Source of the DNA: a virus
Length of the DNA: 64,000 bases
Direction: 5' to 3' (one strand)
Virus record (IMG/VR): IMGVR_UViG_3300010158_000045
Coordinates: 1 to 64,000 of that record
This document shows, one piece after another, positions 1 to 64,000 of the stretch. Each line of letters begins with the position of its first letter. Position 1 is the first letter of the stretch. The notes beneath the pieces were generated by a model, which worked only from the letters and a program-made list of their open reading frames with translations, made no database searches and was not told the origin of the DNA. A program made the translations under genes and the position numbers.

Positions 1-1
1 A

Positions 2-481
2 TTTCAAGATGCATTAACTTGCCCCAATGATATTTTTGACCTCAACTTAAAAATTATGGGAGACCCGTATTATATTGCGCATAGTGGTTTAGGAAATTAT
101 ACTTCAGAAGCTACACAGTATGCAAATTTAAATGCTGACGGCACAATGAATTACGAAAACGGGGAAGTAGATATTATTGTTAATTTCAGGTCCCCGATAG
201 ATATTAATCAAACTACAGGGCTTTATAACTTTGGCCCTAACACTAAAACAGCACCAGTTAACAGATTTAGCGGAGCTTATTGTGTAACATCGGTGAGCAA
301 TGTATTTGATGAACGCGGTCAATTTACGCAAACAATACATGCTTTTCGACGTGCTGATCAAGAATCTGAACTAACAGCAACACCAGAAGAATTGGCAGGA
401 TCTGCCGCAATACCAGATCCAACAAATCCAAGCGGATCGATGGATTCTCCAGACGACTCTGCAGAAGAAAGCGGAACTTAA
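2..481 (+). CDS. C-terminal part of a probable baseplate hub (gp27-like) protein, truncated by the left edge
   Basis: Frame is open from position 2 (FQDALTCPND...KIMGDPYY). The G-x-Y-x-V-x-x-V-x-N-x-F...G-Q-F-T-Q-T-I end pattern is typical of gp27/gpD hubs. Lies directly upstream of the spike gene. Confidence 0.6.
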   Translation, partial: FQDALTCPNDIFDLNLKIMGDPYYIAHSGLGNYTSEATQYANLNADGTMNYENGEVDIIVNFRSPIDINQTTGLYNFGPNTKTAPVNRFSGAYCVTSVSNVFDERGQFTQTIHAFRRADQESELTATPEELAGSAAIPDPTNPSGSMDSPDDSAEESGT

Positions 482-2173
482 ATGTCAAATTATACAACAC
501 CTAATAGTACTCATTATTCTAGCTCAGAGTATCCGTCGACTCCGTCCGGCCCGTTTTTAGCCACGGTAGTTGGGCATCAAGACGGAAAATATATGGGACG
601 TCTTAAAGTATTAATAGAACGTCCGGGCTCTGGAAATAAAGATACCACCGGGCAAACTCGAACTGTTGATTACATGAGCCCGTTTATGGGTGTTACTAGT
701 TTTGATTTTACCACAGAAACCAACGACTACGACAATTCACAAAAAAGTTACGGCATGTGGATGATACCACCGGACGTGGGATCAACGGTTTTAGTAATGT
801 TTTTAGCCAACGATCCTAAAAGAGGATTTTGGATAGGCTGTGTACCTAAGGAAGATTCATTTGTAAATTTTATGACCCCAGGTCTTGCCGCAACTAAATT
901 TGCGTTCTTAGATGATGCAAGTCTTTCTGCAACAGAAGATAGTCAAGGCAGAGAATTACGAGTTCCAGTTTCAGAATATAACAAAAAAGTTCCTGAAAAT
1001 TCAGGAGCTCAACCGCCTACTACATTTAAAAAATCAGTTCATCCGTTAGCATTATATTTAGATGCTCAAGGATTATTGTTAGATGATGTGCGCGGCATCA
1101 CTACTAGCAGTGCTAGACGAGAAACACCTAGTAGCGTGTTTGGAATAAGCACCCCTGGCCCGGTGGATCAATTAGGAAAAACAGGTAGTCTTGGAACTGC
1201 AAATGCAAGTGTGCCAGACGCTCCTGTTAGTAGACTTGGTGGTAGTACTTTTGTTATGGACGACGGCCATAACAAATATCTCCGTAAGACTAGTGCCAGT
1301 AAAGGTCCTCCGGTATACGCCAGTGTAGAAGATGGTGAGACTGACGGCGATCCAACACTTTTACACAATGAACTAATTAGATTGCGCACAAGAACTGGTG
1401 CCCAAATATTATTTCACACTACTGAAGATTTAATTTATATCACAAATAGTAGAGGTACTAGCTGGATTGAAATGACCAGCGATGGCAAAATAGATGTGTA
1501 TGCGCAAGATAGTATTAGTGTGCATACAGACAATGACATGAATTTTTTTGCAGGCAGAGATATTAATTTAGAAGCTATTAGAAATATCAATATCAAAGCA
1601 GGCGGCAATCATCAACTAGAAGTTATAGGAAATAAAACTATCATCGTAACTGGTAATAGAACAATAAGTGTAAAAGGTACACACGACGAAACTATCATAG
1701 GTGCTACCAATTTATCAATACAAGGCGATTATAGCCAACTATTAAATGGAAATTTAGGGATTACAGTTGCCAAAGATACTAATATAAATGTCACTGGCGG
1801 AACTGCTATTACTAGTGCAAAAGATTTTAACGTTAAAACAACTGGCGGAAATAATCTAACTGCTGGCAAAGCCACAAACATCAAGAGCGGAGGCAATCAT
1901 GTGGAAACAGCCGCGCAAATTCATATGAACGGACCAGCTGCCACAGCCGCTACAGAAGCAACAAAAACTACTAAGGCTAAAATTCCTGTAGCTTTAGCTG
2001 TATATCCTAATCCAACTGAAACAGACGGAACAACAATTAACAGCATTATGTTAAGAGTGCCTACAACAGAACCATATCCGCATCATGAAAATTTAAATCC
2101 AGAATTATTTAAACGAGATAAAACAGATGCCAACGCCGCAAATAGTTCGGCACAATCACAAGTATCGGGGTAA
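482..2173 (+). CDS. Baseplate central spike, gp5/VgrG-like, with no evident lysozyme domain
   Basis: N-terminal OB-fold motifs (GRLKV, PPDVGSTVLVMF, FWIGC) and C-terminal beta-helix repeats (VTGNRTISVKGTHDETIIG...IHMNG). Confidence 0.8.
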   Translation: MSNYTTPNSTHYSSSEYPSTPSGPFLATVVGHQDGKYMGRLKVLIERPGSGNKDTTGQTRTVDYMSPFMGVTSFDFTTETNDYDNSQKSYGMWMIPPDVGSTVLVMFLANDPKRGFWIGCVPKEDSFVNFMTPGLAATKFAFLDDASLSATEDSQGRELRVPVSEYNKKVPENSGAQPPTTFKKSVHPLALYLDAQGLLLDDVRGITTSSARRETPSSVFGISTPGPVDQLGKTGSLGTANASVPDAPVSRLGGSTFVMDDGHNKYLRKTSASKGPPVYASVEDGETDGDPTLLHNELIRLRTRTGAQILFHTTEDLIYITNSRGTSWIEMTSDGKIDVYAQDSISVHTDNDMNFFAGRDINLEAIRNINIKAGGNHQLEVIGNKTIIVTGNRTISVKGTHDETIIGATNLSIQGDYSQLLNGNLGITVAKDTNINVTGGTAITSAKDFNVKTTGGNNLTAGKATNIKSGGNHVETAAQIHMNGPAATAATEATKTTKAKIPVALAVYPNPTETDGTTINSIMLRVPTTEPYPHHENLNPELFKRDKTDANAANSSAQSQVSG

Positions 2174-2176
2174 CAT

Positions 2177-2737
2177 ATGAGTATATTTTCTAGAATTAGT
2201 ACAGACTTAGGTGAAGTTAAAAAACTTGCAAGCATTGCACACCTTGGTAACGGCATTAGCATTGATGCTGCCAAATCTTTAATTTCAAAACAATTAGGTG
2301 CCGTAACATCTGGACTCACTGGCGCAATTACTACAGCAACAAAATTAGCAGGAACGGCAACAAAATTATTAGACACAGCTAGTAAAATTAGCGGAGCTAA
2401 TCTTCCCAGCCCAGTACCTTCAGCGCCAGTAGTTTTTAGTACTCCTCCTATAATTAAAATTGGGTGCAGTAAAACCCAGCTAGTAGTTGTAGCAAACAAC
2501 CAAGACTCTATATATTTTAGTTGGGAAATTATAGGGGCTACCAGTTTTTCAATTGTTGATTCGCGTCCTTATATAACATTGCTACAAACCAACCCAGGAC
2601 AATTTGGATTTGGCCCAATTACTCCTACATTAGGAGGATCAGATTTTAAAGGTGCTAGCTTTACTATCACTGCTTCTAACAGCCGTGGAACTACAGTTGA
2701 ATCAAGACAGTGGACACTTGTTCAACCGGCTACTTAA
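2177..2737 (+). CDS. Hypothetical virion-region protein: Ala/Thr-rich N-half, beta-rich Ig-like C-half
   Basis: 186-aa ORF abutting the spike gene; ends FTITASNSRGTTVES, a strand pattern seen in Ig-like domains. Confidence 0.5.
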   Translation: MSIFSRISTDLGEVKKLASIAHLGNGISIDAAKSLISKQLGAVTSGLTGAITTATKLAGTATKLLDTASKISGANLPSPVPSAPVVFSTPPIIKIGCSKTQLVVVANNQDSIYFSWEIIGATSFSIVDSRPYITLLQTNPGQFGFGPITPTLGGSDFKGASFTITASNSRGTTVESRQWTLVQPAT

Positions 2738-2749
2738 AAGAGAACTTAT

Positions 2750-2908
2750 ATGGCAGATACTCCTACGGAATTAACACCAAGCATAGAACCAGTTATAGGA
2801 ACAGCAATAGAAGTTCCAAAAGACTATTGGAAAGCCTACTCAACAAATAAAGATGTGTTTGATAGACCCCCGCCTCCTGCGGACTCAGAAGATCAAGCCA
2901 ATGCTTAA
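2750..2908 (+). CDS. Small hypothetical protein, 52 aa (not in the ORF track)
   Basis: Translated by hand: MADTPTELTPSIEPVIGTAIEVPKDYWKAYSTNKDVFDRPPPPADSEDQANA*. Fills the gap between 2737 and 2923. Confidence 0.55.
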   Translation: MADTPTELTPSIEPVIGTAIEVPKDYWKAYSTNKDVFDRPPPPADSEDQANA

Positions 2909-2922
2909 CATAAGGAATAATC

Positions 2923-3366
2923 ATGGCATCAAACAGTAATTTATACGATAAAATTGTTTTACCAGCAGTTAGACAACTCACAGATAGCCCTACAAAAATG
3001 TATAAAGGGTTTAGCACTATTAGTGGCAATACAGAAAACTATAATCTTTATGATTTTGATTTAATCAAACAAGACATATTAAATCATTTTCATGTCAGAC
3101 AAGGGGAAAGACTGATGAACCCGGCTTTCGGATGCGCCATTTGGGATATATTATTCGAGCCATTAACCGAGGCTGTGAAAGATATCGTGCTGAAAAATGT
3201 TAATACTATAGTTAATTATGATCCTAGAGTACAAGCAGAAAATGTTATAGTAACTTCTTATGATACTGGAATTCAGATTGAATTAACCTTGCTTTATGTG
3301 CCCTATAACCTACAACAAACGTTACAATTACAATTTGACCAGACCAACGGCTTAGTAGTGCGATAA
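2923..3366 (+). CDS. Baseplate wedge subunit, gp25-like
   Basis: IKQDILNHF..RQGERLMNPAFG...LFEP and DPRV motifs; TAAGGA ribosome-binding site. Confidence 0.85.
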   Translation: MASNSNLYDKIVLPAVRQLTDSPTKMYKGFSTISGNTENYNLYDFDLIKQDILNHFHVRQGERLMNPAFGCAIWDILFEPLTEAVKDIVLKNVNTIVNYDPRVQAENVIVTSYDTGIQIELTLLYVPYNLQQTLQLQFDQTNGLVVR

Positions 3367-3388
3367 ACTACGCACATATTCTTTACAA

Positions 3389-3400
3389 ATAAATACACTA
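3389..3400 (+). promoter_or_regulatory. T4-like late promoter motif ATAAATA(CACTA)
   Basis: ATAAATACACTA in the gap before the gp6-like gene; the same 12-mer is at 30644-30655. Confidence 0.6.
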
Positions 3401-3413
3401 CTAGGACAATTAA

Positions 3414-6400
3414 ATGAGCTCAACTGATAGACAAAATAATCTGCTAATTAATCAAGATTGGAAAAAAATATACCAGTCTTTTAAAAATGCTGATTTTCAA
3501 AGTTATGATTTTGAAAATTTACGCAGAACTATGATTACGTATTTGCGCACAAATTACCCAGAAGATTTTAATGACTATATTGAAAGCTCAGAATATTTGG
3601 CTTTAATAGATTTAGTAGCATTTGTTGGGCAAAGTGTTGCCTTCCGTGTGGACTTAAATGCCCGTGAAAATTTTCTAGAACTAGCGGAGCGCCGGGACAG
3701 TGTATTACGTTTAGCACGTTTAATTAGTTACAATGCTAAAAGAAATATACCTGCACAAGGGTTGTTGAAATTTACTACTATTCGTAGCACAGAAACTATT
3801 GTTGACAGCAACGGCAGAAATTTGTCAGGACAAGTAGTAACTTGGAATGACCCTGCAAATGCCAACTGGTATGATCAATTTATTAAAATAATAAATGCGG
3901 CCATGCCTTCAACACAACAATTTGGAAATCCATCTGCTAAAGATACAATTTACGGAATTCCAACAAGTCAGTATCGTTTCCAAACTACTAGTACTAATGT
4001 TCCTGTTTTCAGTTTTACTAAAACAGTAGCAGGGCGTTCAATGAACTTTGAAATCACCAGCACAACTTTTAGTGGTCAACAATACATTTATGAAGAAGCT
4101 CCTAAGTTAGGAAACAAACTTGCTTGCATTTATCGAGATGACGGCCAAGGCGCTGGCAGTAATAGCAACGGATTTTTCTTGAATTTTACACAGGGCACAT
4201 TGAACATTGGTGCATTTACAATTACACATCCTAGCAGTAATGAAAGTGTAGATATCAACACAACAAACATTAACAATAACGATGTTTGGTTATATAGATT
4301 AAATCAAAATGGCGCCGAGTCGGAATTATGGACCCCAGTGCCAACTATATCAGGTAATAACATTATCTATAATAGTTTAAATAAAAACATAAAAAACATT
4401 TATAATGTTATTACACGAGCAAGTGACACTATTAGCTTGGCATTTAGCGATGGTGTATTTGGAAATCTTCCATTAGGAGATTTTAGAACATACTATAGAG
4501 TTAGTAATGGATTATCTTATGTAGTAAACCCTGCTGATGTTCGTAATGTTACAATATCAGTTCCTTATACTAGCAGAAAAGGCCAAACTGAAACTCTATC
4601 TATCACGATGAATTTACAAACTAGTGTTTCAAATTCTGCTGTGTCTGAAACTAATGCTAGTATTAAAGCCAATGCACCGCAAACATATTATACACAAAAT
4701 AGAATGATAACTGCCGAGGATTATAATATTAGTCCTCTATCAGTTACCCAGCAAGTTGCCAAGGTAAAAAGTATTAATAGAACGTCTAGCGGTATTAGTA
4801 GATACTTTGATTTAAAAGACCCGACTGGAAAATATAGTTCGACAAATTTATATGCAAATGATGGAATTATATATCAAGATTTCTATTCTCAAATTACTAC
4901 GTTCCAGTACGCAACTAAAGTTGATATTGAAGGAATAATTTATAATACAATTTATGAGTTATTACAAACTATTGATTTAAGAAATTTTTATTACAATAAT
5001 TTTATTAATTTTTTAACTACTAGTCTTAATATTAGTTGGTACCAAGCTAGCTCTACAAGCTCTAGCAGTACTGGGTACATTGGAAATATTGTTGGGGCGA
5101 TCCCCTTTCCAGTGGGCGGATACACTGCAACGGATTTAAAATATTTAACGCCTGGCTCATTGATTAGGTTTGTAGCCCCAACTGGTTACTATTTTGATAA
5201 AACAAATTCAAACAAATTAGTTTTTGGATCAACCGGAGCATTAGGCAGTGCGGATTATCTGTGGGCAGAAGTAGTTAGCGTTACCGGTAACGGAGTTCCA
5301 ACTGTAGGCATTCCAGGCCCTATAATGTTGAATACAATCGTACCCGGCTCCGCAGTTATTTCACAAATTATTCCAAAATTTTCAACTACATTAAATTCTA
5401 CAGTTATTACTACAATGATAGATTTAATTTTTAGTAATAGACCATTTGGACTACGTTACGATGGTACTACGCAAAATTGGCAAATTATTTTTGAAACTAA
5501 TTTAAATCAATCATCTGCATTTACACTAGCAAAACAAGCAGATGCAACCAACACCAATCAAGATTCAAGCTGGATGTTATTGTTTACAACTGATAACGAA
5601 ACATATACAATTACTACTCGATTATTAAGATACATTTTTGAAAGCGATTCCGAACTATCATTTTATTTTGATGACGATTTAACTATCTACGATAACACTA
5701 CTAATTCAACAGTTAGAGATCAAATTAAAATTTTAAATATAAATCGACAACCTACAAAAGTTTATCCTTTTACTGAAGATTATGTATGGGATGTAACATC
5801 GGCTTATAGAGGCTTAGATGGCTATATTGATAATAAAAAAATTGTTTTATCATTTGCGGATACAGATTATAACGGTGTAGTAGATAATCCTCAGCTATTT
5901 TTAGACATAGTAGATCCAACTACTTCTCCAACAACCAAATATATTGTTCAACAAAAATATTTTATTTCTACAGGCCAAGAAGATTATCGATATGTTGCTA
6001 ATACTAATAATCTTATGATTGTTCTTAATTCAGAAAGTGAGCTGTTGTCTTACAACAACTATAAAGACGGCCAATATTTTTACTTTACTAGTACAGGTGT
6101 AGTAAAACAATTAAATATTGTAACAGGATCATTAATTCCAACATTAGATTACAAGGTCTTTGTTGGTAGAGATAATTTGAAATTTCAATACACCCATAGT
6201 GCAAACTATGAAAGTAGAATTGATCCAGGTGTAAGCAATATTATGGATGTTTACGTATTAACTAAGTCGTACGATACATCTTTTAGACAATGGGTAGACG
6301 GTGCTCCAATATCAGAACCATTACCACCTAGTTCAGATGAACTTAGTAATTTAATTGGCGCAACATTGGATGTTATTAAACCAATATCAGATGAAATCAT

Positions 6401-6857
6401 ATACCACCCTGTAAGTTATAGGGCATTGTTTGGAGTTTCTGCAAGTTCTGATTTACAAGCTAAATTTAAAGTTACGAAAAATATAAATTCAGTAGTGTCG
6501 GATAATGATATACAGTCTAGAATAATCACAGCAATTAATCAATTTTTTACATTGGATAATTGGAATTTTGGAGACACGTTTTATTTTACAGAGTTATCGA
6601 CTTATGTAATGAATCAGTTAGCACCGGACATAACAAACTTTATCATTGTGCCTACACAAAGCGGATCATATTTTGGTAGTTTATTTGAAATATCCTGTCC
6701 TAGCGACCAGATTTTTATTAGCACTGCAACAGTTGCTAATATAGAAATTATCACCGGCATTACTAGCGGAAATATTAAATCAGTTACCGGAACAGCTCTT
6801 AACTCTGTCTCCAATCAAACTATTACTAGCGCAACATACGGAAATCTAAATGGCTGA
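3414..6857 (+). CDS. Baseplate wedge subunit, gp6-like
   Basis: YDFENLR...DYIESSE...ARENFL..A..RDSV..LA..ISY N-terminus; F.DGVFG and QNRMITAEDY motifs of the gp6/baseplate-J family. Confidence 0.85.
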   Translation: MSSTDRQNNLLINQDWKKIYQSFKNADFQSYDFENLRRTMITYLRTNYPEDFNDYIESSEYLALIDLVAFVGQSVAFRVDLNARENFLELAERRDSVLRLARLISYNAKRNIPAQGLLKFTTIRSTETIVDSNGRNLSGQVVTWNDPANANWYDQFIKIINAAMPSTQQFGNPSAKDTIYGIPTSQYRFQTTSTNVPVFSFTKTVAGRSMNFEITSTTFSGQQYIYEEAPKLGNKLACIYRDDGQGAGSNSNGFFLNFTQGTLNIGAFTITHPSSNESVDINTTNINNNDVWLYRLNQNGAESELWTPVPTISGNNIIYNSLNKNIKNIYNVITRASDTISLAFSDGVFGNLPLGDFRTYYRVSNGLSYVVNPADVRNVTISVPYTSRKGQTETLSITMNLQTSVSNSAVSETNASIKANAPQTYYTQNRMITAEDYNISPLSVTQQVAKVKSINRTSSGISRYFDLKDPTGKYSSTNLYANDGIIYQDFYSQITTFQYATKVDIEGIIYNTIYELLQTIDLRNFYYNNFINFLTTSLNISWYQASSTSSSSTGYIGNIVGAIPFPVGGYTATDLKYLTPGSLIRFVAPTGYYFDKTNSNKLVFGSTGALGSADYLWAEVVSVTGNGVPTVGIPGPIMLNTIVPGSAVISQIIPKFSTTLNSTVITTMIDLIFSNRPFGLRYDGTTQNWQIIFETNLNQSSAFTLAKQADATNTNQDSSWMLLFTTDNETYTITTRLLRYIFESDSELSFYFDDDLTIYDNTTNSTVRDQIKILNINRQPTKVYPFTEDYVWDVTSAYRGLDGYIDNKKIVLSFADTDYNGVVDNPQLFLDIVDPTTSPTTKYIVQQKYFISTGQEDYRYVANTNNLMIVLNSESELLSYNNYKDGQYFYFTSTGVVKQLNIVTGSLIPTLDYKVFVGRDNLKFQYTHSANYESRIDPGVSNIMDVYVLTKSYDTSFRQWVDGAPISEPLPPSSDELSNLIGATLDVIKPISDEIIYHPVSYRALFGVSASSDLQAKFKVTKNINSVVSDNDIQSRIITAINQFFTLDNWNFGDTFYFTELSTYVMNQLAPDITNFIIVPTQSGSYFGSLFEISCPSDQIFISTATVANIEIITGITSGNIKSVTGTALNSVSNQTITSATYGNLNG

Positions 6858-9800
6858 TATTACTAATCCTTTTGGAGATAAAAAACCGCTGTCGGTTGAA
6901 CTTTTACCTAATTTTTATAAAACAGATCCTAATAAAAGATTTTTACAAGCAACTGTAGATCAGTTAATACAGCCTGGCGTTGTTAAAAAAATTAATGGAT
7001 TTATAGGAAGACAGGATTCTAAAGCTACGGTCGGTACTGATATTTTTCTCAACGCGGCTACTACAGACAGACAAAATTATCAATTAGAACCTGGGATCAC
7101 TGTTAACGATACATTAGGAAATAATTTATTTTTTAAAGACTATATTGATTACATAAATCAGTTATCAGTCCTAGGCGCAAACACATCCAATCACGCGAGA
7201 ATTAACAAAGAAGAATTCTACAGTTGGGATCCGCATATTGATTGGGATAAATTTGTTAATTTCCAAAATTATTATTGGTTGCCGTACGGCCCAGAAACTA
7301 TCAGGGTTTACGGACAGCAAGCAACTGCAATTAGTACATTCAATATTGATTTGCAAGTTGAAGGCTCTAATAATCAGTTAGTCTTTACTCCCGATGGCCT
7401 TGCACCCAATCCAGTGATTAAACTGTATAGGGGGCAGACTTATACATTTAATATTAACACTCCAAACAATCCTATTAGTATTAGATTAGCAAGATCGTTG
7501 CAATCTTTAGACAAGTATAATACTGGAGTTAGTCAGCAATCTGTTGATTCGGGCACTATAATTTTTAAAGTTCCTACAGATGCTCCTAATATTTTGTACT
7601 ATCAAAGCGATAGAGAATTAACGTTAGGTGGCGCATTTCAAATTTTATCTATTGATCAAGATAGTTATATTGATGTTGAATCGGAAATTTTAGGAAAAGC
7701 TACATATACACTTAGTAATGGAACCGCATTAAGTAACGGCATGAAAGTAACATTTGCTGGAAATGTGTCACCTGCTAAGTATGCTTCTGGAGAGTTTTAC
7801 GTCGAAGGTGTTGGCTCATCAATTGTATTGATAAACAAACAAGTTTTAGAAGTCAGTAGCGTTTATACAGTAGAACAAACTATACTATTTGATGCTACTC
7901 CTTTTGACAGCACGGCATTTAGTGATACAAGCGCCTTTGCACAATTAAAAGATTATATTACAATTAATCGTGCTAGCACGGATCATAATCCGTGGAGTCG
8001 ATACAATCGTTGGTTTCATAAAGATGTAATAGCTGCCAGCGCACATTTTAACGGGAATTATCCTGATACTGATCAACTGCAACGAGCAATTCGTCCTATT
8101 ATAGAATTTCAGGCTAATTTAAAATTATTTAATTTTGGCACATCAGCCGTAGCCGACATTGATTTAATAGATAACTTTACAACAGATGCATTTTCAATTA
8201 TAGAAGGTAGTAAGGGATATAATGTTGACAGCATAGCATTAAGTCAAGGCCAGAAAATATTGTTTACAGCGGACACTGACAAATTTGTAAAAAATAATAT
8301 CTATCAAGTTGAATTTGTTGATGTAAAACACCTAAACTCTGGTAGTCGTCAACTTCATTTAGTAAAAATAGCAGAACCCCAATTAAATCAAGTTGTGTTA
8401 GTGCGAGCTGGTACGACTAATCAAGGCTTAATGTATTGGTATAACGGCACGACTTGGATTAAAACTCAAACAAAAACTGCAATAAATCAAGCGCCGTTAT
8501 TTGACGTTGTAGATAGTAACGGAAAAAGTTTTAGTGATTTAACTGTTTATGAAGGATCTACATTTGCAGGAACAAAGATTTTTTCTTATAAAATTTCTTC
8601 AACTGGTACAGTTGATCCTTATTTAAAATTTCCATTAACTTATAAAAATATTGCAAATATTGGCGACATTGTTTTTAATTTCAATTTAATATTAGATTCA
8701 TTTATATACAAAGATGTAACAACAGTTATTAATAAAAATATTTCTACAGGATTTTTAAGTTATAAAACATACTCTGGTAATACAGAGTATGTTAACGGCT
8801 GGCAAAAATGTAGTAATACCGCGGTTCAAGCTGGAATAAGAATTTACAAAAATTCTAATATTACTAATAATTTCAATATAGATGTTTTTGATGACACTGA
8901 CAACTTGGATGATTTAGAAGTAAAAGTTTTTATCAACGGTATATTTTTAAATAGAAATTTTTATTCTATTATTGACGCCGGACAATATAAGCAAGTATTA
9001 TTAAAAACTTCTATTGGATTAACGGATGTTTTAACAATTAAAACATATTCAAATAAACCAATTAATTCTAACGGTCATTATGAAATTCCTATTAATTTAC
9101 AAAATAATCCGTTAAACGATGCCATAGAAAATTTTACTCTAGGCGAAGTTATTGATCATTTTAGTTCTATAGTAAGCAACATACCTTTGAAGGTGTTGTC
9201 ATCTGTTGCTGAAAATACAGTTTCAAATCAAAGTTTTGATCCCGATTACGTTAACGTCAGGGATTTAGGCAATATAACACAATACGGTACAAAATTTGTG
9301 CAACATAGTGCTCCCGCAAGTTTGAATTTGTATCATATTACGTCACAAGCAAATAATGCAATTAAATCAATTGAACAAAGCAGAGACGATTATATCAAAT
9401 TTAAAAAATTATTTGTGTCTGTTGCTGAAACTATTAGTAATAATAATATTCCTCGCAAACAAGTTGACGAGATTTTAAAAATTATCAACTCTGACAAGAT
9501 TAATTCTCAGCCATATTATTTTAGTGATATGTCTCCTTACGGTAGTAGCGTAAGCACAACAATTGAAGTTATTGATTACAGAATAAAAAATTATCCACTT
9601 AATAATATTTTTAATTTAGACACGCTATCTGAAAAGGCAGTGGGTGTATATGTAAACGATGTGCAATTAATTTACGGACAAGATTACACATTTAATTTGC
9701 AAGGTTTTGTGACTATAACATATTCATTAAGCAACGGCGATTCCGTGTCTATATACGAATACGACAGCACAGACGGATGCTTTATACCTGAAACTCCTAC

Positions 9801-12800
9801 CAAATTAGGAATTTTTCCAAAATTTGCTCCAAAGATTTATTTAGATACAACATTAATAACGCCACGTACGATGATACAAGGTCACGACGGCAGTCAGATT
9901 CTTGCATACAATGATTATCGAGATAATATTATTCTTGAACTGGAAAAACGAATTTTTAATAATATAAAAATAAGTTATGATGCTGATTTATTTGATATAG
10001 ATGATATTATTCCAAGTTATACTAGAAAAACTGATTATTCGTTAGCCGAATATAATCAAGTAATAGCTCCTAGTTTTTATAAATGGATGTCTTTGATAGA
10101 TCAAGATTACACAAAAAATACATCGTTCAGTCCTGCAAATCCTTTTACATATAATTATATAGGCACAGCATCGCCTACTGGTACAGACATACCCGGATAT
10201 TGGAGAGGAATATTTAGATATTTTTATAATACTGATCGTCCTAATTTATGTCCTTGGGAAATGCTAGGGTTTACTTTAGAACCAGAGTGGTGGACTACAG
10301 CATACGGACCAAGCCCTTATACCAGCGACAATTTAGTAATGTGGTCAGATATTTCTAAAGGATTAATTAAAGGCGATGGCACTTCTCCGCCGGTCATAAA
10401 TCCTAAACATATTAAATCATTTTTATTAAATCACATTCCAGTAGATGAATCTGGCAATTTAATTAGCCCGGCAGCCGCAGGCCTTGCTATCGGAGCTTTA
10501 ACTACCTCTATAGAAAATAATTTTAAATTTGGAGATATTGGCCCAGTTGAATCTGCATGGAGAAGAAGTAGTCATTATCCGTTTAGTGTATTATTAGCTA
10601 ACATGTTGTTGTTTCCAGCCCATGCTTTTTCTGTACTGTTAGATAGATCCAGAGTTGTTAAAAATATATCTAATCAAATAATTTATTCACCTACTGGGTT
10701 AGTAATTAAACCTAGCGATGTGATATTACCAAGCATTGCTTCTAATAGTGTTAGAGTACAAACTTCTGGTATTATAAATTATATTGTAAATTATATTTTA
10801 AGTGATAACCTTAAATCATATACTGCATACAAATACGATTTAACTAATATTCAGACTAATTTAAGTCATCGAATTGGCGGATTTACTAGCAAACAAAAAT
10901 TTAATTTAATATTAGACAGTAAAACACCGCTTAGTACAAATAGCGTATTTGTGCCGCAGGAAGACTATACTGTTATTTTAAATAAATCCAGTCCTATTAA
11001 AAAGATTTGTTACAGCGGTGTAGTAATAACTAAACTTGCTAACGGATTTGAAGTACGGGGGTATACTACTACCCAACCTTATTTTGTGTACTACCCATAT
11101 TTACAATCTGGGACAACAGTAACTATCGGCGGAATATCTGAAGCATATACAGTTTGGACTCCAAACGAAAACTATGTTGCAGGCAAAATTGTTCGATACG
11201 TTAATCAATACTATAGAGTTAAAACATCGCATGTGTCTACAGATACGATACAGACTCAGTATTTTGCATCATTAGGAAGTTTGCCAATCATTGGCGGAAA
11301 ATCTGCTGTCTTTAGAAAAACATGGGACCGATCAACTAAGATAACTGTTCCTTATGGAACACAATTTGAAACCATACAAGAAGTAGTAGATTTTTTATTA
11401 GGCTACGGCGAATATTTAAAAGATCAAGGATTCATCTTTGATGACTTTAATGCTAATTTACAAATTGTTACCAATTGGGAAACAAGTGCCAAAGAATTTT
11501 TATTTTGGACCACACAAAACTGGAGTTCTGGTCAGGATAAATGGGACGACTGGGTTCCTAGTAAAGGATTTGCATACAATGACATTGTTAGATACAATGG
11601 AGAATATTATAAAGCTATTCAAAATATACTACCTAACATTGTTTTTCAAATTGCCGGCTTTGCAAAACTTGACGGTTTAAATACACAAGGTAATTCTGTA
11701 TTAAGTTTAAGCCCAGCCGCCGATAAAATAATTTTTAACACTACGCTGAGTGTAGTCGATGACATTCGTAATCAATTTAATGGATACGAAATTTATAAAG
11801 TAGATGGCACGCCACTCGAAGCAATTTTTATAAACTCTTATAGATCTGATAACGCAGTAAGTTATAGTCCTAGGACAGGTGACGGTATATACGGCGCAAC
11901 GTTTTATCTAATACAGCACGAACATGTGGTGCTATTAAACAATAATACAATGTTCAATGATACATTGTATAACCCGCCTACTGGCTATAAACAAGATCGC
12001 ATCAAAGTTTCAGGCTATGTTAGCACTGACTGGTATGGCGGTTTTGATATTCCAGGATTTATTTTAGATTTAGCAAAAATAACAGAGTGGCAAACTTGGA
12101 CTGATTATGATCTAGGCGACATTGTTAAACACAAAGAATTTTATTATACCGCTAGTAAATTTTTAGCAGGATCTGCTAAATTTGTTGACAATGATTGGAT
12201 CAAATTAAACGAAAAACCATCGACACAATTATTACCAAACTGGACATATAAAGCTGGACAGTTTACAGATTTCTATAGTCTCGATAGTGAAAACTTTGAT
12301 AGCGGCCAACAACGAGTGGCACAACACCTTATTGGATATCAAAAACGACAATACTTAGATAATATTATTCAAGATGATGTTAGCGAATACAAATTCTATC
12401 AAGGAATGATTCGTGAAAAAGGTACTCAAAATGTACTTAATAAATTGTTTGACGTACTCAGCGCCGACAATAAAGAAAGTCTAACATTTTATGAAGAGTG
12501 GGCAATTCGTGTTGGTCAGTACGGAGCAAATAACGCATTTGAAAATATTGAATTTACGTTAGATCGAACAACGTTTACTAATAATCCTCAAGGCTTTGAG
12601 CTAGTAAATGCAGTTGAATATAATGTTGTTAAAGATTTTATTATTAGACAAACTCCTAATGACATATATTTAAAACCAGCAGGTTATAATTCATCACCGT
12701 GGCCTTTAAATAAAAATTATCAAAAGTTTTTAAATAATTCGGGCCATGTAAGAAAATCAGAAGTTTTTAAAAGTCTTAAAACTTTAGGAGACATAACAGG

Positions 12801-15800
12801 AATAGATCCTGAAACTGGCGCAAAATACAATATAACAACTTTTGATAACAACTGTTATGTGCATGTTGCGTTTGATGCAAGCTCTTGGAATGTTTATAAA
12901 TTTACAGATTTACAAATTTCAATAACGAATGTTTCTTATGCAAATTCTATTTTAACATTAACTACAAGAAATTTAATAAATCTATCGGTAGGTGATTATA
13001 TAGGCATAAGTCAAGTAGACATACTAACAGGATTTTATCAAGTATCATCTGTAGAATTAAACTCTTTTACACTAGACGCTAAGATTTCTGGTTTCCCAAC
13101 ACCGTTTACCCAAGCAGGACAGTTGGTAATTTATGGGTTTGTTAGTCAGCGTGTAGCAAAACTTGATGATTTAGACAATATTATTACCGCGCAACCGTCT
13201 ACTGGCGACAAAGTTTGGGTAGACGATAATGGCTTTGGAAAATGGGCTACGTTAGAGTACTCGCTAGTCTATAATAAAACTGAGATAGCTAACACGTTTC
13301 CAGCTGATAATTTAAATTTTGGAAAAAATTTAATAATTAACAAAGACGGAAATATAGCAGTAACCGCAATGAGTACTGGCGAAATTCGTATATGGGATAA
13401 GGCCGGGCAAGCAAGTTCTTGGGTTGAGCGCCAAACAATATCCCTGCCAGTTGAATTAGTAGGAACTAATACACCCAATAATTTATCAACAGTGTTGGCA
13501 ATCAGTGATGATGCAAAATGGCTAGCAGTAGGTTCACCGCTGGCTGGCAATATTCCAACAAAATACAAAGGTGAACTTTCAGTAGTAAGATATTATCAGG
13601 TAAAGGATGTTGTCTCTTTTACAAATTCTAGTTCGGTTGCTGAATTTTATGAGTCACTGAGCTTGCATTACGGCGGGTATAATGCTACCACACAAATGCC
13701 TGATCTTACTAAGTGGAAAAAAATACCGTATCTTACTTTAGATGTTAATGGAACACCGTCTTATCTTGCTAACGAAGGTGTAGTTTCTTTATATCAAAAA
13801 GATGGAAACAATATTTTTACTTTGGTAGATCACATTGTTAGCCCAACATCTAGAGACACAACTACATTTACACCTAACGGTTTTGTAAGTGCTAATCTCA
13901 CTGCTGATGAACAATTTGGATCGAGTATTGTTTTTGCTGACAATGTGTTATGGGTATCCGCTCCAGGATATAAAACATTAGATTATACATCTGTCTACCA
14001 ACATTTTTATGCCCCATATATCAAACAAGGCATAGTGAGAAAATTTGCTTACGATCAAGTTATATTTGCAACGTCGGCATATAACCCTGTTGGTTCGTCG
14101 GGCACAACGGTTGTAGTAACATCCACGATAGGTATCCTTCCGAACATGGCGGTGACCGGCACAGGATTTACTAATCAATATGTAGTTTCAGTTATAGACT
14201 CAACACGATTACAGCTCAGTGTTGCCCCAACCAGCACACCCTCAGGAGAACTTAATTTTTCTAACACCTATTGGCATTTAGATTTTACTTTGTCTGGCCA
14301 TCGCGGCCCAATAGGCACTACAAATTTCCCTCAATCGTTTATTCGAAACGGAACAACAGCCACAGTAAAATTTGCTATAGGAACTGAGTTTGATTATACT
14401 TCGCCCTTGTATACAGTTGGCAGTCAGATAACTGTTTCAGGAACTCCTTACAATACGTTTAACGGAACATTTACGGTAACTAGCTGTAGCACTACAGAGT
14501 TAACTTACACCGTGGCAACTACTGCCGACACAGCCGATAACACTCCTTATAATCGCCGGGCTCCGGGCGGCTTTGGTGGCGGTGCTGTCCTATTTGATGC
14601 TGTTGTTCAACCTACAAATAGCTACGGAAATAAATTACGTGTTAGTCTAGATAACAGTAAATTAGTAGTGTCCGGCATTTCAGAAGGTGCATATGGCACT
14701 GTTTATATCTATAATCGTCCTAACTCTGCAACTACTTCTCCAGAATATTTTGTCATTATGGGTGCTGATTATTTCTTTGGTGTAGGTTTGGATTTAAGTT
14801 CTAGTGGAAATTATCTAGCTATTGGAGATATTACAACTAGTGTTTCTAAAATAAATCAAGGAAGTGTTAGTATTTTTAAATTTAATACTGAGTCTGAAAT
14901 ATTTGAACCTTATCAAGTTCTAACCAACCATGCATCAAAATCTTCTGGATATTTCGGAACTAATTTAGGATTCATGAACGGGGAACAAACACTAGTAATT
15001 TATAGCCAAGACGAAGATACTAGTCAAAATACTAAATTTGATGCAAAATTAACTACCTTTGATAAACGATCTACAGTGTTTACAGCAACACATACAAACA
15101 GTGGAAGAATTGATATCTATGACCGTTACTTGACAAAATGGGTTTATAGCGACACTTTAGAAACTACTAATGAAGAATTTGACGGCTTCGGGCTAGGATT
15201 TGCTGTGGGTGCAAATCATATTTTAGTAGGAGCACCATTTAGTCTAGATTCCATATTTAAATCAGGAAAAATTTACGACTACTATAAAAAATTAAATGCG
15301 TTAAATTGGAATGTAGCACACTACGAGATAGAAAAACCAGATCCAAAGAAAATTAAAAAGGCGTTTTTATACAATAAAGCAACTGGAACTTTAATCAAAT
15401 ACTTAGATGTTATCGATGTATCGCAGGGAAAAATTGCCGGCGCTGCCGAAGAAGAAATAAAATTCAAAACATTCTATGATCCTGCAATATATTCAGAGTC
15501 TACTGGTGTGTATACTGTAGTCCAAGATAGCCAACAATCTTGGACTAAATCTCAAGTAGGCATGCTATGGTGGAATTTATCTACAGCTAAATTTATTGAT
15601 TCTTATGATAACGATGTTGTATACAGAAATACTAACTGGAATACACTAGCAACCGGCGCCAGCATTGATATTTACGAATGGGTAGAATCTACAATATTAC
15701 CATCGGTGTGGGATAAACGAGCAGACACTACAGCTGGACTTGCCGCGAATATCAGTGGAACTAGTTTATACGGAGATGCAGTTTATAGTAAGGTAACTAA

Positions 15801-18800
15801 GTTTGATACCATTGCACAAACCAACAAATATACCTATTATTTTTGGGTCAAAAATAAAAAAATAATACCTAATGTTTCTGGTAGATATTTGTCAGCGTTG
15901 GATGTTTCATTGCTTATTTCAAATCCAAGAGGATATAACTATTCTTATTTGGCGTTAACTGGCGCAAACAGTTTTAGCTTAGTAAACGTTGCAAATGATC
16001 TAATTGATGTAAACGTGGTATTGTCTGTAGAGTATTGGACTATAGATAAACTTGACCAGAATATTCATAGTCAGTATAAATTAATTAGTAATGATGCCAA
16101 CACTATATTGCCAACAATAATAGAACAAAAATGGGCCGATAGTTTATGCGGGAATGATTTATTCGGAAGACTAGTCCCAGATCCTGCCCTGCCTCCAAAA
16201 TTAAAATACGGTATTCAAAACAGACCAAGACAAAGCATGTTTGTAAACCGATTTGAAGCACTTAAAGAATTAGCAGACCGTGTAAATTCAACATTAGCTC
16301 TTAATCAAATAGTAAAAACTAGAAATATTTCACGTTTAAAATCTTACGATAAACAGCCTAGTAAGAATACAGGACTTTACGACTTAGTTAAAACAACAGA
16401 AGTTAGTATTCCTTTAATTAACACAGGAGCATTTAGTAAACCAATATTAGGCGAACCAACTATTTCAAACGGAAAAATTATTGATATTCCAATAATTAAT
16501 GCAGGACGAGGCTATTTGTTTGCTCCTTACATTACTATAGTGGGAACTGGAATAGGCGCAAAAGTTCAATCAGTAATTAATGCCGCAGGACAAATTACAG
16601 GTGTTACTATTATAAATTCAGGCGAAGGTTATACTGTTAATACCACTGCATCTATAAGAAATTTTTCTGTATTAATTGAAAGTGATAGTGAAGCAGAAGG
16701 ATTTTGGAGCATCTATTCATATGAACCTTCTACAAAAATCTGGTCTAGAATACAAACACAAAGCTATGATGTAAGAAATTTCTGGGAATATGCTGATTGG
16801 TATGCTCCGGGTTTTAATAAATTTTCTCCTATTGATTATTCTGTGGACAACTATTACGGATTAAACACAATAACTACAGAATTAACACAAATTGTTAAAA
16901 TTAGAAACACAAATGCTGGTGGCTGGAGTTTACTAGAAAAATATGCTAACTCAAAATCTTCAGATTGGACACAATCGTATCGTGTTGTAGGGTTACAAGA
17001 GGGTACGATACAATTGAAATCTTCTTTATATCAAAGTATTAATACACCACTAGGATATGACGGATCAATATACGATAATGTTGTATATGATAATAGCCCA
17101 AATATTGAATTACGTATTATATTAGAAACTTTAAAAGATGATATTCTAATTGGGAATTTAAAACAAGATTATTTAAATTTATTTTTTACTACAATAAGGT
17201 ATGCACTGAGCGAACAGTTGTATCTTGATTGGATTTTTAAAACAAGTTTTATTAAATCAACGCATAATGTTGGATTATTAGACCAACCAGTGACATATCG
17301 TCCTGATAATTTAAGTAATTTCCAAGACTACATTTCAGAAGTTGTTCCTTACAGAACAACAATTAGAGAGTATATTAGTTCTCATACTGCTATAGATCAA
17401 GAAAACACCTTAATATCAGACTTTGATTTACCGCCAATTTTTGAAGATAATTCAAATACAGTAATTAATCCTTATGTTAAGAATGGCAGTATGATAGTAG
17501 ACGATGCTAACATACAAGTTTATCCTTGGAAAAATTGGCTACAAAATGTAGGATTTACTATAACTAGTATTAATATAGTCGACGGAGGCTCTGGGTATAT
17601 TTCAGAACCAGTAGTATCAATCACTAGCGATTCTGGTAGCGGAGCTACAGCAAGAGCATTTTTTGCAAATGGAATAGTTAACAGAATTACATTACTAACT
17701 CCGGGAGCCGGCTACTTATCGGCTCCAACAATTACAATATCGGGTGGTTTGTCGGTAGGCGGAACGCAGGCCACGGCCGCCGCAGTTATTGGAAAAGGCG
17801 TAGTGAGATCTAACTTGATTAAAATTAAATTTGATAGAACTACTTATTCTTATTATGTAACACAACTTTCAGTCACTCAAACATTTGCCGGACGATCTGG
17901 CATTGTACAATTCCAATTAAAATGGGCACCAGACATTAAAATTGGAAATAGTTCTGTAACTGTCGACGGTGTAGTAGTGCTACGAGATTTATACAAGTTA
18001 ACAATAATAACTTCCAAAAAGAATAACACCACACAATATTCTGGTTTAATAACATTCTTGACAGCACCAGCGACTGGTTCAGTCGTCATTGTTAATTACA
18101 ATAAAGACGAATCTTTGTTAAATGCTGCCGACAGAATACAATATTACTATCAATCAAGTAAGAACACAGTTGGATCGGATCTTGCTCAGCTGATGACGGG
18201 GATAGATTATGGTGGAGTCATTATAGATGGACTAAGTTTTGATGTAGCAACTGGCTGGGGCACATTGCCTTATTACAGCGACAAGTGGGACAGTGCTGAT
18301 CCAACATTTAATGATTACATTGTAACAGTGAGAGCCAATACTCATTCGTTTACATTGCCGTATACTCCTTCAACTGGCACACAACTCAATGTCTACTACA
18401 TACAAAAAAATGTAGATGTGGGCGTTTCTGATGGAGTAAATTTAAACTATCCTTTCTCTTTACGGGATACTTTTGTGGAAACAAGCGCAGAATATGATGC
18501 AGTCTCGGTAACTATACAAACTTCTTACGTTGCTCCACCTACTTATATTGCTTCTACCACAATAAGAGTTACCAGCACCGTTGGAATACGTCCAGGAATG
18601 TCAGTGTTTGGCACAGGGTTTGTGGTCGATCCAAAAACTCTTGTGCCATTGCAAAAAGTGATTAGTGTTAATTCAGTCAACAGTACTGTGTTGCTAACTT
18701 CTCCACCAAATGTGCGCCCAGTTGGAGTGTTATCATTTACTTTTAATATTCCCGGTTCTTTTAATTTATACGTTGACAATGCTGACGGTGTATTGGTAGG

Positions 18801-21800
18801 GGATCTAGTATCCACAACAGTTTCATCCTGTTTTGGCAATGATACTGTTGTGGTTGGAGTGGACACAGTTAATAAAATAGTAAAACTGAATCAAATAATT
18901 TACAGGATTGTTCCTTACAATACTACTATAACTTTCTCACGTAAGATCAGTGTAGTTTTTTATAATTACAATGCTATATTGCCATCACCGGCAGCAATTG
19001 GAACTAGAATTATAATAACAGGTGTATTAGATTCTATAAGATTAGACGATCCATACTATGGAGTTGATTTTGATCCAGCGCACCCTGATAATCCGTATCA
19101 AACAAATCAGTCAGCTGTAATGGTTTCTCCAGTAGGTGATAATAATACCAATACTTTTGTCATACCTGACACATTTGATGTGTACGACGGTGATCAATTT
19201 ATTATAAGACAAAGCACCAGTGACGGATCAATTAAACCTCTTGAGCAAGACTATGACACTGCGTTATCTGGCGGCAATATGGTATATAGTACAGCAACGG
19301 GTATATCGCCGGATGAGATTATCGTGGACGGTGATGATCTAATTAGCCCAACTACTAGTCCTGCCCCAGAAGAAGTAGTTCCCGGTCAAATAGTTGATGC
19401 ACTAGCTATTAAAGTGTATGACCAACCTAATTCTGGAAGTGCAAATATTAAAGTAGACAAGTATTTTGCCGACGGTAAGACTAAATCATTTGCAATTACA
19501 CAGACATTTAATAATGAAAGAGCAATTATTGTTAAAAATAATAATGTAATTAGTTCATATACTACAGATTACGTTGTTGATTATAAGAATAAATTAGTTA
19601 ATTTTACTTTTGCTCCAAATGCTGGAAATATTATTAGTATATTCAGTTTTGGATTTAACGGTTCTAATATAATAGACATTGATTCTTTTGTGGGTGATGG
19701 ATCAACTACTGAATTTTTAACCAAAGCACCTTGGCTAACATACGAAACAGGTCTTGTATACGTAAACGGAGTTGCGGCATCAGTTGAATTATTCAAAACA
19801 GATTCAACATATGATTCGGCAAACCGTACAGGAATTAGATTTGGACTTGCTCCATTAGTTGATTCTGTAATCAATTATGTAATTGTTAGTGGAACTCAAC
19901 AAACATTTAGTATAGCCAAGACTGAAACAATTGTTGCCGACGGTGTTAAAAATACATATAATTTATCATACCCAGTGGGAAATACTTTGCCGGCTGAATC
20001 TAATATAATTGTACGAGTAGATAATACGATTTTACCAAATCCAACTAATCAGTATTTTACTATTGAAAATAATAATCTTAGCTACACTATTGATAAGGCA
20101 AGAGCACTTCCTTACAGTATCATAATCAGTAATATTCTAGTATATGTATCTGGAAAAAAATTAAATTTAGGAACAGACTATGTTATCGACTTAGGCGGCA
20201 TAACTGTAAATATAACTAAACAAAATTATAATATATACAAAGGTAAGACGTTAGCTATTAGTATTATACAAACTAACGGCTATACATATTTGCCAGATAC
20301 TCAGCAAATTTTATTTAATACTGTCTACACTCCTTCAAACACTATTGAAGTAATGAGTTTTTATAATCACGATATTTTAGATATTGAAAGGACCGCATTT
20401 AATATAACCACTAACATATCTTATACACAAGATACAGTAGCGTATTTTACCTATACTGGTCTTGGAGCAGGAATTCTACCGGTTGATAGAACAGTACTTA
20501 GTGATGCTTATGTATGGGTAATGAAGAATAATGTGTTGTTAACTCCGTCCGTTGACTATAAGTTGTCAGACAATAAAAAATCTATAATACTAGAAATTAC
20601 ACCAGCTCGTAATGATGTGTACTCTTTGATGACGTTTAACAATAACGTTCTAGTTCCTGGAATTTCGTATATGCAATTTAAAGATATGCTTAACAGAACA
20701 CATTTTAAGAGATTAAGTAAAAATAAACAAACAAAATTAGCAACAGATTTACGTTATAACGATATTGCTATTCAGTTAATTGATGCTAGCAATTTTGATT
20801 TACCAAACACTACACTAAACAAACCGGGTGTGATTGAAATTTACGGAGAACGTATCGAGTTTTATCAAATTGAAGGTAATACATTAAGCCAGTTACGACG
20901 TGGCACACACGGAACTGGAACTCCGAGAATCCATCCTATAGGAACTCCAGTGCAAGATATTGGGCCAAGTGAAACACTGCCGTATTCGGAATCTTCATTA
21001 GTAACAACAGTGATTAGCACTGGTACTAATATTGTGCCTTTACCGTTTGTACCGACAAAATCTGGTATCAAACAGTGGTTTACAAAATTGGGATTCACAC
21101 TCAAAGACAACCATAATGGGGCAAATGGATACACAATCAACGATGTGGTAATTTATAACAATTTGTATTATGTAAATATAAAAACCTATGTGTTTGATAA
21201 GAAGAATATAATTCTTCCCACAAACAAAGTTTATTGGGAACTATACGATACCAAAGTTCCTGTGGGATTTGAACAATGCGACGAGCTTGAAGTTTTCATT
21301 GCAGGGTATAATGACGCAATAGAGTGGATTGAAAAAACAAGTTATACAGTTGGTGTAATCGTTAAAGTGGCAAGTTATACCTATAGATGCATTTCGGCGC
21401 ACACTAGCTCAACAAACTTCCTAAATGATAAAGCCAATTGGCAATTCTTTGTTGGAAATTTAAGATTGAAAAAACAACCTTATAAAGTACATAATGAAAC
21501 AATATCTCCATATAGCCCTGCCGGAGATGTTAAGCTGGATGCAGAATTTGCAGTAGACGGTGTTAGTCCAAGTTTAAGATTAACAAATTTAATACCTGCT
21601 GGCACTCAGATTACTGTAGTAAGACGAAAAGGCACAAGATGGGATAGTTCGTTAAATATTCAATATGATGATAATGCTATTGCTAATTTCTTAAAAGCAA
21701 CACCTGGAATTTGGTATCATGATAAAGTTGTATTGACAACAAGTACAACATTTACGGGAACTTTTGATAATAGTAGTACAGGATTCGATGATAGTACAGA

Positions 21801-21810
21801 TACGTGGTAA
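6850..21810 (+). CDS. Giant 4986-aa virion structural protein (baseplate/tail associated)
   Basis: Uninterrupted 14.96-kb ORF overlapping the gp6-like stop. Contains W-x5-Y-x-x-G-D-I-V modules, FG-GAP/propeller-like segments, G-S-G-Y..P..T-I repeats and D-G..T..F repeats. Confidence 0.75.
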   Translation: MADITNPFGDKKPLSVELLPNFYKTDPNKRFLQATVDQLIQPGVVKKINGFIGRQDSKATVGTDIFLNAATTDRQNYQLEPGITVNDTLGNNLFFKDYIDYINQLSVLGANTSNHARINKEEFYSWDPHIDWDKFVNFQNYYWLPYGPETIRVYGQQATAISTFNIDLQVEGSNNQLVFTPDGLAPNPVIKLYRGQTYTFNINTPNNPISIRLARSLQSLDKYNTGVSQQSVDSGTIIFKVPTDAPNILYYQSDRELTLGGAFQILSIDQDSYIDVESEILGKATYTLSNGTALSNGMKVTFAGNVSPAKYASGEFYVEGVGSSIVLINKQVLEVSSVYTVEQTILFDATPFDSTAFSDTSAFAQLKDYITINRASTDHNPWSRYNRWFHKDVIAASAHFNGNYPDTDQLQRAIRPIIEFQANLKLFNFGTSAVADIDLIDNFTTDAFSIIEGSKGYNVDSIALSQGQKILFTADTDKFVKNNIYQVEFVDVKHLNSGSRQLHLVKIAEPQLNQVVLVRAGTTNQGLMYWYNGTTWIKTQTKTAINQAPLFDVVDSNGKSFSDLTVYEGSTFAGTKIFSYKISSTGTVDPYLKFPLTYKNIANIGDIVFNFNLILDSFIYKDVTTVINKNISTGFLSYKTYSGNTEYVNGWQKCSNTAVQAGIRIYKNSNITNNFNIDVFDDTDNLDDLEVKVFINGIFLNRNFYSIIDAGQYKQVLLKTSIGLTDVLTIKTYSNKPINSNGHYEIPINLQNNPLNDAIENFTLGEVIDHFSSIVSNIPLKVLSSVAENTVSNQSFDPDYVNVRDLGNITQYGTKFVQHSAPASLNLYHITSQANNAIKSIEQSRDDYIKFKKLFVSVAETISNNNIPRKQVDEILKIINSDKINSQPYYFSDMSPYGSSVSTTIEVIDYRIKNYPLNNIFNLDTLSEKAVGVYVNDVQLIYGQDYTFNLQGFVTITYSLSNGDSVSIYEYDSTDGCFIPETPTKLGIFPKFAPKIYLDTTLITPRTMIQGHDGSQILAYNDYRDNIILELEKRIFNNIKISYDADLFDIDDIIPSYTRKTDYSLAEYNQVIAPSFYKWMSLIDQDYTKNTSFSPANPFTYNYIGTASPTGTDIPGYWRGIFRYFYNTDRPNLCPWEMLGFTLEPEWWTTAYGPSPYTSDNLVMWSDISKGLIKGDGTSPPVINPKHIKSFLLNHIPVDESGNLISPAAAGLAIGALTTSIENNFKFGDIGPVESAWRRSSHYPFSVLLANMLLFPAHAFSVLLDRSRVVKNISNQIIYSPTGLVIKPSDVILPSIASNSVRVQTSGIINYIVNYILSDNLKSYTAYKYDLTNIQTNLSHRIGGFTSKQKFNLILDSKTPLSTNSVFVPQEDYTVILNKSSPIKKICYSGVVITKLANGFEVRGYTTTQPYFVYYPYLQSGTTVTIGGISEAYTVWTPNENYVAGKIVRYVNQYYRVKTSHVSTDTIQTQYFASLGSLPIIGGKSAVFRKTWDRSTKITVPYGTQFETIQEVVDFLLGYGEYLKDQGFIFDDFNANLQIVTNWETSAKEFLFWTTQNWSSGQDKWDDWVPSKGFAYNDIVRYNGEYYKAIQNILPNIVFQIAGFAKLDGLNTQGNSVLSLSPAADKIIFNTTLSVVDDIRNQFNGYEIYKVDGTPLEAIFINSYRSDNAVSYSPRTGDGIYGATFYLIQHEHVVLLNNNTMFNDTLYNPPTGYKQDRIKVSGYVSTDWYGGFDIPGFILDLAKITEWQTWTDYDLGDIVKHKEFYYTASKFLAGSAKFVDNDWIKLNEKPSTQLLPNWTYKAGQFTDFYSLDSENFDSGQQRVAQHLIGYQKRQYLDNIIQDDVSEYKFYQGMIREKGTQNVLNKLFDVLSADNKESLTFYEEWAIRVGQYGANNAFENIEFTLDRTTFTNNPQGFELVNAVEYNVVKDFIIRQTPNDIYLKPAGYNSSPWPLNKNYQKFLNNSGHVRKSEVFKSLKTLGDITGIDPETGAKYNITTFDNNCYVHVAFDASSWNVYKFTDLQISITNVSYANSILTLTTRNLINLSVGDYIGISQVDILTGFYQVSSVELNSFTLDAKISGFPTPFTQAGQLVIYGFVSQRVAKLDDLDNIITAQPSTGDKVWVDDNGFGKWATLEYSLVYNKTEIANTFPADNLNFGKNLIINKDGNIAVTAMSTGEIRIWDKAGQASSWVERQTISLPVELVGTNTPNNLSTVLAISDDAKWLAVGSPLAGNIPTKYKGELSVVRYYQVKDVVSFTNSSSVAEFYESLSLHYGGYNATTQMPDLTKWKKIPYLTLDVNGTPSYLANEGVVSLYQKDGNNIFTLVDHIVSPTSRDTTTFTPNGFVSANLTADEQFGSSIVFADNVLWVSAPGYKTLDYTSVYQHFYAPYIKQGIVRKFAYDQVIFATSAYNPVGSSGTTVVVTSTIGILPNMAVTGTGFTNQYVVSVIDSTRLQLSVAPTSTPSGELNFSNTYWHLDFTLSGHRGPIGTTNFPQSFIRNGTTATVKFAIGTEFDYTSPLYTVGSQITVSGTPYNTFNGTFTVTSCSTTELTYTVATTADTADNTPYNRRAPGGFGGGAVLFDAVVQPTNSYGNKLRVSLDNSKLVVSGISEGAYGTVYIYNRPNSATTSPEYFVIMGADYFFGVGLDLSSSGNYLAIGDITTSVSKINQGSVSIFKFNTESEIFEPYQVLTNHASKSSGYFGTNLGFMNGEQTLVIYSQDEDTSQNTKFDAKLTTFDKRSTVFTATHTNSGRIDIYDRYLTKWVYSDTLETTNEEFDGFGLGFAVGANHILVGAPFSLDSIFKSGKIYDYYKKLNALNWNVAHYEIEKPDPKKIKKAFLYNKATGTLIKYLDVIDVSQGKIAGAAEEEIKFKTFYDPAIYSESTGVYTVVQDSQQSWTKSQVGMLWWNLSTAKFIDSYDNDVVYRNTNWNTLATGASIDIYEWVESTILPSVWDKRADTTAGLAANISGTSLYGDAVYSKVTKFDTIAQTNKYTYYFWVKNKKIIPNVSGRYLSALDVSLLISNPRGYNYSYLALTGANSFSLVNVANDLIDVNVVLSVEYWTIDKLDQNIHSQYKLISNDANTILPTIIEQKWADSLCGNDLFGRLVPDPALPPKLKYGIQNRPRQSMFVNRFEALKELADRVNSTLALNQIVKTRNISRLKSYDKQPSKNTGLYDLVKTTEVSIPLINTGAFSKPILGEPTISNGKIIDIPIINAGRGYLFAPYITIVGTGIGAKVQSVINAAGQITGVTIINSGEGYTVNTTASIRNFSVLIESDSEAEGFWSIYSYEPSTKIWSRIQTQSYDVRNFWEYADWYAPGFNKFSPIDYSVDNYYGLNTITTELTQIVKIRNTNAGGWSLLEKYANSKSSDWTQSYRVVGLQEGTIQLKSSLYQSINTPLGYDGSIYDNVVYDNSPNIELRIILETLKDDILIGNLKQDYLNLFFTTIRYALSEQLYLDWIFKTSFIKSTHNVGLLDQPVTYRPDNLSNFQDYISEVVPYRTTIREYISSHTAIDQENTLISDFDLPPIFEDNSNTVINPYVKNGSMIVDDANIQVYPWKNWLQNVGFTITSINIVDGGSGYISEPVVSITSDSGSGATARAFFANGIVNRITLLTPGAGYLSAPTITISGGLSVGGTQATAAAVIGKGVVRSNLIKIKFDRTTYSYYVTQLSVTQTFAGRSGIVQFQLKWAPDIKIGNSSVTVDGVVVLRDLYKLTIITSKKNNTTQYSGLITFLTAPATGSVVIVNYNKDESLLNAADRIQYYYQSSKNTVGSDLAQLMTGIDYGGVIIDGLSFDVATGWGTLPYYSDKWDSADPTFNDYIVTVRANTHSFTLPYTPSTGTQLNVYYIQKNVDVGVSDGVNLNYPFSLRDTFVETSAEYDAVSVTIQTSYVAPPTYIASTTIRVTSTVGIRPGMSVFGTGFVVDPKTLVPLQKVISVNSVNSTVLLTSPPNVRPVGVLSFTFNIPGSFNLYVDNADGVLVGDLVSTTVSSCFGNDTVVVGVDTVNKIVKLNQIIYRIVPYNTTITFSRKISVVFYNYNAILPSPAAIGTRIIITGVLDSIRLDDPYYGVDFDPAHPDNPYQTNQSAVMVSPVGDNNTNTFVIPDTFDVYDGDQFIIRQSTSDGSIKPLEQDYDTALSGGNMVYSTATGISPDEIIVDGDDLISPTTSPAPEEVVPGQIVDALAIKVYDQPNSGSANIKVDKYFADGKTKSFAITQTFNNERAIIVKNNNVISSYTTDYVVDYKNKLVNFTFAPNAGNIISIFSFGFNGSNIIDIDSFVGDGSTTEFLTKAPWLTYETGLVYVNGVAASVELFKTDSTYDSANRTGIRFGLAPLVDSVINYVIVSGTQQTFSIAKTETIVADGVKNTYNLSYPVGNTLPAESNIIVRVDNTILPNPTNQYFTIENNNLSYTIDKARALPYSIIISNILVYVSGKKLNLGTDYVIDLGGITVNITKQNYNIYKGKTLAISIIQTNGYTYLPDTQQILFNTVYTPSNTIEVMSFYNHDILDIERTAFNITTNISYTQDTVAYFTYTGLGAGILPVDRTVLSDAYVWVMKNNVLLTPSVDYKLSDNKKSIILEITPARNDVYSLMTFNNNVLVPGISYMQFKDMLNRTHFKRLSKNKQTKLATDLRYNDIAIQLIDASNFDLPNTTLNKPGVIEIYGERIEFYQIEGNTLSQLRRGTHGTGTPRIHPIGTPVQDIGPSETLPYSESSLVTTVISTGTNIVPLPFVPTKSGIKQWFTKLGFTLKDNHNGANGYTINDVVIYNNLYYVNIKTYVFDKKNIILPTNKVYWELYDTKVPVGFEQCDELEVFIAGYNDAIEWIEKTSYTVGVIVKVASYTYRCISAHTSSTNFLNDKANWQFFVGNLRLKKQPYKVHNETISPYSPAGDVKLDAEFAVDGVSPSLRLTNLIPAGTQITVVRRKGTRWDSSLNIQYDDNAIANFLKATPGIWYHDKVVLTTSTTFTGTFDNSSTGFDDSTDTW

Positions 21811-21828
21811 CAAAGGAAAATAATAAAA

Positions 21829-24492
21829 ATGTCGCAACTAATAATTAATACAAAAGCAGGCGCCGCAGATAGTTTAAAATCTGGCGCCGCTAAAATCAAC
21901 AGTAATTTTACTGAACTATATTCGCTATCCTTGCCATCGCTGATTGGAAATAGCGGAAAATATTTAACAACAGACGGTAACCTTGTTAGCTGGCAACCAT
22001 TCCAAGCAACTAACGGAGTAGTCACTACGGCTGCCTATTCAGATCCTGTTTGGATTACTAGTTTAAACTATTCAAAATTAATAAACACTCCAAATTTAGG
22101 AATCTATTTAACTGCTGAAAGTTTATCAGTTAGAACAAGTATTGCCAGCGGTAACGGAGCGTTGAGTTATTCCGGCGGACAATTCACTTACACACCACCA
22201 GTTGTGCCTACATATACTATTAATACGGCTAGTCCTGCTGGCACAGGTAGTTTAAGTATAAGCGGAAGTGTTTTTACCTACACTCCACCAAATGTATCGT
22301 CTTTGATTTCCTTAACTAGTTTAAGTGTTATTAATACTACACCATCTGGCGTTGGCGGCATATCTTATAATAGTTCTACAGGTTTATTTACATTTGTACC
22401 TCCAGCCGCAACTACCACAATAACAGGCAATGCTGGAACAGCAACAGCTTTGCAAACTGCTCGTACTATTAATGGTGTTAGTTTTGATGGAACTGCAAAT
22501 ATCACAGTTCCCGCTACTACTATTGCTAGTTCTTTAACAACACTACCTACAACAGTTATTAATTCTAGTTTGCAAACCGTTGGAACACTATCAGGTTTGA
22601 ACGTTACTGGAAATACTGTTATTACTGGAAACCTAACAGTAACTGGTACAACAACAAGTACCAGTACTAGCACTTTAAGTGTAGCTAATAAAACAATTAT
22701 TGTTAGTAACGGCAGTACAAGTAGTGCATTAAGTGATGGTAGCGGATTACAAGTGTACGGCCCAACGCCAAATCCTACTTTTTTATATACTCACGCTAAT
22801 ACTAGTTTTACAAGTAATATTCCTATTGTTGCCAGCACATTCACTGGAAATTTAACTGGTAACGTAACTGGTAACGTAACTGGTAACGTAACTGGTAATG
22901 TAAGTGGAACTGCTGGTACTATAACTGGAATTTATAGCGGAACATTAACAACGGGTCAAATAACTTCAGCGTTAGGATTTACTCCAATACAGTTGAGTAG
23001 TCTAAGTGTTGGAGCAAATGCGGCCGCCAACGGATCTGGAGCTATCAGTTATGCTAGCGGTGTGTTCACATATACCCCTCCAAATTTATCAACATATCTT
23101 AATATCAATAGTTTAAGCATAACAACAAATGCAGCCAGCGGAACTGGTGCATTAAGTTATTTGAATGGAGTGTTTTCGTTTACACCGCCAAATCTATCAA
23201 CATACTTAACAGGAATTACTGGTAATCAAGTTACTACAGCATTAGGGTATACACCTTTACAATCTACTAGTTTAAGTGTGCTTACCAATACTGCTAGTGG
23301 TGGTGGCTCTTTAAGTTACAGTGGTGGAGTATTTACTTTTACACCGGCCAGCGTTCCAAGTTATAGTGTGTCAACAAGTCCAACAGCTAATGGCGGCGGT
23401 AGTTTAAGTTTAAATGGAACTACATTCTTGTTTACTCCAGCAAGCATACCAACTTATAATGTACAAACAAATAGTGCAAGTGGTTCTGGTGCATTAGGAT
23501 TAAGCGGTTATACATTCACATATACTCCTCCGTTAATACCTACAGTACCAACTTATACAGTAACATCTAATACAGCTAGCGGTAACGGAAGTTTAAGTTT
23601 AAGTGGAAACACATTTTCGTTCACTCCGGCTTTAGTGCCAACATACACAGTGTCGTCAAACACACCAAGCGGAAACGGAGCGTTAAGTTTAAATGGAAGT
23701 GTATTTTCATTCACGCCTCCAGTTATTCCTGTAGTACCAACTTATACAGTAACTACTAATTCTGCCAGCGGTGGCGGTGCACTGAGTATCAGCGGTAATA
23801 CATTCTTTTTCACGCCAGCCGCCCAGTATAGTTTACCAACGGCTACCACCAGTGTTACAGGAGGTGTAAAAATTCCAGCTGTGGCAACCAGCGGCATTAC
23901 AAATAGTACAGGCACTATTGGTTTAGCCACTGCAAGCGACACACAATTGGGCGGCGTCAAAGTTGACAACAGCACAATAACAATTACCAGTGGAGTTATC
24001 AGTGTTTCGGCAGCATCTACAACACAACTTGGTGCTGTTAAAATAGATGGCACGACTATATCTATTAATGGTAGCGGACAATTAACATCTAGCGGTGCAG
24101 GCTTGTCTAGTCGAACAACAGTTTCAACGACAACAGCTAGCATTGCATATCAAACAAGCGCCACGGCAACGGTAGTAGCAGCCAAAGGTTATGCATTGTA
24201 CAGTATACAAGCAAGTGCAGGCGCCTGGATTACAATTTATACAAGCTCAAGTGCGCAAAGTGCAGATAGTTCACGAGCAATAACTACTGATCCCACACCG
24301 GGAAGCGGTGTAATAGCAGAGATAATTACTACTGGTGCAGTATCAAATACAACTTATTTTACTCCAGCTGTAATGGGATTCAATGCAGACGGCACTCCGG
24401 GGACAAACATGTATTTGAAGATTTATAATAATAACAGTGCCGGTGCATCTGCAATAACAGTTACAATCACGTACTTAAAACTAGAAGCATAA
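21829..24492 (+). CDS. Ser/Thr/Gly-rich repeat fibre protein
   Basis: About 11 copies of (S/G)G.G.LS....F.(Y/F)TP(P/A); TARTINGVSFDGTANI fibre motif; A...LG.VK.D repeats; KINSNFTELY N-terminal anchor. Confidence 0.7.
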   Translation: MSQLIINTKAGAADSLKSGAAKINSNFTELYSLSLPSLIGNSGKYLTTDGNLVSWQPFQATNGVVTTAAYSDPVWITSLNYSKLINTPNLGIYLTAESLSVRTSIASGNGALSYSGGQFTYTPPVVPTYTINTASPAGTGSLSISGSVFTYTPPNVSSLISLTSLSVINTTPSGVGGISYNSSTGLFTFVPPAATTTITGNAGTATALQTARTINGVSFDGTANITVPATTIASSLTTLPTTVINSSLQTVGTLSGLNVTGNTVITGNLTVTGTTTSTSTSTLSVANKTIIVSNGSTSSALSDGSGLQVYGPTPNPTFLYTHANTSFTSNIPIVASTFTGNLTGNVTGNVTGNVTGNVSGTAGTITGIYSGTLTTGQITSALGFTPIQLSSLSVGANAAANGSGAISYASGVFTYTPPNLSTYLNINSLSITTNAASGTGALSYLNGVFSFTPPNLSTYLTGITGNQVTTALGYTPLQSTSLSVLTNTASGGGSLSYSGGVFTFTPASVPSYSVSTSPTANGGGSLSLNGTTFLFTPASIPTYNVQTNSASGSGALGLSGYTFTYTPPLIPTVPTYTVTSNTASGNGSLSLSGNTFSFTPALVPTYTVSSNTPSGNGALSLNGSVFSFTPPVIPVVPTYTVTTNSASGGGALSISGNTFFFTPAAQYSLPTATTSVTGGVKIPAVATSGITNSTGTIGLATASDTQLGGVKVDNSTITITSGVISVSAASTTQLGAVKIDGTTISINGSGQLTSSGAGLSSRTTVSTTTASIAYQTSATATVVAAKGYALYSIQASAGAWITIYTSSSAQSADSSRAITTDPTPGSGVIAEIITTGAVSNTTYFTPAVMGFNADGTPGTNMYLKIYNNNSAGASAITVTITYLKLEA
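22855..22902 (+). repeat. 12-bp tandem repeat x4 (ACTGGTAACGTA), encoding (TGNV)4
   Basis: Three perfect copies and one with a single mismatch, read directly from the sequence. Confidence 0.9.
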
Positions 24493-24493
24493 T

Positions 24494-26080
24494 ATGACCA
24501 CAGTCAATAAAAATGTCAACGACCAGATAATGATTAGTCTGTATCTTGTAAGAGATACCCACGAAAATGGAATGACTTTAAAAGAATATGCAGATGCTGT
24601 GCTTGAAGGCCAAGAACCAATTTTAGGTCACAGTTCGTTTGTTTATCAATTTGGTGCGACAGATGAAAATTTGCAAAAAGCTATAGACTGGGCCCGTGCA
24701 AATAATTTTTCTATTCATGAATCGCATCACGGACAAAGTGTAGTCAAAGTTACAGGGTCAGTGGGTGCTTTTAATAGTGCATTTAACATTACATTACAAG
24801 ATGTGACGGATGGTGGTAGAACTTACATGATGCCAAATGTTGCTCCGACTATTCCTCAAGCAATGATAGGTATAATTGAAAGTGTTCCTGGATTTGACGA
24901 AAGTTTTATTGCTGTAAAACATGCAACAAAATATGATCCTCTAGATTATCCTGGCGCTGATCCTACGATTGCTAATCCTGCAATAGCAGTAACACCCATA
25001 CAAATGAGTACAGCTTATAAATCACCGACCGGTGACGGATATGGTGTGTGTATTGGAATTTTTGAATTAACTTATAGTGGTTATGTTACAGGATATAACG
25101 CCACGGATGTTACAAATAGCTTTTCTCGTATCGGGCTAACTGCTCCAACAATTACAAATATAAATGTAAATGGAGCAACAGTAAGTTCAACCAGCGATGC
25201 AGAAAGTATGCTGGACATTTATTGTTCAGGAGGCGCCGCGCCTCGAGCAAAAATAGCATACTATACAGCACCAAATGGTGGAACACAGAACATCATTGAC
25301 AATATCAATGCGTGTGCAAACGATACTGTAAACAATCCTTGCGTACTTGATATAAGCTGGGGAATTGGCGATGGCACAGTATTTGATTCAGCATTGCAAG
25401 CCTGCGTGACCAAAGGCATTACAGTTTTTGTTAGTTCAGGCGATAGCGGTGCAAACAATTTAAGTATGGCGCAAACTTGTTGCAGTCAATATATGGTATC
25501 AGCCGGTGGCACGACTACAGTACTAGATGGCAGTAATAACATCAGTAGCGAAGTTGCATGGAGCGGAAGTGGCGGCGGTATTAGCAGTTCAGTGCCCTTG
25601 CCCAGTTGGCAAACTGGTTTAACCTCGACTACTAAAACAGCCAGCTCAACAGGTTCTCCAACTGCTTTACCTCGCCGAGGTGTTCCTGATATCAGTGCTC
25701 CTGCAAATCCGTCTACCGGCTGGACATTTTATGTAAACAACTCCTTGCAGACCTGGGGCGGTACCAGCGCCAGCGCACCGTTTTTAGCAGGCACTTGGGC
25801 AAGATTAACTGCACTATTAGGCACTAGAGTACCGTTTGATATGTCTATTTGGTATAGTAATTCTTCAATGTTCACTGATACTACAAGCGGTGATAATAGA
25901 AATGGATATACTACTGGTTATACTACAACCGCAGGCTGGGATGCTGCCACAGGGTTAGGCAGTCCAAAGGTAGATCAAATTTACAAATACTTCCATACCG
26001 GATCGACATTCCCTAAACAAAATTACGGATTTAGGTCTACAGGCCCAGTTTATCCTCGGAAAACAACAGGTGCCCGATAA
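24494..26080 (+). CDS. Sedolisin/kumamolisin-family (S53) serine-carboxyl protease with prodomain
   Basis: Catalytic E-x3-D (ESMLD), oxyanion SSGDSG, nucleophile GGTSASAP, RGVPDISA, Ca-site GWDAATGLGSP; N-terminal activation-domain-like region (V.V.GSVGAFNSAF). Confidence 0.92.
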   Translation: MTTVNKNVNDQIMISLYLVRDTHENGMTLKEYADAVLEGQEPILGHSSFVYQFGATDENLQKAIDWARANNFSIHESHHGQSVVKVTGSVGAFNSAFNITLQDVTDGGRTYMMPNVAPTIPQAMIGIIESVPGFDESFIAVKHATKYDPLDYPGADPTIANPAIAVTPIQMSTAYKSPTGDGYGVCIGIFELTYSGYVTGYNATDVTNSFSRIGLTAPTITNINVNGATVSSTSDAESMLDIYCSGGAAPRAKIAYYTAPNGGTQNIIDNINACANDTVNNPCVLDISWGIGDGTVFDSALQACVTKGITVFVSSGDSGANNLSMAQTCCSQYMVSAGGTTTVLDGSNNISSEVAWSGSGGGISSSVPLPSWQTGLTSTTKTASSTGSPTALPRRGVPDISAPANPSTGWTFYVNNSLQTWGGTSASAPFLAGTWARLTALLGTRVPFDMSIWYSNSSMFTDTTSGDNRNGYTTGYTTTAGWDAATGLGSPKVDQIYKYFHTGSTFPKQNYGFRSTGPVYPRKTTGAR

Positions 26081-26102
26081 AACTAGCACATTATAAACAT
26101 TG

Positions 26103-26109
26103 ATAAATA
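26103..26109 (+). promoter_or_regulatory. T4-like late promoter motif ATAAATA
   Basis: Intergenic, about 20 nt upstream of ATG 26130. Confidence 0.55.
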
Positions 26110-26129
26110 TTAGATAAAGAGAGACCAAC

Positions 26130-26747
26130 ATGCAGAGTAAAGATCTAACCGGAATCCACATTGAAGGACATATTAAAATATGGGATCCTGAAAGTAAGGA
26201 AGTCTATATTAATAAACGTAACGCAATTCATTACGAAAACATTAGTACAGCCCTAGCCAACAGTTTATCCAACAATAACGATGGCGGATTTATCAGCCAA
26301 ATGTCGTTTGGTAACGGCGGAACCGCAATCGATCCAACTGGAATTATTACATATTTTACTCCGAATAGTACAGGTAGTAATGCTGGTTTATACAATGAAA
26401 CATATCATAAAATAGTCAATCAAAATTCTAGTAGCAATGCAGATCCTACAAGAAATTACATGGAAGTTAGACACGTCACCGGCACAAATTATAGTGACAT
26501 ATTTGTGACTTGTTTATTAGATTATGGCGATGGAAATGATGCAGGACAAAGCGCATTTGATAATACAAATAATAATAACAGTACGTTTGTATTTGACGAG
26601 CTTGGATTAAAAAGTTACAGTGCTACTGGAAATCCGTTATTATTAACACACGTAATTTTCCACCCTGTACAAAAAAGCCTTAATAGACTTATACAAATTG
26701 ATTATACAGTAAGGCTTCAAAGTTTAACCGGCCTAGTGTCAGTTTAA
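26130..26747 (+). CDS. Virion structural protein (tail/baseplate associated)
   Basis: Lies in the late module. FDELGL...LLTHVIFHPVQKSLNR.IQIDY C-terminus resembles tail-fibre-attachment-type proteins. Confidence 0.55.
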   Translation: MQSKDLTGIHIEGHIKIWDPESKEVYINKRNAIHYENISTALANSLSNNNDGGFISQMSFGNGGTAIDPTGIITYFTPNSTGSNAGLYNETYHKIVNQNSSSNADPTRNYMEVRHVTGTNYSDIFVTCLLDYGDGNDAGQSAFDNTNNNNSTFVFDELGLKSYSATGNPLLLTHVIFHPVQKSLNRLIQIDYTVRLQSLTGLVSV

Positions 26748-26757
26748 GGAATAAGAA

Positions 26758-28962
26758 ATGTCATATCAAGTTACATTTACAGACTCCACTAATCCAGCTA
26801 AACCGCCAATTACAGTAGCTGATCAATCACTTAATAGTCAAACTAGTTTGACTTTTGTTGGTAAAAACTATGCTGGATATGCTCCTATTGTTGCTACTGA
26901 TTTTTTACATTTATTAGAAAATTTTGCAGCCGACCATGCCCCGAGCAATCCAATAGAAGGTCAGTTATGGTATGATAATACCAGCGGTGTTCACTTATTA
27001 AAAATTTATGACGGTACAACTTGGACGGCAGCAGGATCGGTTAAGAAAAGTCCTAGCAGTCAGCAACCTCCACCTGCAAATAGTGTTATTGGAGACTTGT
27101 GGGCTGACACAACTAATAGTCAGTTGTATATTTTTACAGGTAGTAACTGGGTATTAGTCGGCCCTCAATTTAGTCAAGGCACATTAACAGGCCCCCAAGT
27201 TGAAAATATTATCGATACATTAAATGTTTCGCACAGTGTTGTTACAATATATTCAAACAATACTCCCGTAGTTATTATCAGTCAGGATTCTTTCACACCA
27301 AAATCTACAATAACCGGATTTATTTCTTTTAATAAAGGTATTAATTTATATACAGATACCGGTGATTTAGGTCTCGAGACCGGGTCAAGTGCGGGTATAT
27401 GGGGAACTGCTCAACAAGCTACTTCGTTAGTTTATAACGGAACTCCAGTTGTAGCAACTAATTTTTTAAGAAAAGACATTGCCGACGTAAGTAGTTTTCC
27501 TATCAGCGTTAGAGCCAACGGTGGTATAACTGTAGGTAGTGCATTAAGTGTCAGCTTGGTAACTGATAACGTTGGTAACGGAGTGTTGTATAATAACTCT
27601 AGTAACAAGAGTATGAGTATACGTGTTACTCAGTCCAATGTTCCATATACTGCACTATACATAGATTCCAGTTTAAAAGTAGGCATTGGGAAAAATAATT
27701 CAAGTCCCCAGGCCACTTTAGATGTGATAGGTCAAGTTAACATTGGAGATGATACTGCCTCTAGTTTGTTGGGCAGATTGCTTGTAAACGGGACTTCGGA
27801 TGTAGGAGCACTCAGTACAGGGTTAGGAGATCCAGGCGGAGCAAGTATACAAACTTTGGGCGGTTTAAGTGTTGCCAAAAGTACCAAATTAGGCGATGAC
27901 ACTACAGTTAACGGACAACTTTATTTAAATTGGATAGACGGTGTTACGGGTATACCTAAGACAGGATCAGCATTACTGCCAGTAACGACTGGAATTTATG
28001 ACATTGGCAGTGCCAGTCTTAGTTTTAGAAACATATACGCTAGTAGTTTTGTAGGAAATTTTACAGGCACGTTTACTGGTACATTACAAGGCAATATTAG
28101 TGGATCTGCCGCACGATTAGCAAGCGCAACAGAGTTTAGTCTTGCAGGTGACGTTGCAAGTAGTGACGGCGGAACAGCGTTCACTGGCCAAACTGTCGAC
28201 GGCAGGGCAATTCTAAACACAGTTATTAGCCCAGACTTTATATCAACTAAATCAGCGGCTACCGATTCGTTTTTAACTGACCAGTTGTTAGTTTATAGAT
28301 CTAACTCAGGTCTTGTTAGTATGTCTAAGTCAGTTTTGTTTAATCATATTCCTCAAATTCCAGTAGGAATTATATTTCCATTTGCTGGCTCGGCCAGTGC
28401 TGTACCTACAGGATATTTATTATGCGATGGCAGTGAAGTTTTGACCTCGGCTTACCCCACGCTGTTCAGCGTAATTGGTTACACATACAAAGCATCCGTA
28501 TCGTTACAGGGACTGGGAACTTTCGGCTTACCAGATCTTCGAGGCAGAGTGCCTTTAGGTAAAGATGACATGGATAATCAAAATGAGATTCCTAGCAACG
28601 ATGGGACCGGCACATTAATAAATGCCGGCGGCGGATCAGCTAACCGAGTATCGGACATTACTGGAAAAACATTAGGAACAGGTTCAGGATTGCAACAAGT
28701 AACAATTCAAACTAGAAATTTACCTGATCACAAACATAATTTAAGCAGTAATGCCGCTCAATACTATGCTCCAGGACTACCTAGTGGTGTTCCAGATCCA
28801 GCGGCAATTCCATCTTACGGTTTACCTAATTTTAGTACTGGTTCGGGACTTCCAAACAGCGGCGGAGTTATTCCAGATCAAAATACAACTTTGGGAAATG
28901 CGCTAAACGTAATGAATCCGTACTTGACTATTAATTATATTATTTACACTGGAGTTATTTAA
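26758..28962 (+). CDS. Tail fibre with C-terminal tail-collar domain
   Basis: PVGIIFPFAG..VPTGYLLCDGS...YPTLFSVIG...FGLPDLRGRVPLG and NPYLTINYII. Shares an N-terminal GKNY.GY...LLENF...P..GQLWYD domain with the next two genes. Confidence 0.85.
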   Translation: MSYQVTFTDSTNPAKPPITVADQSLNSQTSLTFVGKNYAGYAPIVATDFLHLLENFAADHAPSNPIEGQLWYDNTSGVHLLKIYDGTTWTAAGSVKKSPSSQQPPPANSVIGDLWADTTNSQLYIFTGSNWVLVGPQFSQGTLTGPQVENIIDTLNVSHSVVTIYSNNTPVVIISQDSFTPKSTITGFISFNKGINLYTDTGDLGLETGSSAGIWGTAQQATSLVYNGTPVVATNFLRKDIADVSSFPISVRANGGITVGSALSVSLVTDNVGNGVLYNNSSNKSMSIRVTQSNVPYTALYIDSSLKVGIGKNNSSPQATLDVIGQVNIGDDTASSLLGRLLVNGTSDVGALSTGLGDPGGASIQTLGGLSVAKSTKLGDDTTVNGQLYLNWIDGVTGIPKTGSALLPVTTGIYDIGSASLSFRNIYASSFVGNFTGTFTGTLQGNISGSAARLASATEFSLAGDVASSDGGTAFTGQTVDGRAILNTVISPDFISTKSAATDSFLTDQLLVYRSNSGLVSMSKSVLFNHIPQIPVGIIFPFAGSASAVPTGYLLCDGSEVLTSAYPTLFSVIGYTYKASVSLQGLGTFGLPDLRGRVPLGKDDMDNQNEIPSNDGTGTLINAGGGSANRVSDITGKTLGTGSGLQQVTIQTRNLPDHKHNLSSNAAQYYAPGLPSGVPDPAAIPSYGLPNFSTGSGLPNSGGVIPDQNTTLGNALNVMNPYLTINYIIYTGVI

Positions 28963-30632
28963 TGACATATCTGATCACTAAAACAGATGGCTCTACACTA
29001 ACGCAGGTAGCAGACGGAGTATTAGACCAAACAACAACTGACCTTACATTAATTGGAAAAAATGCAAGCGGGTACGGTAATTATATAGATAATAATTTTG
29101 TACATTTATTAGAAAATTTTTCTAATGTAGTTCAACCTATACATCCAATTACTGGACAGTTATGGTTTGACACTAGTGAAAATCGATTAAAAGTATATGA
29201 TGGAATTACATTCAAAGTTAGTGGCGGCACGATTATATCTAATACCACTCCTAGCGGCATAACTGCCGGAGATTTATGGATTGATAGTAATAGACAACAA
29301 CTTTATTTTAATGATGGAACAAGCACAAAACTAGCTGGCCCAATATACACATCAAGTCAGGGCATTACAGGATTTAGTACAGAAGATGTATTAGATACTA
29401 ACAGTATAAGCCGAACAATTCTATTATTATATGTTGCACAAACATTAATTGGAATTTTCAGCAAAGATAATTTTACACCAGCTACACCAATTGGCGGATT
29501 TAGCGGTAGCATAACCGCAGGATTTAATATAGGCACTTATGCTGGCCTTAAATTTACAACTCCAACTACGCAAGCAGATTACTTGCTAGCTCCAGACGGG
29601 TCAAGAAAAACAGCCGCTAATTTTTTAAGTACAACGGATAGTTCTAGTACAACTGGAACAATTACAATTCAAAATACTACACCACTTGTATTAGGTGTAG
29701 GCGCAAATACTGAAATTGATACAACTTCTACTTTATTCCAGATTAAATCAAATACAATAAATCAAAATTTTGGAATTAACACTTTAAATAATAGCGGTCT
29801 TCAAAATAGCGTGTTTATTAATACTGCTAATAAGTATGTTGGAATTTACACAAACACACCTACTAGTACACTAGATGTTAATGGAGATGTTACAGTCGGT
29901 GGTAATCTTACAGTAAAAGGAAGCACTTTAACAATTAGTACAAGTGTAATTAATATTGCTGACAAATTTATTACATTAGGCAAAGTAACTACGCCCAGTA
30001 ACACTACAGCAGACGGCGGCGGCTTTACAATTGCTGGCGGCAACGATACTGACAAACAATTTTTATGGAATTTAAGTAATTTAAGTTTCAACAGCAGTGA
30101 AAATATTAACTTGACTGCTGGCAAATCGTTTAAAGTTGGAGGATTTAGCGTCCTAAGCCAAACTCAATTAGGTACAACAGTTACCAGTGCTCCGGGATTA
30201 GTCAGTGTTGGAACTTTAGCAGGAGTAGGTGTCAGTTACATGACACTTGGCGGCACTGGTACTGAATCAACAATAGCCTATACAAATAGCAGTCAGACTA
30301 ATGGTACCATTTATCTAGTTCCAAAGGGATCGGGTAGCGTAGATATTGGAAATTTTAAGATAACTAACCTAGCCACTCCTACAGCTAATGGAGATGCCGC
30401 AAATAAATCTTACGTAGATACTGCTATTGCTAAGGCACCTTTAGCAATAAGTTTAACAACAACCGGACTAACAAACCCACAAATTGCAGGTAACTATCTA
30501 AGTAAAGTATTTCCGGGAGGCGAGCATCCTGACAACACTATTGCAAGGGTTGTTTGTACTGATGGCGGCACTACTACAGTTAGGCAGTTCCAGTTATTAG
30601 CTGGCACATGGGCATATCAGACTCAATTGTGA
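28962..30632 (+). CDS. Tail fibre protein (paralogous N-terminal domain)
   Basis: LIGKNASGYG...LLENF...PITGQLWFD; VGI.T..P...LDV.G and DAANKSYVD fibre motifs. Confidence 0.75.
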   Translation: MTYLITKTDGSTLTQVADGVLDQTTTDLTLIGKNASGYGNYIDNNFVHLLENFSNVVQPIHPITGQLWFDTSENRLKVYDGITFKVSGGTIISNTTPSGITAGDLWIDSNRQQLYFNDGTSTKLAGPIYTSSQGITGFSTEDVLDTNSISRTILLLYVAQTLIGIFSKDNFTPATPIGGFSGSITAGFNIGTYAGLKFTTPTTQADYLLAPDGSRKTAANFLSTTDSSSTTGTITIQNTTPLVLGVGANTEIDTTSTLFQIKSNTINQNFGINTLNNSGLQNSVFINTANKYVGIYTNTPTSTLDVNGDVTVGGNLTVKGSTLTISTSVINIADKFITLGKVTTPSNTTADGGGFTIAGGNDTDKQFLWNLSNLSFNSSENINLTAGKSFKVGGFSVLSQTQLGTTVTSAPGLVSVGTLAGVGVSYMTLGGTGTESTIAYTNSSQTNGTIYLVPKGSGSVDIGNFKITNLATPTANGDAANKSYVDTAIAKAPLAISLTTTGLTNPQIAGNYLSKVFPGGEHPDNTIARVVCTDGGTTTVRQFQLLAGTWAYQTQL

Positions 30633-30643
30633 TGCAAAATAGA

Positions 30644-30655
30644 ATAAATACACTA
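30644..30655 (+). promoter_or_regulatory. T4-like late promoter motif ATAAATA(CACTA)
   Basis: Intergenic; identical to 3389-3400; followed by an AAGGA RBS. Confidence 0.6.
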
Positions 30656-30673
30656 GAATAAGGAACGGGCGAC

Positions 30674-32164
30674 ATGTCATATACTATAAACAGATTTAAT
30701 GGAACTCAAGTATCAGTAATTGCTGATGGAACCATTGATTCTACACTAGATCTTAAATTAATTGGTAAGAATTACGCAGGATACGGAGCTGTACAGAACG
30801 AAAATTTTGTATATTTGCTAGAAAATTTTGCCGGCTCCACCCAACCTCCTCGCCCTGTAAGCGGTCAACTATGGTTTGATAGTAACACAAACAAGTTAAA
30901 ATTTTACGATGTTAATGGTAAATTTAGAATTGCAGGTGGTGCAGAGATATCGGCTACTCAACCAACTGGGTTAACTACTGGTGATTTCTGGTGGGATACC
31001 GCTAATCAACAACTTTACTCTTATAACGGCTCTGGATTTACACTAGTAGGTCCGCAAGGTTCTGCAGGCGCAAATACTACTGAATTAAAAACAGCAAGTG
31101 TGTTAGATTCTAATGGTGGCGCCCATACTATTATCAAAGCTATTGATAGTGGCAATGTTATATTCACGATTAGTTCAGATGCTGAATTTACATTAAATTC
31201 TTCAGCTAATGCTATTACAGGATTTACAAAAATACACCAGGGTGTTACCCTAGTTTATTCAAATAACGATTCTCTACCTGGCCAAACTACTAGTAATCAT
31301 AGATTTTGGGGAACAAGTACCAACTCAGATCGCCTGGGTGGACTAAGTGCTAGTAGTTTTATCCAAACTGGAAACGCAATATTCTCAAGTCTAGTTCAGT
31401 TTAGTGATGCAGGTTTTACGGTTGGAGCTACTCCAGCTAAGTTGAAAATTTACAATAATGCCGCTACAACACCTACTTTTATTAATCAAGTAGGCGATAC
31501 ACTTACATTCCAAACAACAGTCAACGCTGTTACTAAAAATCCATTGAATTTAGTGGGCGCAGACATGTTGCCAGGCACAAATTTAACCAACAATATTGGA
31601 TCTTCAACATTACAGTGGAACAATCTTTATGCTAACTATGTATATGGTACAGCACAACAAGCTGACGCTTTGAGTGTTAGTGGAACATATAGAAGTGCAA
31701 GTATAGCCAGTGCCATTAATACCATTGCAGTTCGAGACAGTAACGGCAACTTAAACGCTAATTTGTTCCAAGGAACTGCTACAAGTGCTAATTATGCTGA
31801 CTTGGCAGAAAAATATTTAACAGATGTTGAATTAGAAGCAGGCACTGTAGTAGCTGTTGGCGGCTCTGCAGAAGTTCGAGCAACAGTCTGGGGTGATAGA
31901 GCAGTTGGAGTAGTATCAACAAACCCAGCTTATATGATGAATAGCGAATTAGCCGGAGGAACATATATTGCCCTCAAGGGACGAGTTCCATGTAAAGTTA
32001 CTGGTACTATTAATAAAGGTGATCAATTAGTTGCTACAAACGGCGGCGTAGGTATGTCTATAAACAATGATGTCAGTGCTCCGACACTTTACCCATTCGG
32101 AATTGCGCTAGAAAACTTCGATGGCAGTTCAGAAATTGGCACTATCGAAGTAATCGTACTATAA
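30674..32164 (+). CDS. Tail fibre protein with C-terminal self-cleaving chaperone-like (peptidase G2-type) domain
   Basis: Same N-terminal domain as the two genes before it. C-terminal YADLAEKY...GTVV...VGVVSTNP...ALKGRVPCKV.G...KGD.LV pattern. Confidence 0.7.
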   Translation: MSYTINRFNGTQVSVIADGTIDSTLDLKLIGKNYAGYGAVQNENFVYLLENFAGSTQPPRPVSGQLWFDSNTNKLKFYDVNGKFRIAGGAEISATQPTGLTTGDFWWDTANQQLYSYNGSGFTLVGPQGSAGANTTELKTASVLDSNGGAHTIIKAIDSGNVIFTISSDAEFTLNSSANAITGFTKIHQGVTLVYSNNDSLPGQTTSNHRFWGTSTNSDRLGGLSASSFIQTGNAIFSSLVQFSDAGFTVGATPAKLKIYNNAATTPTFINQVGDTLTFQTTVNAVTKNPLNLVGADMLPGTNLTNNIGSSTLQWNNLYANYVYGTAQQADALSVSGTYRSASIASAINTIAVRDSNGNLNANLFQGTATSANYADLAEKYLTDVELEAGTVVAVGGSAEVRATVWGDRAVGVVSTNPAYMMNSELAGGTYIALKGRVPCKVTGTINKGDQLVATNGGVGMSINNDVSAPTLYPFGIALENFDGSSEIGTIEVIVL

Positions 32165-32167
32165 ATA
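32160..32167 (+). promoter_or_regulatory. T4 consensus late promoter TATAAATA
   Basis: Exact TATAAATA overlapping the upstream stop codon, about 20 nt before ATG 32189. Confidence 0.6.
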
Positions 32168-32188
32168 ACATCAACTAAAGGTAAATGT

Positions 32189-33109
32189 ATGGCCGGCCAA
32201 GGTAATTTAATTGTAGCAAACGATTACAACACAATTCAAGCAAAAATCGCATTAGTTCTTGGAACAGGATCGTCAGATTACGGCTATTGTCAACAAGTAT
32301 TAAGCAGTCAAGTTAACAATCTTAACACCAAAATTACAGTTAATCAATGGAATAATCTTCGTACTGATTTATTATTAGCAAGACAACACCAAACAGGCTC
32401 AGATCAAAGTGGCCAACTAGCATTACCAACTAGTAGCACCACTATCAAGGAAGCAGACAGGTCTGCTTATAACACGTTTGCAGATACTATTCTTACTAAT
32501 AGACTAGTTACACCCCCAGCATCTCAATATTCATTAACTACAGTTCCAACTGTAACTCGAACAAACCCTTGGGCAAGTACAGTTAGTTATACACTAACAT
32601 TAAATTTTCCAGGATATACCAGCGGTTCAACAGTAGTATCTGCAATTAATAATGCTAGAGCATTTTTTAATGCCGGCGGACTAGTAAAATTTAGTGCTAG
32701 TTTTTCAAACTATACAACTGATGGGTCGCGAACAGTAAACGAGTCGTGGGCAACTTTGTTAGCAAACATGGGAACAATTACTTTTGGGGCGCATGCTACT
32801 ACTAACACCGGATCGGGCACTCCACAAGCTAAAGGATTTTTTGATCTTACAACAAGCAATCAATTAATGTTTACCAAACTAGTAGATCCAGCATACACTC
32901 CAACTTATAGTCCTAATCAATACGATTTATATGCAAGATTTGGCGCCACCAATGCGCAAATTATTTTTACTCCAACTTGGAGTTACACAGCCGGCGGTAA
33001 TGTGCTGGAAGCTGCCAGTGGAACTTTATCTAGCGTCTCGCAGATAATAACACCTACTGGTTCAAACGTATCAGTTGGTATTCCAACTTACGTAAACTCA
33101 GCTTTATAA
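32189..33109 (+). CDS. Virion structural protein
   Basis: Thr/Ser-rich beta protein behind a late promoter; ARAFFNAGG motif. Confidence 0.55.
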   Translation: MAGQGNLIVANDYNTIQAKIALVLGTGSSDYGYCQQVLSSQVNNLNTKITVNQWNNLRTDLLLARQHQTGSDQSGQLALPTSSTTIKEADRSAYNTFADTILTNRLVTPPASQYSLTTVPTVTRTNPWASTVSYTLTLNFPGYTSGSTVVSAINNARAFFNAGGLVKFSASFSNYTTDGSRTVNESWATLLANMGTITFGAHATTNTGSGTPQAKGFFDLTTSNQLMFTKLVDPAYTPTYSPNQYDLYARFGATNAQIIFTPTWSYTAGGNVLEAASGTLSSVSQIITPTGSNVSVGIPTYVNSAL

Positions 33110-33120
33110 TATCTAATCTC

Positions 33121-33149
33121 TTGACAAGCTAATTACTGTAGTGTATTAT
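33121..33149 (+). promoter_or_regulatory. Sigma70-type promoter heading the glycosyltransferase cluster
   Basis: TTGACA (33121-33126), 17 nt, TATTAT (33144-33149); GGAG RBS before ATG 33170. Confidence 0.75.
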
Positions 33150-33169
33150 ATACATTACGGAGTTTATCT

Positions 33170-33520
33170 ATGGACGAAAGAATTGAAAAAGCGTTCGAAA
33201 CTGCCAATTATATGGCCACGCTTTCGAATCAAAAAAGAATAATACAAGAAGAATTTAAGCAACAGCTAATATTTTATATTAATGGTAGCACATTTCAAAT
33301 TACAACAGATTTAATTAGTTACATCAAAACTGTAGTTGATCTTGGCAATACAATTGATGTAGTTTTTATTGATAGTAATGGCGTGCCAGTTCTAATAGAT
33401 GATGTACGGAAATTTTTAGATGATATTTCTTCCTGTTATCTTACAGCATGCCATGATTATATTAAAAAATACAATGATATTCGTGTTAAAAGAAAAATTA
33501 AGGATATTATTGAATTATGA
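33170..33520 (+). CDS. Hypothetical protein
   Basis: 116-aa ORF with RBS; overlaps the next gene (ATGA). Confidence 0.7.
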   Translation: MDERIEKAFETANYMATLSNQKRIIQEEFKQQLIFYINGSTFQITTDLISYIKTVVDLGNTIDVVFIDSNGVPVLIDDVRKFLDDISSCYLTACHDYIKKYNDIRVKRKIKDIIEL

Positions 33521-34365
33521 GTATCGGCGCAGTGCTTGTTGCTCAGAATAATTCTACTATTGATTATGTCAAGCTGGCAATTTTTTCTGCCCAGAGAATC
33601 AAAGACTTTTTAGATATTCCAGTTAGCATACTAACTGATAGTCGAGGATATGTAGAATCTCAATATCCCAATCATCCATTCGATCAGATCATAGATATTC
33701 CGTTTGGTGAAAATTTCTCTCAACGTAGATTTAATGATGGGTCTTTAACTAGCAAAATCCTTGAATGGAAAAATTTATCAAGATATCGCACTTATGATTT
33801 AAGCCCATATGATACTACTCTGGTAGTTGATGTAGATTATATAATCAATTCTTCTGTGCTAAAATCTGCGTTATATTTGGACTGTCCTTTACAAATTTAT
33901 TCAAATAGTATGGATATAGCTGAATGGAGAGATTTAACAGAATTTCAACGTATCAATCCTTACAGTATTCCTTTTTATTGGGCTACAGTTTTTATTTTTA
34001 ACAAAGGCGCAATTACAGAATCGTTTTTTATGTTGCTAACACATATTAAAGATAATTGGGATTATTATAGAACTTTGTATTGTGTAACCAGTCCTATGTT
34101 TAGAAACGATATAGCATTTAGTATTGCTATACATATTATGGATGGAAAAACATCGGGAGATTTTGCACAAGAATTGCCAGGAAAAATGATTTATGGTAAA
34201 GACACAGATGTACTGATAAGCATAGAAAATACTACAATGAAATTTTTAATAGAAAAGAAAAATTATCTAGGCGAATATACACTGGCCAAAACTCACGGAC
34301 TTGATGTTCATGTTATGAACAAATTAAGTCTTAGTCGATATATAGACGGAGGCACCGGTGTCTAA
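33517..34365 (+). CDS. GT-A fold glycosyltransferase (GT8-like)
   Basis: YDLSPYDTTLVVDVDY (DxD motif); paralogous to 34358..35203. Confidence 0.7.
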   Translation: MSIGAVLVAQNNSTIDYVKLAIFSAQRIKDFLDIPVSILTDSRGYVESQYPNHPFDQIIDIPFGENFSQRRFNDGSLTSKILEWKNLSRYRTYDLSPYDTTLVVDVDYIINSSVLKSALYLDCPLQIYSNSMDIAEWRDLTEFQRINPYSIPFYWATVFIFNKGAITESFFMLLTHIKDNWDYYRTLYCVTSPMFRNDIAFSIAIHIMDGKTSGDFAQELPGKMIYGKDTDVLISIENTTMKFLIEKKNYLGEYTLAKTHGLDVHVMNKLSLSRYIDGGTGV

Positions 34366-35203
34366 AGGATTTTTAATTTTTGCACAAAATACAGATACTG
34401 TCGATTATGTTGAACAGGCGTATGCACTTGCTTTAAGTATTAAACACAGTCAGCAAACTATTAAGAATATTTCGTTAGTTACTAATTCAAAAGTTCCTAA
34501 AAAATATACTAAAATATTTGATCAAATTATTCCAATTCCGTATTTTAAAAAAATAAAAAACAGCCCGTTACATGCAGAACATAGGTATCAATTATACTCC
34601 GCCACGCCCTATACTGAAACAATAGTTTTAGATAGCGACATGCTATTGTCGGAAGATATAACAGATTGGTGGAACTATTGCAGTAATTACGATGTGCATT
34701 TTTGTAGCCATATTACTAACTACAAATTAGAAACAATAGTAGATACAGTACATCGTAAAACATTTATTGAAAATAACTTGCCTAATGTTTATTATGCATT
34801 ACACTATTTTAAAAAATCGGATACAGCCCGGGAGTTTTATAAAATTCTTGAATTTGTTGTTAATAACTGGGAAGGCTGTTATGGCAGATTTGCTTCCGAA
34901 CATTATCAGGATTGGGTAAGTATGGATGTATCTGCCGCCATTGCTATTAAACTTTCTGGTTTAGAAAATGCCGCGTTTAGTAAATTAAATCCTATGCAAT
35001 TTACTCATATGAAAACACCTATTCAAGGATGGCCTGTTGTTCCTGATAGCTGGCAAACTGCTGTGCCTTGTGTCTTAAATAGCAGTGGAAATCTTGTAGT
35101 AGGCAATATACGTCAACATAAACTATTCCACTATGTTGAAAAACATTTTATTAATAAAAAAATATTATCTAAATTAGAAGGACTATTCAATGAAAAAAAT
35201 TGA
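34358..35203 (+). CDS. GT-A fold glycosyltransferase (GT8-like)
   Basis: TPYTETIVLDSDML (DxD motif), FTHMK, FHY; N-terminus AQN..T.DYV..A shared with the previous gene. Confidence 0.7.
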   Translation: MSKGFLIFAQNTDTVDYVEQAYALALSIKHSQQTIKNISLVTNSKVPKKYTKIFDQIIPIPYFKKIKNSPLHAEHRYQLYSATPYTETIVLDSDMLLSEDITDWWNYCSNYDVHFCSHITNYKLETIVDTVHRKTFIENNLPNVYYALHYFKKSDTAREFYKILEFVVNNWEGCYGRFASEHYQDWVSMDVSAAIAIKLSGLENAAFSKLNPMQFTHMKTPIQGWPVVPDSWQTAVPCVLNSSGNLVVGNIRQHKLFHYVEKHFINKKILSKLEGLFNEKN

Positions 35204-35813
35204 AGACGGTTTGAGTGCTGAGGATCTAGATAATATTGCAAGACTATCTTTTAATCCAATTTATAGATTATATTTTAATCTTGAGTCGGGCGAAATACTA
35301 GCCTTATCCAACGAGGATCGTTCCGAATATGATCATAACATAATTGTTTCTTATGAACAGTACGAAGCATTTATTACAGGCCGAGAGCATTTTAAAGATT
35401 GGTCAGTTATTAACACTAAAAACGGAGTAGAATTAATACAAAAAGTATTTCAAGGACACACATTTAGAAATAACATGTTTGAATGGATTATAGATCCCCC
35501 GACTAAATCTACAGATTTAGTTGTGCATTGGGATGAGTACAAAAAGCATTGGATTTTTATAATTTCAGATAATGCAAGACAACGTTATTACGATAAAAAA
35601 ATAACTACACCTATAGTTAAATTTTTTATTACATTGCAAAACGATTTTGATTTCTTAATAAGAACTATAGAAATTGAACTAAAACTACTAATAGTAGACA
35701 AGGTTATTGTGCCGTTTGAATTTAATTTAGAATCAAAAATAGATCAAATATCGATCAGTTCTAGAACAGTATTTGATAGTTATGGATTGAAAATATGGAA
35801 AATAAAAAAATAA
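35190..35813 (+). CDS. Hypothetical protein in the glycosyltransferase cluster
   Basis: 207-aa ORF overlapping both neighbours. Confidence 0.65.
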   Translation: MKKIEDGLSAEDLDNIARLSFNPIYRLYFNLESGEILALSNEDRSEYDHNIIVSYEQYEAFITGREHFKDWSVINTKNGVELIQKVFQGHTFRNNMFEWIIDPPTKSTDLVVHWDEYKKHWIFIISDNARQRYYDKKITTPIVKFFITLQNDFDFLIRTIEIELKLLIVDKVIVPFEFNLESKIDQISISSRTVFDSYGLKIWKIKK

Positions 35814-36706
35814 AAATTATAGATCAAGACATCGTATTTTTAAGTTACGACGAACCAAACGCTGAAAAAAATTATGCAGATTTGTTAGCAAAGGTTCCTT
35901 GGGCCAAACGTGTGCATGGTGTTAAAGGTAGCGATGCCGCACACAAGGCCTGTGCAAAACTAAGCGAAACAGAATATTTTATTACAGTAGACGGTGATAA
36001 CATTGTTGACCCTAAATTTTTAGAAGTTGAAATAGATTTAGATGAATTAGGTCTTACACCCGACCACGTATTCAGCTGGTGCGGCAATGTTCATGTAAAC
36101 AATCTTATGTACGGAAATGGCGGGCTCAAAATGTGGACACGTCAGTTTGTTAACAAAATGAAAACACATGAAAATTCAGATCCTACAGATACTAAAGGAT
36201 TAGTAGAATTTTGTTTTGATAACAAATACTATCAGTTTAACGAAAATTATAGTGAGAGCTTTACCAATGCAAGTCCGTTTCAAGCCTTTAGAGCAGGATT
36301 TCGGGAAGGTGTTAAAATGAGTTTAGACCAAGGTGCTAAAGTAAAAGATCTTAAAAGTATTTGGTGGCAAAACTATGACAGATTGTTAGTATGGTGTAAC
36401 ATTGGTGCAGATGTTCCTAATGGTGATTGGAGCATTTATGGTGCAAGAGAGGGAGCATACTTGACCAATTGTACTGATTGGGACTATACCAATGTTCGTG
36501 ATTTTGAATATCTAACACAACAGTGGGAAGAAAAATACAGTAAAATTACTGAAGAAATGTTATCTTATGAAATTATGGGATTAGGTGAAACTCTTAAACA
36601 TGAATGTAATTTAGAAATTACAGATATTGATGCTGCCGGAAGTAAATTTTTTAAACGAGTTTTTAACAATAGTCCCCGTATTACAAGGAAAAAACACAAT
36701 GTATGA
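35795..36706 (+). CDS. Putative GT-A fold glycosyltransferase
   Basis: FLSYDEP, RVHGVKG..AAH, ITVDGDN (DxD motif), YGNGGLK, FREGVK. Confidence 0.6.
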   Translation: MENKKIKIIDQDIVFLSYDEPNAEKNYADLLAKVPWAKRVHGVKGSDAAHKACAKLSETEYFITVDGDNIVDPKFLEVEIDLDELGLTPDHVFSWCGNVHVNNLMYGNGGLKMWTRQFVNKMKTHENSDPTDTKGLVEFCFDNKYYQFNENYSESFTNASPFQAFRAGFREGVKMSLDQGAKVKDLKSIWWQNYDRLLVWCNIGADVPNGDWSIYGAREGAYLTNCTDWDYTNVRDFEYLTQQWEEKYSKITEEMLSYEIMGLGETLKHECNLEITDIDAAGSKFFKRVFNNSPRITRKKHNV

Positions 36707-37412
36707 TATTGCATTTATAAGTTATAATGAGCCTAAAGCTACGGATCAATACATACTGTTATTAAAGAATCATACTTATAATAGAATTTTTAGAGTTCAA
36801 AATATTAAAGGTATACATCAAGCTCATATTGAAGCCGCTAAAAAATCAAATACTAATATGTTTTATGTAGTTGATGCAGATGCCAGTATATTACCTAGCT
36901 TTAAATTTGATTTAAAATTAGAAAAAGACGAAGAAGATACTGTGTATGTTTGGAGATCAGTAAACCCTATCAACGGATTAGAATATGGGTATGGTGGAGT
37001 TAAATTATTGCCCAAGCAAATGACTATTGATATGAACACATCTAATGTTGATATGACTACTAGTATCAGCAAGAAATTTAAATCATTTAATAAAATTAGT
37101 AACATAACAGAATTTAATATTGATCCGTTATGTACATGGCGTAGTAGTTTTAGAGAATGTGTTAAATTGTCCAGCAAGAGTATTACTGGACAATTAGATG
37201 CGGAAACTACTGAGCGTTTAAAAATCTGGAGATTCAATCATAGCAAAGCCCCGTTCGCAGAGTATTCTAGGGGCGGCGCAAGCGCAGGAGAATGGTATGG
37301 CTCAACGTATAAAGATGACCCAGAAGCACTGTCTAAGATTAATGATTTTGAATGGCTAGAACATCAGTTCAATGCGCATATTGCACAATTCCCGCCAGAG
37401 TCTTTTAAATAA
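36699..37412 (+). CDS. Putative GT-A fold glycosyltransferase (paralogue of the previous gene)
   Basis: FISYNEP, KGIHQAH, VVDADA (DxD motif), YGYGGVK, FRECVK. Start moved to ATG 36699, which follows AAGGA. Confidence 0.6.
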   Translation: MYDIAFISYNEPKATDQYILLLKNHTYNRIFRVQNIKGIHQAHIEAAKKSNTNMFYVVDADASILPSFKFDLKLEKDEEDTVYVWRSVNPINGLEYGYGGVKLLPKQMTIDMNTSNVDMTTSISKKFKSFNKISNITEFNIDPLCTWRSSFRECVKLSSKSITGQLDAETTERLKIWRFNHSKAPFAEYSRGGASAGEWYGSTYKDDPEALSKINDFEWLEHQFNAHIAQFPPESFK

Positions 37413-38085
37413 GATCGTTTGTTAAAGGAAAGATTTCAGCTATCACTCGAGCACAGGCAATTGCAACTTCTTGATGCTCTTTCTGTGTGCCATTGGCACT
37501 ACGTAATTCAATAAAATGAATCCAGCTACGTAATGTGCCATTCATATATAAACGGCTTTCTGTAAGTCCTTCGGGTAGTACAGCTCGGGCTTGTTCTTTA
37601 GCGATGCCTTTTTCAATAGCCCATGTATAAGCATTTTGGGCTGTTTCAATAACTTTATTTTGCATCTGTTCCCACTGATAAGCAAGGAACCGATCAGCAT
37701 CATCATTTTGAATGTCTAATTCAATTGAGTTTTGTCTGTTCTTTGTATCTTGCTTTCGTGCATCTCTACGTACAAACGACAAGTCTTTAGTAGGGTCAGC
37801 ATATCGCTGACTGAACTCTTGGAAACTAAAACTTCTGTGTCGCAAGATTTGACGGGCAATATCTCGGGTTGTAGTAATTTCGATGCAGGCTGAGACCATT
37901 TCGAGTGGTGACCAGTGCTGGTGTTTGATGAGGTATCGGATGAGTTTTTCGGATGTGTCTGTGTTGAGTTGATTACTTGGATTGGACACACGGGCGCAAT
38001 ACGCAATGAGTTCCTGCGCATCTTTGATGCCCAAATTTGCAAATTCTGGTGTGGGTTGACTGTAGCTAAGTAACTGAACATTCAT
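37405..38085 (-). CDS. thyX: Flavin-dependent thymidylate synthase
   Basis: ThyX motif RHRSFSFQEFSQRY; HWSPLE; KEQARAVLP; LRSWIHFIELR. Confidence 0.97.
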   Translation of the reverse strand: MNVQLLSYSQPTPEFANLGIKDAQELIAYCARVSNPSNQLNTDTSEKLIRYLIKHQHWSPLEMVSACIEITTTRDIARQILRHRSFSFQEFSQRYADPTKDLSFVRRDARKQDTKNRQNSIELDIQNDDADRFLAYQWEQMQNKVIETAQNAYTWAIEKGIAKEQARAVLPEGLTESRLYMNGTLRSWIHFIELRSANGTQKEHQEVAIACARVIAEIFPLTNDLI

Positions 38086-38088
38086 TAT

Positions 38089-38409
38089 TTATAACTTCTT
38101 TTTCTTGAGAAATTTTTGAGTGCTATGTTCAATGTCTTTTTTAACCTTGTGCGTATCTAGTTTAAAATCGACATCCACAATTTCACTCTCGTAGCGTTTA
38201 ACCATTTCGGATAGATTCTTTTCAAAGGCACTCCATCCGTCTTTTTTAACCTGACTTGTTATTTTTATTTCCCAAGTTTTACCATTTCTAAAATTGATCA
38301 ATACTGCATGTACGTAGCCAAGAGGCATCACATTTAGTTTAATATCCCCGAAAACTTCAGGCCAATTTGCTATGACATCTTTGGGAAGTACTTTTCCCGT
38401 TGATGTCAC
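38089..38409 (-). CDS. Hypothetical protein
   Basis: 106-aa ORF packed tightly in the operon. Confidence 0.7.
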   Translation of the reverse strand: MTSTGKVLPKDVIANWPEVFGDIKLNVMPLGYVHAVLINFRNGKTWEIKITSQVKKDGWSAFEKNLSEMVKRYESEIVDVDFKLDTHKVKKDIEHSTQKFLKKKKL

Positions 38410-39005
38410 GATTCAGTAGTTACCTTAGTTTTCTTTGTAGTTGGAACTAATGCTTCTGCTTGACGACGCAATTCAGCCGCTTGCTTGCTTAGACGATCTG
38501 CTTCACTTCGAAATTGTTTTGCTTGAGCTTCCGGAGTTGATGGCACTGTAGCAGTCACAGTTGGAGCGACAGTTTCTGTAACCGGTACGGTCTCAGCCTT
38601 TTTGATTTCTGGAGTGTTTGACTTCAACGACAATTCGTCTACAGCTACACCTCGTTGCTCGGCAATAATTTGATTCAACTCGGATAATATAATAGTATTA
38701 GAGTTAGTCGGAGTCATTTCAATATCGCTAGTGCCAACTTTAATTAATCGGCCTTGTGCATGCAAAGCAGATAACATTGTGCTACCATCGGGAAAAGTTG
38801 AACGAGCCATAACTTCGGCAAACTCGTAAGCATCTTGGCCAGCATTGCTTTCTACCAAATTAATAATTGCATCGTGATATGCATCGGGCAAATTTTCAGT
38901 TGGTACGATTAAACAATTATGTGCATCACCTGGTAATGTGCGATATACTATAATACATTTTTTCTTTGTAGTAGCAACTCTGCCTACGTGTTTAAGTTCG
39001 GCCAT
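38406..39005 (-). CDS. Hypothetical protein with C-terminal coiled coil
   Basis: 199-aa ORF with AAGGA RBS. Confidence 0.75.
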   Translation of the reverse strand: MAELKHVGRVATTKKKCIIVYRTLPGDAHNCLIVPTENLPDAYHDAIINLVESNAGQDAYEFAEVMARSTFPDGSTMLSALHAQGRLIKVGTSDIEMTPTNSNTIILSELNQIIAEQRGVAVDELSLKSNTPEIKKAETVPVTETVAPTVTATVPSTPEAQAKQFRSEADRLSKQAAELRRQAEALVPTTKKTKVTTES

Positions 39006-39009
39006 AATA

Positions 39010-39252
39010 TTATCCTTGTGCTTTTTGAGCTTCGGCTTGCTTTTGTACTTGCTCTAAAAAGTTTGTTAGTTTATTGTAAATCGTACCAACTGCGACCATT
39101 TCGTTTGGTTTGAATGCACCGCGTTGGCTGCCCAAATCAATAATGTTTTTCATTGCGGCCAAGTCATTGATAGTTAAATCATTTGCTTGATCTTGTTGTT
39201 GTGCATCCTGTGCAGGCGCTTGTTCTTGTGTATCTTGTACAGTATCAGTCAT
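39010..39252 (-). CDS. Hypothetical protein
   Basis: 80-aa ORF with AAGGAG RBS. Confidence 0.75.
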   Translation of the reverse strand: MTDTVQDTQEQAPAQDAQQQDQANDLTINDLAAMKNIIDLGSQRGAFKPNEMVAVGTIYNKLTNFLEQVQKQAEAQKAQG

Positions 39253-39292
39253 GTGTATCTCCTTTGAAAAGTACTAATATTAATTATCTTGT

Positions 39293-39571
39293 TTATAAAA
39301 TCGGACAAGCAATCGTGAAAAAACTTAGTTCTTTTTCACTTTCAAAGCCAATTCGTGTATTATATACAATAGTATTTGAACTATCGAGCCCAATGCCCTG
39401 TCCTATGTAGTACCGATTATTTAAGTTCTTACTGATCCACGCATCTAAAGATTTGATTAACGTGGGATTATATCGGTCAATAATTGTGTATTTAAAATGG
39501 GGACAGGCAAAATCAACCCTCCGCAAATTGAAATAATTTAAAGGATTGGCTTTGCCTGCTTTTAGTGTCAT
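39293..39571 (-). CDS. Hypothetical protein
   Basis: 92-aa ORF coupled to the vWA gene stop (ATGA). Confidence 0.65.
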   Translation of the reverse strand: MTLKAGKANPLNYFNLRRVDFACPHFKYTIIDRYNPTLIKSLDAWISKNLNNRYYIGQGIGLDSSNTIVYNTRIGFESEKELSFFTIACPIL

Positions 39572-40752
39572 GCTACTTCTTTAACTTCTTCGTAGTACGC
39601 ATACTCGCCGAATGGAGGAACAATTTTATCATTGCCGTGAATAATAAACACTGTATCACAGTAGTTTTCATCACCCCAGCTACCCCAAGGATAACCGTCT
39701 GTAAACATGATAAACTTCTTAGGATGAATATCATTTTCTTTCATGTAATCCCAGTTAACATCAAACTCTGTTCCGCCACCGCCCATTGGCTCGTAGTAGT
39801 CAAACTCGTCGATGTTATATCCATCAAAATCAGCTTCGTTGTATACTTTAGTGTCAAAGCACCACACTTTAATTTTAAAGTCTTGATACTCTTGCATAAT
39901 ACCTTTGATCTCTGACAAAAAGTCTTTAGCCTGCTCGTCACCGATACTACCTGACATGTCAATGCCTACACAAATATCAATAGTTTCTTGAAATTGTGTA
40001 CCGGGCAAAATAGCGTTCATATGCCAGCCCTTACGATTAGGACGCATAAACGAATAGTCGTTTTTAATAGTACTTTGAATTTGCTGGCGTAAGATCTCAC
40101 GCCAATTCATTTTAGGTTCTGTAAAATCTTTAATCATTCGTTGTACACTTGCAGGAGTATTACCTGCACCTGCGGCATTTGCCGCTTGAATAGTAGCTTC
40201 ACGAATTTCGTCACGAATCTGTTTTAATTCTTCTTTGGTATACTTAGGCTGATTACCCTTGCCGTCTTCGCCCCAATCAATGTGTTCATCCAACAATTGA
40301 CCAAGTGCATTAAGTTCATCTTCGTCCATTTCGTCAAAGATTTTGTCATAGACTTCTTCTGCACCCATACCGTAATATTTAGGGTCATGGAAGATTTTAA
40401 TACCTTCAATATTGTGTTCACCGATACGGTCACGAACTAATTGTCCATTTACACAATAGTCAGCGGCAATATTAAAAATACGTGCGTTACGACCTTCACG
40501 ACGACCCATGTGGTCAAATACGTTGTGTAAAATTTCGTGTGCAATAACAAACTCTACTTGCTTAACACTAAGTGGAGCAAAAAATTCACGATTAAAATAG
40601 ATTGTGCGTCCATCAGTAGCGGCAGTGGGAACCCAATCTGATGCTTCTTGGATTTTTAAACGTGTAGCCATATTGCCGAAAAACGGATGGCGAAGTAGTA
40701 GACCCACACGGGCTACAATAATTTTATCAATAATTGGATCTGCGTTTGACAT
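39568..40752 (-). CDS. vWA-domain putative metallopeptidase (DUF2201-like), MoxR partner
   Basis: TAATDG, HEILH (HExxH), N.A.D..VN, MIDAS DMSGS, GGGT.F, FTDG. Start moved to ATG 40752, which follows AGGAG. Confidence 0.88.
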   Translation of the reverse strand: MSNADPIIDKIIVARVGLLLRHPFFGNMATRLKIQEASDWVPTAATDGRTIYFNREFFAPLSVKQVEFVIAHEILHNVFDHMGRREGRNARIFNIAADYCVNGQLVRDRIGEHNIEGIKIFHDPKYYGMGAEEVYDKIFDEMDEDELNALGQLLDEHIDWGEDGKGNQPKYTKEELKQIRDEIREATIQAANAAGAGNTPASVQRMIKDFTEPKMNWREILRQQIQSTIKNDYSFMRPNRKGWHMNAILPGTQFQETIDICVGIDMSGSIGDEQAKDFLSEIKGIMQEYQDFKIKVWCFDTKVYNEADFDGYNIDEFDYYEPMGGGGTEFDVNWDYMKENDIHPKKFIMFTDGYPWGSWGDENYCDTVFIIHGNDKIVPPFGEYAYYEEVKEVA

Positions 40753-40781
40753 ATTTGCTCCTGATTGTTTACTATGTATAT

Positions 40782-40810
40782 AGTATAACACCTCCCGAAG
40801 GAGGTGTCAA
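40782..40810 (-). promoter_or_regulatory. Sigma70-type promoter whose spacer is a cUUCGg hairpin
   Basis: Minus strand reads TTGACA-CCTCCTTCGGGAGGTGT (17 nt)-TATACT; 8-bp stem at 40788-40795/40800-40807. Confidence 0.8.
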
Positions 40811-40826
40811 ATACAGCTACACCAAA

Positions 40827-41918
40827 TTACTTCTCTGTAGCGGCGCTAATGTACTTACCAAACTTAGCGTGGAAAGCATCGAAACATTTGATCTCGTCTG
40901 GATCTAATGGCAATTTGTAAGTGCTCAATGCCAATTTAGTACCCATAATAACCAATTCTGTTTCAAAATTATCCATGATAAATTGGAAGAAGTTGTTAAC
41001 TTGATCATTCCAATTTTTGGCTTTCTTTTCGCAAGACTCTTTAAGTTCGTAGCACAACGATACAGTCAAAGAATACATAGCACTAATTTCTTTAGTTTTA
41101 AGTTCTTTAATTTTACCGCTCAAAATGTCTGTAGGATTAGGCATTTTGCTTGCGTGTTTACGGTGTGCCATAAACTTAACTGCCAAACCTTCGCCTACAG
41201 AACCTGACACTAAATCAGTTAACGTGTCGTTATCGCAGTCGTCGTCTGTAAGCAATTCGCTTACAAAACTCCAAGAGCGAGGAGTAGCAAACGCACGTGA
41301 GCTAGACTTTGGATCAAAGTCATACAAGTCTTTCTTGCTGAAAGTCAAAAAGCCCACAACATCCTGATGGATCTTGTTGTCTACGGCCCAGCCAAAATAG
41401 TCATCCCAGTCCACTGTCATTTCCAAGTGAACAAAACGATTAGCCAACGGAGCAGGCATACGGAATGTAACGCCTTTATCTGTTTCGCGATTACCAGCCG
41501 CTACCAACATAACGTTGTCGGGCAAGTGATACGTACCTACACGGCGATTCAAAACCAACTGATAGGCAGCCGCTTGTACGCTAGGAGCCGCACTATTCAT
41601 TTCGTCTAAGAACAAAATAATGTGTTTGTGTTTTGCCGCCATTTCTTGTGTTGGCAATTCGTTAGGCGGTGCCCAACGCATAGTATTGTCGTTAGAATCA
41701 AAGTAGGGGATACCTTTAATATCAGTAGGTTCCCAAAGACTTAGCCGTACATCAATTACATGGGCATCAAGTTCGGTACCCAGTTGTTTAATAATATCGG
41801 ATTTACCAATTCCGGGAGGACCCCATAGGAAAATTGGACGTTTGTTTTTAAATGCTTTACGCAGAGACTTTTTTGCACCTTGGGGGCCTACGGTGCGAGT
41901 AGCGAGTTCTGATGCCAT
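40827..41918 (-). CDS. MoxR-family AAA+ ATPase
   Basis: Walker A GPPGIGKS, Walker B LFLDE, AAGN sensor, PLANRF arginine finger, TPRSW. Confidence 0.92.
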   Translation of the reverse strand: MASELATRTVGPQGAKKSLRKAFKNKRPIFLWGPPGIGKSDIIKQLGTELDAHVIDVRLSLWEPTDIKGIPYFDSNDNTMRWAPPNELPTQEMAAKHKHIILFLDEMNSAAPSVQAAAYQLVLNRRVGTYHLPDNVMLVAAGNRETDKGVTFRMPAPLANRFVHLEMTVDWDDYFGWAVDNKIHQDVVGFLTFSKKDLYDFDPKSSSRAFATPRSWSFVSELLTDDDCDNDTLTDLVSGSVGEGLAVKFMAHRKHASKMPNPTDILSGKIKELKTKEISAMYSLTVSLCYELKESCEKKAKNWNDQVNNFFQFIMDNFETELVIMGTKLALSTYKLPLDPDEIKCFDAFHAKFGKYISAATEK

Positions 41919-41974
41919 TTCTTTTCCTATCTTAGTTAAAAATAAATTGTTGTTGATTAACGCTGTATGTATGT

Positions 41975-42003
41975 ATTATACGGCATATAGTGTATCAAGT
42001 CAA
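41975..42003 (-). promoter_or_regulatory. Sigma70-type promoter for the AAA+ gene
   Basis: TTGACT, 17 nt, TATAAT on the minus strand. Confidence 0.8.
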
Positions 42004-42407
42004 CTGTTATTTTGACTAGCTAGCTCTTTTTCTCGCTCATTCATGGCCTTAATTAAACCAAATTTTCTAATGTCGTCCGAAAACAACATTAGTTCAAAAC
42101 CCTTGCGCTCTGAGAAAACAGTAATTGACATTGGTGTAAGATAATAAGGGCAATCAACGTATCTTTCCAAAAAAATAATTGTTTGGGGACTGAGTTCGAT
42201 TGGTTCTGTAAACGGAATTTCGTGCTCTTTCAATTCCAATTCTTTTACCAAAAATTCATAACCTTCGTCGGTTAATCTAAATGCATTCTCTTTGCCTACT
42301 CGATTGCTTTGCCACCATTTACGACCAAATAGTGTTACATTGGCATCGTCTGTACTTTTGCCCCATTGCTCCAAAAAAATCTTAGTAAGTGTATTTCGGT
42401 TGATCAT
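42000..42407 (-). CDS. Hypothetical protein
   Basis: 135-aa ORF; RLTDEG wing-like motif. Confidence 0.7.
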   Translation of the reverse strand: MINRNTLTKIFLEQWGKSTDDANVTLFGRKWWQSNRVGKENAFRLTDEGYEFLVKELELKEHEIPFTEPIELSPQTIIFLERYVDCPYYLTPMSITVFSERKGFELMLFSDDIRKFGLIKAMNEREKELASQNNS

Positions 42408-42688
42408 TTTACTACTGTGCCAGTAGTTAGCATAACTACCTGAAAATCCTCACATCCAAAAGTTAAATTTAATTTTTTAGCAAGATTTTTAGCGTGTCCA
42501 GGATTACTAAAAGACACTTTTTTATACTTAGGACCGGGATAGTTGACTAAGCTGTTAAAACTTTTTAAATTAAAAGGCTCGTTTTTGTAGAACACGGCCC
42601 ATATGGCTTCAGCTTCTAAAATCTGTTCAGATTTATAAGTTTTTTTATTAGTATGTTCTAATAAAACTTTTGGCTTAGGTCTTGACAT
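42404..42688 (-). CDS. Hypothetical basic protein
   Basis: 94-aa ORF preceded by ATAAATA (42716-42722) and an AGGA RBS. Confidence 0.75.
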   Translation of the reverse strand: MSRPKPKVLLEHTNKKTYKSEQILEAEAIWAVFYKNEPFNLKSFNSLVNYPGPKYKKVSFSNPGHAKNLAKKLNLTFGCEDFQVVMLTTGTVVK

Positions 42689-42726
42689 AATATGCGTCCT
42701 GGTAATATACGCATATATTTATCTCT

Positions 42727-42975
42727 TTATCCGGGTGGTCCGAAGCCACCGCCATCAAGTTGTACGGTAACAACTTCTGGATTTACACTAGCTTTTAAAG
42801 CATTATACATACTTTCGTAATCTTGATTCATTTTAATTAACATTTCGCTAAGTGCTAAATTCAACAAACGAGCTTGTTGAATAGTTATCCTAACTTCTTT
42901 GCTTTGACTTATTTCAGCGGCTTTTATTAACTGAATTAATTGAGTAATAGGCGTTGTATTAATTTGATTTTGCAT
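42727..42975 (-). CDS. Hypothetical protein
   Basis: 82-aa ORF overlapping the upstream gene. Confidence 0.65.
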   Translation of the reverse strand: MQNQINTTPITQLIQLIKAAEISQSKEVRITIQQARLLNLALSEMLIKMNQDYESMYNALKASVNPEVVTVQLDGGGFGPPG

Positions 42976-43438
42976 TTGCCAACACCGTTTTCATTTCTAG
43001 CTTATCCATAAAAGGACCCTGGTATGGGTAACGTTCTATAGTAATTGCTTTAGGACAGAAACTCTTAACCCAGCCTTTGTTGAATTTAATAATGTAATAG
43101 CCGGCGCAGTATAGACTTTTACTCTGTGCGCTTTTAGTAAACAACGGCAATTTACGTCTAACATCGTACATGCTGTTATACGGAGCACACATGGTTGGAA
43201 AACCGTGACATTCATGTATCTCTGGTTGTGTAACTTTTACTTTAACGCTATTTAAAAAGAAATCTTCTCCAAATTGTTTGGTTAGGTCTTGTTTCTTATT
43301 AAACATAACTTCACCGTTAGTACTTGATAGTACAAACTTGTTGTTTTCTTTTTTGTGTAGTGTTGCAATCTTAGTTCCGTCTTGTTCAACAATCCAGAAT
43401 TTGCCATCTACAATTGGCTTTGCGTGTATGTCTGTCAT
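42959..43438 (-). CDS. Hypothetical protein
   Basis: 159-aa ORF starting 2 nt after the BI-1 stop codon. Confidence 0.7.
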   Translation of the reverse strand: MTDIHAKPIVDGKFWIVEQDGTKIATLHKKENNKFVLSSTNGEVMFNKKQDLTKQFGEDFFLNSVKVKVTQPEIHECHGFPTMCAPYNSMYDVRRKLPLFTKSAQSKSLYCAGYYIIKFNKGWVKSFCPKAITIERYPYQGPFMDKLEMKTVLANAKSN

Positions 43439-43440
43439 AA

Positions 43441-44136
43441 TTATTTCCTATCTCCAAACAGTTGTAACAAGTTGATAAACAAATTAATAAAGTCCATATA
43501 CAGAGTTAATGCACCGGTAACTTCTGCGGCAGGTGATGTGTCTACACTTAGTTCTTCACGTATCTTTTGTGTATCGTAAGCGGTTAGCCCCAAAAAGATA
43601 ATAATAGCTAATGCTGAAATGACAGTTTGCATTACAGTCGATCCAATAAAGATATTGACAATACTGGCAATTACAATAGCAACCAATCCAACAAACATAA
43701 ATTTGCCAAGGCTATCTAAACTACGTCTAGTAAAATATCCATAACCACTCATGACACCAAACAAAATGGCCGCACCCATAAACGCACTTACAATTGATCC
43801 CATAGTAAATATGGCAAAGATTGTGGCAAAACTCAAACCCATAAGTGCCGCAAATCCATGCAAACATAGTTGAGCAACTTCTTTGCTAGGATTATTACCT
43901 AACACCATAGCAACACCAAAGATTGCAACAAGCGGAGCAAAGATTACAATCCACTTTAATACACCTGTAAAAAAGAATTGTAGTAATTCTGGGCTAGTGC
44001 CAACAAAATAACTAACAATCATAGATACAACAACTGCTAGGCTCATGTGTCCATAAACACGCCCCATTGCACTATTAATTTCTTCTGCTGATCGGTAATT
44101 TAAAATACCGTTATTTGTATAATTTGCACCAAACAT
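43441..44136 (-). CDS. Bax inhibitor-1/YccA family membrane protein
   Basis: About seven hydrophobic segments; AYDTQKI and ALTLYMDFINLF motifs. Start moved to ATG 44136, which follows AAGGAG. Confidence 0.92.
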   Translation of the reverse strand: MFGANYTNNGILNYRSAEEINSAMGRVYGHMSLAVVVSMIVSYFVGTSPELLQFFFTGVLKWIVIFAPLVAIFGVAMVLGNNPSKEVAQLCLHGFAALMGLSFATIFAIFTMGSIVSAFMGAAILFGVMSGYGYFTRRSLDSLGKFMFVGLVAIVIASIVNIFIGSTVMQTVISALAIIIFLGLTAYDTQKIREELSVDTSPAAEVTGALTLYMDFINLFINLLQLFGDRK

Positions 44137-44137
44137 T

Positions 44138-45124
44138 TTAGTTCTCCTTGTACTTGGCTTGGAACGGTTCAGCATACGTTTGTATGTTGTCTGCAATTTT
44201 CTTCATGTCCCATGCATTGCAGAATTTAAGCATACGAATACCTACTTGGCTAACATCTTTAGGTACTGCGTTAACTTTAATGGTTTCTTTAATCTCTTCT
44301 TTAATATCATCAGGCTGTGCTGTTAAATCACACAACTGTACATTGCGCTGATAGTCTTCTAAGACACGGTGCTCTTCGCCATTGTGGTCAACCCATCTCT
44401 GTAACATGAGATTGTTCCACGCATATCCGCGGCTTTTACGATCTTCGAACGCTTCAGTAAGACCAACTTTGTTTTTAGAACCTTTAGTACGCACACCTGG
44501 ATATGCCGAGAAGACATTATCACTGGTATCACCACGCATACATTTCTCAAACAGCATCCATTCTGGGTCTTGTGCTGGCTTTGGCTCGCCTGTTTTTTTG
44601 TCTTTAACGGGCTTACCTTTTGCATCAAAGATTCCTTTATGTGTAATATGTAAATCACCTACACCGTTATATTGACTAACTGTGGGGCTTACAAGTTGTG
44701 CAAAATCTCCATCTGTCGAGATAATAACGTGTTTAGAATCTGGATGTGCTTGGATCCAGCCGGCAATTAAATCATCAGCTTCTAGATTAGGGTGTTGCAT
44801 TACAGTGGCATTAGTTTTTTCTGTAACGAATTTTTTAAATTCGTCAAAGGCTTCCCAGAACAACTTGTCTTCTTCTTGTTCTTTTACAGTCATTGCCGCA
44901 CGAGTTTCCTGTCTGTTAGCTTTATAAGGTTTATAATAGTCCTTACGCCAGCTTCGACCTTCGAGACAGAACACCACATGACTACCGCCAAAATCTTGCC
45001 ATGCTTTCTTGATACTGTTAAGGGTGATATGAAATGCCATGCCAAGTTTAATATCGGCACTGCCTTGAACTACATGCCTTGCACGGAAAAAAGTGTTAGC
45101 AGTATCAACTATAATATGTGTCAT
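44138..45124 (-). CDS. rnh: T4 RNase H-like 5'-3' exonuclease/flap nuclease
   Basis: IIVDTAN, SWRK...YKANR, EADDLI, IISTDGDF.QL and GDTSDNV motifs. Confidence 0.9.
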   Translation of the reverse strand: MTHIIVDTANTFFRARHVVQGSADIKLGMAFHITLNSIKKAWQDFGGSHVVFCLEGRSWRKDYYKPYKANRQETRAAMTVKEQEEDKLFWEAFDEFKKFVTEKTNATVMQHPNLEADDLIAGWIQAHPDSKHVIISTDGDFAQLVSPTVSQYNGVGDLHITHKGIFDAKGKPVKDKKTGEPKPAQDPEWMLFEKCMRGDTSDNVFSAYPGVRTKGSKNKVGLTEAFEDRKSRGYAWNNLMLQRWVDHNGEEHRVLEDYQRNVQLCDLTAQPDDIKEEIKETIKVNAVPKDVSQVGIRMLKFCNAWDMKKIADNIQTYAEPFQAKYKEN

Positions 45125-45555
45125 TTAACTTCGGCTTTGCCGTTACCTAATTTACTTACATTAATAAAACCAGCACTTGTCCTTGCTGGGTCTTGTCCTG
45201 CCTCGGCTAACATATTTGATGCTAAATCTCTGAACCAGCGATCTACAATCTCTTCGTCAGGGTCACCATCAAATCCATAACCAGCTTGTTTCAATTGTAC
45301 TATAAAAAGCTCGTTCCAGTCAAGCTCAAAAAATCCATTACGCACATTATCTTTGTTAACGTGTGTATCCAAAACTGCTACAAACGGTTCTCCTCGAGCA
45401 GTAGCTCGATCTTTTGGATCCATTTTGGCCTGCTCTTCTGCCTGTTGAGCTAGTACAGTTTCGGCAACTGCCTTATCTCTAACTATTTGAAGAGCATCTT
45501 TTTCGGCTTGCAGTTTGTCAATGCCAAGCCATTTTTTAAATAAATTTTTAATCAT
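45121..45555 (-). CDS. Hypothetical protein
   Basis: ORF coupled to rnh; ATG 45555 is the most likely start. Confidence 0.7.
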   Translation of the reverse strand: MIKNLFKKWLGIDKLQAEKDALQIVRDKAVAETVLAQQAEEQAKMDPKDRATARGEPFVAVLDTHVNKDNVRNGFFELDWNELFIVQLKQAGYGFDGDPDEEIVDRWFRDLASNMLAEAGQDPARTSAGFINVSKLGNGKAEVK

Positions 45556-45691
45556 CTTTCTTTCCTGTACAATCACACTCTCTGCCTTGTCTGCAATTAC
45601 CAGTACAAGCCGAATTATTGTCAGGAGTCATAATCATTATAACTCCTACTAATACTGCTACCATAAGTAATGCTATTAACATGGTTAACAT
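45548..45691 (-). CDS. Small membrane-anchored Cys-rich protein, 47 aa (not in the ORF track)
   Basis: Translated by hand: MLTMLIALLMVAVLVGVIMIMTPDNNSACTGNCRQGRECDCTGKKDD*. Starts on the base after the queE stop. Confidence 0.7.
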   Translation of the reverse strand: MLTMLIALLMVAVLVGVIMIMTPDNNSACTGNCRQGRECDCTGKKDD

Positions 45692-46543
45692 TTAGGTACC
45701 CCATTCGTTTTTAAAGAGTGGCACTTGTAAACGATCGCTATAACGCCAACCACGTTTCATGGCCGCCAATGCTACATTCTTAGCGTTCAATGTATAAACG
45801 CTTTCAACACCGCCAACTGGCATCAAATATACATGGCCTTTAAATCCTGCAGAACGAAATGCGCCTACTGCACATTCTGCATCTGCAATATCTTGTTCTG
45901 TTGCTACAACAAATTTAAGATATGCGGTTCCTACTTCTTCATACTCACAAACAATTTCAGGACAAATAGCTTCTTCCCACTTTTCGCCGCTTGCTGGAAG
46001 TTTAGCACTTACGCTAAATGTAATCTCACGTTTATGTCTTGGAAGACCGTTCCATACGCTTAGATAATGCTTAAATTCTTGTGTAAGTTTTTGAGTGCCA
46101 TTTGTTTCAAATGTAATTTCTTTTAAGCCTTTCATCTTAGGGTTGTCTAACAAATCTGGATAGGCACGTTGCCAACCAAGCAACGGTTCACCACCTGTGA
46201 TGACAAGATGTTCATCTACCCATGTGCCATGGGGAATAATTTCACAAATACGATCTGCAATAGCGTCTGTAGTTAGCATTGGACTTAGATCTTTAAAACG
46301 TGGATCCCAACTAGCATAGCTATCGCACCCTGTGCTTACTAATGGCAAATCTTCATATTTGTTAAACATATGAACAACTTCGGCAATATCTTCTGCTTCC
46401 GTGCTTAGTTCACCACGAGGCATACCAAATCCTGCACATTTAAAGTTACAACCAAATGTACGTAAGAAAACAGACGGTACACCCATGTAACGTCCTTCAC
46501 CTTGTATACTATAGAATAATTCTGCTATCTTAATCTTACTCAT
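45692..46543 (-). CDS. queE: 7-carboxy-7-deazaguanine synthase (radical SAM)
   Basis: ELFYSIQGEG..G.PSVFLR..GCN, CDS, LVITGGEPLL, FETNGT, S.KL, LKFVV, LMP, R.S.RLQ. Confidence 0.92.
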   Translation of the reverse strand: MSKIKIAELFYSIQGEGRYMGVPSVFLRTFGCNFKCAGFGMPRGELSTEAEDIAEVVHMFNKYEDLPLVSTGCDSYASWDPRFKDLSPMLTTDAIADRICEIIPHGTWVDEHLVITGGEPLLGWQRAYPDLLDNPKMKGLKEITFETNGTQKLTQEFKHYLSVWNGLPRHKREITFSVSAKLPASGEKWEEAICPEIVCEYEEVGTAYLKFVVATEQDIADAECAVGAFRSAGFKGHVYLMPVGGVESVYTLNAKNVALAAMKRGWRYSDRLQVPLFKNEWGT

Positions 46544-46766
46544 TATCATCTCTTTCTAAAAACTGTGATACTTGATGCTCTGCGTCTTGAATACTTTCAG
46601 CCCAAACTGTAAATGTAGCAATGCCTTTACTAGCACTAATATCAAACGGAACAGTACCTTGAGGCAACCAGTTATCACCTACTTCACGTTTAATCTCAAA
46701 CTTATTTAGGTCTGTAGTTTTCATACGATAAATTAATTCGTCAGTTAGTTGTTTTGCTGTTTCCAT
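46536..46766 (-). CDS. Hypothetical protein
   Basis: 76-aa ORF overlapping both neighbours. Confidence 0.6.
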   Translation of the reverse strand: METAKQLTDELIYRMKTTDLNKFEIKREVGDNWLPQGTVPFDISASKGIATFTVWAESIQDAEHQVSQFLERDDNE

Positions 46767-47097
46767 TTTCTTCCCTAAATTTATCCGAATCTTCTACAGC
46801 ATTCAATAACACGTGGGCATAGTTGAAAGCCTGTTGGCGTGTTAAATGAACAGTGGATTCTGTGTCAACATATCCTTTGGTAATTAAGGTCCAAATATGA
46901 TACCATCGTGTTTTACTCCACCAGTTTGTTTTGCCTGTAGTATAGACTGTTACAACAACATCGCTCGCATCTGTTTCAACCCACACATTATGATTGTGAT
47001 CTTCATCTCCACAATTACAGGCAATTCGATAAACTCGACTATCGCCCCAGTCGTTTGTTTTCATAATGCCTTCGGCAGGTATTTGTATTACTCTCAT
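46741..47097 (-). CDS. Hypothetical protein (CxC..H.H possible metal site)
   Basis: 118-aa ORF coupled to the folE stop; contains CNCGDEDHNH. Confidence 0.65.
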   Translation of the reverse strand: MRVIQIPAEGIMKTNDWGDSRVYRIACNCGDEDHNHNVWVETDASDVVVTVYTTGKTNWWSKTRWYHIWTLITKGYVDTESTVHLTRQQAFNYAHVLLNAVEDSDKFREENGNSKTTN

Positions 47098-47858
47098 TTT
47101 GAAGCATACTCCTGTTGCATTTTAATGTTGTCAAAGAATTCTTTCTTTGTGCCATGATCGTCTTTGAACGCACCTTTAAGTACAGTAGTCTGCGTTAAAC
47201 TACTCTTGGCCATAATGCCACGATTCTCACAACATCCATGTACTGCTTGTACATACACACCTAAGTCTCTTGCACCTGTTGCTTTTTGGATTTCGCGGGC
47301 AATGTCGTTACACAATTCTTCTTGTAGTGTTCCTCTGCGAGCACACCACTGGGCAATACGTGTATACTTAGATAAGCCAATAAGTTTTTCAGCCGCAATA
47401 ATACCAATGTAAGCAACACCAACAACGGGCTGATGATGATGACTGCACATAGAACGAAGCTCACTACGTACAACCAACATGCCTTCATAACGGTCTGCTG
47501 AATCGTTTGGAAACGCTGTTGCGTCTGGTGCTGGATCATATCTACCTTCCATGATTTCATTAAAGTACATTTTAGCAAGACGCTTTGCAGTGCCCTTACT
47601 ATTAGGATCATTTTCTCTGTCAATAAGCAATGCATCTAAAACTTTTTCAAATGCTTCTGTAGCTTCTTTGATTAAAATGTCCTTGGCACCTTCATGCAAG
47701 TATTCGCTAATATTGTCGCCTGCCCAGAATCTTTTGCCATCACGTTTCATTTTAAAACGGATGTTATCTCCTAAGTATGCTTCTTTATAGTTTTTGTCGT
47801 CATCGCCTTGTTGTTCAGCGCCTGCAAGAATGTTGTTGTGTGTTTGGGATTCAGTCAT
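47094..47858 (-). CDS. folE: GTP cyclohydrolase I
   Basis: T..R.AKMY, SMCSHH, IGLSK..R, LQEE, HGC...RG Zn/active-site motifs. Confidence 0.96.
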   Translation of the reverse strand: MTESQTHNNILAGAEQQGDDDKNYKEAYLGDNIRFKMKRDGKRFWAGDNISEYLHEGAKDILIKEATEAFEKVLDALLIDRENDPNSKGTAKRLAKMYFNEIMEGRYDPAPDATAFPNDSADRYEGMLVVRSELRSMCSHHHQPVVGVAYIGIIAAEKLIGLSKYTRIAQWCARRGTLQEELCNDIAREIQKATGARDLGVYVQAVHGCCENRGIMAKSSLTQTTVLKGAFKDDHGTKKEFFDNIKMQQEYASK

Positions 47859-47876
47859 TATTACTCCTATGTTTGT

Positions 47877-47905
47877 ATTATATAGGTTTATTTAGGTTTT
47901 TGCAA
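47877..47905 (-). promoter_or_regulatory. Sigma70-type promoter for folE-queE, with TAAATA inside the spacer
   Basis: TTGCAA, 17 nt, TATAAT; AGGAG RBS downstream. Confidence 0.7.
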
Positions 47906-47917
47906 GATATTTTATAC

Positions 47918-48130
47918 TCAAAGTTTGTCGCTTAACAAAATTTTGCATAATTGATAATCTTTTTTTGATTTAAAACGGAATAGCATACAATCATCATAGG
48001 GATGACTGGTAAAACGATCACCAGGTAATCCAAATATTTCCACGACATCCGCACACACTTCATTCCACCAATACTTGTCTTGGTTTGCCCAGTTTAATCT
48101 AATTTCGTAAACTGAATCAACTGTTTCCAC
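47918..48130 (-). CDS. Hypothetical protein
   Basis: 70-aa ORF with GTG start, in the operon. Confidence 0.6.
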   Translation of the reverse strand: METVDSVYEIRLNWANQDKYWWNEVCADVVEIFGLPGDRFTSHPYDDCMLFRFKSKKDYQLCKILLSDKL

Positions 48131-48284
48131 GTTGTTCGGCTTCTTTAAGTTGATCTTCTAAATATTCTAAATATTGACCTAATATTCCGGCTTGTTTAGG
48201 ATTTCCATCGGCATTTAATCTAGCTATATCTTGATTAGCTTGATCAATTTTATCTTTGAGTTCTGGTACAGTTAGGTCTCTCAT
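48117..48284 (-). CDS. Small helical protein, 55 aa (not in the ORF track)
   Basis: Translated by hand: MRDLTVPELKDKIDQANQDIARLNADGNPKQAGILGQYLEYLEDQLKEAEQRGNS*. ATGA-coupled to the upstream gene. Confidence 0.7.
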   Translation of the reverse strand: MRDLTVPELKDKIDQANQDIARLNADGNPKQAGILGQYLEYLEDQLKEAEQRGNS

Positions 48285-48484
48285 TTACCAGTTCCAAATT
48301 TGATTAAAGAACCGCTGAACAATATATTAAATGCCGCCCACGTTTCCCAAGTTAATGATATTTTCAGTGCTGGAAATAAAGTATTCAAAGCCCAAATTCC
48401 CAAAATAGGACCAAGTGCAATAGCAATTACAATAAATGCTATTCCGAAACTAAGTTTAAGTAAACTTCCTGTTAATGTACTCAT
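48281..48484 (-). CDS. Small membrane protein
   Basis: Two hydrophobic segments; ATG 48484 overlaps the PRTase stop (ATGA). Confidence 0.65.
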   Translation of the reverse strand: MSTLTGSLLKLSFGIAFIVIAIALGPILGIWALNTLFPALKISLTWETWAAFNILFSGSLIKFGTGK

Positions 48485-48969
48485 AGCCAAAATTCCTCCC
48501 AAGGATAAACTAGCCAACAATCTTCTTCTGCCTTGTTGACTTCCCATACAGAGTAATCAACAATTTCTTTACTAGCTAGATTATTAGTTAGCGTAGCAAA
48601 ACGAACGGTGTTATGAAATGTAGTATCCCAGCGAATTGCACTGGGCAATGCACTTGACTGCCAATCTTTTTTAATCCAAGCAATAGTAGTGCCTTGATCG
48701 TTAATATCGTCTACTACCAGTATGTTTTTTCCGTCGTATGCATCTTCGGCCATGCCGCAATTACTAACGGTAGATCCACCATCACGTAAACTAATATCTA
48801 CAGTTTGCATTGGTACTTGCATGTAGTGACTTAGCATGGTTGCAGGAATAAGACCTCCACGCCCGATGCCTACAATATAGTCAGGACGCCAATTGCTAGA
48901 ACTAATTTGCCTAGCAATATCCAAACAAGCACCTTCTACTTGAGACCAAGTATAATAGATCTTTTTCAT
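48481..48969 (-). CDS. Purine phosphoribosyltransferase (Gpt/XGPRT-like)
   Basis: IVGIGRGGLIPA, PRPP loop ILVVDDINDQGTT, C-terminal WLVYPWE. Confidence 0.9.
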   Translation of the reverse strand: MKKIYYTWSQVEGACLDIARQISSSNWRPDYIVGIGRGGLIPATMLSHYMQVPMQTVDISLRDGGSTVSNCGMAEDAYDGKNILVVDDINDQGTTIAWIKKDWQSSALPSAIRWDTTFHNTVRFATLTNNLASKEIVDYSVWEVNKAEEDCWLVYPWEEFWL

Positions 48970-49196
48970 GCTGTTAATGCAGATGCCAATGTTGCCATTT
49001 CTTCTTTAGTCATGAAAAAATTGTATACAGCACTATCAGTAACTTCGCCATCTTTTATTGATTGTTGTTCTAAATCAACACTAAACAACCCTTTTGGTCT
49101 AAGTACTTCGTGCTTTTTTAATACAAGGCGAAAACCCTCGTGATCTTTAATAACTGTTTCAGTATAGGTATCTCTAATTGACTCATGCAACATCAT
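48966..49196 (-). CDS. Hypothetical protein
   Basis: ORF with GGAG RBS before ATG 49196/49193. Confidence 0.6.
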   Translation of the reverse strand: MMLHESIRDTYTETVIKDHEGFRLVLKKHEVLRPKGLFSVDLEQQSIKDGEVTDSAVYNFFMTKEEMATLASALTA

Positions 49197-49584
49197 CTTC
49201 TCCTTTAATTGCTTCAAATGTTCTATATTTGCCCAAAGCCTGAATGTATTCGTCATACAACTTCTTTAGCTTTGGATGCTTCTTTTCAAGTTTAACATCT
49301 CTTTCAGGAATTTGCAAGACCTTTTCGATTGTGTTTAACCGTTCTTCTAAATCGCGCCCGTTGATAACCATGTTACCTTTGACTTCTATTGTAGGAGGAT
49401 TGGTTTGATTAATTTTCAGTGCTTCGTTTGGAACTGCTGTAGCGCCGGTAGTCCATATTGCATTGGTACTAGTACCGGCACCCGATATTAGATACTGTCC
49501 AGAAGTTCCAGTTGTGGTTGTAGGAATGGAAACATACCCTGGTGCCGAAGTTCCGTTAGATTGTGTTGTTATGAAGGCCGGCAT
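49183..49584 (-). CDS. Hypothetical protein with Thr/Gly-rich N-terminus
   Basis: 133 aa; C-terminal EKKHPKLKKLYDEY. Confidence 0.65.
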   Translation of the reverse strand: MPAFITTQSNGTSAPGYVSIPTTTTGTSGQYLISGAGTSTNAIWTTGATAVPNEALKINQTNPPTIEVKGNMVINGRDLEERLNTIEKVLQIPERDVKLEKKHPKLKKLYDEYIQALGKYRTFEAIKGEDDVA

Positions 49585-50053
49585 GCTTTCTATCGCTTAA
49601 ATATTTTTCAAAGTGAATCCATTTATCTTTAACAATAAATCCCCACTCGCGTTGACGTTTACCAACAAAGAACAATGTCCAAGGAGTTACACCTTCTTTA
49701 AGTTCAATGCGATGGAACGTATGTGTATTTCCAAAACGGAAACTACCTGGGCCACGCCAGATTCTTACTTCGCAATTCTTTGTACCATCTGGATTAAATT
49801 GTGCGATCCATTCATAGTAACCACCTGCAAGGATAATAGTAAAATAGTTCCAAGGATGATCATGCACATCATCTGGATCTGACTTTAAGAATTTATGTAA
49901 AAATACGTTGTATGGAAATGTCACACGTTCTTTGAACAGAACATAGTAACGCTCTAAGTATGGTTCGTTTTCTGTACGATCCATAATAATACGTTTGCGG
50001 TCATGGCGCTCAAGCCAATTAAGGACGTGGTCTTTGATCTTCTGGAGTATCAT
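49556..50053 (-). CDS. Cupin-fold metalloprotein
   Basis: LHKF..SD....HDHPW.Y...IL.GGY.E and FHRI, WTLF motifs. Confidence 0.7.
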   Translation of the reverse strand: MILQKIKDHVLNWLERHDRKRIIMDRTENEPYLERYYVLFKERVTFPYNVFLHKFLKSDPDDVHDHPWNYFTIILAGGYYEWIAQFNPDGTKNCEVRIWRGPGSFRFGNTHTFHRIELKEGVTPWTLFFVGKRQREWGFIVKDKWIHFEKYLSDRKHAGLHNNTI

Positions 50054-50435
50054 AGTGGTCTTTCACTAATTTGTAAGTTGTTTTAAATTTTTCGTATGCT
50101 ATTTTTAAGCCAGGATATTCTTCGCACATTTTTTCAATTCTGGAAAACTCCGGAAAACAATTAACCCATTCTTCTGGCAAATTAATTCTAAAATTAGATG
50201 TATCAATACTAATGCCGCCAATACCAGTAGACAATGTACTAATTTGCGTAGTAGTCAATGTTGGAATAGTATAACTAGTACCAGAGACATAGCAGTGATT
50301 ATTCAAAGTGATGGTATCACAGGAACTAAAACTATACCCTGGAGAGGTAATTGTTATGGTATCACTACCATGACAACTACTAGCATAATCAGTTGAGCTG
50401 GGCCAACAGGTTGTTTGCGGAGAAGAAGTTGTCAT
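50019..50435 (-). CDS. Hypothetical protein with Thr/Ser-rich N-terminus
   Basis: C-terminal EEYPGLKIAYEKF resembles that of 49183..49584. Start uncertain. Confidence 0.6.
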   Translation of the reverse strand: MTTSSPQTTCWPSSTDYASSCHGSDTITITSPGYSFSSCDTITLNNHCYVSGTSYTIPTLTTTQISTLSTGIGGISIDTSNFRINLPEEWVNCFPEFSRIEKMCEEYPGLKIAYEKFKTTYKLVKDHYDTPEDQRPRP

Positions 50436-51489
50436 GTAAATCCTTTGTTTGTTTACGTATGGCAGGTATCCTTGTAGAATAATTGTCCATGTGTTCTATT
50501 ATTGCACGGCATAAATCTGGTCTGTAAACTGTGTATGTGTCATAATCGTTGGTCCATACGCTGGGATATTTGAATGTGTCGTAATACATTTCAGTATAAC
50601 TTAAACGATCCGGAACCATGGGAATAGCATCAACTACCGCACCTTCATAGCAACTAATACCGAGTGTCTCTTGTAAATTTGCACTAAACACCATTTTAGC
50701 TTCACCTAACAAATTATGATATTCATTTTTTGTTAGCTGTTGATCCTGACATACTACAAATTCGTACTGTGGTAAATGATGTGCTAGATCTCTAAAGATT
50801 TCAACTTGCTTTTCTGGAGCAATACGATGCGGAAAAAGAATAAGGTCACGTTTAGGCATGCCTTTATACATGGCCAGGGTATCATGCATATATTCCATTG
50901 GCCAACCAGTTCGTACAATCTTAGAATATTCTCCGCTTAGTATTTCGGAAAGTTCTTCTTCGTACCAAGGATTTTCAGCAGTAGAACCATTGTTTAATAA
51001 TTCTCTGTTGAATAATTCAATATGAAAATCTGTAGCAAAGTAGTTGTGATCAAATGCAGAGAAAAAACTCTTTTCTGCATTACGTACCCAGGGCTTGTTG
51101 CCAACCAGTCGACCTAAAAAGTCTTGTGGGTCATAACTGCCGGCATGCCATAGTCCGTGTGTTGTTACTGGAATGCCTAGTAGCTCACTCATGTACTTTA
51201 AGTTTATAATGCCCGGATGCCAAGCGTCAGTAAAAATAAAGTGGTCGCCGGGATGAACGGATCCGCTACAAAATAACCGACCCATTTGTTCAACTTGAGC
51301 AGACTTGTATATATTGGTGCCACCAAAATTAAGAAAAGCACCAGGAGTAGTGGCTGTAGGAATATCCGTAGGGCCAGAGATAATTTGAACATTGTGTCCT
51401 GCCTTTCGTAAGAGTGCAGGTACATGAGCCTTCCACTGGCCCGTGTACCTTGTTTCAACAGCTTCTAGATCAACTAAGAATACGTTCAT
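50389..51489 (-). CDS. GT-B fold glycosyltransferase (GT4-like)
   Basis: LFPHRIAPEKQ and ETLGISCYEG (E-x-x-G-x4-E nucleotide-sugar motif); WHAG. Confidence 0.85.
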   Translation of the reverse strand: MNVFLVDLEAVETRYTGQWKAHVPALLRKAGHNVQIISGPTDIPTATTPGAFLNFGGTNIYKSAQVEQMGRLFCSGSVHPGDHFIFTDAWHPGIINLKYMSELLGIPVTTHGLWHAGSYDPQDFLGRLVGNKPWVRNAEKSFFSAFDHNYFATDFHIELFNRELLNNGSTAENPWYEEELSEILSGEYSKIVRTGWPMEYMHDTLAMYKGMPKRDLILFPHRIAPEKQVEIFRDLAHHLPQYEFVVCQDQQLTKNEYHNLLGEAKMVFSANLQETLGISCYEGAVVDAIPMVPDRLSYTEMYYDTFKYPSVWTNDYDTYTVYRPDLCRAIIEHMDNYSTRIPAIRKQTKDLHDNFFSANNLLAQLN

Positions 51490-51740
51490 TGTTGATAACG
51501 ATTATTTCCACTGCGGTTGTATTCCCCGCGAGGTTTGCGATCGCCTACAAAAGGCTTCTTAGGACGATTACGTTTTTCGTAATTACGCCATGCCCAACTT
51601 TCTCTGTTGTAGAGGTCCGCTTCGTTAAACGGAAACATTTCCAACCTACAATAATCCAAATAAGATTCTAAATCGTCAAAGATTTTAACGACGTCTGGGC
51701 GGTTTTCGAAATATGCGTAATCTTTGTAATTCTTAGCCAT
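51486..51740 (-). CDS. Hypothetical protein
   Basis: 84-aa ORF with AAGGA RBS, between the T-fold and GT genes. Confidence 0.7.
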   Translation of the reverse strand: MAKNYKDYAYFENRPDVVKIFDDLESYLDYCRLEMFPFNEADLYNRESWAWRNYEKRNRPKKPFVGDRKPRGEYNRSGNNRYQQ

Positions 51741-51751
51741 TATAGCTTTCC

Positions 51752-52147
51752 TTAATATTTAATAAACGAACCATTTTCTCCGTCTTCGGAGACTTCAATC
51801 CAAACCTCTCGGTTGGGATACTTTAGTGCGATGATGGTATGTAAATCATCTGACATCATCTCACAACTCTTGTAGTCAAGGCTTAGAACGGCACCTTGAC
51901 CATTATACAGCGACTCGAGCCATCGTTTGAACTGGATAAACTCGATGTCCCTGTCATTGTGTTGCACACTGATCCACACCCTGAAATGAAAGATATGACG
52001 GTGAGGATTAGCAAGAAACGACACATCATATTCATCTCCTGTTGCTAGGTTAGGATCTGTTGCCGCCGCTGGGTAGCAATGAATACCTTCCTTGCGCAAG
52101 GTAACCCAGATCATTTTGTTAGGTCTAATGTCTTGTTTAATAATCAT
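51752..52147 (-). CDS. QueD-like T-fold protein with LxxxHRHxF motif (DpdL-like, putative CDG decarboxylase)
   Basis: EGIH, LANPHRHIF, DIEFIQFK, SCE and VSEDGE line up with QueD's AAH, HGH, DF..LK, TAE and V.ET, but the QueD CxxxHGH is absent. From my recall of the literature, LxxxHRHxF is the DpdL signature. Confidence 0.75.
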   Translation of the reverse strand: MIIKQDIRPNKMIWVTLRKEGIHCYPAAATDPNLATGDEYDVSFLANPHRHIFHFRVWISVQHNDRDIEFIQFKRWLESLYNGQGAVLSLDYKSCEMMSDDLHTIIALKYPNREVWIEVSEDGENGSFIKY

Positions 52148-52148
52148 A

Positions 52149-52805
52149 TTATACTTTCTTTAAGCGTTGTAGTGGGTAATCGGGAACAAACAAACCGTCT
52201 ATAAAAAATACTAAAGTCAATCTTCCTGTATCTTCAATACCGTGATAGTCGTCTGCCGCATGGTACAAATGACTATCAAACATTACTAATCTATTGAATT
52301 TATTTTTAACTGTAATAGATTTAGTAAACTGATCGTTGTTTTCTTTTCTAAATTTTTCAAACGCATCTGCCGAATCGGGATCCATGAAAGACTGCATTTT
52401 TTCTTTGTGATTTAACAGTTCAGTTGCTTCCTTGTTAGATTCCCAAATAGTAGTTCCACTATCTAAATCAGACTCTGGATCAAGATAGATAATACCTGTA
52501 ATCTTATCTAGATCTTTATGTACCCAACCTTGATTATAGCGTCTATCTACCATTTGGAATCCAGCAGTAGCATGCCATTTTACTTCGGTGTGTGTATGAT
52601 GAAAATCGTAAAACACACTTAATGATCGCATAATAATGTGGTTAAGTAGTGCAGGATCGATATCGTTAAGCAATGCTGTACGCTTACCAGGCCACAGGTT
52701 ATGTGGATCTGTTTTAAATTCCTGCTGTAATGCAAATTCTCTAACCTTCATAGGGTTATCAAAGAAGTCATCCACAACTGTAGTTGGAATAATATAATTC
52801 TTCAT
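52149..52805 (-). CDS. 2OG-Fe(II) oxygenase superfamily protein
   Basis: VVDDFFDNP N-terminus, HxD (WVHKD), GIIYL, GT, distal H (LYHAA), R (RLTLVFF). ATG 52805 is coupled to the upstream stop. Confidence 0.8.
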   Translation of the reverse strand: MKNYIIPTTVVDDFFDNPMKVREFALQQEFKTDPHNLWPGKRTALLNDIDPALLNHIIMRSLSVFYDFHHTHTEVKWHATAGFQMVDRRYNQGWVHKDLDKITGIIYLDPESDLDSGTTIWESNKEATELLNHKEKMQSFMDPDSADAFEKFRKENNDQFTKSITVKNKFNRLVMFDSHLYHAADDYHGIEDTGRLTLVFFIDGLFVPDYPLQRLKKV

Positions 52806-53320
52806 GCAATAACAGTGTCTTGTGTATACTGATCCCAATGAGTATACTTGTCTTTACTCATCAAGCTCTGTAAGTGATGTGTCCACACACCTGGATTTGT
52901 AGCACCCCAAGTGCGGTCGTCCAGTTTAAGAGTGGCATTGTAGTTGAGTTGATTAATGTAAGGTAGTTTAACACTGATCATGGGAACAAATCGAGGATAC
53001 TCATTATAAGCAGACTCTAACACACCCTCAATATGTTCAACACCAAAGTCTAAACTAACCCAATAGTCTTTCTTCAAGCATTCTAGGATAACATCATCCC
53101 ACGGTCTGTATTCTGCTTGTGATATTGCCTTAGGGTTAAAACTTTGACTAGTGCCAAAATAGATATGTTTTACTTTGCTTTCTTCAGCTTTTGTAAGAAT
53201 TTCTTTTATAGGTGGTGTACCTACAACAAACAATGTAAACATGCCATGACACACAGTATGTTCAACTTCATACCCTGTAAAGTAAACGACGCCTTGTCGT
53301 TCTTCAGTGTTTAGTCCCAT
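52802..53320 (-). CDS. Hypothetical protein in the modification locus
   Basis: 172-aa alpha/beta ORF (GYEVEHT, TLFVVG, HIYFG, NPGVW) overlapping both neighbours. Confidence 0.7.
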   Translation of the reverse strand: MGLNTEERQGVVYFTGYEVEHTVCHGMFTLFVVGTPPIKEILTKAEESKVKHIYFGTSQSFNPKAISQAEYRPWDDVILECLKKDYWVSLDFGVEHIEGVLESAYNEYPRFVPMISVKLPYINQLNYNATLKLDDRTWGATNPGVWTHHLQSLMSKDKYTHWDQYTQDTVIA

Positions 53321-54216
53321 TTGATATAACCTCTGCTGTAACCACACGGACGATTAACGCCGTCCGCAAACGCTTGTTGCCATTCAGTGTTACGATTATA
53401 ACACCGGGTCCAAAAACTATCAACCTCTAGATAGCCTTTTTCAATCCAATACTTGGCAAAATGCATACAATCAATAAATTGAGGATTTCGGGGACTAGGT
53501 TTAATAGTAGTAACGGCTTTCCAAAGTTGTGACTGGGCTTCTGATTTACTAACTGCTTTGCCTACTCCGTCTATAATCAACGCATTGTTATTTAGATTTA
53601 TTTCTGTGCCTAGTTCGTATTTTCCAGTAAGGTCTACAACAACATCGTAACTTTCGCTGGTACCTAACAATAATTTATCGCCCCAAAGTTCTTGATTATT
53701 TGAACCTAGCACATCCACATGATAGATATAACCGTTTAGACGCATGGTATGATAGGCAACCCACGCAAGAAATCCACTGCCAATAATTAACATTCTTGTA
53801 TTGTCGTTTTTGCCTTGTCGCGACTCCAATTGATCTTTGGCCTGATTGATAAGATTAATGCCGCAAGCAACGGGTTCTAATATATACTTGGGATCAGCTT
53901 CTGGTATTTCTACATATTCATCCATGCGCACATTGTAATAGTCTGCATAAGCAGGCTCTCCACGTGTTGCTACATAGTCTCCAACTCGAGTTGTTACTAC
54001 ATTTGATCCAACTTTAGTTACTCGGCCAATACCTTCATGGCCTTGCATGTGTAGAGGTAACGGGCCAAAGTCTCCCAACATCATATCAATGTCACTGCGA
54101 CATACACCGGTCATAACTGCCTTGACTTCTATTTCGTAGGATGTTGGTTCGGGTTTATCAAACTCCACTTCTTCAAAGTGGCCTTGACCTGTTGTTTGTA
54201 AACATTTAACTTTCAT
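53311..54216 (-). CDS. Zn-dependent medium-chain dehydrogenase (sugar/polyol type)
   Basis: GVCRSD and GHEGIG catalytic Zn ligands, EPVAC, IIGSG NAD-binding motif; no structural-Zn Cys4 loop. Confidence 0.88.
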   Translation of the reverse strand: MKVKCLQTTGQGHFEEVEFDKPEPTSYEIEVKAVMTGVCRSDIDMMLGDFGPLPLHMQGHEGIGRVTKVGSNVVTTRVGDYVATRGEPAYADYYNVRMDEYVEIPEADPKYILEPVACGINLINQAKDQLESRQGKNDNTRMLIIGSGFLAWVAYHTMRLNGYIYHVDVLGSNNQELWGDKLLLGTSESYDVVVDLTGKYELGTEINLNNNALIIDGVGKAVSKSEAQSQLWKAVTTIKPSPRNPQFIDCMHFAKYWIEKGYLEVDSFWTRCYNRNTEWQQAFADGVNRPCGYSRGYIKWD

Positions 54217-55097
54217 AAAGTTTCTATTTTCTCATGTATCCATGTATCTATATCAAATTGATCTAACCAGAATTGATAATTATCTATGTTATCGATAGCA
54301 TCTTTAATCATATTTAGGTATGCTTCTTCCGGACACCATCCTAATTCAAATCGTTCTATCTTGTTATCCGGCATTACAAACTCAATAGAGCTATCTTCTT
54401 CGTCCATACTACGCCAATTAGCTGTACAACGCCATTTACTGCCAAAGTTAATAACACACATATCATCGACATTGTATGTACCTTGTGGATTTACCACTCC
54501 GTAATCAGTACTGTCAATGTCTTTTAACTCCCAACACTGCATAGCAGTTTTACCGCTAACAGTATCTGCTCTCCATTGAGAGTTCATAGCTACATACAAA
54601 CTTAACAAATGGGGCATTAAGTCTCGACTAACTCCGCCAAACGCTAATTTCTTAGTAGTAAACCAACTGCCAGGACTGGGAATACAATTTTTACGTATCC
54701 AACGGATCTTAACTGTTTTAGCTCGATGGGCTAACTCTTTTAACTCAGCAATATTGCTACGCCACATATTATTTTTAACCATAATAAAGCGTGTTTGCGT
54801 AAACGTAGTTATTAGTTTTTGCCAAGTAGCACTGGTAGCAACGCCTGGTTTTTCAATAAAAACAATTTTACTAATAGGCGCAAGTTTTGCCGCAATTTCA
54901 AAATGCGTAAAATTTGGAGTACAAATATGCACAGTATCGAATCTACCATGTACTACAATAGCAGTATCAATGCTGATAAAATCTGCACCTTTACTGCTGT
55001 CATGATCGACGGTGACTACTTCATGTCCAAGTTTAGTTAAGACAGATTTGTATAACTGTCCAATACCCATGCCAATAATAAGGCTACGCTTGCTCAT
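54213..55097 (-). CDS. Gfo/Idh/MocA-family oxidoreductase
   Basis: IIGMG.G, ICTPNFTH, VFIEKP, GG...DL.PH. Confidence 0.88.
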   Translation of the reverse strand: MSKRSLIIGMGIGQLYKSVLTKLGHEVVTVDHDSSKGADFISIDTAIVVHGRFDTVHICTPNFTHFEIAAKLAPISKIVFIEKPGVATSATWQKLITTFTQTRFIMVKNNMWRSNIAELKELAHRAKTVKIRWIRKNCIPSPGSWFTTKKLAFGGVSRDLMPHLLSLYVAMNSQWRADTVSGKTAMQCWELKDIDSTDYGVVNPQGTYNVDDMCVINFGSKWRCTANWRSMDEEDSSIEFVMPDNKIERFELGWCPEEAYLNMIKDAIDNIDNYQFWLDQFDIDTWIHEKIETL

Positions 55098-55329
55098 TTT
55101 TCTTTTCCTCGTAGGCTCTAAACATTCGAGTTACTTCTTCCATTTGTTTTTGAAACACTTCGGGAGCACCTATTGCCGCAATTTGCATATCATATTCGCT
55201 GGGATAATGTCGTAAACAGCGTCTAGCACTATCTTTAATTGCTTTAGGCACTCGAGGAGTAGTTAAGATCTCTAGTAAAAATCTTTGAGTCTGTACTACT
55301 GCTCGATATCTTTCATCAGGTAATGTCAT
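55084..55329 (-). CDS. Small protein (BPSL0761-like)
   Basis: MTLPDERYRAV...FL...PRVP......A...LRHYP pattern; family name is from memory. Confidence 0.6.
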   Translation of the reverse strand: MTLPDERYRAVVQTQRFLLEILTTPRVPKAIKDSARRCLRHYPSEYDMQIAAIGAPEVFQKQMEEVTRMFRAYEEKKNEQA

Positions 55330-57022
55330 GTACACTTGCCTCTAATGCGTCAAGTTTATCAATAGCCGATTCGTCAAAATCAACTTCTTCATCTGATTGT
55401 ACACTATCTTCGTCCACTTCGTCAAACAATACGGAGAACATTTTACCAGCATTTACCGTTTTCTTACCAGTTGCGCCACGTGTTCCAGGAATAGCTTGCC
55501 AAAATTTATCAAATCCGTCAATGATTGCTTCTGCCGTTGCTCTATCTGGAGCACTAAAAATGGCATCTACTACATCTTTAAAGTAAACTCTTTCAAATTT
55601 TTCATCGACAAGCATAGCAGGACATAAGCCGGCGTCGTATTGACGATTGGCTTCTTGTACACTATTCAAATGTAACCATACATTATGACCCATCATAATA
55701 GCATAGGTGAAGCTATCCCAACTTGTCTTGCCTTCTTTACCTATCTTATTTAGGTCTCCAGGGCCGTATATACAAATATCTTTTACTTCTACACCATCCA
55801 TTAATGGACTTGTAGTAAAAGAAGTAAAATGTTTGTCTTGTACTACTACATCTTGGAAGAGTCGTGTGTCTTTGCTGTATTTTTTGTTGTCAAGACTTGG
55901 CAACATGCGATAGAGCCATTTTTGTCTGTCTTCGATTTCTGTTTGGACATAGATCTGTCCGTTTGCTGTTGCCAGAAACGGTGAGGCGCAGTCAAAAGAT
56001 ATGGTAAAGTTTTCATTATGATATTTCCTTATAGCTCGTTGTATGTCAGTTAATAACAATGCCCACTCTAACTTAGAGGTGCCCAGGAAGTGCATCCAAT
56101 CTTGATGACCTTTTTCAAGAAGACCGTCAAATTTCAATGCCACTAATCTACGTAATACCAAATCTACGTCACACATATTTTGTCCACCCATAGCCCAGCC
56201 ATTAAATGCCTTATCGCCATAGATGTTGGGATCGCAAAAGTCTTTCATTTGTTGATACCAATCTTCTGCTTGTCCGTGATTTTCGCCTTGCAATACATTT
56301 AAAAACTTACAAGCACCTGTACGATGTTTAATAAAGTATTCATTATTGTATTTTGTAGCGTTTACAGCTTGTTGATATGAACTAATACCAGTAGCCGCTT
56401 TTCCAACAGGGCTACGTTCAACCCACGCTGGAATATCAAGTACCATGCCGTAATCCATAAGTGCATCCATCCAAGTTAACACTTGTTCACGTTTCTTCTG
56501 CGCCGCATCTAACAGTGCTTGATAGTTTTTAACATGATCAATTTTAGTATACTTAGGATTTCCGTTTTTATCTAACTTAGGATCGCCAGTTGGATGTAAT
56601 TGAGGTACAAGTTCAACTCCTTTAGCCTGCACTTCTTTCCATTTGGCCGCAACTTCAGGGCCGGTAGGATCACGCCATTCTCCTGCCCATACGCCTTTAC
56701 CAATTTGGAATCCACCTGAATCTCCTAGGACCCAACTTGTTGAACGATCTCTGTTGCGGAACATGTCTTCGCTAGGATCTGGTTTGGTCAAATCTAAATT
56801 AGCATGTCCTGCTGAGTATAAACAATGGTCAAAGTAAAATGCCGCATTAGGATTTAAGTAATTCATTGCTTCAATACCCAATGGCCCAAAACTCTTAGGG
56901 ATACGTGCAGGGTCAACATAGTTACTATAACGTTGTTTACCTATATAAGTGCTATAAAATCCTGACGTTGCCGGCAGGAAATACGCATAGTCCGATTGAG
57001 TTGCTGTTAGATTTCTATTCAT
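55316..57022 (-). CDS. TGT-fold base-exchange transglycosylase (DpdA-like)
   Basis: DSGGFQ, MVLD, LNVLQG, GWAMGG, HFLG, ISFDCASP and HN map in order onto TGT motifs. No CxCxxC Zn site. Lies near folE, queE and the T-fold gene. Confidence 0.85.
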   Translation of the reverse strand: MNRNLTATQSDYAYFLPATSGFYSTYIGKQRYSNYVDPARIPKSFGPLGIEAMNYLNPNAAFYFDHCLYSAGHANLDLTKPDPSEDMFRNRDRSTSWVLGDSGGFQIGKGVWAGEWRDPTGPEVAAKWKEVQAKGVELVPQLHPTGDPKLDKNGNPKYTKIDHVKNYQALLDAAQKKREQVLTWMDALMDYGMVLDIPAWVERSPVGKAATGISSYQQAVNATKYNNEYFIKHRTGACKFLNVLQGENHGQAEDWYQQMKDFCDPNIYGDKAFNGWAMGGQNMCDVDLVLRRLVALKFDGLLEKGHQDWMHFLGTSKLEWALLLTDIQRAIRKYHNENFTISFDCASPFLATANGQIYVQTEIEDRQKWLYRMLPSLDNKKYSKDTRLFQDVVVQDKHFTSFTTSPLMDGVEVKDICIYGPGDLNKIGKEGKTSWDSFTYAIMMGHNVWLHLNSVQEANRQYDAGLCPAMLVDEKFERVYFKDVVDAIFSAPDRATAEAIIDGFDKFWQAIPGTRGATGKKTVNAGKMFSVLFDEVDEDSVQSDEEVDFDESAIDKLDALEASVHDIT

Positions 57023-57373
57023 TTAGATCCAGTGTTGTGCTAGTACCATTAGACTTAACCAAGCCCACATAGTATTAAAGCCTACTAGTGTTGGCAATGC
57101 TTTTTTACGGCTTGCCCAAATAAGTGTTACGCTGGTTAGTAATGTTAGATAATATAGTTCCCAGATTTGAATACCAAATATTAAACCTGGAATAATGATG
57201 ATGGCTTTGGCCAACCAACTGACAAATTCTACAGTATTGTATCCTGTCCAATACTCTTTGGTAAACCACATCATATAGCAGTCACGCATATTTGCCCAGC
57301 CGCTATGGCTATAACTAATTGCCATTAGTACTAGCCATACACCTACTGCCAATAGAATTTGATCTGTAGTCAT
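57023..57373 (-). CDS. Small multi-pass membrane protein
   Basis: About four Trp-rich hydrophobic segments. ATG 57373 follows the clamp stop, and its own stop abuts the DpdA-like ATG. Confidence 0.65.
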   Translation of the reverse strand: MTTDQILLAVGVWLVLMAISYSHSGWANMRDCYMMWFTKEYWTGYNTVEFVSWLAKAIIIIPGLIFGIQIWELYYLTLLTSVTLIWASRKKALPTLVGFNTMWAWLSLMVLAQHWI

Positions 57374-57374
57374 A

Positions 57375-58106
57375 TTATTTGCTCTGTGCCGGTAAAATAT
57401 ATTCGTATTCTGCAATACCGCTGTCTACTGTAATTTGTAGTGCGCCTTGGTCACTAATACGCATTGTTTTGTCGCCAGTTAGATTAAGAATACTCATAAC
57501 TTGTACAACGGGCCAAGACCATGCTTGTTTTAATTTGCCATCCACACCTGCTTGGAACGTAAATGATCCAGCGTGTGTGCTTGCATCTCCGAAACTAAAC
57601 ACTAGATTGTTGTTGTCTGTTCGAACTTGGAATGTTTGTTCTTCAGTGTGAGCACTTGCTTGGAACTTTAGCTTTTGAATACTAGCCATAGTCGGAGCAA
57701 ATTCTATGTTCCATGTTGCACCTTTGAACTTAACCGTCTTAAGTTTGTCATTGATGACTTCTGTGTTCATGAAACGATAGTCGTTTTCGAAGTCGCCAGG
57801 CCCGTTTTGAAAATGCAATCCTGTTGGAATTGTTTCTCCATTGCGTTCTTGCTTGACCACTTTAATGGTAAAGTTTTCTTTGTATTCTGGACACTTTAAA
57901 TGGATGTCTAGTTTATTTAGGTTAGGCATACCAAATACGCCTTCTAAGTCGTCGATTGCTTCTTTGGTCTTTGCATTAAGGATAACGCTACGATCTTCAG
58001 CCATTGATTCGATAACTGTTTCTTTATCAGTTGCACTAATTTTAATTAGTGGCAAAAATCCTAGGCTGTGTGTATGTGCTACTAGGTCTTGTAAAAAGTC
58101 TTTCAT
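57375..58106 (-). CDS. DNA polymerase sliding clamp (gp45/PCNA-like)
   Basis: 243-aa two-domain alpha/beta pattern, IS..G.L.I....G..EY.LP C-terminus, close to the polymerase gene. Confidence 0.7.
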   Translation of the reverse strand: MKDFLQDLVAHTHSLGFLPLIKISATDKETVIESMAEDRSVILNAKTKEAIDDLEGVFGMPNLNKLDIHLKCPEYKENFTIKVVKQERNGETIPTGLHFQNGPGDFENDYRFMNTEVINDKLKTVKFKGATWNIEFAPTMASIQKLKFQASAHTEEQTFQVRTDNNNLVFSFGDASTHAGSFTFQAGVDGKLKQAWSWPVVQVMSILNLTGDKTMRISDQGALQITVDSGIAEYEYILPAQSK

Positions 58107-58126
58107 ATGATTCTCCGTATTGTGTT

Positions 58127-58154
58127 ATTATATAGGTTTTTGTGACTATGTCAA
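58127..58154 (-). promoter_or_regulatory. Sigma70-type promoter for the clamp-DpdA operon
   Basis: TTGACA, 16 nt, TATAAT; GGAG RBS before ATG 58106. Confidence 0.7.
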
Positions 58155-58919
58155 ATGTTTTCTTATCGTTTTATTATATTCTACTGCCGCATCGAGTATG
58201 GTCAAAGGTTGTTGGGCCTTATTTGCATATTCGAGTAACGCATTAGTATCCTTGGGGAAACAAGCACCCCCAAATCCTCTGTCTCCGTCGAAGCCAACAA
58301 CAGTATGACTATTACCGATACGAGAATCGTGAGCAATAATTTGCCTTACTAAATTGTAGTCAGCGCCACTAACCTTGCATAGATCATATAACTGATTAAA
58401 AAATGCTACTTTAGTGGCTAGGAAACTGTTAATACTGTATTTGACCAACGATGCTTCAGTCACACTACAGTAAAAATACAATTTACAATCAGGAAGTACT
58501 GATGTAAATAATTCTTGCCAAAATCCTTCTGGATCTTCTCCACCTAGTACCATGTACTTTTGATTGGCAAAATCCTCCACTGAGCTAACAGCCCGTAAAA
58601 ATTCTGGATTGTAGCAAATACTGTGATTTTCAAATGCTGATTGTATTGCAAACAATTGATCCGGCACTATTGTAGATTTAATCAGTACTGGCATGAATAC
58701 AGGAACTGATTTTAATACAGCATAGACTTGACTGTCATCACATGCATGTTGCTCTGTTTGGGGAGTACCCACACAGACAATAATACCATCAGCATCTGAA
58801 TGATCAGCAATCGACTCGTTGCCATATTTTGGATCAACAATAACTAACTCATGTTGTTTTTCTAGTGTACTTGCCACTGCTTTGCCTACAAAGCCATATC
58901 CTGCGATTATAATTTTCAT
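58146..58919 (-). CDS. UDP-glucose/GDP-mannose 6-dehydrogenase family, lacking the C-terminal domain
   Basis: GYGFVG, VCVGTP, IKST, YNPEFL, KY..N.FLA.KV.F.N, D.RIG and catalytic GFGGACFPKD. Confidence 0.9.
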   Translation of the reverse strand: MKIIIAGYGFVGKAVASTLEKQHELVIVDPKYGNESIADHSDADGIIVCVGTPQTEQHACDDSQVYAVLKSVPVFMPVLIKSTIVPDQLFAIQSAFENHSICYNPEFLRAVSSVEDFANQKYMVLGGEDPEGFWQELFTSVLPDCKLYFYCSVTEASLVKYSINSFLATKVAFFNQLYDLCKVSGADYNLVRQIIAHDSRIGNSHTVVGFDGDRGFGGACFPKDTNALLEYANKAQQPLTILDAAVEYNKTIRKHLT

Positions 58920-58920
58920 A

Positions 58921-61590
58921 TTAAAACTCGAATAAACTGTTAAATGTATTTTTTTCTTCGGTACTTCTCACGTCCCATTTAAGCACACCAATCAAATTTT
59001 CTAATTTCTTATCAATAATAGTGGCCTCCATTTCTGCATGATCAAAAGGCAAATCCTTGAACCACTGCGGAAGTCTCAGCTCGTCTACTGGATAAGCCAC
59101 ACTGGTAAACGCCAGCGGATTAGGTTTGAGTTTACAAACAATAACTTTCTGACCATCAGTAATGTTCATTGAGTATTTGTCGTTGTACATTCTTTTGAGC
59201 GTATTCCAATTAATACTTGCTCGTACATGACCAGGCATATTAGCCTTGCCAGCTTTCTTCTCTTTTGCTTCGTATTCTGTAACTTTGTTTGCACGTTTTG
59301 GACTTCCTTTTTCCCAACCTGGACGAGCTTTGAATTTACTTCTAAACTCACTAATGCTGTCTAACACAGCCTGTTCTTCCTTGCCAGTAAGCACCATTTC
59401 TAAAACTTCGCTTAAAAAGTCTTGAATAAATTCTGGTGTATCACTGCGTTTGAGATCCAGCCCCATGGCTTTAATCTTGCCTGGTTTGCCATCTACGTCT
59501 GTGCGCTTGCCTTCTTTATCATAATACAGCACCGCATAACGTTTCTTGGTAATGAATAAACTCTTTGACCCAACAATTTCTCGGCCAGCTTTGATAACTT
59601 CGCCACGTGATTTAGGTACGTGGAATGTGTCCAACATAAACTGTGGGAACGTGTTGTTAACTTCATCTGCAATTTGATCATACAGTTGAATTACATTTTC
59701 CCGACTCCACGGAATTGCGCCACTATCGATATCTTTCTTTAACGTCTTGTATGCTGAGAAATAACATGAGTCTGTATCACCATAGATAACTGCTTTACCC
59801 ACGTGGTCATACTCACCTGTGATAATTTCATTTACCTTACTGGCCATATGCTTGGCAATTTGTCTGCCAACCAATGTTGTCGACTGACCAATTCGCTTGT
59901 CAAAGAACCTGCATCCACTGTTAAGAATAGCACCATACAAACTGTTAAGATTAATTTTCTTAACCAACTGTCGTTTGTCCCAATATTCCTCTTCAACTTT
60001 ATTGCCGGCCTTGATAGCTTCTTTTAATTTGGCCTGCATTTCTTTACGTTCTGCATACCAGCGTTTTAGTAGTCCAGGAATAATACCTTCTTTTTCATAA
60101 GTAAAAATTGTGCCGTTACTAGACAACATCCAAGGTTGGTTACTTTCAAATATGAGTCTATATACTTCGGCGGCACTTACTACGTCAACATCTCCGTTTT
60201 CCCAATCAATGGTAATGTCTGTGCCAATCTCTTGAGCCATTACTGCTTCATATTCATCCGCACCGAATTTACCTTCCCAGGCAGCCGCAAAACTTTTACC
60301 TTTGGCTATTTGTGCTTCGATGTATTCTTCAGTTTTAGTCTGACGTAACTGTCCAATAATTGTTTCTGGACCCATGTTAAGCGCACGAATAGCACTTGGA
60401 TAAAGACTATTGATATCCAATGAACCTACCCAGTCTTGAATACCTTCTTTGGGATAAGCAACATACGCACCAGCCGCACCTTCGTTATCTTCACGTTCAC
60501 TCATCTTAGTGCGGTTAGGCACTTGCATGCCTCTGCGATGGCATTCGTTAATAATAGCTTGCTCAGTTACCGCCACAGCACCCATTGTTGTCTGTAGTAA
60601 TACTGTATTTTCATGTGCCAGTGTATTGGCAAGGTCCATGAACTTTAATTTCTTATCAAGATCGTCAAGCAGTTTACAGTCATTGATGTTATATTCAACA
60701 AACGTCTTAAAGTCATTGTTGTATAATTGGTCGAGTGTACCTTCATATTGTGTTTTACGTTTACCTAACTCATATTCCGCAATGGCGTCAAGTCTATAAC
60801 TGTGGCGTTCTTCATACGTATACTTACGGTACAACTCAAGATAGTCTAAATGAACGCGACCAATGTAGTCATAGGTTACACTATCACGACCAAACTTTTC
60901 ATATTCTCTGCGTTTAGGAAACTGATCAAACAAACAGAAACGACGGGTATCTTCTTTACTCAATACCTTTGTCACTCTATTTGTGGTATAAGGCACGTCA
61001 AATCCTTCACTGTTCCAACCACTAAGCACGTCTGCATCTTTAATTAGATCCAAGAACATATCCAACAAGTCTGCTTCTTTGTCAAACAAATAAGTGTTAG
61101 GAAAATCTTTGACCATTTCCTTGGCTTCTTCCATCTTAAGACCTTTAGGAGGAATAGCCAAACATACCATAGTTTCTAACCATTGTAGGTAGACAGCAAT
61201 CGCAGTAATTGGCATGAACGCATCATCTGGACTTGCATAGCCACGCTCTGGATCAAAGTCTACCTCAATATCGAAAAATGCTACATTTAGTTTAGGCGCA
61301 TCTTGATTTAAATAGTGTTCACTTAGTGTAACAAAGATTGGATTAATATCGCTTTCAAACAATTCTTTGCCGCTGTTAATAGCCTGCTCTTTTCTGAGCT
61401 CTTTAGTATTTTTACAAACAATCTTGGTTAAGGAATCGCCGTAGATGGATTCAAATTTGCCGCGAGGGTCTTTAACATAGAACGTGTGTTTGACAGGAAT
61501 GTCACGGAACTCACGCTCACCTTTTTTATTACGTTCAACAACGCGAATGATATCATTCTCGCGGTCAAACCATGCGTCTACATAAGACAT
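58921..61590 (-). CDS. Family B DNA polymerase (gp43-like)
   Basis: ExoI FDIE, ExoII GWNSEGFD.PY, ExoIII YNIND; Pol motifs DINSLYPS, K..LNSLYG, YGDTDS, KKRY. Confidence 0.97.
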   Translation of the reverse strand: MSYVDAWFDRENDIIRVVERNKKGEREFRDIPVKHTFYVKDPRGKFESIYGDSLTKIVCKNTKELRKEQAINSGKELFESDINPIFVTLSEHYLNQDAPKLNVAFFDIEVDFDPERGYASPDDAFMPITAIAVYLQWLETMVCLAIPPKGLKMEEAKEMVKDFPNTYLFDKEADLLDMFLDLIKDADVLSGWNSEGFDVPYTTNRVTKVLSKEDTRRFCLFDQFPKRREYEKFGRDSVTYDYIGRVHLDYLELYRKYTYEERHSYRLDAIAEYELGKRKTQYEGTLDQLYNNDFKTFVEYNINDCKLLDDLDKKLKFMDLANTLAHENTVLLQTTMGAVAVTEQAIINECHRRGMQVPNRTKMSEREDNEGAAGAYVAYPKEGIQDWVGSLDINSLYPSAIRALNMGPETIIGQLRQTKTEEYIEAQIAKGKSFAAAWEGKFGADEYEAVMAQEIGTDITIDWENGDVDVVSAAEVYRLIFESNQPWMLSSNGTIFTYEKEGIIPGLLKRWYAERKEMQAKLKEAIKAGNKVEEEYWDKRQLVKKINLNSLYGAILNSGCRFFDKRIGQSTTLVGRQIAKHMASKVNEIITGEYDHVGKAVIYGDTDSCYFSAYKTLKKDIDSGAIPWSRENVIQLYDQIADEVNNTFPQFMLDTFHVPKSRGEVIKAGREIVGSKSLFITKKRYAVLYYDKEGKRTDVDGKPGKIKAMGLDLKRSDTPEFIQDFLSEVLEMVLTGKEEQAVLDSISEFRSKFKARPGWEKGSPKRANKVTEYEAKEKKAGKANMPGHVRASINWNTLKRMYNDKYSMNITDGQKVIVCKLKPNPLAFTSVAYPVDELRLPQWFKDLPFDHAEMEATIIDKKLENLIGVLKWDVRSTEEKNTFNSLFEF

Positions 61591-61600
61591 AAAATACTTT

Positions 61601-61673
61601 CTCCATGCAATTTAGGGCTTGCAAATACCTATGTGCTGTTTATGGCCAGCTAACCTTTAACAACAATATTTAT
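61601..61673 (-). promoter_or_regulatory. Polymerase leader: ATAAATA motif, two hairpins with near-identical 8-nt loops, then GGAG RBS
   Basis: GCTG-GCCATAAA-CAGC (61650-61635) and TGCAA-GCCCTAAA-TTGCA (61623-61606); GGAG at 61604-61601. Confidence 0.6.
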
Positions 61674-61930
61674 TAGATACGTTTTGTGATATCTAAAATT
61701 GCTTCGATCTCTTCCCAATCTTCATTGTAAGCCGCCCAATCGCCTTTATGTGCAATCTTGATAGCTTTGTTAATAACACTTGGTTTAATTTGTAATTCTT
61801 CCGCAACTGCTTTAACAGTTTCTTTTAAGCCTTCTTGTAAGTCTTCGACTTCACGTAGTACTGTGCTACCTTCTGAAATCAAACGCTCGAGTTTTGCCTT
61901 TTCTTCTGCACCGTATGAACGACCGCCCAT
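61673..61930 (-). CDS. DsbA/GapR-like dsDNA-binding protein
   Basis: 85-aa coiled coil followed by LKE....VAEELQIKPSVINKAIKI; AGGAG RBS. Confidence 0.65.
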   Translation of the reverse strand: MGGRSYGAEEKAKLERLISEGSTVLREVEDLQEGLKETVKAVAEELQIKPSVINKAIKIAHKGDWAAYNEDWEEIEAILDITKRI

Positions 61931-61954
61931 GTAAATCTCCTAATGTATATGCCT

Positions 61955-61983
61955 ATTATACGTTACTTATCCTGTAAATGCAA
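61955..61983 (-). promoter_or_regulatory. Sigma70-type promoter heading the replication operon
   Basis: TTGCAT, 17 nt, TATAAT. Confidence 0.75.
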
Positions 61984-61996
61984 CCTTTAGAGGTGG

Positions 61997-62022
61997 AAAT
62001 GGCAGAAATTAATCTGCCATTT
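61997..62022 (-). terminator. Hairpin, probable terminator after the LysM gene
   Basis: 10-bp inverted repeat AAATGGCAGA-6 nt-TCTGCCATTT directly after tandem stop codons; only a short U-run. Confidence 0.6.
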
Positions 62023-62024
62023 TA

Positions 62025-63677
62025 TTACTTAATGTTTGCTATTCTTAACCAACGAGCCAACTCATCTGATTCTTTTACTGGTGCAGTGTCAGCTTTGGAG
62101 CCAGGTGCACTGGCTAAACTTGCGGCCGCCGGATTGTTTTGAACATTTTGTTTATCTTTATCAATCAGTTGAGCGGTAGTAGGAGTGTTTTGTGGATTCA
62201 ATTTATCTTTGGCAATTTGTTGATCCACATCACTCATTGCCGCAGTTTGCGCGGCTGGAGAACTTTTGATCTCCTCCAAATCATCCAATTGTGATTCTAA
62301 ATCTTTTAGTTGACGAATATTATCTTCATCTTCAGATTTTTCTAAATCAATAATTAGTGCGGCTAACTGAGCTTTCATTGCATCAATTTCTTTTTGTGTA
62401 GCTTCAATTTCTTCTTTCTTTTTAGTGTCTTCAGCGGCCTTGGCATCATCAGCTGGTGTATCATCAGGACGAGGCTTTGCAATTGACGGTTGTTCAACTG
62501 GTTTAGAGCCTACACCTTGGTCATATGTTGGCTTACCACTGGCTGGAGGAATTGTTATTGTTGCCCCTGCTGTAATCTTGTTAGGGTTTGTAATACTAGG
62601 ATTAGCGGCCATCAATTCAGCAACGCTTACATTATTTCGTTTAGCAATAGTACTTAAATTATCACCAGGTTTGATCTGATAAGTCGTTGGCTCAGATGTT
62701 TTAGCATCTGCACTTGGGTTAACAGCACTTGGAGTAGCACCTGCACTAGGTGCAGTAGTCGCACCGTTAGCTGTTGCCATTTGGTCAGCAGTTGGGCCAT
62801 TTCGTTGACCTTGTCCGCCACCGATTTGACTACCAGCAGCCGCAACAGCCGCCAAGGCTGCCGCAATACTCTTCTTAGGATTATCTTTTAGCCATGCGCC
62901 TACGCCTGATTTCATATTGTCTGGAACAGCTCTCCAGGCCGCATCATCAATATCTGGGCGAGGTTTAGGCATGCCAACACGGCTACCCCAACCTGGAATT
63001 TTGCTCCAGTCGTCTGGGTTTGATCCAAACTTTTTCATTATATTAGGAAGCATTTCTCCAGCTGACTGTGCCGCACCCAATGGCCCTGGCAATCTCAACC
63101 CTGCTTCAAACAAATCGCTAAAACTTTCCATCAATGATTCTTTTAGAGGTTTGTCTGCTGGTGCATCTGTTTTTGCAGTGGACAAGGATGCTAATTTGTC
63201 TTTAAGAGCTTTGTACTTGGGAATTAAATCTGTTAATTGTTTTAATTCGTCATCCTCTTTAGTTTGACGGGCAATAGCCGCTTGACTGCCGCCTTGTACT
63301 CCTGCATCATAATCTTTATTACTAGAACTGAAAGGATTTAAATGACGTAAAAATGTACTTGTATTTGCTTTAGGAGGAACTAGTCCACGCTTTGCCAACA
63401 ATGCATCGCTAGATTCTGTACCAGTAGCACTGATACGTGGTTTAGATTGACCTGTCCCGCTGTCACTGCGATCCATCTCTGGATCAGCACTGACAAAGTA
63501 TCCACTAACTGGATCATATAGTCCGGGCAACTTATTATTTTGTGCAAGAGTCATTAGGATCTGAGCACGTTTTTGTTCGTCTTTTTCTTGACCAACTTGA
63601 GCTTCGATATCTTTTAGACGTAAGCCTTCGTTGAGCTCAATAGACTCTATGCGATTAATTAAATCTCGTAAGTTCAT
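62025..63677 (-). CDS. LysM-domain protein, probable virion head/ejection-type protein
   Basis: LysM motif YQIKPGDNLSTIAKRNNVSVAELMAANP.I.NPNKI.AG.TITIP; low-complexity linkers; LNE, LKE and VKE motifs. Confidence 0.8.
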   Translation of the reverse strand: MNLRDLINRIESIELNEGLRLKDIEAQVGQEKDEQKRAQILMTLAQNNKLPGLYDPVSGYFVSADPEMDRSDSGTGQSKPRISATGTESSDALLAKRGLVPPKANTSTFLRHLNPFSSSNKDYDAGVQGGSQAAIARQTKEDDELKQLTDLIPKYKALKDKLASLSTAKTDAPADKPLKESLMESFSDLFEAGLRLPGPLGAAQSAGEMLPNIMKKFGSNPDDWSKIPGWGSRVGMPKPRPDIDDAAWRAVPDNMKSGVGAWLKDNPKKSIAAALAAVAAAGSQIGGGQGQRNGPTADQMATANGATTAPSAGATPSAVNPSADAKTSEPTTYQIKPGDNLSTIAKRNNVSVAELMAANPSITNPNKITAGATITIPPASGKPTYDQGVGSKPVEQPSIAKPRPDDTPADDAKAAEDTKKKEEIEATQKEIDAMKAQLAALIIDLEKSEDEDNIRQLKDLESQLDDLEEIKSSPAAQTAAMSDVDQQIAKDKLNPQNTPTTAQLIDKDKQNVQNNPAAASLASAPGSKADTAPVKESDELARWLRIANIK

Positions 63678-63679
63678 TA

Positions 63680-64000
63680 TTATTCCTTTGGTACACAGTT
63701 AGGCACTGTGCGTCCGCCTTTCTTTTTAGTTCCTACTGGCTTGTAACCATCCCAGCAAGGATTTGAATTTTTTAATGTTCGTTTCTTAGCGTTGGCTTCT
63801 TTGATAGGATTTTGATTGTGCTTTTTTAAATCGTTATCAAATTGTTTGATAGTGGCTTTATTGATACCTTTGAAACGTTTGTCACCTCGAGCATAGTCTC
63901 CTTCTGCATCGGCTTTCTTAGCATCTGCGTAGGCGGCTTTTTTATATTTGCCCAATGTGTCTGTACTTAGTTCGCTTAGACTTAAATGCCCCCCGTCTGG
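63680..64000 (-). CDS. C-terminal part of a basic hypothetical protein, truncated by the right edge
   Basis: Frame is open to 64000 (PDGGHLSLSELSTDTLGKYKKAA...); ends CWDGYKPVGTKKKGGRTVPNCVPKE. Confidence 0.65.
   Translation of the reverse strand, partial: PDGGHLSLSELSTDTLGKYKKAAYADAKKADAEGDYARGDKRFKGINKATIKQFDNDLKKHNQNPIKEANAKKRTLKNSNPCWDGYKPVGTKKKGGRTVPNCVPKE

What the first reader, a model, noticed from the sequence alone, without database searches (positions are those of the whole stretch)
55316..57022. Long, Zn-site-less TGT/DpdA homologue with a large insertion after the catalytic DSGGFQ motif
Seen: 568 aa, versus roughly 375 aa for bacterial TGT. All core motifs are in order, but about 60 extra residues follow DSGGFQ (WRDPTGPEV...PKLDKNGNPKYTKIDH), there is no CxCxxC, and the C-terminal tail is acidic. 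It shares a promoter with the sliding clamp. Inference: a distinct DNA-acting DpdA subfamily, possibly coupled to the replisome, with a pocket for CDG, DG or a larger base.
Basis: partly seen in the sequence, partly recalled or inferred. Interest (0 to 1): 0.7.

Follow-up and report, generated by a model that had tools for sequence, protein, structure and literature searches.

The report
Clamp-docking phage DNA deazaguanine transglycosylase
This gene of an uncultured freshwater giant phage encodes an enzyme of the type that swaps guanine in DNA for a protective 7-deazaguanine base, and its floppy tail carries the same short peptide as the phage's DNA polymerase, so it probably rides on the replication clamp.

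Summary
The ORF is real: 55316..57022, minus strand, 568 aa. No Pfam, PHROG, NCBIfam or PDB-sequence search names it. A confident AlphaFold model (pLDDT 92) is nevertheless a TGT-fold barrel (VIA Z 19 to archaeal and bacterial TGT). D101, D196, Q245-G246 and D344 sit where TGT has its catalytic residues.

It belongs to a very large, almost purely viral family whose cultured members include Pseudomonas phage PA5oct gp168. By profile comparison the nearest named subfamily is DpdA2, not DpdA3.

The missing CxCxxC zinc motif is ordinary: all 10 phage DpdA sequences I checked lack it. The "insertion" is an exact 50-residue indel, present in 26 of 76 close relatives.

FolE, a QueE-like protein and a DpdL-type CDG decarboxylase lie within 10 kb, which points to 7-deazaguanine in DNA.

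The disordered tail carries an FxxLF[DE] peptide like the C-terminus of the phage polymerase. The peptide is conserved, and it co-varies with the polymerase tail across distant phages. It is predicted to dock in the PIP pocket of the adjacent PCNA-like clamp (score 0.66, best control 0.01).

A conserved sigma-70-type promoter precedes the clamp gene. Neither activity nor binding has been measured. Earlier agents of this scan reached the same clamp-tail reading on other genomes.

The parts
55316..57022 (-). Gene for the 568-aa TGT-fold, DpdA-like transglycosylase
   Evidence: ORF. AF2 model pLDDT 92, pTM 0.90. Foldseek PDB: all 49 listed rows are TGT/QTRT1, best E 4.2e-8. VIA: Z 19.0 to 1iq8_A and to 2ash_B.
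56705..56722 (-). DSGGFQ motif, residues 101-106; D101 aligns with the conserved Asp of the ILTDSGGFQV stretch of E. coli TGT
   Evidence: D101, S102, G103 and G104 are invariant in 89 of 89 family sequences. hhalign to E. coli TGT.
56519..56668 (-). 50-residue insertion (residues 119-168) in the loop after strand 3 ('Ins3' in the bDpdA paper); modelled as one helix plus a Lys-rich beta-hairpin
   Evidence: Exact indel, present in 26 of 76 and absent in 50 of 76 relatives. Secondary structure H122-134, E136-140, E158-162. 8 K+R and 6 D+E. Role of Ins3 in TGT and DpdA taken from PMC10164549.
56435..56437 (-). D196 codon (LDIP), aligned with the Asp of MIFDEC in E. coli TGT
   Evidence: At least 90% conserved in the family. 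hhalign.
55991..55993 (-). D344 codon (ISFDC), the candidate nucleophile; aligned with ISYDS of nt-1 DpdA2
   Evidence: Invariant in 89 of 89. hhalign to DpdA2.
55409..55459 (-). Residues 522-538 of the disordered tail, holding the putative clamp-docking peptide K-M-F-S-V-L-F-D-E (527-535)
   Evidence: pLDDT below 50 over residues 515-545. Motif found in 67 of 75 IMG/VR relatives, against a shuffle mean of 6.9 and maximum of 16. Predicted contacts at 522-529 and 531-538, with the lowest errors at M528, F529, L532 and F533.
55319..55417 (-). Acidic C-terminal extension (residues 536-568) ending in a predicted helix (551-566); absent from the 485-487-aa relatives, which stop right after the LF motif
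   Evidence: 13 D+E and 1 K+R. Helix 551-566. Short forms L061-L080.
57023..57415 (-). 130-aa membrane-like ORF between the clamp gene and the transglycosylase gene; a variable insert
   Evidence: ORF. No family hit. Homologue present in only 12 of 80 related loci.
57375..58106 (-). PCNA-like sliding clamp, 243 aa
   Evidence: AF2 pLDDT 94.4. All listed Foldseek PDB rows are PCNA-type clamps, E about 1e-10, TMq 0.60-0.72. Present in 79 of 80 related loci.
58127..58154 (-). Sigma-70-type promoter-like site (TTGACA-16-TATAAT, 12 of 12) directly upstream of the clamp gene
   Evidence: Scores 10 of 12 or better in 68 of 76 related loci, placed 17-33 nt before the clamp start codon. This is a consensus match only.
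58921..61590 (-). Family B DNA polymerase, 889 aa; its last 9 residues (58924..58950) are N-T-F-N-S-L-F-E-F
   Evidence: PF00136 at 9.8e-39. Tail sequence. Among 137 ORFs of the record it is the only convincing case with this C-terminal motif.
51752..52147 (-). DpdL-type QueD paralogue (proposed CDG decarboxylase) carrying L-x3-H-R-H-x-F
   Evidence: Sequence. The motif is defined in PMC10516641. tblastn gives 54% identity to ACP17 DpdL, 53% to PA5oct and 34% to phiST. Present in 65 of 80 loci.
50389..51489 (-). 366-aa GT1-like glycosyltransferase, a conserved companion of the module
   Evidence: 35% identical to ACP17 gp124, E 2e-65. 41% identical to PA5oct gp167. Atlas clusters are named GT family 1 (a lead only). 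Present in 58 of 80 loci.
47094..47858 (-). GTP cyclohydrolase I (FolE)
   Evidence: PF01227 at 7.2e-39.
45692..46549 (-). QueE-like radical-SAM protein
   Evidence: 32% identical over 288 aa to PA5oct gp162 'QueE-like', E 6e-26. Pfam Radical_SAM scores only 17.4 bits, below its cut-off.

Best explanation
The gene encodes a zinc-less, TGT-fold DNA transglycosylase of the phage DpdA kind.

Inferred mechanism:
1. FolE, a QueD encoded elsewhere, the QueE-like protein and DpdL make a free 7-deazaguanine base (DG, or its precursor CDG).
2. The enzyme flips out a guanine in double-stranded phage DNA.
3. D344 attacks C1' to form a covalent intermediate, with help from D101.
4. The deazapurine is put in place of guanine.

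The gene is expressed with the sliding clamp from a conserved early, host-type promoter. A short FxxLF[DE] peptide in its disordered tail is the same kind of peptide that ends the phage DNA polymerase. This peptide docks in the hydrophobic pocket of the PCNA-like clamp, so the enzyme is held on freshly replicated DNA. The 50-residue Lys-rich hairpin insert enlarges the loop that, in TGT and bacterial DpdA, flanks the active site and reads the nucleic acid.

What is shown: fold, conserved residues, gene context, conservation of the tail motif, the clamp fold, and the predicted docking.
What is inferred: DNA as substrate, the identity of the base, real clamp binding, and the role of the insert.

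My odds are about 0.8 for a DNA deazaguanine transglycosylase and about 0.65 for clamp docking.
For: Fold and catalytic residues:
- AF2 model pLDDT 92.
- All 49 listed Foldseek PDB rows are TGT/QTRT1.
- VIA: Z 19.0, rmsd 4.6 over 288 residues to arcTGT 1iq8_A; Z 19.0, rmsd 4.1 over 296 residues to T. maritima TGT.
- D101, D196, Q245-G246 and D344 are aligned and conserved.

Kinship:
- hhalign to DpdA2: 97.5%, E 5e-12, 184 columns.
- The family HMM hits 6 of 6 DpdA2 sequences.
- BFVD structure hits include nt-1 DpdA2 at 2e-9 and Motura 'tRNA guanine transglycosylase'.

Gene context:
- FolE, a QueE-like protein and DpdL lie within 10 kb.
- Across 80 related loci, DpdL is present in 65, FolE in 41, the clamp in 79 and the polymerase in 77.
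- The Vibrio phage 2.275.O homologue sits beside QueF, YhhQ, QueC and FolE. PA5oct gp168 sits near DpdL and QueE.
- No tRNA gene is found in the window.

Clamp docking:
- The tails match each phage's own polymerase in the window, PA5oct, 2.275.O and ACP17 and in X1, Ps15 and BUCT-ZZ01.
- In a same-phage pairing test, 1 of 20,000 permutations reached the observed score.
- The motif is found in 67 of 75 close relatives and moves to the extreme C-terminus in L023, L028, L040, L042 and L047.
- The 243-aa neighbour folds as PCNA.
- Complex score 0.66, 0.65 and 0.66 against a best control of 0.01. The mark was reached by 58 of 80 solved complexes and 2 of 110 mismatched pairs. The runs agree in at least 44% of contacts, and partner pLDDT is at least 46.
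- T4 gp43 and T4 ligase bind gp45 through LDFLF peptides (PMC6212786, passages).

Promoter.
Against: - No activity or binding has been measured.
- No Pfam, NCBIfam or PHROG hit, and identity to TGT is only 12-17%.
- QueD was not found in the 89-kb record. The record is only about 24% complete.
- DpdL chemistry is itself unproven: the authors could not obtain dDG in E. coli with phiST or ACP17 DpdL plus DpdA (PMC10516641).
- The window's own tail is less like its own polymerase tail than many other tails are: rank 13 of 17.
- 55 of 84 diverse family representatives lack the strict motif in their last 60 residues.
- nt-1 DpdA2 lacks the motif and pf16 has only a partial match.
- The complex predictor can pass by likeness to solved clamp-peptide complexes, and the partner's fold is uncertain (pLDDT 46-50). 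My own alignments were used, and the job had three clamp copies, unlike the calibration.
- Relatedness among the phages inflates both the motif counts and the permutation test.
Confidence: 0.6

Rival explanations
1. It is a tRNA-guanine transglycosylase that modifies host or phage tRNA (queuosine or archaeosine type), not DNA.
For: The best solved structural matches are tRNA enzymes. The catalytic residues are shared. Giant phages often carry tRNA genes elsewhere in their genomes, and only about 24% of this genome is in hand.
Against: - No tRNA gene in the 64-kb window.
- No PF01702 hit and no zinc site.
- No QueA, QueG or PUA-type partner was seen among the neighbours I scanned.
- The gene sits between the clamp/polymerase genes and a DpdL set.
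- The tail carries a polymerase-type clamp peptide.
- The cultured relative PA5oct has restriction-resistant DNA.
- The nearest named relatives are DNA-acting DpdA2 (nt-1 DNA data in PMC6884629).
Confidence: 0.06
2. It is a DNA deazaguanine transglycosylase that works untethered. The FxxLF[DE] peptide binds another partner (clamp loader, polymerase, SSB) or is a shared low-complexity feature of replication proteins with no docking role.
For: - The motif is missing from many family members: 55 of 84 by the strict pattern.
- It is missing from nt-1 DpdA2, an active enzyme.
- The window's tail is not the best match to its own polymerase tail.
- The complex score may come from memory of PCNA-peptide structures.
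Against: - The motif is kept in 67 of 75 relatives while its flanks drift, and it relocates to the very C-terminus when the internal copy is lost.
- Fine co-variation with the polymerase tail: self is rank 1 of 17 in 6 phages.
- The predicted contacts are exactly the motif residues and the clamp's connector loop and C-terminus. Those clamp positions are invariant or at least 90% conserved.
- The clamp gene lies immediately upstream in 79 of 80 loci.
Confidence: 0.22
3. It is a TGT-fold enzyme with a different acceptor. It might attach a deazapurine to a protein, as reported for the CBASS enzyme Cap10, or exchange the base on a free nucleotide before polymerisation.
For: TGT-family enzymes have been remodelled for nucleobase-protein conjugation (bioRxiv 10.1101/2025.04.06.647259; search listing and start of abstract only). 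The C-terminal half (residues 345-510) and the insert have no assigned role. A pre-replicative route was once discussed for Campylobacter phages (PMC6884629).
Against: No CBASS or conjugation partner lies nearby. Clamp docking makes sense only on DNA. The published view is that all known phage 7-deazaguanines are inserted after replication by DpdA (PMC10516641).
Confidence: 0.05

Closest known systems
PA5oct gp168 (YP_010679046.1) and its copies in PA5oct-like Pseudomonas jumbo phages; also Vibrio phage 2.275.O NVP2275O_468 and a Sinorhizobium phage Phosso protein
   Same: - Same family: 32%, 29% and 28% identity over at least 80% of the length.
- Same gene order, polymerase then clamp-like gene then small ORF then this gene then GT-like gene then DpdL.
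- Same tail peptide logic.
- PA5oct DNA shows a modified G by restriction tests, and PA5oct is said to hold a 'deazaguanine synthesis/incorporation system' (PMC7824862, one passage).
   Different: These proteins are annotated 'hypothetical protein'. They lack the 50-residue insert: PA5oct-type P0138 has spacing 44. 2.275.O pairs the enzyme with QueC, QueF and YhhQ instead of DpdL.
DpdA2 (Vibrio phage nt-1 YP_008125322; Acidovorax phage ACP17 gp123; KVP40-like, Stenotrophomonas and Xanthomonas phages)
   Same: - Nearest named subfamily: hhalign 97.5%, E 5e-12 over 184 columns; HMM hits on 6 of 6; Foldseek BFVD 2e-9.
- Q rather than the DpdA1 His in the xQG motif.
- No CxCxxC.
- ACP17, X1 and BUCT-ZZ01 also pair it with DpdL and the GT-like gene.
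- 4 of 6 end in their own polymerase's tail peptide.
   Different: No BLAST cross-hit in either direction. The window family has about 100 residues before the DSGG motif, against about 75 in DpdA2. Only the barrel core aligns. DpdA2 proteins are 403-464 aa.
DpdA3 (Cellulophaga phage phiST CGPG_00065, 259 aa)
   Same: Distant TGT-like enzyme in a FolE, QueD, QueE, DpdL set without QueC. phiST DNA carries dDG (PMC10516641). hhalign gives 75-85% probability over 83-84 columns.
   Different: - Less than half the length.
- The DpdA3 HMM does not find the window family (best E 0.18).
- Foldseek E is only 0.02.
- No clamp-type tail.
- An earlier scan note says PA5oct's protein is tabulated as DpdA3 in the paper's Data S1. 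Supplements were closed, so I could not check this. My tests place the family nearer to DpdA2.
Bacterial DpdA (S. Montevideo, PDB 7UI4) and tRNA-guanine transglycosylases (Z. mobilis, E. coli, P. horikoshii)
   Same: TIM-barrel TGT fold with insertions on the catalytic face and the same three Asp positions. The window's insert lies in the same beta3/alpha3 loop ('Ins3') that flanks the active site in both.
   Different: Those enzymes have a structural CXCX2C...H zinc site, said to be conserved in the DpdA family, and this one has none. Identity is 12-17%. They have no clamp peptide. bDpdA works with the ATPase DpdB (abstract).
Clients of the T4/RB69 clamp gp45: the gp43 polymerase tail EKASLDFLFG and the T4 DNA ligase loop EPEGLDFLFD
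   Same: A short hydrophobic LF-type peptide in a flexible segment binds a pocket on a trimeric clamp. It can be C-terminal or internal (PMC6212786, passages). Here the polymerase and the transglycosylase share such a peptide.
   Different: A base-exchange DNA-modifying enzyme as a clamp client appeared in none of my searches. The clamp here is closer in fold to PCNA than to anything HMMER finds by sequence in the PDB.

Membership tests
TGT superfamily (Pfam PF01702, tRNA-guanine transglycosylase fold) | (beta/alpha)8 barrel of the TGT type | tested here: met
   VIA Z 19.0 (rmsd 4.6, 288 aligned) to 1iq8_A and Z 19.0 (rmsd 4.1, 296 aligned) to 2ash_B; all 50 listed entries are TGT-family. Foldseek probability 1.00.
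TGT superfamily (Pfam PF01702, tRNA-guanine transglycosylase fold) | Match to the curated sequence model | tested here: not met
   No Pfam family even at E<=10. PF01702 has no match in the 89-kb record, while 14 of 14 control genomes match. The family profile finds no TGT chain in PDB sequences.
TGT superfamily (Pfam PF01702, tRNA-guanine transglycosylase fold) | Catalytic Asp pair plus the base-recognising Asp (Z. mobilis D102, D280 and D156; numbering recalled) | tested here: met
   D101 and D344 are invariant and D196 is at least 90% conserved. They are aligned to E. coli TGT and to DpdA2.
TGT superfamily (Pfam PF01702, tRNA-guanine transglycosylase fold) | Structural zinc site CxCxxC...H | tested here: not met
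   No such motif in the protein. Only 3 of 89 family members have any CxC or CxxC, none conserved. E. coli TGT has CDCYTC.
Phage DpdA (DNA 7-deazaguanine transglycosylase, functional family) | Encoded with 7-deazaguanine synthesis genes | tested here: met
   FolE, a QueE-like protein and DpdL lie within 10 kb. DpdL is present in 65 of 80 related loci and FolE in 41 of 80. QueD was not found in the partial record.
Phage DpdA (DNA 7-deazaguanine transglycosylase, functional family) | Exchanges guanine in DNA for a 7-deazaguanine base | not testable with these tools
   Only indirect evidence: PA5oct, which carries a homologue, has DNA resistant to five G-containing restriction sites (PMC12191111).
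DpdA2 subfamily | Sequence kinship with nt-1 DpdA2 (PSI-BLAST/HHpred level) and absence of the DpdA1 histidine (PMC6884629) | tested here: inconclusive
   The profile-level link is clear: hhalign 97.5% and HMM E from 8.5e-9 to 0.027 in a 3,744-sequence database. Q245 replaces the His. But BLAST finds no cross-hit, and only the barrel core aligns. It is best called a sister clade.
DpdA3 subfamily | Sequence kinship with phiST CGPG_00065 | tested here: inconclusive
   hhalign 75-85% over 83-84 columns. The family HMM hits phiST at 4.6e-4, but the DpdA3 HMM does not hit the family (0.18). tblastn with phiST DpdA3 finds 11 records, none of this family. The paper's own table (Data S1) could not be read.
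Sliding-clamp clients (T4 gp45 / PCNA PIP-type peptides) | Short hydrophobic peptide in a flexible segment, shared with the cognate polymerase | tested here: met
   Tail pLDDT below 50. Motif in 67 of 75 relatives. Matches to each phage's own polymerase tail. 1 of 20,000 permutations reached the observed pairing score.
Sliding-clamp clients (T4 gp45 / PCNA PIP-type peptides) | Physical binding to the clamp pocket | not testable with these tools
   Prediction only: score 0.66 against a best control of 0.01. The mark was reached by 58 of 80 solved complexes and 2 of 110 mismatched pairs. Contact agreement at least 44%, partner pLDDT at least 46. The pass may reflect likeness to solved clamp-peptide complexes.

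The most novel reading that the evidence does not exclude
Base exchange in DNA is hooked to the replisome. The transglycosylase competes for, or follows, the polymerase on the same PCNA-like clamp, using a polymerase-type peptide. It converts guanines on nascent duplex DNA to 7-deazaguanine almost as fast as the DNA is made. The conserved GT1-like neighbour may then decorate the product further. The 50-residue Lys-rich hairpin would tune which guanine contexts are read. This would be a phage counterpart of the PCNA-bound maintenance enzymes of eukaryotes. It might also explain why some DpdA lineages modify most guanines while the tail-less nt-1 enzyme modifies about 0.1%.
Probability: 0.45. 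Interest if true: 0.8.

Novelty: new variant of a known kind. Interest (0 to 1): 0.62.

Why it matters
7-Deazaguanine DNA is a major phage shield against restriction enzymes and CRISPR. How DpdA enzymes reach every guanine of a genome of 300 kb or more within one infection cycle is an open question.

This family is very common in environmental viromes. At least 7,778 clusters at 90% identity were found, and 582 of 599 pattern matches in IMG/VR were confirmed as relatives. No curated model names it, so deazaguanine-modified phages are being under-counted.

A clamp-docking peptide gives a concrete, cheap test of a mechanism: peptide-clamp binding, and tail mutants in PA5oct. It offers a rule for finding other clamp clients in phages. 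It may also help in making such enzymes work in heterologous hosts, where the authors' attempts with DpdL plus DpdA from phiST and ACP17 yielded no dDG.

Tried and rejected
Sequence-only naming failed.
- Pfam at E<=0.01 and E<=10, PHROGs and NCBIfam gave nothing.
- phmmer against PDB sequences gave one chance hit at E 1.7.
- The family profile against PDB sequences gave three chance hits, none a TGT.
- Megablast of 12 kb around the gene against phage records found nothing.

The clamp could not be named by sequence either. The only PDB hit was a SIR2 protein at E 0.35. The Atlas gave only a lead. The fold settled it.

I considered filing the protein as DpdA3, following an earlier scan note, and rejected that as untested.

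I rejected the zinc-less state as a subfamily marker, because DpdA1, DpdA2 and DpdA3 phage sequences lack the motif too.

Bacterial DpdA 7UI4 is not among the 50 VIA entries shown.

A scan of one genome per prokaryote species used two patterns specific to the close clade. It gave 8 loci, all in MAGs of unrelated phyla, one of them a 335-kb contig. I read these as mis-binned phage contigs, not as cellular homologues.

Sequencing runs:
- Six runs hold half or more of the sampled words. Three are labelled freshwater metagenome, from three studies. Three are labelled metagenome, from one study. The best holder may be the source sample.
- Short contigs identical to the gene and to the clamp gene occur in two lake-water RNA libraries (X10 records 9, 11, 16; X16 records 17, 20, 23, 24). 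DNA can be present in such libraries, so I do not count this as proof of transcription. No contig spanned the clamp-to-transglycosylase stretch.

I did not build a phylogeny across TGT, arcTGT and DpdA1-4. At 10-17% identity, with only the barrel core alignable, a tree would not be trustworthy. I used pairwise profile and HMM scores instead. arcTGT and DpdA4 sequences were not fetched.


Full report
OBSERVATION

The ORF at 55316..57022 on the minus strand begins with ATG and encodes 568 aa. Its ATG directly follows the stop codon of the upstream ORF. The N-terminus is conserved from residue 1 in relatives.

The window is the first 64 kb of an 89,397-base IMG/VR virus record that CheckV rates about 24% complete, so it is a fragment of a giant phage. 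Near-identical DNA occurs in freshwater metagenomes: six runs hold half or more of the sampled words, and the best holder may be the source sample.

WHAT THE PROTEIN IS

Curated sequence libraries do not recognise it.
- Pfam gives nothing at E<=0.01 or E<=10, and PHROGs and NCBIfam give nothing.
- PF01702 finds nothing in the whole record, although it fires in 14 of 14 control genomes.
- Neither the protein nor a profile of 89 family members finds a TGT among PDB sequences.

The family is nevertheless huge.
- At least 7,778 clusters at 90% identity scored E<=0.001 among the 8,000 candidates examined.
- In a library of 1.84 billion representatives, 924 clusters at 50% identity reach E<=0.001. 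Of these, 575 reach 1e-10 and 144 reach 1e-30.
- In annotated phage records only 13 hold it: 11 PA5oct-like Pseudomonas jumbo phages, Vibrio phage 2.275.O and Sinorhizobium phage Phosso. All annotate it as 'hypothetical protein'.

The fold is clear. With an alignment of 89 sequences (A1), AlphaFold gave pLDDT 92.0 and pTM 0.90. Only residues 515-545 are disordered.
- In Foldseek against the PDB, all 49 listed rows are bacterial TGT or eukaryotic QTRT1. The best E is 4.2e-8, probability 1.00, identity 11-14%.
- VIA-align gave Z 19.0 (rmsd 4.6, 288 residues) to P. horikoshii archaeosine TGT. It gave Z 19.0 (rmsd 4.1, 296 residues) to T. maritima TGT, and about 18 to Z. mobilis TGT. The match covers model residues 9-488.

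The catalytic positions are conserved. Invariant columns in the family are S70, D101, S102, G103, G104, P198, H311 and D344. Q106, D196, N242, G246, G275 and W276 are at least 90% conserved. hhalign places D101 on the Asp of the ILTDSGGFQV stretch of E. coli TGT, D196 on the Asp of MIFDEC, LQG on IIQG and GWAMGG on GYAVGG. It places ISFDC on ISYDS of nt-1 DpdA2.

WHICH SUBFAMILY

I compared the family profile with small alignments of the named phage subfamilies.

hhalign results:
- DpdA2 (nt-1, ACP17, pf16, X1, Ps15, BUCT-ZZ01): 97.5%, E 5e-12, 184 columns.
- E. coli TGT: 88.8%.
- DpdA3 (phiST, MA9V-3, BSP7): 75.2%. Against phiST alone it was 84.6%.
- Phage 9g DpdA1: no match.

HMM searches in a 3,744-sequence database:
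- The family HMM hits 6 of 6 DpdA2 sequences (E from 8.5e-9 to 0.027) and phiST DpdA3 at 4.6e-4.
- The DpdA2 HMM hits family members back (best 3e-6).
- The DpdA3 HMM does not (best 0.18).

Structure search among viral models agrees. After the family's own members come Motura 'tRNA guanine transglycosylase' (4.5e-10) and nt-1 DpdA2 (2e-9). phiST DpdA3 is at rank 29 with E 0.02. BLAST links none of these groups.

I therefore read the family as a separate clade nearest to DpdA2. I could not open supplements, so this stays unchecked. Iyer et al. 2021 already state that PA5oct has a 'deazaguanine synthesis/incorporation system' (PMC7824862, one passage). The family was therefore probably noticed before, though it was never characterised.

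Length. The family median is 490 aa, with a range of 418-622. About 100 residues precede D101, and a median of 196 follow D344.

Insertion. The D101-D196 spacing is 94 in the window, against a family median of 44. Among 76 close sequences (57-90% identity), 26 have exactly 94 and 50 have exactly 44. It is a clean 50-residue indel (residues 119-168), and it is also found in some relatives only 60-61% identical.
- It is modelled with high confidence as a helix and a beta-hairpin and holds 8 K+R.
- It lies in the beta3/alpha3 loop. In TGT and in bacterial DpdA this loop ('Ins3') flanks the active site and helps read the nucleic acid (PMC10164549, passages).
- Its function here is a guess.

Zinc site. 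It is absent, and absent in the whole family. However, CxCxxC is also absent from 6 of 6 DpdA2, 3 of 3 DpdA3 and the 9g DpdA1 sequence I checked, and present in E. coli TGT. This contrasts with bacterial DpdA, whose zinc site is described as conserved. It is not special among phage enzymes.

Acidic tail. Confirmed: 13 D+E and 1 K+R in the last 33 residues.

CONTEXT AND LIKELY SUBSTRATE

On the same strand and tightly packed lie the following genes.
- The family B polymerase (PF00136).
- A UDP-glucose-dehydrogenase-like gene.
- The 243-aa clamp.
- A 130-aa membrane ORF.
- This gene.
- A BPSL0761-family ORF.
- Two oxidoreductases.
- An unknown 181-aa ORF.
- A DUF6445 2OG oxygenase.
- A 131-aa QueD paralogue.
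- A 366-aa GT-like protein.

Further on lie FolE and a QueE-like protein.

The 131-aa protein carries LxxxHRHxF, the signature the authors give for DpdL, their proposed CDG decarboxylase (PMC10516641, passages). It is 54% identical to the ACP17 protein and 34% identical to the phiST protein.

No QueC, QueF or YhhQ homologue is found in the record or in 80 related loci. This matches the published 'FolE, QueD, QueE, DpdL, no QueC' pattern that goes with 2'-deoxy-7-deazaguanosine. QueD itself was not found in the 89 kb. In PA5oct it lies far from the cluster (gp230).

Across 80 IMG/VR loci with relatives, homologue counts are as follows:
- clamp 79, polymerase 77, the 181-aa ORF 73
- DpdL 65, the GT-like protein 58, FolE 41
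- the sugar and oxidoreductase genes 22-34

Two observations from cultured phages bear on this. The Vibrio phage 2.275.O homologue sits by QueF, YhhQ, QueC, an amidotransferase and FolE, so family members probably handle different 7-deazaguanines. [quoted passage not shown]

The window has no tRNA gene.

DNA as the substrate is thus well supported by context, but it was not measured. The authors also report that DpdL plus DpdA from phiST or ACP17 gave no dDG in E. coli.

THE TAIL AND THE CLAMP

I found the following before consulting earlier notes.

Looking at the tails of family members, I saw a recurrent FxxLF[DE] peptide, often at the very C-terminus. The phage's own polymerase ends in N-T-F-N-S-L-F-E-F, and the transglycosylase tail has K-M-F-S-V-L-F-D-E at residues 527-535, inside the disordered stretch.

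Pairs from cultured phages:
- PA5oct: polymerase ...HFDSLFGW, gp168 ...SFNSLFDV.
- Vibrio 2.275.O: polymerase ...NNTDLFDW, homologue ...NNNDLFGW. Both are C-terminal.
- ACP17 (DpdA2): polymerase ...SLDDLFE, gp123 ...TLDELFE.
- X1: ...SLESLFG and ...SLEELFG.
- Ps15: ...SLEDLFGW and ...SLDDLFG.
- BUCT-ZZ01: ...TLDDFFS and ...SLDSFFD.
- pf16 matches only partly, and nt-1 not at all.

Conservation:
- In 72 IMG/VR loci with both ends complete, the pairs can be read side by side.
- The pattern [FYLMIW]xx[LMF]F occurs in the last 60 residues of 67 of 75 relatives. Shuffled tails give a mean of 6.9 and a maximum of 16 in 500 shuffles.
- It occurs in 29 of 84 diverse representatives. Shuffles give a mean of 9.6 and a maximum of 17.
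- Where the internal copy is lost (L023, L028, L040, L042, L047), a new copy sits at the extreme C-terminus. The 485-487-aa forms end right after the motif.

Co-variation. I ran a pairing test over 17 phages, scoring each polymerase's last 9 residues against each transglycosylase tail. It gave a same-phage sum reached by 1 of 20,000 random pairings. Self was rank 1 of 17 in six phages. For the window itself, however, self was only rank 13 of 17. The phages are also related to each other, so this result is suggestive and not a probability.

The clamp:
- The 243-aa neighbour folds with pLDDT 94.4.
- All of its listed PDB matches are PCNA-type clamps.

The complex prediction used three clamp copies plus tail residues 505-568.
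- It scored 0.66, 0.65 and 0.66, against a best control of 0.01.
- The mark was reached by 58 of 80 solved complexes and 2 of 110 mismatched pairs.
- The runs agree in at least 44% of contacts, and partner pLDDT is at least 46.
- Contacts are tail residues 522-529 and 531-538, with the lowest error at M528, F529, L532 and F533.
- On the clamp they are residues 38-42, 119, 123-130, 157-158, 197, 199, 220-222 and 237-243. These are the connector loop and the C-terminus, which from recall form the PIP pocket of PCNA.
- Many of these clamp positions are invariant or at least 90% conserved.
- The model supports binding but does not show it. Clamp-peptide complexes are well represented among solved structures, so the pass may come from likeness. 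My job also differed from the calibration.

Precedent. T4 polymerase (EKASLDFLFG) and an internal loop of T4 ligase (EPEGLDFLFD) bind gp45, the ligase peptide with a Kd of 10.7 uM (PMC6212786, passages).

Literature. Two full-text searches found no paper that connects a DpdA-type enzyme with a clamp, judged from listings only. 'DpdA' plus 'sliding clamp' gave 2 papers. 'deazaguanine', 'clamp', 'phage' and 'transglycosylase' gave 14 papers. 'DpdA5' gave none.

PROMOTER

A perfect TTGACA-16-TATAAT lies at 58154..58127 (-), about 20 nt before the clamp start. No terminator-like site lies on that strand between 50000 and 62500. A site of 10 of 12 or better stands at the same place in 68 of 76 related loci, and 29 of these are perfect. 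Phage 9g also has the order polymerase, clamp, DpdA1.

VERDICT

This is a real, highly conserved phage enzyme of the DpdA kind, from a large clade that no curated model names and that is nearest to DpdA2. Most likely it inserts 7-deazaguanine or a close precursor into phage DNA (my odds about 0.8). It is probably held on the phage's PCNA-like clamp by a polymerase-type peptide (about 0.65).

The enzyme class is known. The clamp tether, the 50-residue insert and the conserved glycosyltransferase companion are the new elements.

Earlier agents of this scan reached the same clamp-tail and glycosyltransferase readings on other genomes, so this window adds another instance rather than a first sighting.

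Both limit what I could check.

Noticed in passing
50389..51489 (-): A 366-aa protein travels with the transglycosylase and DpdL in both the window family and DpdA2 phages. It is 35% identical to ACP17 gp124 and 41% identical to PA5oct gp167, and is present in 58 of 80 loci. Atlas clusters call it glycosyltransferase family 1 (a lead only); Pfam gives nothing. It could mean that the inserted base or the DNA is further glycosylated. No such base came up in the papers I read.
   Followed up: partly
52802..53347 (-): A 181-aa ORF with no hit in Pfam, PHROGs or NCBIfam is present in 73 of 80 related loci. That is more often than DpdL. It is an uncharacterised core member of the module.
   Followed up: no
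52149..55335 (-) and 58146..58919 (-): Variable genes are interleaved with the deazaguanine set. They are a BPSL0761-family 83-aa protein (NF041728, 5.6e-19), a GFO/IDH/MocA oxidoreductase, an ADH_N protein, a DUF6445 2OG-Fe(II) oxygenase and a short (257-aa) UDP-glucose-dehydrogenase-like protein. They occur in 34, 23, 22, 1 and 28 of 80 loci. This may be an accessory sugar or oxidation branch.
   Followed up: partly
6850..21810 (+): A single open reading frame of 4,986 aa follows one of 1,147 aa. It was not examined and is presumably a giant virion or fibre protein.
   Followed up: no
57023..57415 (-): A 130-aa hydrophobic ORF is wedged between the clamp and transglycosylase genes. It starts at TTG and overlaps the clamp gene by 41 nt. 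A homologue is present in only 12 of 80 related loci. One DNA contig and one RNA-library contig in public runs skip 57049-57335, with 9 other letters in between. This suggests strains without most of it.
   Followed up: partly
L096 (phage 9g) 36..3960: In Enterobacteria phage 9g, the type DpdA1 phage, the annotated order is DNA polymerase, 'replicative clamp', DpdA, FolE, QueD. The clamp-DpdA adjacency therefore recurs in a third DpdA subfamily. I did not examine its tail for a clamp motif.
   Followed up: no
L085 (Vibrio phage nt-1) 2992..4386 and L092: nt-1 DpdA2 lacks the polymerase-type C-terminal peptide. nt-1 DNA is reported to carry only about 0.1% modified G (PMC6884629). DpdA2 enzymes of ACP17, X1, Ps15 and BUCT-ZZ01 do carry the peptide. 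Whether the tail predicts the modification level is untested.
   Followed up: partly
39568..41918 (-) and 43441..44196 (-): A MoxR-like AAA ATPase sits beside a DUF2201 metallopeptidase/VWA protein, together with a Bax1-I family membrane protein (PF01027, 1.6e-52). This is unusual cargo for a phage replication region.
   Followed up: no
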